From Owenia fusiformis (lineage: Eukaryota): 64,000 nucleotides of DNA. Under the pieces are notes generated by a model that did no database searches, was not told the DNA's origin, and worked only from the letters and a program-made list of their open reading frames with translations. Location of the stretch: NCBI GenBank assembly GCA_903813345.2, contig CAIIXF020000001.1, positions 19,530,001-19,594,000 of the forward strand, read 5' to 3'. A program made the position numbers and the translations under genes. This document shows positions 1-64,000 of this stretch, one piece after another (within the stretch, counting starts at the first letter, position 1; each line of letters opens with the position of its first letter).

Positions 1-1782
1 GTGTCAGTGTTGTACCATGATTTGAGAACAAATAAGTAAAGAATTGTTACTTGGAATGTAATCTAGGTATAACTGCAGAAGTGATCCCTGTATCTCCATT
101 AAAAATATTCCTCAAAATATATGCACCATTAAAAGGGTTTTGTCACCAGATCCCCTTTTTAGTTTTAAATGCTGTCCCATTTCCAAATGTATGGAGGGGA
201 GTGTAGTTGCTAATTAGATTTGGGACTAACAATAAAAAATATAATACATAAAATATTCAGTACTTAGAAACAGTCATTGTGGATATGACACAAGTAAACA
301 AAAATAATGCAATGGCATGCTATAGTAATATGAAAACAAACAATGCAGACTTAGATCAGCATTGTCAACATATGAATAAGAACTTTTCTTTAGGATAAAT
401 AGAAATATGGCTTCTGGTTGAACTATTGGTACTTTTCAAGCTCCAAAAATGAAAAATTGCTATCCAGCAAAAGTATGATGAACTTAAATGTACCTGATAT
501 TTATCACATAAGTATGTTTATTAGTAGTTTAATAGAGTAAATATATGTACATTTATATGGGTTTCTCTAAATATTACAATACAATGAATTAATTTTACAC
601 ATTTTAGTTACTTGAACTGTGCAACTGACTTTTGTAACTACACATCTATTCTTAAGAAATAAAAAAAACTGTTCATCTGAGGAACTTCTAACCACTTTGG
701 TGTATCATTGTTAATCATTTAGGCCTCCTTTAAAAATTTAGAAATTACAGGATCACCTCTGTACATGTGTATGGTTTGCATATGTCAGTGCATTATATTG
801 ACATCTATGTAATCTCACATTAGATATTGACATATTTATCCTTGTTTTTTGTTATAAGCCATGCATGTTTTTCCAAGGTTGTCAAGGACACAAAAATCGA
901 TACACCGCAGTGCTAACTGTCCATATAACAATTGATATTTCGCAACTTACTTATCGCATGCTAAGTGAGTTGCGAAATCTCTCTATAAATAACAACTGTG
1001 AGTGAGTGATCCTCATTTGAACATTTTTGACCCTCTGACATATTTTTAAGTTTAATTTAATTAATCTGATAAAAGTAAAGTTAAACCTTTAAAATACATT
1101 TGTAAGTGGAACACCTTTGTAAGTGGAACATCTCTACAAACGGAGCATTTTCCAAAGAACCTTTACCATCTTCTTAATGTAAACTTGACTTCTGTAAGCT
1201 GAGAACTTTCCAAATTTATGATATTAAGACGTACTGAGTGTTCCACTTAAACAGGTTTGAATGTATTTAGTAATTTAAATAAACATAGTGAGATGACTGG
1301 TTTTCTAAGTCTTAGCTCATATTTAGAAGATGTAATAGTAATATAATTTTATTTAATGATCACATCTAAATTCTACAATATAAAGAACAATCAAAATTGA
1401 TTATGTAAAATTAAAATGTACATTTGCCTCGGGACAGCCATGAAAGATAAGAAAAATAGTCTTTCAATGCAATATTACGGATTTTTGCAGCATAAAGACC
1501 AATGCATTTTAATGTCTATGTAATGCTATGTTATATATCGAAATTGAGAAAATACTCTTGAATTGTTTTTCTACTGAATGCATATATATTATATATGGTA
1601 CATACATGACATTATAAAACAAATAGTGATTGTCACATTTTTGAAAAATAATATAGATAATTTCTTTTGGCTACAGGCAATGGGACAATGTAGGTATCGA
1701 GTAAATTCCCCAACCGTAGTCAGTGTTTGTCAAATTGTAATTCATTGTTCACGTTACTGTATATTCATCTCATCTCAGTTTT

Positions 1783-4700
1783 TTAATAATTGATATATAT
1801 ATCACACAATATTGATTTGGCAACAATTGCTACATAACCTTTTTTACAAACATTTGCTTCACAGCTACAGCTCCACTTACAACCTGTTACCAAACCATTA
1901 TATGTCTCTACAACTTTAGAGTCCAAGAAATCGCAAATTTTGAAGGATCCAGTGAAATCCTCCGAAGAACCCGTTGTTTCTTGGTACACAATTATGGTTT
2001 TATTAGATACGCAACTAGATAAACCTTGAGTGTAGAGAACGATGTTGTATTCTGAGTAATCAACACCAGAAATGTCTTCATCAAATTTCAGGCTTGTTCC
2101 AATGTTGATATTGATGCATGTGTTGAGATTGCCGTCTGTTATTTTGTCTTTCTTCATACTGATTAGACTCCCTTCACCATGCTTTATGTTGAATGTTATA
2201 GGTGTCACTGGAGAACATTGATTATATGACAACTGTTACCATAGTAAGTCTAACTTAGATTAATGCTATGCTGATCGTCATGGAATTGTTACAGAGTGAA
2301 TTGTATGCCCTTTATGTTTTGAATCAATAAGATTTTTGAATAAAAAATTGAATGAAGTGGCCTACCTTGTTGACTGTATGCCATGATAGGCATCAGTCTA
2401 CAACAGCTTTTGGGTCCAGTTACGGCTGCCCCCACTGGTAAATCATAGTCAAATTTCCCTAATGCTGTAAACTGACTATATGTCTTCTCATGTAAACCAG
2501 ATGTACCAGAACGTCCCTTATATATTAAGGCTAAATTTTTTTCGTTTGATGTATGCGCTCCTATTACATCTCCAGGTTGAAACATGACTGTTTGTCCAAA
2601 GGGAACTACATAGGACTGGAGCCCTAAACACACAACAATATCACTGTTCCACAACTAGTTACTGCGACAGAATGTCAATGTAACAAAATGGATGAACTTC
2701 CTGGATACAAATTTTTTGTTTTCTCGATTTAAACTTACGTTCCATCAAAGTAACTTGTTGTGGAACAATGAACATATAAATATTATGAATTGTAAAAAAC
2801 ATTGTAAAATTGTTTATAAAGAGAGCTAGTAGATTTTTATTATTTTCTAGTATCTACATGTACAACTGTTTTTGATGTTTTGAGTATATTGTCTATCAAT
2901 TTAAAATTTATTCTTCAACATGTATTGTAATGACTTCAGTATGAATGAAATGTCCCTTGGTGTTGTGGTCTCAGATTGTGATAATGGTACTTGAATGGTG
3001 GGGCAGGGGTATTAGACACTGTCTTTTCACATTGGATTATGATTTGGGATAGTAGGGATTTATTATACTTATGACTGGTATACACTAAGATGTTTTTGTT
3101 TTTTTTCTTACTGTGTACAGTGACCATATTTGGTATTTTCCCGTTGGCACTTGCGCTTATATATTTCCATCTCATTAATTTCCAAAACAGAAATGTACAC
3201 TCACCTGTTCCCGGGGGAGTTATCTCATTTTTGCCAATAAGCTTGAAGCCACCATCAACCAATGGTCTCCAGATGTCTGCCCAGAACTTGTAAGTATTTT
3301 CAGCAAAATATTCCCAGACAAGAACTTCTCCATGTGCTTGAAAAGTCAGGTCTGCCAAGATGTTAAGCTTTCCCAATAATGGTGGTGTTCCATAATCTTG
3401 AACTGGGCCCCCTATTGAATGAATGGGATCGCCCCAAGGCACTGCAATTTAAACAATTTATCCGACTATAATTATTATATGTATAATGGCCAGTAATATA
3501 CGGGGTGAGCACAAAACATGGGGCACCTAATATCTCCATAACCCTATTACCTCTACTTCTAAAAATTTGGACATGTGAAACTAGTGAAATTTCAGTTTTA
3601 TCCTTTAAGATTTCCGATAATACACTTGAAAAATTGATCAATTGGTCCTCCATCTTCTCTGATTATGGTGCACAAATGTTTTTTTTTCAGGAATTGATTG
3701 AGTTACAAAACTTAATAAGTATATTGTTCAATTTTCAAGGTAATAGCTTGATACGGAGGTTTAATTAAAGCAAATAACCCTTTGCCACCAGAAGTTGAAT
3801 TAATAAGGCATTTGGTGAAGGCATTGGTCATTGTACGGTACATAATATATTACCCTAAATAATTTTGTAAATCAGCAATTCAATTGTACTCATGGAAGAA
3901 CTCAACATCACATATTTTCTTGTGATGCAACTCATTTATAAAAGTAATGTGTCAAAATTATCTAATATTCTCGATATCATTTTCATTTTTCACTTGAATG
4001 ATGTTTATTAATTTTGTTGGTTATCTAGCAATAACCACTTTTATTACTTTTGTAATAAATTTTTAATTTGTCACTTTTTCTGTTAAGAGTTGCAAAAAAT
4101 ATTAGAAATTTCACCTTGGTAGAAGCTAGCAGCATTCTTGAAACCATCCGTGCCATCATCACCAGCTATCTTAAGTTCTTGTGCATCAGTACTGGTATAA
4201 TGCATAATACGTTTGTCACTGTGCGTTGATTGAAAAACAAAAGTCCTTGGAAAATATTCATCCTTCAGCATTAACCAAGTCGAACCTCCTTCAAAACTTG
4301 AGTCACTTCCAGAACTTTGGATGTACAGCTTTCCACTGTTGCGACGCAGGAAATATCCGGGTTTAGCATTGTATTGGATAGAAACTGTATTGGGTTGAAG
4401 AGTAAGGCCTGGTGACTGAACTGTCCACAGTCCAGAATCATCATTTGTTTTCTTTTTCACGAGCCTTACTTCATTATTTTCATCAACATTCAGTAACCAG
4501 CCTGGTAGGTTTCTTGGATGAAGTTCTACTTTTGTATCTATTGCATAATTAAAAGGGTTTTGGTTAAAGATGAATATATAATATGGCTATTTACAGATAA
4601 CAACTTCAAAAATAGAGACAATTACAATGCTAGTAGTTAACACTTATTTCTAAGACTGAGAGCCATTCATTTTCCAATATGGTAGCTACCTTAAACATAA

Positions 4701-7700
4701 TATTTATCTCACTTTATGCCTCGGGTGCATAATTTCTAAAAAATGGTAAAAATTGATTTATAGGGATTTTACAGTTTTAAAATGATTTGACAAAAGAATC
4801 AAATAGAATTGAGAGCAATTTTTTGTAGAAATAAAGTATTGTCAAAAAGGAAAATGATGTCATTGTTGAGTGCCTTCTTCATTTTCCCTACCTGAACCTC
4901 TTGTGCAAGTCATTTTACATCTAAGCAATTATCCCAGTGAGAATCAGATCTATATTGGGGGGGGGGGGGGTGGTTGACAAAATTGAATGAAACATGTACA
5001 GTTCACCTACCAATATATTCTTTGCGATTTCAAATATAATATCTCCCTAAAGATATTATACCATCTAGATCTGATACTACCTACTATAAAGATCAGATAT
5101 GTTATCATTATGTGTGTTATTATCCCACCGAAGTTCGAGGGGGATATAGAGAAGCCGTCCATCCGTCCTTCCGTCCGTCCGTCCATGTGTCCAGGCGATA
5201 ACTCCAATGACAGATTTGGTTAAAATTTTATAGGCTTATGCCTTATGAATGTAGGACCTCTGCTCGAGAAGGAATTTTCAATATGGCCGCTCAATTCAAA
5301 ATGACCGCCATTTTTCGTAAAAAATGTAATCATTGATAACTCAAATACAAGTTGAGGGATTTGGTTCAAATTTTATATGGTGATACCTAGGGACAAAGGA
5401 GTTTCGCACAAAAAGAGATTTTCAAGATGGCTGCTTAATTTCGAAATGGCGGCCATTTTTCGTAAAAATATGTAATCTTTGATAACTCAAATACCAGTGA
5501 ACAGTTTTGGTTCAAATTTTATATGATGATGCTTAGGGACACAGTAGCTATGTGCGACAAAAATTTTTCAAGATGGCCACTTAATTTCAAAATGGCGGCA
5601 ATTTTTTGAAAAAAACGTAATCTTTGATAACTCAAATACCAGTGAACAGATTTGGTTGAAATTTTATTTGATTATGCCTAGGGACACAGTAGCTCTGTTC
5701 AAGAAATAATTTTCAAGATGGCGGCTGAATTTCAAGATGGCGGCCAATTTTCGTAAAAAACGTAATCTTTGATAACTCATATACCAGTGAACGGATTTGG
5801 TTCAGATTTTATATGATGATGCTTCTATCACAAAGTGCACAAACATTTCAACATTTCAACTAGCTATATTAAGCATAATATGTTTTGTTCGGTGGGATTT
5901 GCTACTCCGTGGAGTTGCTGTTTTTCTAGTTACCTGTTGATTTGGCATATGTGAAGAACTCGGATATTAAGGTGGCTAACATCCACACCTGAAACACAAA
6001 AATATACAATGTATATCTTGGCTGCAAATCTTGATTGAAATTATAGGGTTAGAATTTTTTGCATGCAGTAGAGCTTTTCAAACTGAAACCTATCCAAGGT
6101 TGCACTACAAAAAGGATAACCTTTAAAGTCCCCATGTATAGTTTAGAAATATGTTTTTTTCCCATCGAACGAAGTTCGGAGGGATATAGGGAATGTCTCT
6201 GTCCGTCCGTCTGTCTGTCCGTCCGGGCAATAACTCAAATACCATTGGCCCGATTTTGTTCATATTTCGTACACTATACCCTATGGGGTAAGAAGTTCTG
6301 CTCGAAAGCAGATTATTAAAATGGCCACCCTTTTAACATTTTTATCACACCATCGGTGGGATATAGTCGTCATGCTGGTCGTGATTGTGGTCGTGATCGT
6401 GGTCGTGATCGTGATCGTCCCGCTTTTTGTCATCGCCGTTTAAGGAAAACTGCTCATCAGATTTTCTCCAAATTCGCAGAGATGATAGAGCATATGAAGT
6501 ACTAGAGCTGATTAACTTTTGGGTGGCCATCTTGTTTCCTGGCGGCCATTTTGAAGGTTTTTCGAAAAATCTTGTCATCGCCATTTCAGGAAAACCGCTC
6601 ATTGGATTTCCTTCAAATTTACACAAATGATAGAGGATATCAAGTACTAGAGCTGATTAACTTTTGGGCGGCCATCTTGTTTTCTGGCAGCCATTTTGAA
6701 GATTTTTCGAAAAATCTTGTCATCGCCATTTCAGAAAATCCGCTCATCGGATTTCCTTCAAATTTACACACATGATAGAGGATATCAAGTTCTAGAGCTG
6801 ATTAACTTTTGGGCGGCCATCTTGTTTTCTGGTGGCCATTTTGAAGGTTTTTCGAAAAATCTTGTCATCGCCATTTCAGGAAAACCGCTCATCGGATTTC
6901 CTTCAAATTTACACAAATGATAGAGGATATCAAGTACTAGAGCTGATTAACTTTTGGGCGGCCATCTTGTTTTCTGGTGGCCATTTTGAAGGTTTTTTGA
7001 AAAATCTTGTCATCGCCGTTTCAGGAAAACCGCTCATCGGATTTCCTTCAAATTTACACACATGATAGAGGATATCAAGTACTAGAGCTGATCAACTTTT
7101 GGGCGGCCATCTTGTTTTCTGGCAGCCATTTTGAAGATTTTTCGAAAAATCTTGTCATCGCCATTTCAGAAAATCCGCTCATCGGATTTCCTTCAAATTT
7201 ACACACATGATAGAGGATATCAAGTTCTAGAGCTGATTAACTTTTGGGCGGCCATCTTGTTTTCTGGTGGCCATTTTGAAGGTTTTTCGAAAAATCTTGT
7301 CATCGCCATTTCAGGAAAACCGCTCATCGGATTTCCTTCAAATTTACACAAATGATAGAGGATATCAAGTACTAGAGCTGATTAACTTTTGGGCGGCCAT
7401 CTTGTTTTCTGGTGGCCATTTTGAAGGTTTTTTGAAAAATCTTGTCATCGCCGTTTCAGGAAAACCGCTCATCGGATTTCCTTCAAATTTACACACATGA
7501 TAGAGGATATCAAGTACTAGAGCTGATTAACTTTGTGGCAGCCATCTTGTTTTCTGGTGGCCATTTGAAGTTTTTTCGAAAAAATCTTGTCCTCGCCAAT
7601 TTAGGAAAACCGCTCATCGGATTTCCTTCAAATTCGCACAGATGATAGAGGATATCAAGTACTAAAGCTGATTATCTTTTGGGTGGCCATCTTGTTTTCT

Positions 7701-9796
7701 GGTGGCCATTTTTAAGGTTTTTCGAAAAATCTTGTCATTTCCATTTCAGGAAAACTGCTCATCGGATTTCTTGTACATGATAGGGGATATCAAGTTCTAG
7801 AACATATTAAATTTTGGGTGGCCATTTTGTTTTCTTGTGGCCATTTTGAAGGTTTTTCGATAAATCTTCTCATCGCCATTTCAAGAAAACCCCTCATCAG
7901 ATTTGCTCCAAATTCCCACACATGATAGAGGATATCAAGAACTAGAGCTGATTAACTTTTGGGTGGCCATCTTGTTTTCTGGTGGCCATTTTGAAGTTTT
8001 TTTTGATAAATCTTGTCATCACCATTTTATAAAAAAACGCTTATTGGATTTCCTTCAAATTCGCACACATGATAGGGGATATCAAGTTCTACACCTATTT
8101 GATGGTGTGATCTCGTTCACGTCCTGTGCCTTGTTTTACTATAACTCGAAAAGTAGCGGAGCGATTTTGTTCATATTTGGTATGTGAATACTGTAAGCAT
8201 GGCACACTGTCTAATGACACTTTTGGTAGAAGGTGGCCATTTTGAAAAATGGCTGCCATTTTTGCTATATACTTTGTTTGTAAAAATGCTAGTCATGGCT
8301 ATTCGATGGGATTTGCTACGCTTTGGCGTTGCTGTTGTCTAGTTATGATTTTAAAAGTTATTTTAGGGATTTTTTGAAAAAAAGTTGTCAGCTTTTGATT
8401 TCTCAAATATTCAAATTTTCTACCATTTTTCAAATAAGAGTTTAAATTTTTTAATCATCAATAATTCCACTATACAGTGCAAAAAGCATTATCTTTTTAA
8501 CACCAATGCAAAGCTTGAACAAAGGACACACTATTTCAATGATAAGATGGCATATCCAATGTACCACTTCAATGTTCTAGCATATCAAAAATATTTTGCA
8601 ACCTAAGTAACCTCATCGTGACATCACTCAAGAGTTTCTATAATTTAGATAAAATTTGGATAGAGTGGCATTGAAAGTCTAATTTGGAAGATATCAAATG
8701 TTAATGACCAAGATTTGGCTGAAAACAATGGATAACATGAGTTTCCACTATGGTTGAATAACACGGGATGTGTATTTTTCAACTTCATTGCAACTTTCTC
8801 CTTTTCAGAAGTTACCTACATTGTGCTGACAGGAAGAGACTTTTTTTTGTTATATGTTAAAATGAGAAAAGAAGGTCCTCTTATCAGTCTGACACGTTGA
8901 AAATTTTTCAAGATGGGGTCTTAAACAATTGTTATCACAGAGATTGCTTGATATTTTTAATATCCTAATAACATTGCTTCAAAAAAATTCTGAGTAGACT
9001 TTTTTGATCAAGGTTTGATAAAAGTTAAAAATTCATTTATAGAACATGGCACCAAATTAAGCTATAGACAGCCCTATTTGACTTGAACATGTCCATGCTG
9101 AAATGGTTTGGAATCATATTTGTACCTCAAAATCATTAAACTCTATTATCAGACATTGTTGCACAACCAACATCAAAAGGGAAACTTAATGTGAAATAGG
9201 AATTGAAAGAAGACAGATGAAAATAACCATTTTAACATATTCTTAATACAATACAGGTCTTTCCAACTTAAACTCATAATTTACATTTTATATGGAAACA
9301 ATGTTCTATTTGAATGTAATATAATACTATCTCCAATGTGCAAGCTCTGTCACACTTGAGACGATTTGCCATTTATTTTCCTTTATTGATATAAAAATCA
9401 ATTTTAGAAGTGTAATAGAAAATATTATGAAATACTTAAATAAAGGTTAAAAATGGAGCAATTATGATTTAAGTTATTAGTAAACTAGTTTGTGTTTACT
9501 CAAAAATTAAAATAGGAGCCAACGAACAATGCACAAAAGGTGAAATCCATTTAAAAAACTGTGAAAATGATAAAAACAAAATCAATAGAACTGATGAGGA
9601 AGGATATGTTTGCAGTGAGTGAATATGCAATAATGTGCAGATTGTAACAAAAGTCACTGAATGAATTTACATTGTATAGAGAAAAATAGCTAATACCAAG
9701 TTATATGAAAATACATGTACACATGCTAGATTTTGATAACAAAATTTTAAAATAAGATACAAGGAAAATTATACTTACTAATTTAAGTTGCTTCAT
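1783..9796 (-). CDS. Secreted multidomain protein (~471 aa): signal peptide + AbfB-like beta-trefoil + uncharacterised beta-rich domain + Cys-rich C-terminal domain
   Basis: Exons complement(9779..9796, 5934..5988, 4115..4537, 3205..3441, 2366..2623, 1783..2207), all GT-AG and phase-consistent (0,1,1,1,1), total 1416 nt. N-terminus MKQLKLVWMLATLISEFFTYAKS looks like a signal peptide. Exon 3 (WTVQSPGL..VSIQ..PGYFLRR..F...STW..FK.AASF) resembles AbfB/otogelin-type trefoils. C-terminus CKWSCSC...CKKGYVAI..ILCDI. Confidence 0.78.
5121..5925 (+). mobile_element. Non-autonomous Helentron-type (HINE/DINE-like) element with internal ~145-bp tandem repeats
   Basis: Subterminal inverted repeat ATCCCACCGAA (5122) / TTCGGTGGGAT (5888), (GTCC)n microsatellite near the 5' end, 3' hairpin GCTACTCCGTGGAGTTGC. 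GATAACTC recurs at 5335, 5481, 5626 and 5771. Confidence 0.8.
6161..8340 (+). mobile_element. Helentron-type element (same family as 39486-40420), split by an insertion
   Basis: CCCATCGAA (6161) / TTCGATGGG (8302) subterminal IR, GTCC/GTCT microsatellite, 3' hairpin GCTACGCTTTGGCGTTGC. The two halves join at TTTTAACAT..TTTTACTATAACTCG as in the uninterrupted copy. Confidence 0.8.
6344..8135 (+). mobile_element. Helentron-type element carrying a ~11.5-copy 145-bp satellite array
   Basis: ATCACACCATC (6344) / GATGGTGTGAT (8101) IR, (TCGTGA/TCGTGG)n microsatellite, 145-bp period also evident from ORF-track offsets (6551, 6696, ...). Confidence 0.85.
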
Positions 9797-11107
9797 CTTC
9801 CGTCTTGCATGCCTGAGCATGAAGAAATGTTTATGGAATGAGGAACTTAGTTGCTAGATATAAACGCATTACTTTTACACATCATTACCAAAACAATTCA
9901 TTAAAACCAGACAACTGTCACTAAGGTATATACACAGTTCTCAATTGCTGAAATAAACATTACAAATTATTTAGGAATGAACAATGGAGTTACGCCCAAA
10001 GTATTGACATTTTTATATAAATATGTAATGTAGCTCTTTGATGAAAGAGACATATGTACAAAAATAGATCAACAAAAAGTGTCAATTATGTATTCTTATT
10101 GTCATGACATGCTACTCCTCTCCCTCCATGTAAATATCAATAATCGTCTCAAAATGAATATGTATTTTGTAACTATTATATATGTTGAATAAATACTTTT
10201 TAAAAAAACAATCTTCAATGTTATATCACCTTGGAAACCTAATATTTAAAAATTCATTGATGATGTAAAGGAGTATTGCCTCCTCAACATCACAAAAAAT
10301 GAAAAGTTCCTTCCTTTTTTATCAATGAACATTGTGTGCCACCTTTTGTTCTGCAACAATTTTCCTTTCTTATTGTTGCTTTTTTGGCATTTTTTTGTCA
10401 TACAACTATCTTTATGTCCATGATTTTGCCAAAAAACACTAATCCAAAATGTTCATGCGATGCACCTCATCATGCCACATTGAACTTTCAAATTGAATGT
10501 CCATTGCTTGTCAATAATCATGATTTGGTCTTACAGAACTAAATTATTTTCACAATTCCACAACTTGAAAACAGAATAAGTGGATTTGAGAATATAAGGG
10601 CAGCACTAATTTACAACCTTAATAGAAATTATATTATTATGAGCATGAAAAATATAACAACAATACAATATTATTTTTTTTCGCTGAGCTAGTTATCTAT
10701 TAACAGATTAAACCTTGTACAAGTAGCTTTTTTATCTTGTATGGGTTGGTTATTCAGTTTTTAGGTCATTTGTTTTCATCAATAAAAATGAGTCACAGCA
10801 TCTTATTTTTTATTTGACTTCAAATACATGTAACCTGAGGTCTGATGTTTTGTTAGTATTTTTTCTTTTTTTTCATTTATATTCTTTAATGAATTCTTAT
10901 TTTCTATAGGGAAGGACCATATATTGTTACGGAACACCTCAAGAAAATGAAAACATCTATGAAATAGCTAGTTGCTGTTTCTTTTTGCATCTGTGGCATT
11001 AGTTCAGGCATTGTTAGCAATGGCTGTCATGATTCCTTATAGAACATGAGGTGTCACATATAAGCTATGGCTTCCATGGCAATTCTCTTCTGAATTAGAT
11101 ATGGTTG

Positions 11108-11294
11108 CAGTGTTCCCACAGTATTTTTTCTCAAGTGGGTTGAACATTCCCATCTTCAAAATTCAGACCTATGCCAATTTTACATGATTTTTTTTTCAAG
11201 TGGGTGCAAATAGATTTTCAAGTTGGTGCAAGCCTGTTTTCAAAATCTCAGGTGGGTGCTGTGCCCACTTGATTTAATGCAGGGGAGATCACTG
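11108..11294. mobile_element. MITE with CAGTG termini and 5-bp target-site duplication
   Basis: GGTTG-CAGTGTTCCC ... GGGAGATCACTG-GGTTG. Confidence 0.7.
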
Positions 11295-12025
11295 GGTTGA
11301 GTCAGTTAATTTTATTTGTTAAATTATAAAGGTTAAAGTTGCTTTTTAATTTTTAATTTTGTTTATTTGTGACCACTGGGTATTGTTATTTACCTTCATA
11401 AATACTCAGTGAAAAATAACGAAATCCAAAATGGATTGATCATTAATATTTTATCACTATGTTCGTTGAAACCACTTGTGAAATGCAATGATAAGATATG
11501 TTATACTGCTAGTATGATATCTCTGTAAAAACAACTCTAGTATGTTGTAATGTAAAAAGTTAATGTTTGAGTGACCTGATGATAAGAAGTATCAGCTCTT
11601 AAAGGCTTCATGAAGAAATTGATCTATCGGCATATAATTGAAATTAGTTTGTATATAGCATTTTAGAAATATTCTAGAATTAAACCAGTTTAACCATTTG
11701 TTTTGTATTAAGATATTTCTACAATCTATTTGTCAACATATAATTTAATTGTCATTATTAATTTTTTTAGAAACTGTGAATTAGGATAATGAAATCAATA
11801 TTTATTAGTATGGATAAGTGGGTGGAGCTAAAAATTAAGCTTTAAAATCTAATCAAAATTCAAACTTTGGACTGCATTAATTTATGCACAGCGCTTACTA
11901 ATTTAGGACAAAAATAAGTCGTTACTGAATAAAGCAATTATCACTATAGAGGAATATAAAATATAATCAAAAACATATATTTTTGGAATGAGCTGAAAAA
12001 CACCATCTTATAAAACAGTCATAGG

Positions 12026-13382
12026 ATGAAGGGAGAAATTGTATTTGGAGTTCTTTGGGTGTTGATTTCAATTGCCATTGTGAATGGTCAGAACCCTCAG
12101 ATTACTCAGGAGATTTTACCGGAAGTCAAACGTCTTGGACAAACTGCCTATTTGAACTGTACAGTCACTAGGCAACAGTTAAATAAAGTATACTGGTCCC
12201 ATCTTAACACGCAGACAACCATCTCTAGTGATGATCAGATCATAGTCGACCATAACGAGATTGTTGATGGATACAGGAAATATCGATGTATAAAAGTAGT
12301 CCATCCTGATCAGCGTACAACAGTGTATATGTTAATCATTACTAGGCTTCAGCAGAGGGATATGGGCATTTACCGCTGCCGTATATTTGTTAGAGGAGCT
12401 GAGAGACATCCAACAAAGGATGGGGAGCTACAGGTAGGCTGGGAACTTCATTATTCTTTGTTAAACCTTGGTGTTTCATGTTTTAGGGCTATTCACAAAG
12501 GCTTCAAAAATACCATTCAAGATAATACATATTGTAAGACAAAATGTAATATTATGCACAGTTTTAACTTCATTTGTTGTATATATAAAATGTACATACA
12601 AACAGTATTTATTTATTTTATATTCATTGGCTTGATTTTTACCATTGCAGGTGTTGGTACCACCAGTTCTTGTGTACTCTCAGACTTCAACAACAGCGAC
12701 AGTAATGGAGGGTGGAGCACTTAACCTAACATGTAACGCCACAGGCTTCCCTTACCCTAATATCACTTGGGTGAGAGGGAATGGTGCGTCCCTCTCCATT
12801 GGGAAATTTTCATTTAGAGGCACTTTGTTAGCGCTGCACAACATCCAGAAGAGAGACAGAGGGGTTTATCGTTGCGTTTGTGACAACAATGTGCAGCCTC
12901 CAGCTACCCATGATGCAACATTGCTTGTGTTTTTCCGCCCAGAAGCCAGGGAAGTGCAAGATTCTTATGGCCAGGCTCAGAATCGGCAATTTGATCTGAC
13001 GATTGAATGTCGAATCTCTGGCTACCCAGATCCCAACTTGGCATGGTACTACATTGAAGGGGACACAAAAAGAGAGATCACCAATGATGATAAGCACGAC
13101 ATTCAGATTATGACAAGCCACGGTTCAGGTTTAGACATCAATGAGCTATGGTACACGTTGACTATCATAAACATTCAGGCAAATGATTATGGACGTTATG
13201 AGTGTGAAGGGCGTAATGTGTTAGGTACTGACAGTGCCTTCATTCAGATCTATGAAACATCGGAATGCCAGGGAGCAAACTGTCCTTCAGAAGGTGCATC
13301 CAACCTTGGAGGGGGTGCTGCTCAAAACAACATTGCCATAGCAACAATTGTTGTGGGTTATTTAGCCACAAGACTTAATTGA
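12026..13382 (+). CDS. Lachesin-like (IgLON/DIP-related) three-Ig-domain, probably GPI-anchored adhesion protein, 379 aa
   Basis: Exons 12026..12433 and 12651..13382 (phase-0 intron). Signal peptide; three Ig domains (LNCTV..W..DMGIYRC; LTCNATGFPYPNITW..DRGVYRC; IECRISGYPDP..DYGRYEC); lachesin-like YGQAQNRQFDLTIEC and YETSECQGANC; small-residue stretch plus hydrophobic C-terminal tail. Confidence 0.88.
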
Positions 13383-14749
13383 TCACTTCAATGTTCATAA
13401 TATACATATAACATAATTAGAATAATCTGCATAAAATGCCTTATAGACATTAACCAAGGACAGTTTTTGATGTCATTTCCGCATGATGTGTGCATCTATC
13501 ATTTATATATTGTAGTTTCTCAGCTTAAGCATATTGTATACCATTTTCTTGTACATAGATTTATGCTAAATATATAACTTCCATCAGAATTCCATTTATA
13601 TTTTTATATTTTACTGTCATCTTCAAGGACATTTTTTAAGATTTTCTGACAAAACATTGTACTTTCCTAAACAATAAAATGTGATTGAACAACTTATGCT
13701 CATATATGTATCATAAGACAAAGCTAGTTTTAGTATGAGTATGAGTAACAGTTTTTTTGCTGGACAGATTTGATTTCCCTTTCAATAAGAAAGTGTCCAT
13801 TGTCCATGGTAATTTCTTCTTTGGTATTTATGCTTACATGCTTTTAGGTATTTAACATTTATTATTGGCTCTACTTAACTTGTTTTTGGGAGTAACATGC
13901 CATGGTGATGTATAGCAAAAATGACTTGAATTTACATGTAGTTTCCAAACACCTCTCAAATAGTTTCCAAACACCTCTCCAATCCGAATACCTCTCAATG
14001 TGAACACTATTTTTTGTCACAATTTTGTTATCTCCCATTGACTCGCATATTATAAGAAACCTTGAAATGTGAACATCTAGTAGTCCAAGGACTTTTTGCC
14101 AGTCCCTTTGGCATTCAGATTAGACGGCTTTTTTACTTATTTTATATTTGCCTTGATTTTCGGTTACTATGGCAATCATTACTAATATTTCTGTTATACC
14201 AAATATTTTTTGATAGATTAATGCAGTATTCTATACTGCAGATTCTATGAAAATTTCATTAGAATATATTAAAAAATAAAAAAGAGAGATATTATGAGAA
14301 CTTTATGATAATTTACCCTCATATACTAGATAGTTATCAAGTGAATGATTATGATACCAGTTAATACAGGGTTTTCGAAATTTCATTGAATTCTCGTTTT
14401 TTGATGAGATTTTAGGAGATTTGCATTTTATTCATTAAATACCAACATTTTCTTCTTCTTGATGGCATATTTGAATTCTCTGTGTAATTTTCTATCAAAA
14501 CACTTTGTTTTGCACAGTTTCCTTCAAGGTTTAAAGATCCTCATCAAGTTTTCTCAAAACGGTTGGGTGAAATCACCATTGACACAATGTTAAAATCATA
14601 TACTTTGAATTTAATGATGTTTTATGTTAATCCAAATGAAACACATGATAAATCAAGGAATTAAGTAACGCTTGCTATAGATTTCCATGTATTCTTGCTC
14701 TACACATGCTGCCATCTATTTTAATAATATTAAATGTTTTGTTATTTAG

Positions 14750-16470
14750 ATGCTAGAGTCCAACTGGAAAACCATTAAAGATGAAGGTCTGGCTAACATG
14801 GATGAAAAGAAAGGAAGTTTTTTACCTGAGGAAGAGAATCTCTTAGATACTGGAGATTGGAAACAGTTCACACTCTTCCAACAAGGTACATTAAGTTTGG
14901 ACTCATCAAGTTTGGACTGACAAAACTCAAATTAATTTATGAATATAAACTGGTGATTTTGTGGATTCTCTTATTGTTAGACATAGACTTCTATGGAATA
15001 ACTTAATAGCACAGTGATCAGTTTTGTTTTATTTTAGTACACATACATTTGCATTACTGATTTTATCCCTTTTCACTCTTTTCCTATTTTAAAATATCAA
15101 TTTTATGAAAACTATATAAATTGTGTTACTGATGTCATACAGCTGTTTAAGTTAATATGACTGATGTCATATAGCTGTATAAGTTAGTGTGACTGATGTC
15201 ATTCTGCTTGCAGGCAGGAAGAATGAGAAGAATTGTAAAAGAGCTCCAAAGACTTGTGCACTCATAGATAAAGTTGCAGATGCCAAAGGTTGTAAACGTG
15301 GTCAGGTAGGTAGCACAGTGACATATTTTATGGTATATCTATCATTCAGTTATCAATTATTTTAAAACACTCTAACATTTCCAGGGGCGTAGCCAGCGAT
15401 CACAACCCCCCCCTGGCTACACCCCTGATTTCTATAATATAAAGTTTGAGGTTGATAGGGAATTCAGAGCAAGAGTGAGGACCAGCTTGTAAAGGTTTTC
15501 AATATATTGCAGATTTAGTTAGCTTGGTTTGCTCAGTGTGTGATGATACTATTTTTTCTCCATTTTAAAACTTGAATAAAAACTCATTTAAGAAAAGGAC
15601 ATTGAAAGTCTTGCTTTTACAAAATCCCTGCAGAAGACAAAAAGCGCTTGTATGATAACACACTTTAGGTAATGAAATATTTCAAAATGTATTGAAGGTT
15701 TGTATGAGAAAAGAATGATTAATACAGAGATTTCTCAGTCACTTTACATACCACTCAAGCCCAGGGTCCTTTAGATTTATGGTACCAAATTAAACTAGAT
15801 AGGCAACAGTAAAATAGATTTTTATGAACTGAAGGGAATCAAAGGCTTTGTAAAGGAGTTTGAAATTGGAGCCATCAAGTTGCAAAAGTTTGATTGGTTA
15901 TAGAATGGTGATGGCACCATATTAAAAAAAAGTAAAATGTATGACATACAATAAATAGTGTATGTGTGTTTCTTACAGGTGAAGTTCTCCATTATGTCCC
16001 CTGGTGTCCATGTATGGCCCCACTGTGGCCCTACTAACTGTAGAATTAGGGCCCATCTTGGTCTAGTTATTCCACCAGGACCTAAAATCAGAGTCGCTGA
16101 TGATACAAGGTTAGTGAAAAAATATAGTATTAACCATCTTAGCTTAAATTAAACTTTGCAGATTTTGATTTCAAGTACAGGAATGAGATCCAAGAGTAAA
16201 TTGAGTAAATTTTAATCCAATTTATATTGATGGTATTCTTTTGGAGATCTAGTATGTAAGAACCCCTGTAAGAACCTGAAATCATTAAAAGATTTGATTT
16301 TTCAAACTTGTATTTTCAGGGAATGGATTGAGGGGAAATTTATTATGTTTGATGATTCATTTGAACATGAAGTTTGGCATGAAGGGTCTTCATACAGACT
16401 TGTATTAATAGTAGACTTCTGGCATCCTGAACTCACTGAAGATCAGAAATATGAGATCACACCAATCTAA
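14750..16470 (+). CDS. ASPH: Aspartyl/asparaginyl beta-hydroxylase, last four exons (catalytic domain; 5' part outside window)
   Basis: Exons 14750..14885, 15214..15305, 15979..16109, 16320..16470 give LESNWKTIKDEGL..GDWKQFTLFQQGRKNEKNCKRAPKTC..GCKRGQVKFSIMSPGVHVWPHCGPTNCRIRAHLGLVIP..FDDSFEHEVWH..DFWHPELT, closely matching the ASPH C-terminus. Confidence 0.96.
15382..15427. mobile_element. 46-bp minimal MITE (termini only) with 5-bp TSD
   Basis: ATTTC-CAGGGGCGTAGCCAG...CTGGCTACACCCCTG-ATTTC. Confidence 0.7.
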
Positions 16471-16750
16471 GCAGACGATATGCTCACACCCTTTTTGTTT
16501 ATCATAGACTAGTCCATTTAGTCATTAAAAACTGGTTGATATCACATAAAGAGGGGTTCATCAATGTTTTTACTCTTTGAAAAGGTGTGCCATTTTAGTA
16601 CAAGTATGCCATAGGATGGATTGTCTGAATTCAAAACGCCATCCACACCTGTCATAAATGGAAGGATTTAATCTGAGTTTTCTTTGTATCTACTGTATTT
16701 AAAATGCCTCTAATCCACTTTGAGACATTCACCATGCATCTGATCTCTTG

Positions 16751-17194
16751 TTATGTCACCACCAAAAAGTGGTGACATATTGTTATGGTCTCAGTTCTTT
16801 GACCAATTTTCTTTTTTAAAATCATCTTCAAGTTCTCAAATGTTCGAATCTGGCTATAAATTTGACCTTAAATGACATTCTCAAGGTCAAAAAAGATTTG
16901 ACCTTCAGTGACCTTCTCAAGGTCAAAAGGGTCTTTTTTCATCTTGCTTCAAATTGACCAATTTTTTTAAAAATCATGTACAAGTTCTTGGAAGTTCAAA
17001 TCTGACTTAAAATTTGAGATTTCACCTTCAATGACCTTCTCAGGGAAAGGGTCTTTTTTCAACTTGTTCCAGATTGACCAATTAATTTTTTCAAAATCAT
17101 CTACAAGTTCTCAGAAATTCATATCTTACTTAAGATTGAACTCATAGTATTGTGAGCAACTGGGTGGTGACATTTTGTCATGTTAATTTATCTT
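16751..17194 (+). mobile_element. Helentron-type element (ATGTCACCACC family) downstream of the ASPH stop
   Basis: ATGTCACCACC / GGTGGTGACAT subterminal IR followed by TTTGTCATGTTAAT; internal degenerate repeats with TTTGACCTT/AAGGTCAAA. Confidence 0.7.
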
Positions 17195-18099
17195 GGAAAC
17201 ATAAAATCTCATCTCATACAGCTCTATTTGTATTCTTTATAAATTTCAAAATATTTTTGTATTTTATATCAATTAGACATACAATATACACCAATAGCGA
17301 ACACATTTCAAATAAAAGTGAAACATCGAAAACGTTCATGCTTTGTACAAGCACTGATCATCATATCGTAAAATCTCTATGCAACAAAGGAATTCCATTT
17401 TATATAGCTGTGCATGCTTAAAGTTTCACAATTATACGAAAGTTACATAATACATTAATCAAAAATCTATATTATATAACCTAATGTGAAATATTTTTGG
17501 ATTATATTGAATGTATTTATTTTATTATAAAATGATATTGAGCATAATACTACAAAATACAGGTATACCATACATTGCTATATGATGCATCTCCGAGACT
17601 GCATTCTAATTAACATAACTAGAAAAAATTCACGAAGTGTATAGAAACAATTTTCATTTAGAAATGTTAATGGTGTTTAAATGGTATTATAACAAAATAT
17701 GACCCACAGCCATTATATGGTGGCCATTATTTTGTTATTCATAATAGTATCTGGGAGATGCCTATGTAGTCTAATATAACGGGTCAGTTGCCAATAACCC
17801 CATTGATCTGTGTAAGTTTCGTTACTCCTTACATTAGTGTATTATATTGAAAAATGAGTATGCATGATATTACACAAAATCCATAAAAGTCCACAATTAT
17901 TTTGAGCGTTTTGTTAATTTGTAGCGATCTAGTAAGATCGTTTTATATATTTTGAGTCTTGTGTCCAACAATACAGTATTATTTTGTGTATGATCATCGA
18001 AACAATTTTTAGATAGAATGTAATTTTATTTAACAAAAACATCATCAGATGTTTACTTCATCAGTGTTTACTCTGTTTCTCGTTTGATTTTATGATATG

Positions 18100-18402
18100 T
18101 AGGCCATCAGCTTTGGTTTAAAATTTCAGCCACATGTATCAAATGAGGGGAACAAGTCTATATGAATGGTAATTTTTACAAGGTATGCTCCCCTAGAGGA
18201 AATATGGATGGAGCTTTTTGGATGTTATAACCAGTTATAACCCTTTTTCAAAATGGCCACCAAAATGCTTTTCACCACATATAATATGTAGTCATATCTA
18301 AGCATAAGGAGATGTAACAGTGTTTTGATATCTATGGCTGAGTTTTACCTTTAAGGTTCAACCTGTTCCTCCATGCTGATGGCCTATTACTGATGTATTG
18401 TT
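18100..18402 (+). mobile_element. Degenerate element with subterminal inverted repeat (probable Helentron type)
   Basis: TAGGCCATCAGC (18100) / GCTGATGGCCTA (18375); internal AAAATGGCCACC motif. Confidence 0.4.
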
Positions 18403-20141
18403 CTGCTTTGATGTTTAGTTAAGTTTTATTACGCAATCAAAGACCATTTAAAAAAGAGAATTGTTTGTGTAAGTTATTATATTGGAAAACAGCCATCTGA
18501 GAAAATTATTTTGTAATATTGTTAGATATTTTAGTCATTGATATTATTTTGAAGAATCCTGTTTTCTTAGAGCCATTTTTACGGGAAAGGGTATTGATTT
18601 TGAATTGCTGTTATTCACGTAGGGTGGATAAGTTATAAACGGGTTGTTCCAAAATGTCCCATTGCACCCCCTGGCTACGCCTATGAAACAGTATTTAGAG
18701 ACACATTGTATTCATGACACTGATAAGTGTTAAGCAGTAACATTCATGATAATCCTGTCCATGAATTAGTATGTATTAAGTGTTATATTTATCAATTAAA
18801 AATATTAAATGTTCTTTAATACAGTATGGGAATTGGTACTTTTTTGAAATTGATGAAAATGTTCAAACTACACGTGCACTCTTCAAAGAAATTTGGCAAT
18901 CTCATGATATGTTTGAATTGTTCTCATTACTAAGGCTGTAAATGGTATTGCCAAACTTTTTTGGAGGGGAGGAGTGTAAGAAAGTATATGTCTGCTTTTT
19001 CACATATATTTTCTTTTTAACTACATTTCACATATGAAAAATGTGTCATCATGGTATAAGTTTTGGATTGACAATTTATTCATACCCTGAGCATATACTT
19101 ATCATAATTAGGTTTATTTTAAAGTCACAATGACAGTAAGTCTGAATAACAATATACACACATATAAGATTTCACAGAACTAGAACTGTAGATCACACTG
19201 GCTTGCACAGTAGAAAGCTAGGGGTCAGATGGTTAACCAAAATCGCAGAGCTCCAACCATCATTGGCCCTGGTGGTTCTTTCAGTTCAGAAAAAATGTCA
19301 GGTTTTTTAACTGAATGTTAATTGAGGGAAAATTACTGTAAACACATGTTCGCTAAAATAAGGTAGATCAAGAAAATGTCTGCCATGGATATTGAGAAAG
19401 ATATGCGCGTCCAAGTACCAGATTCAGGTGACACTTTATTATTTTGAAAGTTAAGTGTTTAGTATTACATTTGTGAAATATCAAGAGATAGCCAGTTTTG
19501 TTTTACATTCTCATGGTTATAGCAGAATATCATAGTTCGAAAAGAACAGAATAACCGAATCGAGAGATTCAAAATCCGAACCAGAACGAATCAAAAAATT
19601 TTAAAACCATCTGACCCCCATAGACAGCACTTGACACACCTGTATATCTACGCAACATGTAATCTGAACATTGAATGATAAAGTAATGATGTACTGTTTA
19701 AGAAACATGTGAGAATTCCAATTTTTATATGATATGATATTACACGTATATGGCATATTTATGTATTTTCATTAAGAGTAACATCAGTGTTATCCATGAG
19801 CGAAAGTACCTTGACTGTCAAGGTGTTTTATAAAATTTGTATTAAATTATAAGATATTTAAAAATATTATTCACTTATTGTCAAACTAGAGATCTGATTG
19901 GCTCATGTGATGTAAATATATTACAATGTATTTTTATGCCATAGGATACAGAATTTGTATTCAACCCTGACACCATTGTATTATTTGCTTCGGTGTCTTA
20001 AAGTCACCATATTAAACACATTTATTATTTACCATAATTAGTGCCTTGTTTTCTTAGGCACAATGTTTTCTGTGGTTTTATTCAAATCATTGAACAAACA
20101 ACTGGTATTATTCCATAATTATTGAATGGAATAATAGAATT

Positions 20142-20348
20142 CAGGCCCGTAGCCAGGATTTGCCAAGGGGGGGTTCAGTTTTAAAAAATTTCCAGGGGGG
20201 GTTCACATTTGACAATTTTGGCCCAAATATGACTAAAATCACTTGAAAAGTGCTCAAAATGGTGAAAAACTGCATGATTTTGAAAGAATTTTTGGCCAGG
20301 GGGGGGGGTTCGCCCGAACCCTGCGAACCCCCCCTGGCTACGGGCCTG
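20142..20348. mobile_element. MITE with CAGGCCCGTAGCCAG TIRs and 5-bp TSD (hAT5-like by analogy)
   Basis: GAATT-CAGGCCCGTAGCCAG ... CTGGCTACGGGCCTG-GAATT. Confidence 0.85.
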
Positions 20349-20817
20349 GAATTGATATTATATTTCAAAAATCAACAAAATGAAATCATGCCCATATGCC
20401 TGGTATATGTATGTATTACTTTATCGCTGCAATCGTAGAAATGTAGAAACTTGGGACATCAAAATGACAAATATATATATAAAAAAGTAGAAAACCACAC
20501 AAATACTTGCTTATGTGCAATCATCATATTGTCTGTTTCACTCATTGAAACTAACAATCAATGTACAATATATCAGCTACATTTAGAGGAACTAAAAGGG
20601 ATAGAGATTGTAAAATGTTGGAAGCAATCTTCAGGGATCAGGTCATTGTTGTCCTTACTGATCAAGTATATAATAGATGTTATTGAAGAATTAAGAAATG
20701 TCCATCAATTCATCAGAACCGTTTGTCCAAATAACCTTATTTAAATCTAAGGATTATTCTGAAATAAAATCAGAACTGTTGTACCTTTAGGAAAATTGCA
20801 ATGACAGAGAATGATTG

Positions 20818-20930
20818 AGACAATTTTTAGTGTCTAACTTTTTTTGTGGAATGTGGTTGTGGTCGATGTCTGTAACAGGTGTCTGTAACAAATGGCAGGT
20901 AGTGACATTTTGCATGTTAATGCCTTGTTT
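20818..20930 (+). mobile_element. Short degenerate copy of the ATGTCACCACC Helentron-type family
   Basis: 3' end GTAGTGACATTTTGCATGTTAATGCCTTGTT is shared with the copies at 38291 and 52945. Confidence 0.55.
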
Positions 20931-21203
20931 GAAAGTTACTTTCAACATGCCTCTATCCCTTCTAGTCCCTTTAAGTCATTGTAATTTAGGGTCCAATTGA
21001 ATCATATTTTGTATTTGTAATCAACGAAATATGCCTTCAGGATTTTTTAAAATCAAATAACAAATGCAATCTATTAAAATTGTACTGTAATTTTCACTGT
21101 CTAGTTTGATATTATAAATTGCAATATGCTCATTAGTTTCCAATTAAATAAATTATTTGTACCAGAGCAGATATAGCATGTAACATCCAAGACGTTTATC
21201 AAA

Positions 21204-24200
21204 ATGGTAAGTAGATGTTTAAAGTATGTATTTACAGTTAATTAATAAAATGTTGTGAATGTTAAGTTTACTTTTCTTTAGTCATGAAAGAAGATGGATA
21301 TTGTAAGTAAATATTCCAACATTTCCAACCTATACTGAGTTCCATATATCCATGATCATGCCATTCCTATTTTTAACATGCTGTTAATTCTGATGCTTTT
21401 TGTTTTCAGTTGAATTTGAAATACTTCAAGGGAATACTTTTGGCTCTCTTGCTATTGGCCATTGGATTTATAATCATCAAACAAGATATGCCAGATCTCT
21501 GGAAAATCCAAGATAAAGTCATAAAAACTCCAGAAATCCCAACTTTGTTGAGAAATCTTCTTCACAAACAACCGACCGAACAACCAGCCAAAGATGCAGC
21601 AGTTATTGAAGGAAAGTTGAAAGACACAACTAGCCAAATTGGTCATAAAATTCAGGATTTGGAAATTAATCGGATGAAAATGGCAGTAAGTTTGGCAGCT
21701 ATGAGAACTTCCACTAAAAGTATTTCTGAAACTAGTAAGGTTACACCAAAAAATCCCATCTCTGGTGATATACATAATAGCATTGCAAAAATAGACATGA
21801 AAAATGCTATAATTGGTAAAGAAGATACAAGAATGTTTGAAAGAACAGAAAAGGGGAAAAAAGAAGAAACTAAAAGAACTGATTTAGAAAAAGAGGATAA
21901 CCAGGGTATAGATGGTGGAAAACAAGATATCAAAAAGACTGACATGGAAAATGAAGGATTGAAACATATTGAAAAGGAACAACATCATATAGGAAAACAA
22001 GAGTCCAAAAATGATGGTATGAAAAATGGAGAATTTAAAGATATTGACAAAGAACAAGTTATCCAAAATAATTATGTTGGAAAACATGAGACCAAAAGTA
22101 CTGGTATGAAAAATGAAGAATTCAGACGCAATGGTAAAGGACAAGTTATCCAAGATAATGATACAGGAAAACAAGAGATAAAAAGTACTAGTATAGAAAA
22201 TGAATTGAAACACAATGGTAAAGGACAAGTTGTCCAAAATAATGATCTAGGAAAACAGGAGACCAAAAGTACTGGTGTGAAAAATGAAGAATTCAAACAC
22301 AATGGTAAAGGACAAGTTATCCAAGATAATGATACAGGAAAACAAGAGACAAAAAGTACAAGTATAGGAAATGAAGAATTGAACGGCAATGGTAAAGGAG
22401 AAGTTGTCCAAAATAATGATAAAGGAAAACAAGAGACAAAAAGTACTAGTATAGAACATGAAGAATTGAAACGCAATGGTAAAGGACAAGTTGTCCAGAA
22501 TAATGATACAGGAAAACAAGAGACAAAAAGTACAAGTATAGAAAATGAAAAATTGAACGGCAATGGTAAAGGAGAAGTTGTCCAAAATAATGATAAAGGA
22601 AAACAAGAGACAAAAAGTACTAGTATAGGAAATAAAGAATTGAAACGCAATGGTAAAGGACAAGTTGTCCAAAATAATGATACAGGAAAACAGGGAACTA
22701 AAAGTACTGATGGAGAAAAAGAGAAAATGAAAAGTACAACCACACTAAAAGAAAACATTGGGAATAATGGCACAGTAACAGTTATGAATGAGAAAAAAGT
22801 GAAGGTTATACATGGAACCCCTAAGGCAACAACCATGCCTACGACTACAACTCTACCCCCTCCCACCACAACCACCATCCAGCCTCCATACAGGGTTGAA
22901 TCTCTGAAAGAGCTCAAACGACCAAACACAATACGCTACAACTATAATGGACATTGGCAAATGCAAACAGATTATTTTGAAATATACCTATATAGGGCAT
23001 ATTATGACGATAGAATGACCCTAAAAACGAACCCTGCTGTAAGAGTGATTGGAATGTCTGAATGTGCTGAAAATCGAACCCTGCATTGTTTGTTTTGGTT
23101 CAAAGGACAAGATCACCCTGAAATGGTAAATGTCACTTTAGGTAGGATTGGTAATGGTGTACCACGACATGGATTATTATTCCGAGAGTATATATTTTCT
23201 TGTCCTCTACCCAATCGTCCTGATAGAAAATTCCAACCACCGGAGCATGTCTCATTGATAACTACAGACTATATGCTCCCTACAAACTTGATACCTGTTC
23301 TCATCCCTGAAAAACCTGCAAAGAAGTTAGAATTTGGAATGTGTGTCTCAATCACATACTGGAAGCAGGATCCATATAGATTAGTAGAATGGTTGGAGCT
23401 GCTGAAGCTTTGGGGAGTGGAGGAGGTAACGGTGTACAATCAAAGCCTGGCCGTGGAGAGTGATGCTGTCTTCAGATATTATCAACAGAAAGGTTTTGTG
23501 GATTACAGAAGCGGAGAAAAACCAATGGATGATGGAGGTAATCTTAATGATTTCAGAAATTAAATTGTGAATCTGTGAATTTTTATTTTGGAAAAATGAT
23601 GGATTTGAGACACACAGACCATGTGCATAGCATATGATTGTGAATAATGTATTACTCATATAACTATGGTTCGAAGTGATTTTCTTATTTGAATTGGAGG
23701 CCACTATGTTCACATATATTTGATATTTTGACGACCTGATTTTATCAGTAATAAAAAATATTTTGACCAAGATCTAATAAATGTACATAGCCCTTTATTG
23801 CATTTTTTAGATTAAAACTAAATACAAAATAATTTTCTTTGCAGGAGAGTACACTTTCTTCCTTATGATGACACCTGTTATTAATGACTGCATGTACCGC
23901 AACATCCACCGCTATAAGAAATTGGTCATCAGTGACTTTGATGAACTCATTGTCCCGAGAGGCCCATCTATGAACAATTACGCTGATATGCTGCGACAAA
24001 TAGACACTGAACAACCCCGATTGTGCAAATATAAATCTTACTGGTTCCGTAATGTTTATTTCTTCTACAATTTTCCACCCATCTCAAAAACACCACGATA
24101 TTTAACAACATCTAGGTATCTTACGAGAATACGACATAGCACTTACGGGAACTCCATCAAAAGTATCAATGATCCAATGACGTGTATTAGAGTTCACAAT

Positions 24201-24446
24201 CACTTTTGCTGGGAAGCCATCGAAGGCTACGATAAGCAAGAGTGGTACGTGGATGTCAAGACGCATCTAGGCATGAACCAACATTATAAAAAATGTCACC
24301 TTGATGGTCTCCATGGTGATGATTCTAAGGGAGAATGTGAGAAAGCCATGAAGACTTCATATTATGATGACACAATGCTTAGATTTAAAGACAAAATAGA
24401 ACCACATGTAAGAAAAGCATGTAAAGAGTTGAAGTTACCTTTGTAA
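21204..24446 (+). CDS. Glycosyltransferase family 92 (DUF23 / GALT-1-like) type II membrane protein, ~910 aa
   Basis: Exons 21204..21206 (ATG only, followed by GTAAGT), 21410..23537, 23845..24446; 2733 nt in frame. N-terminal TM segment, long stem, GT92 motifs YLYRAYYDDR, FGMCVS, RLVEWLELLKLWGV, INDCMYRN, and DxD in SDFDELIVP. Confidence 0.88.
22075..22710 (+). repeat. Coding tandem repeat, 87 nt / 29 aa, about 7 copies
   Basis: AATGGTAAAGGA at 22130, 22214, 22301, 22388, 22475, 22562, 22649. Confidence 0.95.
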
Positions 24447-25685
24447 CAGTACAAAATATAATTATGTATGTGATTTTGTTATTTATGTGTTTTTTTGTAA
24501 ATTCTATGTTTATAGTATCAATTGAGAATGGATAGAATTATATTCTGTATTAAAGTTCTCCTTCTACGTCAAGCTGAGAGTATACTCAGTGATTTCAAAT
24601 AGCTGAAAGTAATGGATTTGTAAAACATAATGATAAACATCATTCACCAGGTTCTAATAGATTGCAGTAGAATCAATTGACAGAACTTTTATTACTGAAT
24701 TTTCCTTGCCTTTGAAGCAGGTAAATGTATTAATTAAAGCATGTACTGCAAAATCATGTTACAAATGCTTTGTGAGACAAATATTCAGCAAAAGAGCCCC
24801 CCCCCCCATAGAGAGCAGCTCCACTGTAAAAGAAACTTGGGTGAAAAATTATCTCTAAAACACAAATCAACAGTTTTTGAGTGATAATTAACGGGTAGAT
24901 AACTTGGCTTATCAAAATATTTTTGATCCAATTATGGATATTAGTGTAAAATTGTTCTGTATGTTTGCAAAATTTTAGAGATATTTCTGCATCTCTAATT
25001 TGATTTTTTTGCTTTTGTAATTAAAGTGATATCGATACGGTTCATGCTCTACAATATCATCAAACTGTATAGTTCCCTATAAGAAGGAACATCTTAACAG
25101 ATATATGTCATGTTTTGAAAAACATATTTTGAGGTCCCAGAAAAGGTAAAGAGGTCCCAAAACCTGCTGTAATGGTGCATCCCTCATTATTTTCCCCTAA
25201 TTATATATTTTAATTTTTCAAACAATCCACTCATTATCTTTTCAACTAAGTACAATTAAAGTTCACATTTAATGAAGATGTCATTCAGTTAGGTTTAATC
25301 AAGAGTTTTTTCAAAATGTACCTCAATCAAAGTATTTAAACAACATACATGTACTGTATAATTAATTTTAGTTGTAATCAACCCTGATGTCTGTTGCGTA
25401 CTATATATACTGTAGTATCTTTGAGGATGTTGAGTTGTGTAAGAGTATTCTGATGTAACTGTTTTTATTTGATGACTTGGTTCTGATTTTGGATACAGCA
25501 TAAAAATCTGACAATGTGCACTTTAAAAAGAGATTGAAGGTATGTGTATGTTTTTTATTTCACCATTGTTTTTAGTTTTAAAATCCAAAATATGAAATAT
25601 GAGGCCTTTAACAAGGCTCTCAGATAGTGAATACAATTTTAATTCCTGTTTTTTTTTTATTTTTATTTACTTTCATAACAGTGTT

Positions 25686-25861
25686 CAGGCCCGTAGACAG
25701 GATTTGCCAAGGGGGTTCACTTTTTGAAAAATTCTGGGGGGGTCACTTTTGACGATTGTGGTTCAAAAATGGCCAAAATCAATTAAAAAGTGCTCAGAAT
25801 GATGAAAAACTGCATGATTTTGAAAGAATTTTTGGCCATCGAACACTTGGCTACGGGCCTG
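25686..25861. mobile_element. MITE, same family as 20142-20348
   Basis: GTGTT-CAGGCCCGTAG ... CTACGGGCCTG-GTGTT. Confidence 0.85.
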
Positions 25862-26621
25862 GTGTTTATTCATTCAGTATGACAAATTGCTATTTGGCAA
25901 GATGGTAATAAATCAATAAGTTTTGATTTTTGGGCTAAGAATTCACTAAAAAGTCACTGGTTGGTTCCAAAAGGTTTCTATATCATAAAGTATGTATTCA
26001 TTCTAGAAAATTCAAGATGAAAACTATTGAATTTAACCGATTGGCTCTTTTTAAGTTTTAAATTTTATTCATGTTTAAATGTATCTATCCACATTGGATT
26101 TCAAAAGGCTCATAAATTTTAATAAATACTTTTGATGATATTTGGGGTCATTGTGACATTTCATCTCAACACTTTGAAACCAATGTTGTTATACCTAATA
26201 TGTCAGGATGGCTTATTGATTATATTCAGTTAATATGAACTTGAGATAACAAAAAGTTACTCACAGTTCGTGTGTTCTAGTGGAGGGTGGTACCTATGTA
26301 GATTTTAACTATTAATTTATTTGCCTACATGATTTTTACTTTATGTAATACGTCATAGAATCATTTCCTTCTTTGAAAAAGTACAGGAATCCTACAGATG
26401 AACTTAAGGTAGTTTTAAGTAAAATGCTCAACATCATTTTAACAAAATATTTTGATTTTGAACAATGTATTCTACAATTATTTGTAAGTATCCACATACA
26501 AATGTGAAAATATTACCAGTTAATTCACTAATCATTGGTATAATTATAATCGTAAAAATGCATTAAAATTCTCATCATGCAGATGCACCTTAATCATTTG
26601 CCTACAAGATGATAATTAGAG

Positions 26622-26992
26622 GTTATGTCACTATCGTGGCATATATGCCCGAGGTCTCAGTGATATATGGCCCGACCTTGGGAGGGACATTGATCTCTGA
26701 GAACCGAGGGCACATGTGCCACGATAGTGACATAAACGATTTATAACATGCCTATGATGATGTAGACTGGTCAGAGAGTACCATTTTCTTAAAGAATTGA
26801 CAAATAAATGGTTTGAAAATGATTGAAATGAGTTTAGAAAAATTGCTCGCGCAGTTTTATCTTCGATTGATTGGTTATGACGTCAGCGCCTTGACCAATC
26901 AGAAAGTTAGCGGGCGCGGGCTTTTCGAAACTTATATTGGCCCGCTGTCTTGTGTACACTTTGCACTATACATCATCATAGGTATGTTATAA
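26622..26992. mobile_element. Bipartite palindromic repeat element enclosing a CRE and inverted CCAAT boxes
   Basis: TTATGTCACTATCGTGGCA..TGCCACGATAGTGACATAA palindrome, followed by TTATAACATGCCTATGATGATGTA..TACATCATCATAGGTATGTTATAA IR; TGACGTCA at 26878. Confidence 0.6.
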
Positions 26993-27639
26993 TAACCATT
27001 ACTGTATTTAATTGTATGTAATATAAGATTACACTTCCTTCTTAAGGTGAACTTAGACACTCATCATGTTACAGGATGATTCTCCGTCTAAATAACACTT
27101 ATCTAATCAAATGTCTAGAAAGATATAACTTCAAATAATAAAAATATTAGTATTCAAGATATGTGGTTCTGTAAAAAAATGAAAAATTAATACTTAGAAA
27201 TAATAGTGTTTGAATGATATCAAATAGTAGTATGGACTCAACTATACTTTTGTTGATTTTAGCTCATAAAATGATATTGGATATTAGCAACAATGACAGG
27301 TATGATGATATGAATCGCATTTGTAGGAATTGTTATTAAAAGCAACAGCTGATTAATGTATGTCATACAGTTATCTGCGATCCAATCACATTTTTATCAA
27401 TATCATTTTAAGCCTTAAGATGTATTGAGTTTAATATTACTTTAGTCTCATACAGCCTATTGAAAGAGAAAAATGAATACACTTGCAACTCTTGGATGGG
27501 TATAAATGTACCGGTATTTTAAAATTTCTGTTGAATGGCTTGATTTGATGTGACACGATATCTACATCATGGAGATACTAACGGATTGATTATTGATTGA
27601 TTCAAACTAGGTTCAAGGAAAAATATTAAAGAAACAAAA

Positions 27640-30600
27640 ATGTCGCTCGGAGAAAGTAAGGAAATAATTTGAAGTCATTGAACTTTTATTTCATCAACCT
27701 TGATTTGATCAGTTGATTAGCAAAATTATTATGTTTGACATGCAGCCAAATATTTGACTCACAGCTAATACAGTCAACATAGGTCTTGTCACCTCTAAAA
27801 GTGCTAATTAGGAATTAGAAACTCCAATCAAAGGTGTTTGTTTTCTTAAGTGTTTTGTTTTCCTGATTCCTGTTCTGTGTTCAATTCCAGGAAGCCAATG
27901 TGATGTTAAAGAGGGGACTAACACACAGCAGTTTGTAAAAGGTAAGAATTGAAATATTATTTTTGATTACTTTTTTAATTCAAATTATCTTTTTATATTA
28001 GATATCTTTAGATCTACATTTTTTGCAGTAAAACTTAATATTAATGCTACTTTACAAATTGATGTCTGAATGTTCATTTTATCAATGAAAACACGAAAAC
28101 TCAATTTTAGTGCAATTTCATTTCACTAGATAAATGCCCTACTATGAATTCAATGGAATCTATTGACCAAGTAATGTCCATAAACAGAGCCTGCCCCAAT
28201 AAGGAATTTTGTCGTAAAAGAATGTAAACAATTGACCGCATTTCTTCATCAACAAAATTCTTGTATTTATCCAATGACGCCTCATTGAATAGATCAACTC
28301 TATAGTACTACGTCATTTGGTTTATCAATGAATTGAACTTTCACTAGTTGCCACATTTTTTTGTACTGTAAAGAACACACCTCACGCTATTAGAAATTTT
28401 TGCCAATAGGCATCAAAGAATATTCTCAGTTGGCGGTTATTGTATTGCACAAGTTACAGCCTATTGGCTCTATCATATTGACATGTAGCTTAATCTACTA
28501 ACGCTCACAAATACAGTACTAAACCTAGATCCTAGGTTATATTAAAATAAATTTGCTCTGTAATAGAGAACATTTTAAACTTCAGTCTGGACGACAGTGT
28601 TTTATAAAATGGAACAAAGAGTTCAAAGACGCAAAAAGGAAATCAAATTGCCTTCTATTCCAGAATCTGCCCGGCATCCTGTCTGTACATGTAATAAAAT
28701 GGCTGGTCAAAGCAAAACAAGAAGACGAGTACAACGACCAAGAGGAACATCCCCTCAAGAGATGACAGCATGGACTTTTATGGCAAAATCAAAAATGGAA
28801 AGGGATCTTAATAAATTAAAAGAACAAAAGTATCCATTTGAGAATCTTGTTCTGGAAGGAGGGGGTGTAAAACTGACAGCCTATCCTGGAGCACTTCAGG
28901 TAAAGTCGACACTATCACAGGTTTTCCTAAGGATATAATAATTCGCGCGACTATATTAAAATACATGAGGTAAAATTCAAATTGCTGAAATGAAAAACTA
29001 AAATGGATTACAAATATTACCATTGGACTTCATTTTCAGTTGAAATATTGCCTGAAGTAAACAATCTGTAAAATTCTTGCGAGGCAGTTGTTTCACATGG
29101 CTATAGACCCAACCCATCATTGCACAGTCATGAACTGTATATGTTCATGGTTTCATATGTATACAGTAAATAAAAAGGCTGAAGAAGTATGGAATCTAAG
29201 CCATCCATTTCATCAACAAGTTTAAAAAGGCTTAATTTGAATCATGTTTTCAAGAAAGAATTTTTGTGGTATTGTACACATTAGTTATTCCATTGTACCA
29301 GATGTTCAACTTTTTTTTTATAGTTGATGATATTCATTATTGATGAGAATATTTATTTCCAATATGCTCAAAGTAAAAAGGAATGTGAGATAGTCTTTGA
29401 CTCATGCTCTAAAGCATCAACATTTCTAATCTGCTTTTGATATTAATGCAATCCTGGATATATATAATGTGCAGAATTATATCTATTTTCAATTTAATTC
29501 CAATCTTAAGACATATTAGTGAATTCACTTTGTATGTAAGTGCTTTTAACATAATCCATATTCTGCTGCATTGAAGTAATGCAAATTGAATATATGCGAT
29601 ATAATAAAAATTGCTCAGCTAGTGGTTAAAAACAGCAAAACTTTCCTTAATGAACATTGAAACTATTTCTCCAGAATTAACTTTCTATAGCTATTATAAA
29701 GCATTTTAATTATTCAGTTCATTCAGAAAAAATGATGACTGAGAAAAGTATTTGACTAGTATTTATCTAGAGTTTGGAAAAACAAGAATACTTTTGATTA
29801 TAAAAAGTATGACTGTTTTTTTGTATTTCATTGAATTCATTTGAAGAAAAAAAGTTCAACAGCTTTGAGAAAGAACGACAAGAAAAACCACTTGTATATT
29901 CATATCAACCGATAGCAGAGTTTCAATTCAGACAGAAAAAATGAATAGGTTTCAAAAAGAACCACAAAAACAAACACATGCTGACAAGTATATGCTCAGT
30001 TTTTGACCATTATTTAAAGAATTTAATATTATTTGAAATGTATAATACCAAATTAAATGGACAATAGTGTCGAAAGAACTCAAAATTCTAGGTGTAAATA
30101 TCAAAATTCATTGTTTTTCTTTCAATAATCTCTATTTTAGATTTTTGTCACTGGGCTTCGCTTAAAAACCAAAGAGTCGAAAGATTTCCAGATTTCCATT
30201 GCAAGATTAGAGATTTAACCCTAATATTTATCACAAGAATTAAAGTGATCAAAGTTTCTTTTCATGTATAATAGAATTATTGAAATTATATAACCTTTGT
30301 ATGTTTGGTTGAGCAAAGCAGCTTTAAAGTATGCTGTTTATCCAATGGTTGGGATATAACATTCGAATTGGGAAAGAATAAGAGTAATGATCTTATACTT
30401 TTATAATCTACAGTTCCAAGATGAATATTCTGCTTCTTCCAAAGTTCATGAAATAATATTCTCTTAAGAGTATTGTGGTTTAAATATACACTTTAGATAT
30501 TTCAACAAATTAATTAATTAATCATAAACATTTGCACAGTTGCACAGTTTTTCAGATGTATACAGGCCCACATTTATCCATTTTTAATAAGCTGAAGAAT

Positions 30601-33600
30601 TATGTTCTATTAGAAACTAAATCCCTTCATAGTAAATTGTTTGCAATATTTTTTGCCATGTTTTGAATTGAATTACAGATCAATCACAAGGGTCCAACTA
30701 TGCATGTTGAAAACCATTAATTTGAATTTTAGACCTACCAGATATTTGAAAATCAATGATTGCGAGTCCCAAACGGCACTGTTTTTCTTCAAACCTGTTC
30801 CATACAATGCAAAATAAAAATGCCTTCTTGTTGGTACATTATTCTGTAATGCAGACTCCCTCCTTTTAGCGGCATTTGGGTCCTCAGTTGTAAGAAGCCC
30901 TTGACAAAAATGACTATAGGGCCTTTTTAAGTCTAATTATTATTCAATTGTGAGCCCCTACTTTTAATAAACCTTATTTCAAAAAATGTATTTATTTATA
31001 GGGATTAGAAGATATTGGAATCCTACAGAACATTAAGAGATTCTGTGGTAGTAGTGGGGGAGCGATCGTGGCAATGTGCCTCGCCCTAAGGTATACCCCA
31101 AAGCAAATTGAGAATATGCTGCTAAACATGGACCAAAGAGCACTATTTATGGGTAAGTTTTACCCTGATGTCAATGGACTAGTGTTCAATACTACCCTCT
31201 GAAGTGAGCGAATTGCTTTTCTGATGCTGTTTGTCTGTTGGTTTATGTGTTGGTTTGTTTGTTAACTATGGAAACACACATATATAAGCTTTAATACATG
31301 TAGATGACATCATTTAAATCAAACAGTACTTAATGTTCAGCATATGAGTACAGTGCTATATTATATTTTTCAAATATTCCATTTTATTGATACATCTTTC
31401 AAAAGTGAAATTCTACAGAGTTTGAATTGCATGGATTAGTATATTGTGAAAGTGCTACAGGTCTTCTCTGAAAATAGAATGGAATGTTTGTTGTATTTTA
31501 TTACTGTCATGCGTATCATTCTCATTTTTTAGATTTATATCATTAAACATTGCATGATGGACACATTTATATAAGTAAACATCTCCTGTTTGCAAACTTG
31601 ATTATAATATAAACTATATTTTCAAACTAAACACGGGGCCTTTAATCTACACCGAACAAAATTAATTTCATTGAATTCCTTGGAGTAATAGTTATTTACT
31701 AGTCCAATTTGATTACCAGTACAGCATTGTTTTAACAAATCATTATGCATTTTAATTATATTCCAGATGCAAAATGTGGACTTCTTAATTTCCTCCCTAA
31801 TCTTGTCAGAAAGTTTGGGTGGCACCCAGCCAAGAAAATCGTGGAATATGGACGAAAAACTATCAAAGAAGCTTCTGGGAATCCAGACCTTACATTTAAA
31901 CAGGTTTGTGAAACATTTTCAAAAATGTGAACATTTTTTTTTTAAACACTTTATATGTGTACACCTCTATGATGAGAACTCTCCTATATTGTAGATGATT
32001 ATTTTTGAATTTTAGAATCACCCAAATCTTGCCAAGGCTTCATTTGACAATGGGGATTACAAAACTGAAGTGGATCCGCTAAGCATATAGGTCAATTAAT
32101 AAACATTTACTCTGCCAATACTGCACCCCTTGCGCATACATTCAAGAAAATATGTCACACCAGATACAATTTCTTAACGTTTTACCCTCATGACCTCTTT
32201 CCTTTGTCTCTGTTTTGCTCAATCAAAACGGAGATCATATTTCTGACTGTCAAGATTTCAATTTACAATGCACTTCATGGAATTTATTTTAAGGCAGCTC
32301 AAAAATAAGTTATTTGATTTATATCAGTTTGACAGGTACTTCTGTAAATTTTAATCAAAATCTCGTATTGCACATTTCTATACTTCTGATGTGATGCTTC
32401 TGTTTGTAAATATTGTTTTAAAAACCTTTTTGTTTTTGAGAATACTGGATATATTCTTGGCAATGAGGGGTGAATAATAAGGTGGTAATTTTGAGTGATT
32501 CTTTAAATTCAGGGAATTAAATCATATTATTTCATTCTTTATCAAGTCACAATGACCCGTTTTCATCAAATTGTAGTATAATTGATTTGTAAACACTTCC
32601 AAAATTTAAATATTCCAGAACAGAAAAGCAAGAACTATACATCAACAATTTATTCCTAGGCTCTTTCCATGATTTGATTGACAGTTCTATTTTTACTTCC
32701 CATATATGGGTGAAATTGATGGCCTGTATTAAACTTGGAGGTCAAGCTGATCTGGTCACTCATTAAGACAATTTAGAACTTGAATTCTGACTAAATATGA
32801 TTGATTCCTATCCTATATATCTCAGCTGAAACACATTTCTAGAAAATTTAACCTTTCAAACCATTTTTGATTATCCAATATCAGATCAATTGGGGAATGA
32901 TGGGTATCTTTTATGTTTACAATTACCGATATTGAATGAAAAAGAAAATTTACAAAATTTTATGTAGATATTAAACATCAGTAAACATTTTGGAATTTTT
33001 TTTATTGTAGCGCTAAATTGAATTTACCAATGTATAAAAACCCAAACGGGAGTTCTTGAAAAAAATATTTTGAATAGTCCTCTCAGATTTTAATAATTGT
33101 TCTGAAGTAAGGATTATTTGAATTAATGTGTCAAGAAATTTTAGATAAGTTCTTTATGAATGTGGCATTTGTTTAAGATTATTTAGGTCAAGTAAAGAAA
33201 ATGCATTGTGTTGTTTTCCCCTGTTCACCTGACAGTTTTATTGCTTATTGTATGTAGACATGACCTTAGAATTGTATCTTTATTAACCAATATAAAAGCT
33301 TCCTATTGATTATCTGTTATTATGAATGTTTTGATATCGCACAATATTAAATATGTTGAAATTAGAACTGGGCTTCAGTCTAGAGTTACATATGGTGTTG
33401 AAAACATATCATGCATTGAATTATTTTAAACAATTATTACGTTAAATTAATCAACTATATCTTACTGAATAGAAAATAGGTTAATCTATTCATTGATGAA
33501 TATGGCTTGACAACACTAGATTGTTAATATTTTTTGTTATTTCATGTTTTAATTAATGCTCCGTGTAAATGTATGGTCATTGCATATAAGGTAGACACAA

Positions 33601-36600
33601 TTTCAAATGATGGGTATCTTTTATGTTTACAATTACCGATATTGAATGAAAAAGAAAATTTACAAAATTTTATGTAGATATTAAACATCATTATAGTCAT
33701 GAAATGGCTAAACATTTATGTTGATATATTTCAGCTTTATGATCAATTTGACAAGACTGAACTGTGTATAACAGCAACAAATCTAACGACAACATCATTG
33801 GAGTATTTCCATGTCAAGACTTCACCCGATCTTCCCATCATTCAGGCTGTAAGGGCTTCAATATCTATACCAGGTCTGTACTCTATAATCTCAAACCAAA
33901 ATATCATATAATAGCTTATTCAATTCATAAATGTGCTGAAGCGACACAATCTTCTATTATGACATTGCTTCTGCTCCAAGTTTTTTAAATTAGTAAATTA
34001 TCGATGTTTATTTGGCAAATATAGAAACTGAAAAGTCAGCTAAAACAATAAAAGATACCATACTTGGTTTAGGAGAGCCTGTGTAATGCCACAGTTCAGT
34101 TGCCACATCAACTATATCCCATTGTCTTTCAGATGAAAACCCTCTGCTCGATGCCACCCCCTGCCATTCATTTACCTAGTATTTTTTATGTAACAGGTGT
34201 ATTACAACCACTGAAGTTGGAGAGAAATGGCATGACGAATTACTATGTAGATGGAGGCATTCTAAACAATTATCCAATCAATGCATTTGATGGTGAGTGT
34301 TCAGTGTTTTAAATTCAAGATATTTCATATTTCTGAAACTCATATATGCAGATGTTTCAGACGTAAGTTTTATATATTATTGTAAAGATTAAAGTAACAT
34401 TATTGTAAGGTTACATTATTTGATTGCTGTCATGGTTCTGTTGAAAGCCCATGATAGCAACCAAATAATGTAACTTTGATCTCGACAATAATGTTGCTTT
34501 GATTTTTACAATAATATATAAACCTAACGTCTGAAACATCTGCATATATGAGTTTCAGAAATATGAAATATCTTGTATTTAATTTGAAAGTCCATGATTA
34601 CTATATAAATTATTAATTCATTTTCTGGTACAATTCTTATTATAGCTATTAGATCAACAGAAAGATGACTATAGTGGTTTGTGTATTAATATTGAAACAC
34701 TACTGCCATCTTTCTGTCAAACAGAAATGTGCTTAATATTTGAGCTCGTAAAATTATATTTTACAAAATAAATCAGAAATCGATGAGCAAGCTGGGTATG
34801 TCAAAATGTCCATTACACTGTAAAGAAACTGGACATGAAAACAAGTCATGTCGATTGGATATGTTTGTATATTCAAGATCCTTCAGTGTATTAGCTAAAA
34901 TATTCTCTTCAAATATATTTATTGCAGGCTGGTTTCTTTCCATGGAAAACAAGGATTCATTCTTCCAGAAACTTGGGACGGATGAAGATTTCTTTGGTAC
35001 AATCAACCCCAAGACTCTTGGCATGATGCTGGTAAGAATGGTATTATGCAGGGTGATTTAAATTAATCCAACCTATTTAGACAAAATAGGATTTGAATAG
35101 ACATGAAGACAGATTTTTGTTACTTAATATACACTGGTGGATTACATGATTGTATGATTCTTTGCATTTGCGCTGATAAGGCTGTTGGCCTCTTGAAAGG
35201 TTTGAAACCAAGGCATTTTTATTATTGCCATATTTTACTTGAACTACTGTATCTTAACAACCCATTTCACACATTTTAAAACACAATTTGTGAAGGTTGA
35301 ATGATATGTCATAGTTGGAGCAGTTATACTGAAACACCACTCTCTGTCTAAAAAAGAATTTTATTTATGTGGAAAATATCATCTGTTTTTGTATTCAAAA
35401 ACTTTTCTCCCATTCAGAAAAGAACAAGGGGCAACACAAAATCAAAAATATAGACTTTTATTTAAAAATATCATTTGACTGTTTTAAGTAGCTTTTAACT
35501 ATAGCATAAGAAATTAGATTTCAACTCAAAACCCATAATTTTCAAAACTGATAATTTGAGCTGTAAACTACAAGACATTTGAACCTACAATCCTACATGC
35601 ACATGTTTTTCAGTTCTCTGGTTTTGAAGGAGAATCGGTGAAGCATAGAACTCTCAACTGTAAACCTTGTAAAGATGCCACCCTGCGGCCAAGCACAAAA
35701 CTTTCAAAGTAAGCGTTTCATTGATTTAAAATTGCATACTTTAATCAGCATAGATAAATAAACACAGAACAATAATAAAATGCAGGTCAGCTGGTCTTTA
35801 AAAATTTCATAGTAATTTACTTATACGAGGTTCCCGACTTTCTTAGGCTGACAGTGTAGCTGTCTTTGCATAATACATTACTTATCAGAATCTAATTGTA
35901 TATACATTTATTAAGTGAATATATTGATATTTTTTTTTTTTTTTTACAGGAAGCATGGAGAAAAATGTGAAGACATGTTACGTAAATGCAACCAAAAATT
36001 CCACATGTGTGAGGCAGTGAAACGCTTCATGCAGGAACTCAAAGATTCAGATATTGATAAAGATGGCGTGATTGACTTGATTGAACTGAAATATGTCTTC
36101 GATAAGTCACAGAAAAATCCTGAACTGAAGAAAGACATGGAAATTCTCTTTGGAAAATCATATACGTTTAATCACATGGTACATTTTGTTTTCATGATCT
36201 TTCAAAATTAAAAGCTAGTATTAAAATTGTGAATCCTGCTTTGAAATAATGAGGTTTCCCGACTATATTTTATCATCTATAACACTCCATCTCCCCTGAC
36301 AAAACCCCCACAAACAATACAAACATAGCAAAACTAATCAATTGATGTTTGTGTATTCTCTGTTTGCAGATGAATGAGTTGGACCGTAATCACGACTCAA
36401 CAATCACTTTTCAAGAGTTCACAGATTTTGTTGAAAGAAAAGGGTTGCCCGCCCATTCTTTTCTCCAGGGGACTACCCATCTCAACATAAACAATGCAGG
36501 GACATTCTTCAGCTCAATTCTGGAGACACTAGATATTCACATAAAAAACTCCACATTAAAAGTAAGATATAAAATTCAATCATATTCATGTATGTCATTT

Positions 36601-38102
36601 TGTCACACTGAAACCTTTCATATGCTGCTGCTGTATATTGTAAGAGTATTGACTAAATCAAATGTTATACAGGGTGACCCAAAAGAATCTTCTAAACGTG
36701 TTATAATTTCTTAAATACCAATCCTATCAACCCAATTTTTAATGTGCATAAACTAGAATCACAAAACACAAAATATCTTATTTGTGATATCATGGATGAT
36801 CTCAGATTGTGTCCAATTTTCAGAAAATCAACATTAAGACATTGTACATATGTATATATTCAACATAGAAGACCTTTGCTGAAATCTGAAAATGTGACAC
36901 ATATTTTGTCTGTTCAAAAACAAAAACAGTAAATCTTTGTAAAAATCACTCTTATTCCTCTTATGTAAATGTTCTCATAATTTTCATTGCATTGTTTTTA
37001 CCAACTTGCTTTATAATTTCAAACTAACTATGGCATTAACATTTGAATTACATTATGGTTCCAGAAAGAGCATTTAGAGAGGACAATAGGCATATTCACA
37101 GATTACATCAGTACACTGGACACGCTTGAGACGGAAGACTGCAAATTCCTAGCATATGTAAGTCATTGAATATCTATACATCCTTCAAACACAGGGCTCG
37201 AGGCATCATCCACTCTGCGTAAGAAGAAAGGTACAGAGTGGATGCTGTCCTTAGCCTTGTATTATTTCGGAGAATACATTTGTGATGTACTTATACACAT
37301 TAATGTGAAAAAAACTTGATTTGTACATGATGTATTTTGATGATGTTAATTCATTGTAACCATTTTTGAGTGTTTGAGAACCCATTTAGTGGAGGTCTAT
37401 TGGGGATCATCTTTTTAAACCTTGTTTCAATATAGCCCCTCCCATTACACAGTATAATATGACTTATTAATCAATTCTCATTAAATGCTGCTATACTTAA
37501 GCAAAATAAAATGTATTTTGATCTTGGTGATTCATAGCATTAATATATACTTTCAGCAAGGCAAGGTTGCTGCTATTACATATGTCAAAGAATGGCTTAG
37601 GATGAACAAAACAGATCCTAAATTCAACCTAAGACATTCAACTGCCAGTTACAGTTCCGATGATGAGGAGCATATATGTCAATGTCACATGACAAGACGT
37701 AACTCTAATGACAATTCATCAAATAGCACAGTCCCAGAATCTGTAGACTCGGTAGACTCGAGAGTCTCAGACTCAACCATGAACTCCGACTCAGGAACAT
37801 CAGGAATGTTTGGAACATCAGCAGTGTCTGAAACATCCGGAATGTCTGAAACATCTGGAATGTACAGAACATCGAGATTGTCTGGGACTTCAGATATGTC
37901 TGAAACAGCAGGAATATTTGATTTGAACAGTGAAAAACATCAAAAGAGGGACTCGGGGCGAAAAACAGTCCATTTTCATGAAGACCAGATGGATTCTGGA
38001 TTTGGGGAAGGAATATCTCCGCCTTCAAGTCCTTTTGTTATTGAACAATCTGCAGTAGATGAGAATTATGTTGCCATGGAGACATGTGATACACGCCTCT
38101 AA
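27640..38102 (+). CDS. Patatin-like phospholipase (ExoU/VipD/RssA-type) with an inserted EF-hand pair, ~690-694 aa
   Basis: Exons [27640..27655, 27891..27941, 28664..28899] or [28609..28899], then 31002..31152, 31767..31903, 33735..33873, 34197..34292, 34928..35031, 35614..35708, 35950..36178, 36370..36561, 37065..37157, 37557..38102; all phase-consistent. Motifs ENLVLEGGGVK, GSSGG, AVRASISIPG, YVDGG; EF loops DIDKDGVIDLIE and DRNHDSTITFQE. Confidence 0.9.
32896..33690 (+). repeat. Exact 85-bp direct repeat pair, 710 bp apart
   Basis: AATGATGGGTATC...TTAAACATCA at 32896-32980 and 33606-33690. Confidence 0.9.
34312..34580. mobile_element. Fold-back MITE, ~270-bp near-perfect palindrome
   Basis: CAAGATATTTCATATTTCTGAAACTCATATATGCAGATGTTTCAGACGT is mirrored exactly at the right end. 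Confidence 0.85.
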
Positions 38103-38290
38103 TATTTCATGAAACAGAAGAGATAAGATGAATCAAGCCGCAAGCAGTTCAAAAAATATGGGAATTCAAAAATATATTCGTAAAGGACTATTTTGACTAA
38201 AAGATGGCAGTACGGGTCTATTTATATGCTTGTATGGAAAGAAGCTACTTAAAGAAAAAACACTTCATTCCGTTTGTAGAAATTACTTTT

Positions 38291-38432
38291 ATTATGTCAC
38301 CACCACAAGTATTGTTATTGTCTCCAACTTTTTTGTGACGGCATCCAGTGGTTGTTGTTGGTATTTGGAGTTTGGTACCTGTAACAAATGTAACAAAGTG
38401 CATGTGGTGACATTTTGCATGTTAATGCCTGG
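38291..38432 (+). mobile_element. Short copy of the ATGTCACCACC Helentron-type family
   Basis: ATGTCACCAC / GTGGTGACAT IR plus GCATGTTAATGC hairpin. Confidence 0.65.
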
Positions 38433-39264
38433 TACAGTCTTGATACTGTCCCTTTAGTTTATACCACTTGATCTCGATTTCAATGGCATCATTCCAATTA
38501 GGTTGTGAAATCAAAATCTCAGGAAATCTCAAAAAATAATTGTTTCTTTCACAATTTTGCTTTTTCACATTATAATATGTCTTCCAAGATGTCTTCCTTA
38601 CTTTGTGGTCTAATAATAAATGTGCAATATTTACACATGATCTCAAATGAATACTTCCCGAGGTACAGTTTATAATGTACGATTGGCCCTTTCCATCATT
38701 GACAACTTTTAGTACATTTTAGTCTCACTTTTAGCAAGTTCATTTTTTTTAAAAAATAATGTTCAGATTTAAATGTAATATTCAGCAGGTGGTCAATATT
38801 ATTCACAGTCATGTTTGATAAAGTATTAAATAATTAACAAGGTTATTATTTGTTGTTAACACATGGGACTTGTCAGTGAACGGTTCATAAATTGGCTTAG
38901 CTAATAGGAAGAGCTCTAGCAAGTGCCTTTTGTATTATTCTTTTATGAGAAACATTTGAAATATATTTTTTTAATATTATGAACGTTTTATGTCATTTAT
39001 CCATTTAAATTATATTTAAATATCATGTAAGTTTGTTTGAAAATGAAATAAGAAAATTAAAAATGTGTCATTTGCATATTTAAGGGTAATCATCATCGAC
39101 TTTGTACATTTAACATTGTGGTGCCAAAGTTATTGGAAATTGATAAGTAATAGACAAACCAATACTGTCATTTTTATATCTCAAACCTATGGTTTTTATG
39201 TAAGTACAACAAGGGAAAAACCAAAGAGCATGACAAAATACACAAATAAAAACTTCTAAGCGTA

Positions 39265-40548
39265 TACTGTAGATACACTTATTTTGACTGAACTTAATTG
39301 GACGGATTTGCTCAATTTAAAATATTGGTGGCTATTTAATTTGGCGGATTCAGGACTGAATTATAATTTTTGTAGATGTTTATGTCATTAGGAAAGGTGT
39401 TTACTAAGATATTTTCTGTGTTTCTTTTGGAATTATAAAAAATTGATGACATGTTGACAGGAAGAGAGGCTCCTGAAGTTTAATTATCCCATCGAACGAA
39501 GTTCGGAGGGATATAGGGAACGCCTCCGTCCGTCCGTCCGTACGTACGTCCGTCCGTCCGTACGTCCGTCCGTCCGTCCGTCTGTCCGTCCGTCCGTCCG
39601 GGCAATAACTCAAATACCGTTGGCCCGATTTTGTTCATATTTTGTACACATATACCCTATTGGGGTAGAAGTTCTGCTCGAAAGCCGATTTTCAAAATGG
39701 CCGCTCATTTCAAAATGGCGGCCATTTTAGTGCCGATTTTACAGTAATTTTAGGTACAATATGTAAAACTGTAATAGCAATATGTTTTAAGTGTAAAAAA
39801 ATTATAAAGGACATTAATAAAGCTACAAATGTAGATAAAAAAGCACATGGCAGCCATCTTGAAAAATGGCGGCCTTTACTCGTTATTTTACGATTTTTGC
39901 TGTAACTCAAAAAGTAGTGGAGCGATTTTGTTCATATTTGGTATGTGAATACAATAAGCATGGCACACTGTCCTATGACACTTTTGGTAGAAGGCGGCCA
40001 TTTTGAAAAAAAATTTGAAAAATTGCCACCATTTTAACATATTTTACTATAACTCGAAAAGTAGTGGAGCGATTTTGTTCATATTTGGTATGTGAATACT
40101 ATAAGCATGGCATACTGTCCTATGACACTTTTGGTAGAAGGCGGCCATTTTGAAAAATGGCCGCCATTTTAACGTATTTTACTATAACTCGAAAAGTAGG
40201 GAAGCACTTTTGTTCATATTTGGTATGTGAATACTATAAGCATGGCACACTGTCCTATGACACTTTTGGTAGAAGGCGGCCATTTTGAAAAAAATTTGAA
40301 AAATGGAAGTACATGTGTGCGATTTTTCAAAAATTTTATAGGTGGCTAATAAAAGCATATTATTTCTTCAGCCATTTCTGTTCGATGGGATTCGCTACGC
40401 TTTGGCGTTGCCGTTGTTCTGGTTTCTGAAGTGCATGGTACAAAAATTCCAAACTGAAATTTGAGGGATTTTTAATTTGGCAGATTTTCTGAATCTGCCA
40501 ATCTGTCAAATAATTAAAACGGGAGCCAAATTAAGTGTATTTACAGTA
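39265..40548. mobile_element. TA-flanked Tc1/mariner-type MITE hosting a Helentron-type insertion
   Basis: TA-CTGTAGATACACTTA ... TAAGTGTATTTACAG-TA. Confidence 0.65.
39486..40420 (+). mobile_element. Helentron-type element with (GTCC)n and ~135-146-bp internal repeats
   Basis: ATCCCATCGAA (39486) / TTCGATGGGAT (40381), 3' hairpin GCTACGCTTTGGCGTTGC, long GTCC tract at 39525-39600. Confidence 0.85.
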
Positions 40549-41746
40549 ACCAGCATGATTGCCAACGTATATTGGCATTCAGTCAATAGCTCAGTATAGG
40601 GGAACTTGATTTCCATGTATTAAGAGGTCTGTCCTTACATTAATTTTGGTGTGTGGTAAACATAAGGCAGCAAAAGGCCAATAAAGATGGGTTGAGGGTA
40701 AGTTGGAAAAAGTGTTACAATTGACAATATTATTTACTCTCATCATTTCATGATTTCTTTGATTTTCAAAGTTATATTGCTAAAATATTGAATGTGAATC
40801 TAGCTTTTTCAAATCTAATGAATTTGGATATTTGTACCATCTAAAAGCTTCATTAACTTGAATTATCTTCAGATAGATGTTACATTAGTAATTAGGATTG
40901 TATTAAAAACACCAGGAAGAACTATATTTAATATGCAATAAATCAGTTAGAGAAAACTCATGACTTCATTGGTGCAGCATGTATTTCAATTTACCATTTG
41001 AATACATGGCTAATAGAAAGATAAGCAACAATACAACATACAGCTGTAGTAGCTAAACTAATTTTTACTGAACAATTTTGCATTTGATATTTCTTGTGTT
41101 CTTTATGTTGCCCTTTGTACCTTTTAGACACCAAATTAATAAATATTTAAATGAACAAACAAACAAACAAAATATTGCTTCTGAGTATTGATTGCTATAG
41201 TGATAAATATTTAAGGAAGCAATACACAGAATCCAGTAAAAAAATAACTGACCAATTACAAGTACAGGGTGTGCCAAAAATGACTTTGTAGGGTTTGGTC
41301 GATTATTGGCAATTGCATAACCTTTGTTAAAATTATGTTAAGTTGCATTGCATCTTGGGTCCATTTTATAATTAAAAGTTTATTTAGCTACTACACATTC
41401 ATCTCTAGTTTTTTGTACTGATAGAGCTTCCAAAAATAGATATAGTTTTCAAAACAGGTCAAATCAAACTGTTTTACTAAATGAGATGCTCTGTATAATA
41501 ACATAAATACATTTTACAGATTGAAGTCTTGATAAAAAACTCATTTTAATAACTTATTTAATAATTTTTAGATTACTAATGTTTTAGTAATATATTTATA
41601 ACTTAGTTATTACATGGAGGCTCATTTTCATTTCTCACATCCAGTTGAACAAATGATGCATTTCATAATAGTCTTTTTTCATTTCAGGCTTTTTTCAAGT
41701 GTTAACAAGATTTCTTTCACATAGCAGTTTGGTTGGAATTCTAAAG

Positions 41747-44700
41747 ATGTCTACTATGGAAATGCAGCCATTTTTAAAAGGAGAAAAGCCCTTAAGTTAC
41801 TCCAAAGCAGGGCTTATTGGGCCCGGTGAGAGTGCAAAGGATGAGCCAGAGGAGAACATAGATGCTGACTCACACACCAGACTTCATGAAACTCCAACAA
41901 TAGAACAGCATATTGACATATTAGGGGTATATGTCCCCATGAAAGCGCTGAATGTTTGCTTGGCTATATTCTCTGTGCTATTTAACGTTGCTATGAACAT
42001 TAGCTTACCATTATATTCTCAAGCTGTTAATAGAGCCAAGGGTGATGAATACAATGTACTACTGTTCTCCACATTCTGGTTTCCTATCATCTTCTACATT
42101 ATGGTGGCTTTTATCAAAATCTTCATTGACAGGGACATGCCAATATTGCCCACATCTAAATGGTACCATGTTGTGATGGTTGGGTCATTAAATGCACTGA
42201 GTGGATTAATGATGGTGTATGCCAGTGACCCTTCACGTACACCCCCATATCTACAGGCTGTTTTAGCCACATCCATTATTCCATACACAGTTATTGCAAG
42301 ACTTGTTATTCGCAGAATAGGTAAGCCATAAAACATCTTTTGTTTATAATTGAGACCAAGAAAGTATTATGGCACATATAATTGATTTGGGATTGCCTCG
42401 TTAATGGCCCCGTAAGGGCAAGTACATGGGTCAGAAATTACGGGTTCTAACGGGCCTTGTGTTCACAAGCCAGTATGAGGCAATTACGGAACTTGTTATT
42501 TTGCCTGTACATGGTTGTACAGAGCCCATTGAGGGAATGGATCTCGTACAACTTTGTACGGACCCCGATGTAATTTGCCTGTGTAGAATGGTTGCCTCAA
42601 ATAATGGGTAATATGAATGTAAGGCTATAGTATCAATGGAGGTTTTACAAGAGATAAAGGAATTCTACCTCAGAAGTGCACATCACAGGTCTCATTGACA
42701 TCATATGGTTTCATAAATCAGAAGCCATATGGGCAATGTCACATAGAATTAAACTATGTCTAACAGTCATTATGCTGAATAAAATATTCAACTGGGGCGA
42801 GAATCAAGTGTTCCTATGTATACTGGCTGTTAAACTTTTTTCCATTAGAGGTAACCAAAAGCTATTCAATTTGGATTGATTTTAGATATACCAGTAACAT
42901 ATTTTTAATGGTTGGGGCTTAATCAACCAATGTTCTTGTGAGAAAATGAGGATTTCAGCAAGGGTATATTGATTCAACAAGGGGATATGGATCATTGACT
43001 TAACATTGGCTTATAATTGTATCACAATGCTATCACCATGGAGATATCATGAAATCCACATTATCTTAGAAGAACATTGGCTGATTGAGTCTAAATCAGT
43101 AAAATTATGTTATTGGGTATGTATTTTAAGTTCTAATTTGTCGGGAGTCCTTAAACAGGAGGTTTTGCCTAAACTTAGGGTTTTCTGAACATTTTGGTTA
43201 CCTGTTTATATGATTATATAAAATTACATTGTTCGTGTAATGTTTTACACACCTGTTCTTCTTCAATGATGACTTTCCTTTTTTTTCATATACATTATTT
43301 TTATTTTGTTCCAGGGGTCTGTTTCAAAAGATTTGTATGTACTGGAGTGGTATTGGTTGGATTATTCCTCTGTTCCGTGCCACAGATATTTGGCATCAAT
43401 AAGCCTGCCAGAAACAACGAAGAACCAGGTACACCTGTGCCTATGGCATCAAAGGTCTTCTGGCCAGTTATATTTGCCCTTGGCTTTCTCCCAGTTGGAA
43501 TCCTGAATGTCATCATAGAGATTGCCATGAAGAAAGATGAGGTTTGTACCACGTGCATGTATCATCCTGTTATGTGTTTTGTAAAGGAAGTATCACCATA
43601 TAACATGACAATTAGGAATGTATATCGGTGTGATGTGATTCTCACCATATTGTAATTGTAATTGTTGATCATTTTGTAAATGTTAAAAAGCCTTTCCACT
43701 ATACACTTATTATGTACCCTTGTCAAATTTTAAATAAAAAATGATAACCCAAGCTTTTTTTATGATTTCAGGCTGAATCTGTGACATTCATAGCTGCCAG
43801 CCAGGGGATCAGTTTCCTCACTATTGTGTTTTTCTTCTGGACAGACTTTATACCTGGATTTGGACAGGTAAATCAAATAAAATATGACAACCTAGTTAAA
43901 TCAAATAAAATATGACAACCTTTGCTTCTTCATGATTGTATTTGTTTGAGTTTATTGTCTGTTTATTTATTATTCTATATCATTGATTGTCCGTGACTGT
44001 GGTTCATCTTTTGTTTTGCCATTGGTTGTCTCAGTTTGTGCTTCATACTTTGTTTTGTTTCTGGTTGTCTTAGTTTGTTAATTTATTTGTCATTGGTTGT
44101 CTTAGATTTGCTTCATATTTTGTTTTGCCATTGTCTTGTCTCAGTTTGTGCTTCATAATTTATTTGTCTCTGGTTGTTTTAGATTGTGCTCCATATTGTT
44201 TTTGGAATTGCTTGTCTCAGTTTGTGTTTCATATTGTGTTTTGTCTCTGGTTGTCTCAGTTTGTGCTTCATACTTTGTTTTGTTTCTTTTTGTCTTAGTT
44301 TGTTAATTTATTTGTCATTGGTTGTCTTAGATTTGCTTCATATTTTGTTTTGCCATTGTCTTGTCTCAGTTTGTGCTTCATAATTTATTTGTCTCTGGTT
44401 GTTTTAGATTGTGCTCCATATTGTTTTTGAAGTTGGTTATCTTAGATTGTGCTTCATATTGTGTTTTGTCATTGGTTGTCTTAGATTGTGCACCATGTTG
44501 TTTTTAGAATTGCTTTTCTTGATTATGCTTCATATTGTGTTTTGTTTCTGGTTGTCTCAGTTTGTGCTTCACACTTTGTTTTGTTTCTGGTTATCTTAGT
44601 TTGTTAATTTATTTGTCATTGGTTGTCTTACATTTGCTTCATATTTTGTTTTGCCATTGGTTGTCTCAGTTTTTGCTTCATAATATATTTGTCTCTGGTT

Positions 44701-45786
44701 GTCTTAGATTGTGCTCCATCTTGTTTTTGAAGTTGGTTATATTAGATTGTGCTTCATATTGCGTTTTGTCATTGGTTGTCTTAGATTGTGCTCCATATTG
44801 TTTTTGGAATTGCTTGTCTCGGTTTGTGCTTCATATTGTGTTTTGTTTCTGGTTGTCTTAGTTTGTGCTTCATACTGTTTTTGGAATTGGTTGTCTTAGA
44901 TTGTGCTTCATATTTTGCTTTATCATTGGTTTTCTTAGATTTTGCTTCATACTGCTTTTGGAATTGGTTGTCTTAGATCGTGATTCATATTGTGTTCTGT
45001 TTCTTGTTCTCTCAGATTGTGTTTCATATTATGCTTTGCCATTGGTTGTTTCAGTTTGTGCTTCATATTGTTTTTTGTCCCTGGTTGTCTTAAATTGTGT
45101 TTTATCATTTGTTTCCTTAGATTGTGCTTCATATTGTGTTTTGTCATTGGTTGTTTTAGATTCTGCTTCAAATTGTTTTTGGAATTGGTTGTCTAAGCTA
45201 TAACATTGTGCTTCATATTTTGTTTGTCATTGGTTCTCTTAGATTGTGCTTCATATTGTGTTTGTCATTGATTGTTTCAAATTTTGCTTCTTTTAGGTTG
45301 TACTTCATATTACCTTTTGTTATTGATTGTCTTAGATTATAAAATAATATATGTCTATCTAAAAAGGTGTCTCTGCTTTTCCAGGCTAATTCAACAGCAG
45401 AATTTGTAGACCATCTTCATACAAGTTTGCTCTGCCATTTTGGTGCTGATCAATCCTGCCTTGATGTCCTTGGCCTCAGTTGGCTGTTTATCTTTTCCTA
45501 TGTACTCAGTTGCATATTTATGTTCTTACTGATTCGTTATGCTGAAGGCGCCATCTATGCTGTAATTGTGATTGCGCTAGTGACACCTTTAGGAACACTA
45601 TGGTGGACATTATTCCAAAGTTCACCTCAGTTTGCCTGGGGCCCAGTGTTTAATGAAACTACAGTGTTTACCCTGATTGGATTATCTATAATGATGCCTG
45701 GTGTCATAATGTACAACTATTTTAGTCAGAAGGATGTGAAAGAGAAAGAACAATTGAATCAATCAACAAGACTTCAGCAGCCCTAG
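41747..45786 (+). CDS. CRT-like (chloroquine resistance transporter family, DMT superfamily) multi-pass transporter, copy 1, 432 aa
   Basis: Exons 41747..42320, 43315..43541, 43772..43867, 45385..45786 (1299 nt). About 10 hydrophobic segments; motifs ASDPSRTPPYLQAVL..IPYTVIAR, FWTDFIPGFG, LLCHFG..C, LLIRYAEGAIYAVIV. Confidence 0.85.
42920..43095. mobile_element. Degenerate fold-back MITE related to 56232-56487
   Basis: Shares GAGAAAATGAGGATTT(C)AGCAAGGGT and the inverted AGAAGAACATTGGCTGATT arm. Confidence 0.55.
43980..45340 (+). repeat. Intronic T/G-rich minisatellite, ~36-40-bp unit, >30 degenerate copies
   Basis: Unit ~ TCATTGGTTGTCTTAGATTGTGCTTCATATTGTGTTTTG in intron 3 of CRT-like copy 1. 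Confidence 0.92.
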
Positions 45787-46799
45787 TCAATAAAAGATTT
45801 ATAAATCTCAGACAATCAAAACTCGTACAGCTCAAGATACATATACATTGGTAGAGAAAGATCAGCAAACAACAATACAACATACAGCTGTACAAGCTGC
45901 ACTCATTTTAACTGAACAATTCTGCATTTGATATTTCTTGTTTTCATTATGCATCCTCCATAAGCAGGGCTCCAAAATCCAGAATATCTTATTTCCTTTT
46001 ACCCAGAAGGAGGTATGGATTCTTTTCACCTGCAGCTTGGGAGGATGTCATTATGCTGTCTTTGTACCTTTTACTAATCAAATTAACAAACAAAAAACAA
46101 ATACATAAATAAACAAACAAACAAAATGAATGCTTCTGAGTATCGATTGCTATTGCAAATAATTAAGGTGGCAATACACTGAATCCAGGAAGAAAATAAA
46201 TGATTCGTTACAAGTACAGAGTGGGTTTAAAATTGGTCAATTTTGATAACATACTTTTAAGTTTTTTGGTCCATCCTGTCGAGATGTCCATGACTATATG
46301 ATGTACTTCAAATGTCTTCAAATGTTTACACATACTTGTATATAAATCACATGTCTGAGTAAACGTTTATTACTTAAGATATGAACCCATCATGTGGTTG
46401 TCATATGACAATAACTGATAACAATACAATATCATTGTCAAGTGCATAACCTTTGTTAAAATTCTTTTAAGTACTACTGAATCCTTAACATATTTTGTAA
46501 TCAAAAGTTTGTAGCTACTAAACATTCATTTATGTTTTTGCTATATGAGATGTATAGTATAAGAACATGAAAATATGCAAATTAAAAACAATTAAATGCA
46601 AAGTACAGGTAAGTCTTTTCTCCACACTTATAAAAGAATGATTAAAATAATATTAAACACTGAATATCTTTCATAAACAGACTTTTTATTTCTCACATCT
46701 AGTGAAATAAATGCTTAGTTTCATGATGGTCTTTTTCCATTTCAGGCTCACTCATATCAGGTCTGAACACTATTTCAATCTTAGTTTGAATTTCTAAGG

Positions 46800-49241
46800 A
46801 TGTCTAACATAGAAAGGCAGCCATTTTTAAAAGGGGTAAAGCCCTTAAGTTATTCCAAAGCAGGGCTAATTGGCCCCAATGAGAGCGCAACAGATGAGCC
46901 AGAGGAGATTATAGATGCTGACTCACACACCAGACTTTATCAGACTAGGAAAAAAGAACAGCATATTGACATATTAGGGGTATATGTCCCCATGAAAGCG
47001 CTGAATATTTGCTTGGCTATATTCTCTGTGCTATTTAATGTTGCTATGAACATTACCTTACCATTATATTCTCAAGCTGTTAATAGAGCCAAGGGTGATG
47101 AATACAATGTGCTCCTGTTCTCTGCATTCTGGTTTCCTATCATCTTCTACATTATGGTGGCTTTTATCAAAATCTTCATTGACAGGGACATGCCAATATT
47201 GCCCACATCTAAATGGTACCATGTAGTGATGGTTGGATCATTTAATGGACTGAATGGATTATTGGTTGTGTATGCTAGTGACCCATCACGTACGCCTCCA
47301 TATCTGCAGGCTGTTCTGGCCACAACCATTATTCCATACACAGTTATTGCAAGACTTGTCATTCGCAGAATAGGTAAGCCTAAACATTTTCTGTTTACGA
47401 AGAATCCAAGAACATTGTGGTACATATAATTGATTGGAGGGATAACCTCATTGGATGTTGTCTCACTAGGGATTGCCTCATTGGATGTTGTCTCACTATA
47501 GGGGTTGCCTCAATGGATTGTGGCTGTATCAATGGAAGGGTTGCCTAATGGATGGGTTATATTGTTTTATTGTTCTTAAATGGTTTACACTCTTGATTGT
47601 TTTTCATTGCAGACTGACTACACGTTTTGTTTATGTCATATACATTACTTTTTGTTTTGTTCCAGGGGTCAGTTTCAAGAGATTTGTATGCACTGGTGTG
47701 GTTCTGGTTGGGCTATTTATCTGTTCTGAGCCACAGATATTTGGCATCGATATGCCAGGGGGGAACAGTGGGGACCCAGGGGCACCTATGACATCAAGAT
47801 TCTTCTGGCCAGTTATATTTGCCCTTGGCTTTCTCCCAGTTGGAATCCTGAATGTCATCATAGAGATTGCCATGAAGAAAGATGAGGTTTGTACCCTGTG
47901 ATATGTTTTATGTAGGAAATAATATGTCCCCCTAATGAGGAATGTATCGCCTTGTAATGTGATTATGCATTATGAATGAACCTGTATCCGCATTGTGTAT
48001 AGTGTCTTGATAATTTTAAGGAAGCTTTATCCCTTCAATTATTATGTTTTGATATACAATATATAAGCTTTGTGAAAACACATGTAAACACTACCTGACT
48101 ACAGTCATAATACAATTGTGATTTGATACATTGATTGTGTTATATAACCCATGCCTTTTTAATGATTTCAGGCTGAATCTATGACATTTATAGCTGCTTG
48201 CCAGGTGTTCAACTTTCTCACTATTGTAGCTTTCTTCTGGACAGACTTTATACCAGGATTTGGTCAGGTAAGTTGTATAAATTTCTTTGTTCTAATATAA
48301 TGTTAATATCACAACCATTGCACCTTCTATTCTGATTTATGATTGCATTTTTTTAGTTTATTTTTTATTTGTCCTGGGTTATTTGTTCATGATCTATTGT
48401 CCTTAAGCTTCATATTGTGTCATTGGTTGTCTCAGTTTGCACTTCATATTGTGTTTTGTCATTGGTTTTCTTACATTGTGCTTCATAACGTTTTTTGTCA
48501 TTGGTTGTCATTTCATGTGCTTTACATTGTGTTTTATCGTTGGTTTTGTTAGATTGTGCTTCTTGTCATTGCTTGTCTGGATTGTGCTTCATATTGTGTT
48601 TTGCCATTGGTTGTCTTAAATTGTGCTTCATATTGTGTTTTTCATTGGTTCTTTTGGATTGCACTTCATATTGTGTTTGTCAGAAGTTGTCTTAGATTGT
48701 GCTTCATATTGTGTTTGTCATTAGATGTCTTAGATTGCACTTCATATTGTTTTTTGTCGTTGGTTGTCTTAGATTGGACTTAACATACTGTATTTCTATC
48801 TGTTAGGTTTGTTAAGGAACATTTTCTTTGCTATTCCAGGCTAATTCTCCAGCAGAATTTGTAGACCGTCTTCACACAAGTTTGCTCTGCCATTTTGGTG
48901 CGGATGAAACATGCCTTGATGTCCTTGGGCGCAGTTGGCTGTTCATCTTCTCCTATGTCCTTGCCAACATGTTCCAGTTCCTTTTAATCCGTTATGCTGA
49001 AGGCGCCATCTATGCTGTAATTGTGACTGCGCTAGTGACACCTTTAGGAACACTATGGTGGACATTATTCCAAAGTTCACCTGAGTTTGCCTGGGGCCCA
49101 GTGTTTAATGAAACTACAGTGTTTACCCTGCTTGGATTATCTATAATGATGCCTGGTGTCATAATGTACAACTATTTTAGTCAGCAGGAAGCAAAAGAGA
49201 AAGAACAAATGAGTCAATCAACTAGACTTCAGCAGCCCTAG
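46800..49241 (+). CDS. CRT-like transporter, copy 2 (tandem paralogue), 430 aa
   Basis: Exons 46800..47373, 47666..47886, 48172..48267, 48840..49241 (1293 nt); same intron positions as copy 1. Confidence 0.85.
48405..48780 (+). repeat. Same intronic minisatellite, about 10 copies
   Basis: Same unit in the paralogous intron 3 of copy 2. Confidence 0.9.
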
Positions 49242-49369
49242 GTAATAATGGTTCAATGACCCTCAATAAGTAAAATTTTTACAGCTTTAGACAATCAAAA
49301 CTTCAACAGCCCAAGAGAACTAAATGACTTCAACAGCCCTTCAAAACCAAAATGTCCACTGGCGGACCC

Positions 49370-50210
49370 AGGACTGTTTGCAGATGATACTACTTTAACG
49401 AGGTCAACTCATGATGTACCATCTCTTCATACACTACTTCAGAATGATATTTATAGTATTGATGAATGGATGAAATGTAATAAAATGAAATTTAAACTTT
49501 AGTAAAACAAAATTAATGAAAATAGTTGTTCAAAGTAAGGATGTGATGAAAATGCCATTACAATATCAAATAATGTAATTGTAAATGTTGAATCTTATAA
49601 ATATTTAGGCGTTATTGTTGACAACAAATTAGCATTCAAAATACAATTTGAAAAGCTTTGTTCAAAGATTTCTTGTTGGCTATGTATTTTAAGAAGGCTA
49701 AAGCATTTGTTTCAAAATAAGCACTTATCACAATTTATAGTACACTCATATTACCAGAATTTAATTACTGCTCAATTGTCTGGGGAGAATGTTCCAATAA
49801 AATTCATTTGACTAGACTAGAGAAACTTCAAAAGATGGCAGCGCGAATAATACTTAGTGCTCATTTTGATGTTTCAAGTATTATACTATTTGAATCTTAA
49901 AAATGGACTCCAATTCAGGAAATGATTAAAAACAGGAAATCAATTTTAATGTTCCAGGCCATTTCAGGCATCTCTCCCCATATATTCAAAACTGTTTCAA
50001 AGAGACAAAGTCTGTCTATAATTATGCTACTAGAGCAGTTGTTGAAAACTCAATCTATATACCAAAACCTAACCTTGAAATATTTAAGAAAAGCATATCA
50101 TTCAGTGGTTCGCATCAATGGAACAAGCTTGATGAGACTGTTAAATAGTCTGATTCTGTAAATTCTTTTAAGAAAGCCTACAAACAGATGTATCATATCA
50201 GAAAGTGAAG
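49370..50210 (+). mobile_element. Decayed LINE (CR1/L2-like) reverse transcriptase 3' fragment
   Basis: LFADDTTL, W.K.NKMK, YKYLGVIVDNKLAF, YCSIVWG, RLEKLQKMAARIIL, interrupted by stops and frameshifts. Confidence 0.85.
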
Positions 50211-50256
50211 ATTTATATAAATGCATTCTTTAAAGAAATTGTTCTTTATATTCATG

Positions 50257-52219
50257 TAAAAGGCCCCATATAAAGTTTAAACCACTTTGGCTTATATTGT
50301 AGTCTTACCCAATGTTATCAAAGTGTGATATGTGAAACTTTTTTTTTAAATTTCAAAAAGTGTTTTTTGATAGACTTTTTGTTCCAAAATTTGTGAATTT
50401 ATTTAAAACCAACTTTTAGAGGTCACTCATATCTTCTAATTAGCCACAATTCATACCAATGTATAGCAATCATCCTCCCATGTTTTTTGCCGAAAAAATT
50501 AAGAAAATCGGTTCATAAATAAGCGAGAAATGAACTTATCAGTGCATGAAAATGGTTCTGAGAAAAATGCATTTTAAAATTTTAGTTGTCATAGAAACCA
50601 ATGGTACAATGATATCTAAAACATAATTTATTCTTCCTTTTAACCTGGTTAGACAATCAACATTGATTTTTTATGAAGTCTAACATATTTAGAAAAGATT
50701 GACATCGAAAAAAAATTTCAATTTTTTTCAAAAAGTTTTTGGTATATATATATATATATCTTTTATTGACTCTTTAGATGTCATGACCTGACATATTAGT
50801 CATTACAAAATGAAATTTCACAAAACTACACTACACTACACTAATATATACAATTTATACAAAAAACTTGTTATTTACATATGTTATAATATACTTTAGG
50901 TGTGCTGCATCCAAAATGTTAATCTCCAGGCAAGTTTAAGTTTTTGAATGATTTTGTAATAAAACTTCCAACTTGCTTTTGCACATATTTATCTTTTGAA
51001 GATATTAACATAATGAATGTATTTTCAGGATCATGTTGATCAACATTAATTTTGCTAGTGATGTTGTCAAACAATATTTTTCTATTTTCTCTATGTAAAT
51101 GGCATTTAATCATGAAATGAACCTCATTTTCTATTTCCCCACAAAAGTTACATAATCTTTCATATTCAGGTTTTGGCCGTGGTTTTACATGTCTACCCAG
51201 TTCTATTTGTAATTTATGTGAACTTAATCTCAGTTGTGAAATTGATTGCCTGTGATTTTTGTTTTGAAGGCTTAAATATTGTTCTCTTTCAAAAGTTGTT
51301 TTGAATTTAATGTATGTTCTTAAAACTGGGTATAATTGTAAATCACACTTCCATTTCTCCTTATAATTTTGGTACAATATTTTAGTTAGGTTCTTTTTAA
51401 ATACATAGTCATCCTCAACAACTTGTTCATTCCAAGTGCTTTGGAGATTACAATCTTTTAAAATATTATGAACCTTACTTGACCAAGTATTTTTAAATCC
51501 TAAACTGTACATTTCATAATCATATAGATATGCTTTATAAAGGAGGTTATCTGGACAAAGTTGTATAAGCCGTATCCAATATTTAATAAGATGAATATCA
51601 AAGTACAAACTAAGTGGAAAACGACCCAGCTCTCCATAGACTGCTAGGGTTGCAGTTGATGTTTTCACACCAAGGATACTTTTTAAAAAGGACAGGTGAA
51701 TAGTTTCAAGTGACTTGATATGTTTTTTACTTGACCATATTTCTGAACCATACATCAAAATTGGTTGGACAAGTGAATCAAATAAATGTAAGGCAACGGA
51801 TATGGGAATGTCATTAAACTTGTGATATTGTTGCTTTATTTTGAATAAAGCTTTTCTAGATTGTTCGGTACCTTAGTGACATCACTAATGTTTCAAAATA
51901 TTTTTGATATGCTAAAACATTGAAGTGGCCCATTAAATATGGCATTTTATTATTGAAATAGTGTGTCCTTTGTTCAATCTTTGCATTGGTGTTAAAAAGA
52001 TAATCTTTTTTGAAATGCATTAAGAAATATTTGATGATTAAGAAATTTCAACTTTTTTTGAAAAATGGCGGGAAATTTGAATATTTGAGAAATGAAATGC
52101 TCATAACTTTTTTTTCAAAATTTTTTTTGTTCAAAAATCTCTAAAATCACTTTTTAAGTCCTGGCAAATAGTAAATGAATGATAAAAAAATATTTTCAAA
52201 CTTTAGACGGGGACTTTAA
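50257..52219 (-). mobile_element. Second copy of the Kolobok-like element, interrupted by a LINE
   Basis: Left end TAAAAGGCCCCATATAAAG, right end TTTAGACGGGGACT-TTAA; 51870-52219 is homologous to 6123-6160 plus 8345-8630. Confidence 0.55.
50745..51866 (-). mobile_element. 5'-truncated non-LTR retrotransposon (ORF2 C-terminus with CCHC zinc knuckle)
   Basis: LFDSLVQPILMYGSEIW, AVYGELGRFPL, LRLSSHKLQIELGR, RLCNFCGEIENEVHFMIKC; AATAAA followed by an (AT)n tail at ~50745-50766. Confidence 0.9.
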
Positions 52220-52235
52220 TTCTGTATGTTTTATG

Positions 52236-52535
52236 TTAACCTCTTGACTACCCAGAATGGCGAGATTTCTCGTCATCTCAGAAATGACCTTGAAACCCAG
52301 AGGGATGAGAAAATCCGTCACAAAATTTTTCACAAAATTTGCTCTCATTTGAACAATTTTCATACAATTTACACAAAAATTGTTTTAAAACATGTAGAAA
52401 TGATCTCTGCCATCTAATTTTACTAAGTTGAGCATCTTAAGTTGTGTAGGTATGTAGAAAAATGTCAAAAGGTGGCAAAAATGAAAAAATTCTCTGGTTT
52501 CAACCAATTTTAGAGCATGGGATTCAAGAGGTTAA
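52236..52535. mobile_element. piggyBac-like MITE
   Basis: TTAA-CCTCTTGACTACCC ... GGGATTCAAGAGG-TTAA. Confidence 0.7.
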
Positions 52536-52944
52536 TGCATACTTCTGAAGATGCATATTGTTCTATATTTCCTATATATCTATTTGTTTTTATATTAATT
52601 GTTTTTTTTAAATTTTTTAAATTTAAGGCCCATTTTTGATAAGTTGGCAAAAGCCCAAATTATGCCCATTTTTGAGGCCCTACAAAATTTTTGGGCCTCA
52701 AAATTTTTTGGGCCTCTAAAATATTTTTCTGAGCCCACCCAAGGGGGGGGGGCAAGCCCCATGGGTCCCCCCCACTGGATTCGCCAGTGCAGTCAATATA
52801 GAAAATCAAAACTCCTCCAACATGATAGTTATATAGGCCTAAATATACCTTTATGTAATGGTAGAACTCACATATACACATACATACATATTTTGAAATA
52901 CAATTTAATATCTCAATATCTATGGGACTCTGTGTATGCCTGTA

Positions 52945-53075
52945 TATGTGGTGACATATTGTTATTGTCTCCAACTTTTTTGTGGATAGTGTTTAGTGTT
53001 TGATGGTCAGCTTTCTGTGGTCGCCATCTGTAAAAATGGAAGGTGGTGATATTTTGCATAAAAATGCCTTGTTTA
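52945..53075 (+). mobile_element. Short copy of the ATGTCACCACC Helentron-type family
   Basis: GTGGTGACATATTGTTATTGTCTCCAAC ... GGTGGTGATATTTTGCATAAAAATGCCTTGTT. Confidence 0.6.
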
Positions 53076-53589
53076 TGTTATGTAATATTTTTATTTTACT
53101 TGGTTTGTGTTGCAATATATTCCTACTCCCAAACACATTTGTGTTCATTGTTTTATTTTTTGATTATAAATAAACAGCTCTCCAATGTGAAGAGGTAGTT
53201 ATGTATAATTGGATTAATAATTCCCTAAGTGTATTGACACAGTGTATTTTAGTTGTCTCATCTTGACAAGGATGTCCCTTGTAAATTAGAAAAACCAGTT
53301 CAAATTGACAAAAATGAGAATTCGTCAAAAGCATCAATGTATGCCTATATGAATGTCCTTTTATTCATTGTGACATGTAGAAAACATGCAGACAAATACA
53401 GCTTGGACTTTTGTATTATGATTATAGAGGTATGAAGATATCCAATTTTTGATAAATATTGATATGGATTGTGAATACAAAAAGAAATTACTGACGTCGA
53501 TTATTTATGTTCGCATTTTTAATGAGTATTAAAATAACGAACAAATAATATTTCTATGTTCGCAAATTCAATGCAACATTCAATTAGCA

Positions 53590-53616
53590 CAACTTCCGGT
53601 TAGTTCTTGGCAACCA
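53590..53616 (+). promoter_or_regulatory. Putative BTBD19 proximal promoter: ETS site plus X-box-like (RFX) site
   Basis: ACTTCCGG (53592) directly followed by GTTCTTGGCAAC (53603), 55-75 bp upstream of the ATG. Confidence 0.45.
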
Positions 53617-53667
53617 CAAAACTTATTAATTTAAATCGTTACTTTGTCCATTTTCTCTGAATTCAAT

Positions 53668-56600
53668 ATGTCTAACGAGGTTTATATGAAAGGTGACATA
53701 ACCGTTGTTGCCAATGAAATGAAAAAATTGGTGAACAATAAAGAAATGAGGTAAGTCTTGGACGGTAAAAACTTATTTTCAAGTTCAAAAAATGAAATCT
53801 TTCTCACTGACTGAGGTTCTCACACTTACAAACAAGTCTTGGTGTCCTTTTTAAATCGGATAAAACCCACTGAAAAGCGATAATCTTAGCACAATTAACA
53901 ATCAAACTTTGGGCTTTGGGCTTCTTCATAATTTCTGTTTTCTGTAGTCTACCTTAGAAGTTTAAATACATATGCCAACTCGATTTTTTAGACATGTTCT
54001 CGGGCCTGTGATTTGTATAGTGCTCACCATATATAAATGGCATCTTGATTTTCTATCATCATTCCCAGACCATGGTGATATGAGACTTAATACTTTTCAA
54101 TAATATCTAGATACACATCCCTCAAGTTTTGTATATTTTACATTTTGTATACTCTCAACTACTAATGTATGGTCACGTGTAAATTCTCTTCTTTCTAACA
54201 TTCGAAATCCTCTCTTCAGCAACAGATATCATTCATTTATGGTGAGCACTGTAGTATATTCGATAGATCTACAAAGTGTCCTCATGTCGACACTGCCTTT
54301 TAGATACACATCCCTTAAGTTTTGTATATTTTACATTTTGTATACTCTCAACTGCTAAAGTATGGTCACTCGAAAGTTCTCTTATTTTTTATCATGGGAA
54401 ATCCTCACTTCAGCAAATCCAGGTGTCATTCATTTATGGTGAGCACTGTATGTACAGTATATTCAATACATCTACAAAGTGTCCTCAATCCTCATGTCAA
54501 GTCTGATTGACACTGCCCTTCTTTTCAAAACCAAGCCTTCTTTGGTTGCTGTGCATTGGTGATCTTCCATTTTGAATCATTGGTTGAATTTGCTACATAC
54601 ATGTACCTTTATAATGTCGTTGAATCCAGGGCGTTGGATGAAAAGGGGGGTGCGTCTTCCAGACAGTGTATGCCCTAAGGATTCCAGAGCTGCTGGTCAA
54701 AAAGGCATTACTGACCAGTTGCAATGTTATTTTCCTATACCTAGTGAAAAAATCAACTGGTCAGTATCAAAAGTAACCAGATAATGACCAGCTGTCCGAC
54801 GCTTAAGGCGTGCCCTGCTTCCAGAAAATATAGGTGGGCTGGGAAAAACGTGCATGGCCGAAGGCTGCGCATCTTGGGGGATCCAGAATTTTTTTTTCAA
54901 AGACGTTATTTGGTGCAATCTAAGCGTTTTCAGCTATACGTAAATAGTTCTTTTCGATTGAAACCATGGGTTTTCAACAGAAGGGGATGCAACTTCCTGT
55001 ATTTCATACATGAGTATTGCCTTGGGGTTTCAAAATTGGAGAAAAATGCTTCCTGTACACATTCCAAGAAAAATCTTATTTTGTACTTTTCATGTATGAT
55101 TTAAGAAATAACTCAAAAATAAAAACATGAAATGGAATTCATCATAATTATGGCAATAATGAAAGTGAACATTCTCCCACAAATAATATTTTTATTGGAA
55201 TGCGTTGGAATAATTACCCACAATGCAACATTCGAAGAGAATATTTTGATACCTCTTTTTCTAATTAGTCTTTTTTGTTTACTTTTAAATGAGATTAAAC
55301 ATGTTTTATGCTTTAATCATATTCAAAATTGATTTTTCTTCAAGATAATACTAAAACATACATATTTATTTAAAACTGAAATATTATCAAAAAGGGAAGC
55401 ATGGCACCATGGGCATTCAATCTGTTGAAAGCCAATGTTACTTTCAAACCAAATATTCATAAGTTTTATTTTATTTTTCTTTATTTTTCAGCGATATCAA
55501 ATTCATGATTGGACCCAACAGAAAACCTGTCTATGCCCATAGATGTATCCTCTCAACCAGATGTGATGTCTTCAGAGCCATGTTTTCAGACCAAGAAAGC
55601 AAATCTGACAAAAATAACAAAGAAATTCCATTTGTTTTGTCGGATATCACACCTGATATATTTCTAGCTGTCATGGAGTATATCTACACCGGATGTGTAA
55701 GCCTCACAGGGAAAATTGTAAGTTGAATGCCAAATATGGCGATGTTTGTAGATTTGTATATGAAGCAATTCATCCGTAAATCCATTTCCTATGTTAAATG
55801 CATTTCCTATGTTATTCCCTAACTTTAAAGACATTTTTAACTCAATACAATGCAGAATCAATACAAGGTTTTCATGTAGTCTCGATTATTGAATCTTACT
55901 ATAGATTTTCATGTTTTAATCTGACTTTCAGGCAATAGATGTCCTTGGCAGTAGCATTGAGTATGGTTTAGATGAACTGAGGAAGGTAAGATTACTTGTA
56001 TATTATGCGAAAACCCACTTTCAAAATAAAGGCTTGTTATACTATTATCTCGCAGATCTATGGTTTTTTAAGGAGTTTGCTTTTAAATGCCCGTAATTTA
56101 GAAGTGCTAATACTTTACTTATTGAATCAAATATGTACTAAGAATCCAGAAATAGTACCAGCAAAAAATTTCGAAATCCAAGCACCATGTTCTGTTTAAG
56201 AACCCCTATTCTTACTTTTGAAAATAGATTCTAGCAATACTATCCACCATGAATTTACTTGTTGAGATTCAATCAACTTGAGTTCTTCTGAGAAAATGAG
56301 GATTTAGCAAGGGTGTATTGACTCAACATGGGGACATACACTATTGACCATTGACTTAGCATGGGGATACCATCAGGTATGTCACCATGTAAAGTCAATG
56401 CACCCTTGCTGAAATCCTCATTTTCTCAGAAGAACTCAAGTTGATTGAATCTCAACAAATAGATTCCTGTTGGATAGTATTGCTAAACAGGACATTAAAG
56501 CTTAACTCGGGGCTTAACTAAGGCCTTTTTGAAATTTTTGTTTAGTACTAAAAAAATGTTGGATCTGGAATTTTAAACTCAATTAAAGTAAACCAGAAAC

Positions 56601-59600
56601 AAATGTATATGTTGCTGTTAATTTACTTTAAGAATTTCATTTGAGTGTGACTTAAAAAGGTAAACATTTTGTACTTAATATTTCTTTCTCTATTTTACCC
56701 TGTAGCTGTGTAACCAGTACCTCGTTGAAAACCTTAGTATCAACAATGCATGTGACGCCATGCAGGCAGCTGTTACATATGGACAGGATGATCTCAGGGC
56801 AGAATCCATGTGTTATATAGAGGAAAATACACAGGTATTCCAAAGAGTTTTTTTTACATGGATTTGATGATGTAGAATTATCTTTGGCAGAATCCATGTG
56901 TTATATAGAGGAAAATACACAGGTATTCAAAAGAGTTTTTTTTACATGGATTTGATGATGTAGAATTATCTTTGGCAGAATCCATGTGTTATATAGAGGA
57001 AAATACACAGGTATTCCAAAGAGTTTTTTTAGATGGATCTGATGATGTAGAATTATCTTTGGCAGAATCCATGTGTTATATAGAGGAAAATACACCGGTA
57101 TTCCAAAGGGTTTTTTACCTGGATTTGATGATGTAGAATTATCTTTTGCATCTCATAAACATCTAAAAAATCCAAGTGTTATATAGAGGAAAATACACAG
57201 GTATTCCAAAGAGTTTTTTACATGGATTTGATGATGTAGAATTATCTTTTGCATCTCATAAACATCTAAAGTGCAAATGTACTATGGAGAATTTAGGGTT
57301 TCTTATGTCGATTTGTCTTTGAGAAATCACAACCTCTCAAGTGTCAGAATATTTTTTTGTTCTGTATTTCCTATTTGAGCCCATTTGAGGAAAATTGGTG
57401 CAATTAAACAGTTGACATTTTACATTTATTTCTAAGCAAAAATTCTCAAAGGAGTATTCCAAAAAACTTGTTTTTCTATTTCAGAATGTTTTTAAATCCA
57501 AAAGTTTCCATGAGATGTCAGAAGAAGCATTGTCTGTTGTACTTCAAAGTGATAGGTTAATGATGGACGAACCTGATGTGATAGATTGTGTACGGGAATG
57601 GGCCACAGTGAACTCTGTAAGTGTCCTTGTATCTACTGTACAAATTAAGAATCCACTTGAAACTTTTCACTGTTATGTCACCACCAAAAGTGGTGACATA
57701 TTGTTATGGTTTCCATTTTTTGTGATGACAGTTGGCCATCGGTGGTTGGTGATCAGCGATTGGTGGCTCACGATGGGTGTCTAACAATATTGTGAGCAAC
57801 TATGTGGTGACATTTTGTCATGTTAATGCCTTGTTCTAAATTAAGGTCATCACCAGAAGTGCGGTCAACCGGTGGTTGGTGATCGGCGATTGGTGGTTGA
57901 CAATCGGTGTCTCTAACCATATTGTGAGCAACTATGTGGTGACATTTTGTCATGTTAATGCCTTGTTCTAAATTAAGGTCATCACCAAGAAGTGCGGTCA
58001 ACCGGTGGTTGGTGATCGGCGATTTGTGGTTGATGATCGGTGTCTAACAATATTGTGAGCAACTATGTGGTGACATTTTGTCATGTTAATGCCTTGTTCT
58101 AAATTAAGGTCATCACCAAGAAGTGCGGTCAACCGGTGGTTGGTGATCGGCGATTTGTGGTTGATGATCGGTGTCTAACAATATTGTGAGCAACTATGTG
58201 GTGACATTTTGTCATGTTAATGCCTTGTTCTATATTAAGGTCATCACCAAGAAGTGCGGTCAACCGGTGGTTGGTGATCGGCGATTTGTGGTTGATGATC
58301 GGTGTCTAACAATATTGTGAGCAACTATGTGGTGACATTTTGTCATGTTAATGCCTTGTTCTAAATTAAGGTCATCACCAGAAGTGCGGTCAACCGGTGG
58401 TTGGTGATCGGCGATTGGTGGTTGACAATCGGTGTCTCTAACCATATTGTGAGCAACTAGGTGGTGACATTTTGTCATGTTACTGCCTTGTTCTATATTA
58501 ATTTCATCACCAAGAAGTGCGGACATATTGTTATTAGCCTACTATAACTTTTTAATGACAAGCATTTGGTGTTAGCATCTGTAATATTTGTTACACTTTT
58601 GTGACAATTTGCAGTAACTTATTAACAATTTTTTGTGCATTTACATAGACAACACACGTTATCAGATTATAAGACTGGTTCATTTTAACATAGTTGTAAT
58701 TCAAGTACACTGTAGTCATGAACTATAGCTGAAGAAGATGAGGTTAGATTTGCTTGAAAAATCAAATGATAAAATACCTAATGAGAGTTAATTCCCAGGA
58801 ATAAATTAATATAGGATCCACAGAGAATGCTACGTGCAAACTACTACAGTACAAACATGTGATGATTTCGATTTTGATCAGACTAACGTTGTAGTTCAAT
58901 TCGTTTTTTACACAAACATTTTTGATTAGGAATGTCACACCTTTTCCCATACTTTCATTGGATGCTTACTCTGATAAGTATCCATGTAATGACAGGTTGG
59001 GATTTGATCTGGCCTCAAATCTTGCCCATCGCTTCCATTATGATTACACTAGATCAAAGAGTCTCTGGGGTCTCTCAAGTTAATTAACATGGTTTACCTG
59101 TCAGTGTGTATTATGGATTTTTCTTTATTCTTTAATAAGAGCCAATGAGAGAGAAAGTATGTACATAATGAAATAATATTGAAAAGTGATAAAATAATCA
59201 AAAATGTGTGTAGAAATGCCAGGAAGCAAGAAAATCATAGATGTTTCAAGAAAAAATACAATAACAAATATAAACTGGTGTGAATTTCCTAACAAGCTAG
59301 TCAGGCCAGTAGCCAGCTTTTGTCAAGGGGGCTTCACAAAAAAGTCCAGGGGGTTCCAATTGACAATATTGGCCCAAAATCACTGGAAAAGTGCTCGGAA
59401 TTATGAAATTCAGCATGATTTTGAAAGAAACTTTATCCAAGGAGGGAGGGTTTGTTTGAACCCCTGAACCTCCCCCTGGCTGTTGGCCTGCTAGTTGGTA
59501 GAGTTTAGGGGTTTCCAAATCCAATCAAAGAAAAAATTCATCCACTCATGAGGTACATGAAAAATATAGACAAAAAAGGCAGATAGAGGCAAATAGAGGG

Positions 59601-61101
59601 TGAAATATCAGAGTGAAATAATACAAGCCTCTCTGCTAGAAGAGGATAAACGTTGTAATAATCAGACGATGGTTGTAATAATGATAAATCAAAATGAGCG
59701 ATCATTTATGACGGGAGTCTGCTAAAATATACAACCGTGACATGGTCTTTAATCAAGATTTAACACCCATATCTCGTGACACAGAATTTTTCCAATAGTG
59801 ATCTATTACCCTCTTAGGAATTTCATTCCGCTTTACTCGTGAATAAAATATGAAATGTCCATGTTTTTTAATTGCAAAGTGGACACGATTTTGTATAGAA
59901 ATTAAACCGAACATTCATTAAAATATCATCACTAGCTTCAAGAAATCAAGCATGGTATCTAATTCATACTCTGAGAGAATGTATTGTTTTGCACTAAACG
60001 ATTGAAACATGTTTTAGTGGTATTTTATTGTTTTATCAATAGATCTGATTGATATTATATCCAGGCTGATGCGAAATAGCCTTATCGGGATTCTATGAAG
60101 CAAGGTTTGCAGAGATATGCAGTTAGAAATCAGTTTTTGATTTAAGATGTTGGTGTACATTATTACTAACTGGTTAAGCTATGGTTTATGACTCTCTCGG
60201 GCATATCTGCACCTATTGGAATAAACTGTTTTAGGAAATCATTTACTTGCTTGGCCCAGACAAGGGAACTAATAATGCACATATGCTGTTCCTATGATAA
60301 AAGCTAGCTAGGGTATTCAATTGAACCATTTTTATTGCACAAAAGAGATATAGCTTTTCAGAGTCTGTCTTTTCACACTATGATAAACCATGACATCTCA
60401 ATTCCTCTCAGCCATAAGGTTTTAGTAAATTAGAAAGATGTGAGTAGTATCAGATAGTACATTCATAGCTGTACTAGTTTGCAGTTTGCACTACCTAGAA
60501 TGCCTAAAGGTGATCAGTAATGCCTTGGTCACATTTGCTGCGATTCATCGGCCAGCGCCCGACCGATTGAGTATTTTGTTCAAAATTGAATACATTTCTG
60601 AACAAAACACTCAATCGGCCGGGTGCCTGAGTGAAAATCGGAGCAAATGTGACCAAGGCATTATATATGTATTATCTTAATGGATTTGCATTTAATATTG
60701 GAATTGAAAAATAAAACACAAATAGGACAACAATGTATTTTGTTGTATTAGTGTCATGGTTCATACTTTTTCAAAATTGCTAGTATAGTAAAACCCCTGA
60801 AGAATTTTTGAAATTCAGAATAGCTAGAGCCTCTCTTTAAAGCCATGATTTGTGTCAAGAATACCCCAGAGGCTTTAAAATATAAGTTTGAATGACTTTC
60901 TAGACTACTGATGAATTCCATCTTTATGGGAAAGTAATATCACCATTAACACGTTTTATATTTTGTATAATTTAGGTTGTTATGGGAAAATCAATGAGTG
61001 AAGTGGCCAGAAAAGTTGTGTACCATCTCAGAATTCCTCTCCTGACCCCTGAGGAACTACACGCTCTAGAAGAAGAGACTAGGAAAGACAAACTGTTGCC
61101 G
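53668..61101 (+). CDS. BTBD19: BTB/POZ-BACK protein BTBD19, first six coding exons (3' end not found in window)
   Basis: Exons 53668..53750, 55492..55717, 55932..55985, 56706..56834, 57485..57616, 60976..61101. KLVNNKEMSDIKFMIG..VYAHRCILSTRC, IEYGLDELRKLC, ACDAMQAAVTYG, LQSDRLMMDE, LRIPLLTPEELHALEEE match the BTBD19 layout. Confidence 0.88.
54108..54500 (+). repeat. Diverged ~190-bp tandem duplication in BTBD19 intron 1
   Basis: TAGATACACATCCCT..TTTTGTATATTTTACATTTTGTATACTCTCAACT at 54108 and 54301. Confidence 0.85.
56232..56487. mobile_element. Fold-back MITE, ~255 bp
   Basis: TAGCAATACTATCCA..TTGTTGAGATTCAATCAACTTGAGTTCTTCTGAGAAAATGAGGATTT mirrored at the right end. Confidence 0.85.
56799..57270 (+). 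repeat. Tandem ~87-bp repeat spanning an exon end and 5' splice site (5 copies)
   Basis: GTGTTATATAGAGGAAAATACACAG|GTATTC repeated; the fourth copy reads CACCG. Confidence 0.92.
57673..58535 (+). repeat. Helentron-type element whose 3' end is amplified into a ~131-bp x6 tandem array
   Basis: 5' end ATGTCACCACCAAAAGTGGTGACAT at 57675; GGTGGTTGGTGATC at 57741, 57871, 58004, 58135, 58266, 58396. Confidence 0.88.
59302..59490. mobile_element. MITE, same family as 20142-20348
   Basis: CTAGT-CAGGCCAGTAGCCAG ... CTGGCTGTTGGCCTG-CTAGT. Confidence 0.8.
60518..60663. mobile_element. Palindromic MITE (PIF/Harbinger-like)
   Basis: TAATGCCTTGGTCACATTTGCT ... AGCAAATGTGACCAAGGCATTA with further internal pairing. 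Confidence 0.75.
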
Positions 61102-64000
61102 GTAAGTCTCAAGATTGTTATAGCATTAAATAACTTCTAAGATAATCAAGACATCTTTCTTATTTCACATTCAGCCAAATCAAATAAAATGGTAAAATGT
61201 CCATAATTTATAGCAAAGCATATGCACAGTCATGAATTCAAATAAAATGAAAAAATTCCATAATTCATAGTATATGCGCAGGCATCAATGCAGAAGAACG
61301 TCCCAAGAATATGAATGAGACTTTTCATGAAGGGAAGACTCTAGCATACACATTTGTAATCCTGTAATACAAGTCAGACACTGATAAACAACTACATGTG
61401 CGATGGGATGAATGTACGTTGAAATGCTACTATGGGAGATGTGATATTCATTGAAAATACTCTCAAACATCACACTATATTTAAGAAATATCTCTGAATA
61501 GGAGTCTGTCCCTTTCATCCACAGATGACATTTCTCAGGACATTCAAGAATGTTTATTCTTGCCTTTATTTTGATTAATTTACATTTGACTTAATCTGTG
61601 GTTGACGTCAAGTTTCTTTGAAGCATTTGCCCGCTTAGAGGACTATGATAACCATTAATGTCATCGAGTAAGGCAACCAATTTATAATACAAACCTTCTT
61701 TGTAAAATTAATTCCCAATTTTGACGAAACTGATGTTTTGTATAGTCTCCAGATTTTTGTGGATGGTGTTCGGCAGTTGGTGTTTGGCAGTGCCTGAGTG
61801 GGCAGTTGGTGTCTGTTACAAATTTCAGGTCGTTACATTTTACATGTTATAATGTTTTGTTTAGAATTCCTGGTCAATTGTTCAACAAATGCAAAAACAA
61901 AAAGGACAAGTTTACATTTCATGAAATAAACAAGTAAATGGAAAATTCAAAGTAGATGAGTGTTATTTGGTCATTTTATTTATGAATATTTAAAATAAAA
62001 GTTACAATTACCCACTATCTAATGAATAAATAGATCTTCCCTTTAATAATTCACTACTTAAAATAAAGCTTGAGATAATTAGTAAGTGATTATTTTGTGT
62101 TCTCACTCAACTATGGAGAGGTCATGTTGATAAAGGTGTCATATGACACATTTGATTGACTTCTCTGACAATCTGTGAAGCCCTGAGAAATGAATTTAAA
62201 AAAAAAATTGGATTGGAATGTAGAATGTTGGAAGCAATCTTTCCAAAATCATGACTATGTTTTCTAACAACCTTAAAATTTATAGAAAAAAATTATTGAA
62301 AATTTAAGAAGCAGAAATGTCCAAATAACATAAGCCCTTTTCATTTTTTCCCAGCAAACCATAGAAATCAAATGATTATTCTGAAATAGAGTCAGAAATG
62401 TTTGACCTTTTAGAAAAAGGCATGGCATGGAATTAAATGAGCAAAGAATATAATTGTAAGATTGTTACAATTTTAAGGAAACTAACTCTGAACTCATCCC
62501 TCTATAGCTTCTAGTACTTGTTAACATGGAGCCTTAATTTAGGAGCCTTAGTATTTATTTATTAAATGTCTGAATGTGAAATCGGTGTTCAAAAATATGG
62601 AAATGGATGCATATAATACTGGGCTTAGGTCAAAATGTTGAATGTGGTCAAAATGCGTAATCAAAATACAATGGATATATGTTTGGGGGATGAAAGTTGA
62701 TTTCATTTTGAGTATCCTTGGAGATAATTAACAAAACAGCAGAGGCTCATTTGGAGTGGATATTGAAGGTTAAGCCAAAAAAGAGACAAAATTATGTTTT
62801 TATGGACTCCAAGGTTGATTTATTATTCTGACCCCTCTCCGAATGAATATAAATCTGAAAACCTAACATATTGATTGAATGCTTAATATTGATATTTGAA
62901 GAATGTGGCTGATTATGTATGTACATGTATGTAGTTTTCCCAATAAAATTGATAAATGAATGATTTAAAAATTGCAAAATACAGAGATTATTTATGCACC
63001 CAAAACACACATAGAGACCTAATTTACCGACTTCAAAAATCGAACATTTCACATATGACAGATACGAGTCTAGACAATATAGTTAATCTTTTGTTGGACA
63101 TTCCATGCTAACACTAACCAGGCGTGAATTATTGTACTGTTAGACTGCATGTGAAAGAGATATATTTGTTAATGTCTAATGCCCTGACATTTCTCACATC
63201 ACCTTCAATCCTCAAAGGATCTCATGATATTTACAAGCTCTTGATCCAAAAGTTTATTACGACATTCTGTTTCTTGCCTGTTTACAGCCAAGAGGGGGGA
63301 ACAAGCTAGAAATGAAAGATACAGGGTAAAAGTTTAGACTTTAAATTATCTAAAAGTGTAAGGTGCTCTGACTTTTTATTCAAATAATTTTGAGAAAATA
63401 AGCGAAATATTCTCAGTCTGGTTAAACTGTTTGGGATGGACATCTGCAGAAATTCACAGAAGCAGAAGAGAAACAAATCCAAGATAACACAGCAGACGTT
63501 AGAAAACTTTCATTTTTTACAAAATTATATAGATTACATTTACAGTAGTTCGACATTTTACCATGGGCTTTCAACTTTTCTTGAAAGCCAATGATTTTAC
63601 GCTTTAATGGAGATGTACAGTTTGCATGATCATGAATTTCTTGGCTTAATTAACCATTAGTAATTTTGGTGACATTTGTATCAGTTTTAGTTGATTCACG
63701 AATGCAATATGTCAGTGTTAATATTTTAGTTGGTGTCACTGATGTCATTTAATTTGTTAAATCTAACATTTAGTTTTTATTTTGTGCACTGAAAGGTTCT
63801 GTGCTGATGTCAAATAAATTATTAAGAATAAGTGTGATGTCATATAAATCATTGATAATTGAATTATGAGATCGTAATTATGAGATCGTTTTTGAGAAAA
63901 ACAAAGATAGATCTTGTAAACAACTTGTTACATCGTCATCCTATAGAATCGACTTGCTGAGTCCTGAAAACTGTAAGTAACCAAAAATCGTCCCGACTCA

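Follow-up and report, generated by a model that had tools for sequence, protein, structure and literature searches.

The window considered here is a stretch of 64,000 nucleotides (C1:19530001-19594000) of the 499.5-Mb Owenia genome, and negative coordinates are counted back from its start. Its left end holds the downstream part of an ASPH gene together with two further genes. As determined by spliced mapping, ASPH consists of 12 collinear exons between -14181 and 16470, joined across 11 GT-AG introns into 587 codons with a single terminal stop. The introns measure, in order, 1562, 2417, 1967, 4087, 1079, 597, 774, 15194, 328, 673, and 210 bp. Intron 8 (15,194 bp, GT-AG, phase 0) is followed in length by ten introns of 210-4,087 bp; it begins 445 bp to the left of the window, behind an exon with a phase-0 GTGAGT donor, and its window part spans 1..14749 on the plus strand. 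Exon 8, which encodes the QRSLYN and AWW motifs, is located at -582..-445 (the region C1:19529419-19529556), just outside the window; QRSLYN itself was located at -528 when 200 kb to the left of the window were scanned for the motif. The exons on the other side of the intron, all on the plus strand, are exon 9 (14750..14885), where the oxygenase part begins (human residue 589 onward), exon 10 (15214..15305), exon 11 (15979..16109), and exon 12, whose coding part with the stop codon occupies 16320..16470.

The original prediction held that an ASPH exon with a clean acceptor starts mid-protein at 14750, that the exon before it is absent from 1-14749, and that two genes therefore lie within one ASPH intron of more than 14.7 kb. 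All of this is borne out. Exon 9 is preceded by an AG acceptor and corresponds to human ASPH 590-633. With five full-length homologues as queries, tblastn places the TPR exons immediately before the window and none of the ASPH exons within 1-14749. Because exon 8 lies just outside the window and no ASPH exon maps to 13382-14750, neither a preceding exon hidden behind the last guest exon nor a contig devoid of upstream ASPH exons was found, either of which would speak against the nesting. Across the intron 8 join, the protein aligns gaplessly with all four homologues compared, and the membrane anchor (assigned by eye from a hydrophobic stretch), TPR repeats, hinge, and oxygenase domain follow in one frame. 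The equivalents of human K666, S668, H679, R688, H725, and R735 are kept without exception (6/6), those of S668, H679, and R688 in exon 11 and those of H725 and R735 in exon 12. Owenia ASPH thereby resembles human AspH, for which PMC6817910 gives TPR repeats at residues 330-555, a hinge at 556-577, and the oxygenase at 562-758, in domain order as well as in its catalytic and 2-oxoglutarate-binding residues; the N-terminal luminal region is shorter (587 residues in all, compared with 758). A search of the genome with a full-length homologue returned 10 matches, eight at this locus and two in a gene on C12. The latter were considered as a second ASPH, and with Asp_Arg_Hydrox matches of 36-39% identity were taken to represent a distant paralogue, which leaves a single full-length ASPH found in the genome. 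According to the results given in PMC6817910, substrate is hydroxylated by a human protein with TPR and oxygenase domains but not by the oxygenase domain on its own, so that an active enzyme in Owenia would need the long splice across intron 8.

An intron of this length could in principle reflect an assembly error, in which 15 kb were misplaced inside ASPH. Intron 8 is rich in repeats, among them an interspersed repeat at 5155..5824 (a CCGT-type microsatellite and 3.8 copies of a 145-bp unit) and a tandem array of 11.5 copies of a 145-bp unit at 6427..8091, both without assigned strand and the former with similar sequence in the locus of a paralogue, and no single contig from run X1 bridged the whole stretch 8200-18200. 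Run X1, provisionally listed as RNA, was treated as DNA in view of its unspliced contigs over introns. Its DNA-like contigs nevertheless tile 8579-9423, 9642-9901, 11297-11588, 11773-12447, and 12780-13478, the assembled contig extends over 62 Mb, neither the window nor the 200 kb to its left contains any N, and exon order, strand, and phase are consistent on both flanks. A misplaced insert would require two false joins, both within one intron, and we regard such an error as exceedingly improbable.

Within this intron, a lachesin-like gene in the orientation of the host and a multi-exon gene in the opposite orientation are nested between consecutive ASPH exons at the DNA level; for the antisense gene, this refers to the four exons found. 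The lachesin-like gene has a complete coding frame of 379 codons, with three Ig domains (Pfam). Coding exon 1 (12026..12433, plus strand) encodes a signal-like N-terminus and Ig1, and coding exon 2 (12651..13382) encodes Ig2, Ig3, and a hydrophobic C-terminal tail followed by the stop codon, where both the signal-like and the hydrophobic segments were assigned by eye. They are separated by the only coding intron of the gene (12434..12650, 217 bp, phase 0). The first AATAAA downstream of the stop, a candidate poly(A) signal, is found at 13673..13678 on the same strand. The name lachesin derives from a source label (Mytilus "lachesin-like"), the original prediction, and three-Ig hits to DIP/IgLON structures, the best full-length ones being DIP-theta, DIP-eta, DIP-alpha, and neurotrimin. 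In its signal-like start, three Ig domains, and hydrophobic C-terminus, the protein agrees with the Wirin family, which includes the Lachesin subfamily, as described in PMC6525511; an expansion of lachesins in annelids is reported there.

One close paralogue of this gene is present in the genome, on C10 and hence unlinked to the copy on C1. It has eight coding exons, with two alternatives for the last exon, and is referred to below as the parent; 280 of 376 aligned residues are identical between the two proteins. None of the seven parent coding introns is kept in the nested copy. Coding exon 1 is continuous over three parent intron sites and coding exon 2 over four, and the nested copy continues directly into the equivalent of the parent's distal last exon. 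The 217-bp intron is situated 7 nt upstream of parent intron 4, which is in phase 1, and since the coding sequence on its flanks aligns to the parent without loss, it represents an insertion, presumably gained after retroposition. As for the polarity of these changes, four weaker Ig loci were fetched, two of which are informative (C1:8.61 Mb and C10:14.09 Mb were left out as other-looking Ig families). An older Ig paralogue at C10:28.01 Mb has parent introns 4, 5, and 7 at identical codon and phase, the remaining four not being alignable there, and an Ig paralogue at C10:27.39 Mb has intron 4 at exactly the same site and intron 5 within 1-2 codons. The recurrence of parent introns in older paralogues identifies the intron-rich state as the old one.

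Taken together, these features suggest that the sense guest is an old retrogene of the C10 gene, an explanation absent from the original prediction. At the age of the nested copy, poly(A) or UTR marks would not be expected, so that retroposition is argued from intron loss: a poly(A) remnant was looked for and not found, and similarity to the parent UTR did not exceed that of shuffled sequence (score 30, against a shuffled mean of 30.2 and maximum of 37). The alternative is a DNA duplicate of the C10 gene that lost its introns later, one at a time or by conversion with cDNA, and whose present intron is parent intron 4 slid by 7 nt. The short distance between the two intron sites would fit such an origin, as would the disappearance of the direct marks of retroposition, with neither poly(A) tail nor target-site duplication left and synonymous sites saturated. 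It would, however, require that six introns were lost cleanly, that the remaining one slid by 7 nt with a change of frame, and that the proximal of the two alternative last exons disappeared, in a place where the antisense neighbour and ASPH both retain their introns and general intron loss is therefore not in evidence. We consider a DNA duplicate quite unlikely, and the nested copy is treated as a retrogene in the following. Like the retrogenes with new introns described in PMC3565874 and PMC3002245, it has an intron that is absent from its parent; the cases in these sources stress intronisation of exon sequence, whereas the intron in the nested copy is an insertion.

The retrogene is maintained as a protein-coding gene. 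A 26-row tree was built from the nested copy and 25 of the 40 lachesin-like hits, all of these being annelid-like or mollusc sequences. The nested and C10 copies are sisters in it with support 100/99, on branches of 0.34 and 0.11, respectively, and within this sample the duplication is confined to the branch of Owenia. Between the two copies, pN is 0.13-0.16 and pS 0.80-0.83, the latter saturated. Since dS for the pair is saturated, it yields neither a date nor a dN/dS value, and pN/pS was used in its place, which amounts to 0.12-0.20 (bootstrap, mature part). Saturated pS alongside low pN points to an old copy maintained by selection, and the nested copy is under purifying selection.

The antisense guest was described in the original prediction as a complete gene for a secreted protein. 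Four exons on the minus strand were found: one with an AbfB-like domain (4115..4537, phase 1-1), a second without informative Pfam match (3205..3441, phase 1-1), a third without Pfam match (2366..2623, phase 1-1), and the last coding exon, with a cysteine-containing domain (1783..2207). They form one open frame with phase-1 introns, and to this extent the description holds. A signal-peptide exon, which would be the first, was not found in 4545-14749 in two scans, so that, unlike the lachesin-like gene with its complete frame, the antisense gene is only putatively complete and its product putatively secreted, the latter judging from paralogues with signal-like N-termini. A candidate first-exon donor in phase 1 at 4892 was rejected as weak and without a hydrophobic core, and a hydrophobic frame near 9796 was rejected for want of a fitting donor. 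In a paralogue on C2, the signal-peptide exon lies about 0.5 kb upstream of the AbfB exon; the first exon of the antisense gene may lie outside intron 8.

The genome yields 15 additional matches to the AbfB-like domain of this gene. All three intron sites and their phases are common to the antisense gene and a paralogue at C1:61.22 Mb, and the two are identical at 249 of 430 residues, with dN 0.32 and dS 1.24. The last domain gave three hits among 1.84 billion representatives; two of them are strong, and both belong to Owenia proteins whose N-termini look like signal peptides. By the shared intron positions, the antisense guest is a copy, made at the DNA level, of a multi-exon AbfB-domain gene of Owenia.

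The arrangement as a whole resembles that of nested genes in fly, mouse, and human as portrayed in PMC3814207 and PMC11694760, where whole guests reside in one long host intron. Nearly 10% of Drosophila genes are reported to be part of nested structures. The original prediction called same-strand nesting uncommon, which overstates the case: PMC3814207 gives 71.27% opposite-strand and about 29% same-strand nested genes for Drosophila melanogaster, and in mouse and human, same-strand cases make up slightly under half of the nested genes, the orientations being broadly similar in number according to PMC11694760. The fly pattern reported in PMC3814207 is also recognised in gene structure, in that the same-strand guest is intron-poor and the antisense guest has several introns. 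Unlike the majority of same-strand nested fly genes, 72.53% of which are single-exon in that source, the retrogene has one coding intron and belongs to the rarer class. A further difference from the nested genes covered by these sources is that a single ASPH intron holds guests of both directions. Intronic retrocopies in host orientation have been described, some of them linked to shorter host isoforms, and such retrocopies and nested genes can lead to exonisation or to premature polyadenylation of the host (PMC7290577, PMC3192792). The retrogene has the same orientation in its host intron as these, and an acceptor and candidate poly(A) signal by which the host transcript could be cut short. 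The cases presented there rest on transcripts; for Owenia, truncated or fused host transcripts were not observed, and the retrogene is old, protein-coding, and selected. No publication on this locus was found in keyword searches of the literature, and the locus is a real, undescribed instance of an ordinary nested-gene layout.

The public models of the locus differ from the gene structure given above. In NCBI/UniRef, the TPR half of ASPH is represented by CAH1773508, and the catalytic exons are fused to lachesin in CAH1773510. The last exon of the CAH1773508 model (261..398, plus strand) has a weak acceptor of 2.2 bits and is not similar to ASPH homologues, and as an ASPH exon it is probably spurious. 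In CAH1773510, a weak GT site (13350..13358, plus strand, with the cut after 13352) joins lachesin to ASPH exon 9. Scored with a small splice-site matrix, for which these genes supplied 24 donors and 26 acceptors, this donor reaches 1.8 bits, below every one of the 24 real donors (3.3-12.6), and 142 of the 787 GT sites in intron 8 score at least as high. If these models were right, the locus would produce a TPR-only protein and a lachesin-oxygenase fusion, with the catalytic exons supplied mainly by the fusion. Both are indeed present in NCBI/UniRef, and the 702 nt of 12651-13352 (phase 0-0) keep the fusion in frame, but it would lack the TPR repeats and hinge that, according to PMC6817910, are required for substrate hydroxylation, while the TPR, hinge, and oxygenase exons join gaplessly. 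Among the 120 listed of the 692 proteins found with the chimera as query, the chimera itself is the only one with both Ig and Asp_Arg_Hydrox domains. The database protein matches contain only the two split models, and no transcript-derived full-length Owenia ASPH is found among them.

RNA reads bear on the same question. They come from three stranded runs of one study (X13, X14, and X15), with 6-12% of each run taken and small counts throughout, and cover the region 8200-18200, to which ASPH exon 8 and the antisense gene do not belong. ASPH exons 9-12 are covered by plus-strand reads, and repeat-free bins of the intron are near zero. Among the joints and loose ends listed, which repeat reads took up while a further 389 joints and 1,927 loose ends lay beyond the listing, no junction of these genes was seen, be it across ASPH intron 8, from lachesin to exon 9, or across the 217-bp intron; the listing thus speaks neither for nor against any of them. 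A depth peak at 12876-13209 was rejected as lachesin expression, given that its reads have the letters of the C10 parent at 12904, 12921, 12926, and 12938. At 12921, the parent letter is found in 39/39, 37/44, and 40/40 reads of X13, X14, and X15, and the nested letter in 0, 7, and 0; most reads on the lachesin sequence are thus cross-mapped from the C10 parent. The depth in the retrogene at 13262 is 1, 6, and 0, compared with 7, 2, and 9 in ASPH exon 9 at 14778, two positions that a fused mRNA would bring to within about 118 nt of each other; in exon 12, at 16479, it is 4, 7, and 10. Exon 9 is accordingly read in two of the three runs nearly without the adjacent lachesin sequence, which argues against the chimera as main product. 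Run X14, with depth 6 at 13262 and 2 at 14778, is opposite in direction to X13 and X15 on this point and counts in favour of the fusion. Weighing donor strength, domain content, and reads, we find it very improbable that the annotation is right, and CAH1773508 and CAH1773510 are probably artefacts.

We therefore return to a single, normal ASPH whose intron 8 was expanded by two gene duplicates and repeats, and in which exon 8 is spliced to 14750 and the retrogene is made separately; this we consider highly likely. The position of the guests between consecutive exons of the sole full-length ASPH, together with the gapless join, suggests that the host is transcribed through the lachesin splice sites and the AATAAA at 13673. 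In the proposed history, a spliced mRNA of the intron-rich C10 lachesin-like gene would have been reverse-transcribed and inserted in the sense direction, and the retrocopy would have kept its frame under purifying selection and then gained the 217-bp intron where the parent has none. The duplicate of an Owenia AbfB-domain gene, copied as DNA, would have been inserted antisense, introns included. When ASPH is transcribed, the polymerase would read through both guests, and the spliceosome would pair the exon-8 donor, which is strong at 11.6 bits, with the acceptor at 14750, the retrogene sites being skipped like other decoys. The retrogene may be transcribed weakly and unevenly, most likely from a promoter of its own within the intron. 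Both the 15.2-kb splice itself and this promoter are what we infer from the layout.

The relative strength of the acceptors leaves room for another product. With the same small matrix, the acceptor at 14750 scores 4.6 bits (leave-one-out), which is below the 8.3 bits of the retrogene acceptor at 12651, and 14 of the 735 AG sites in intron 8 score as high as the latter. Two other candidate acceptors, just upstream of the lachesin ATG, score weakly, and ASPH spliced to either would run into stops. Of the 14 high-scoring sites, the acceptor at 12651 stands out as known to lead into a long coding exon with an AATAAA behind it. Its frame agrees with that of the ASPH exon-8 donor, as the presumably gained intron shifted the internal acceptor from phase 1 in the parent to phase 0. 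Phase 0 is the commonest intron phase, which counts against a special meaning of this match. If retrogene exon 2 served as an alternative last exon of ASPH, the protein would have the anchor and TPR repeats, then Ig2, Ig3, and a GPI-type tail, and no oxygenase. Run X14 has the most retrogene reads and the fewest on ASPH exons 9-11, in three runs with tiny counts; exon 12 does not follow this pattern, and no junction from exon 8 to 12651 was seen among those listed. We give such an isoform a small chance. Should it exist, it would, where lachesin is on, switch ASPH to a non-catalytic, substrate-binding form. Junctate and humbug are truncated products of the vertebrate ASPH locus, and a TPR-Ig isoform would be a retrogene-built invertebrate parallel to them.

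The locus opens no new class of system, and its significance is of a more specific kind. The two public models obscure the fact that ASPH is intact in this early-branching annelid, and if CAH1773510 is an artefact, as is probable, it puts a false Ig-oxygenase architecture into UniRef. For gene nesting, the locus offers a clean case of an old, selected retrogene in sense orientation inside a conserved enzyme gene, with a gained coding intron, and, given junction reads, would allow a direct test of host truncation by a same-strand guest whose acceptor is in frame.

Downstream of the ASPH stop codon, RNA depth on the + strand remains steady at 2–7 from window position 17218 to 18200, where the mapped stretch ends, and the 3′ UTR of ASPH is therefore probably at least 1.7 kb long, with a repeat inside it. 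Interspersed repeats are abundant in and near the gene (window 5155–5824, 6150–8340, 11193–11294, and 16751–17187), and the majority of the RNA reads mapped over window 8200–18200 fell on the repeats there, with one strand contributing most of them. The two stretches at 5155–5824 and 6150–8340 consist of a CCGT-type microsatellite and 145-bp tandem units, an arrangement that we take to be reminiscent of bivalve Helentron-associated or “pearl”-like elements.

Further genes or candidate genes lie on the + strand of the window. A long frame in two parts (21377–24443) has, as judged by eye, a membrane anchor and a repetitive stem of low complexity, and its C-terminal domain resembles a glycosyltransferase. 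Exons at 28579–32000, with GGG and GSSGG motifs picked out by eye, resemble those of a patatin-type lipase, and those at 55463–57781, on similar visual inspection, resemble those of a BTB/BACK-domain protein. Two tandem paralogous genes for multi-pass membrane proteins (41672–45783 and 46785–49238) have an identical exon layout.

Additional sequences with the Asp_Arg_Hydrox domain are found elsewhere in the Owenia genome, on contig C12 at 24.52 Mb and 24.74 Mb (loci L001 and L004–L006); in one of these, a 395-codon open frame, the middle part of the domain is matched several times. The antisense gene (window 1783–4537) is a member of an expanded Owenia family, together with loci L039–L050, in which an AbfB-like domain is combined with two domains without a Pfam match. 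For the last domain of the antisense gene, a protein search of 1.84 billion representatives returned no close relative outside Owenia. The parent lachesin-like gene on contig C10 (locus L052) carries two duplicated alternative last exons, at 22163614 and 22160974, which open with the same cysteine-containing motif and differ in their hydrophobic tails, and both of the resulting isoforms are included in the public annotation (P0020 and P0134).
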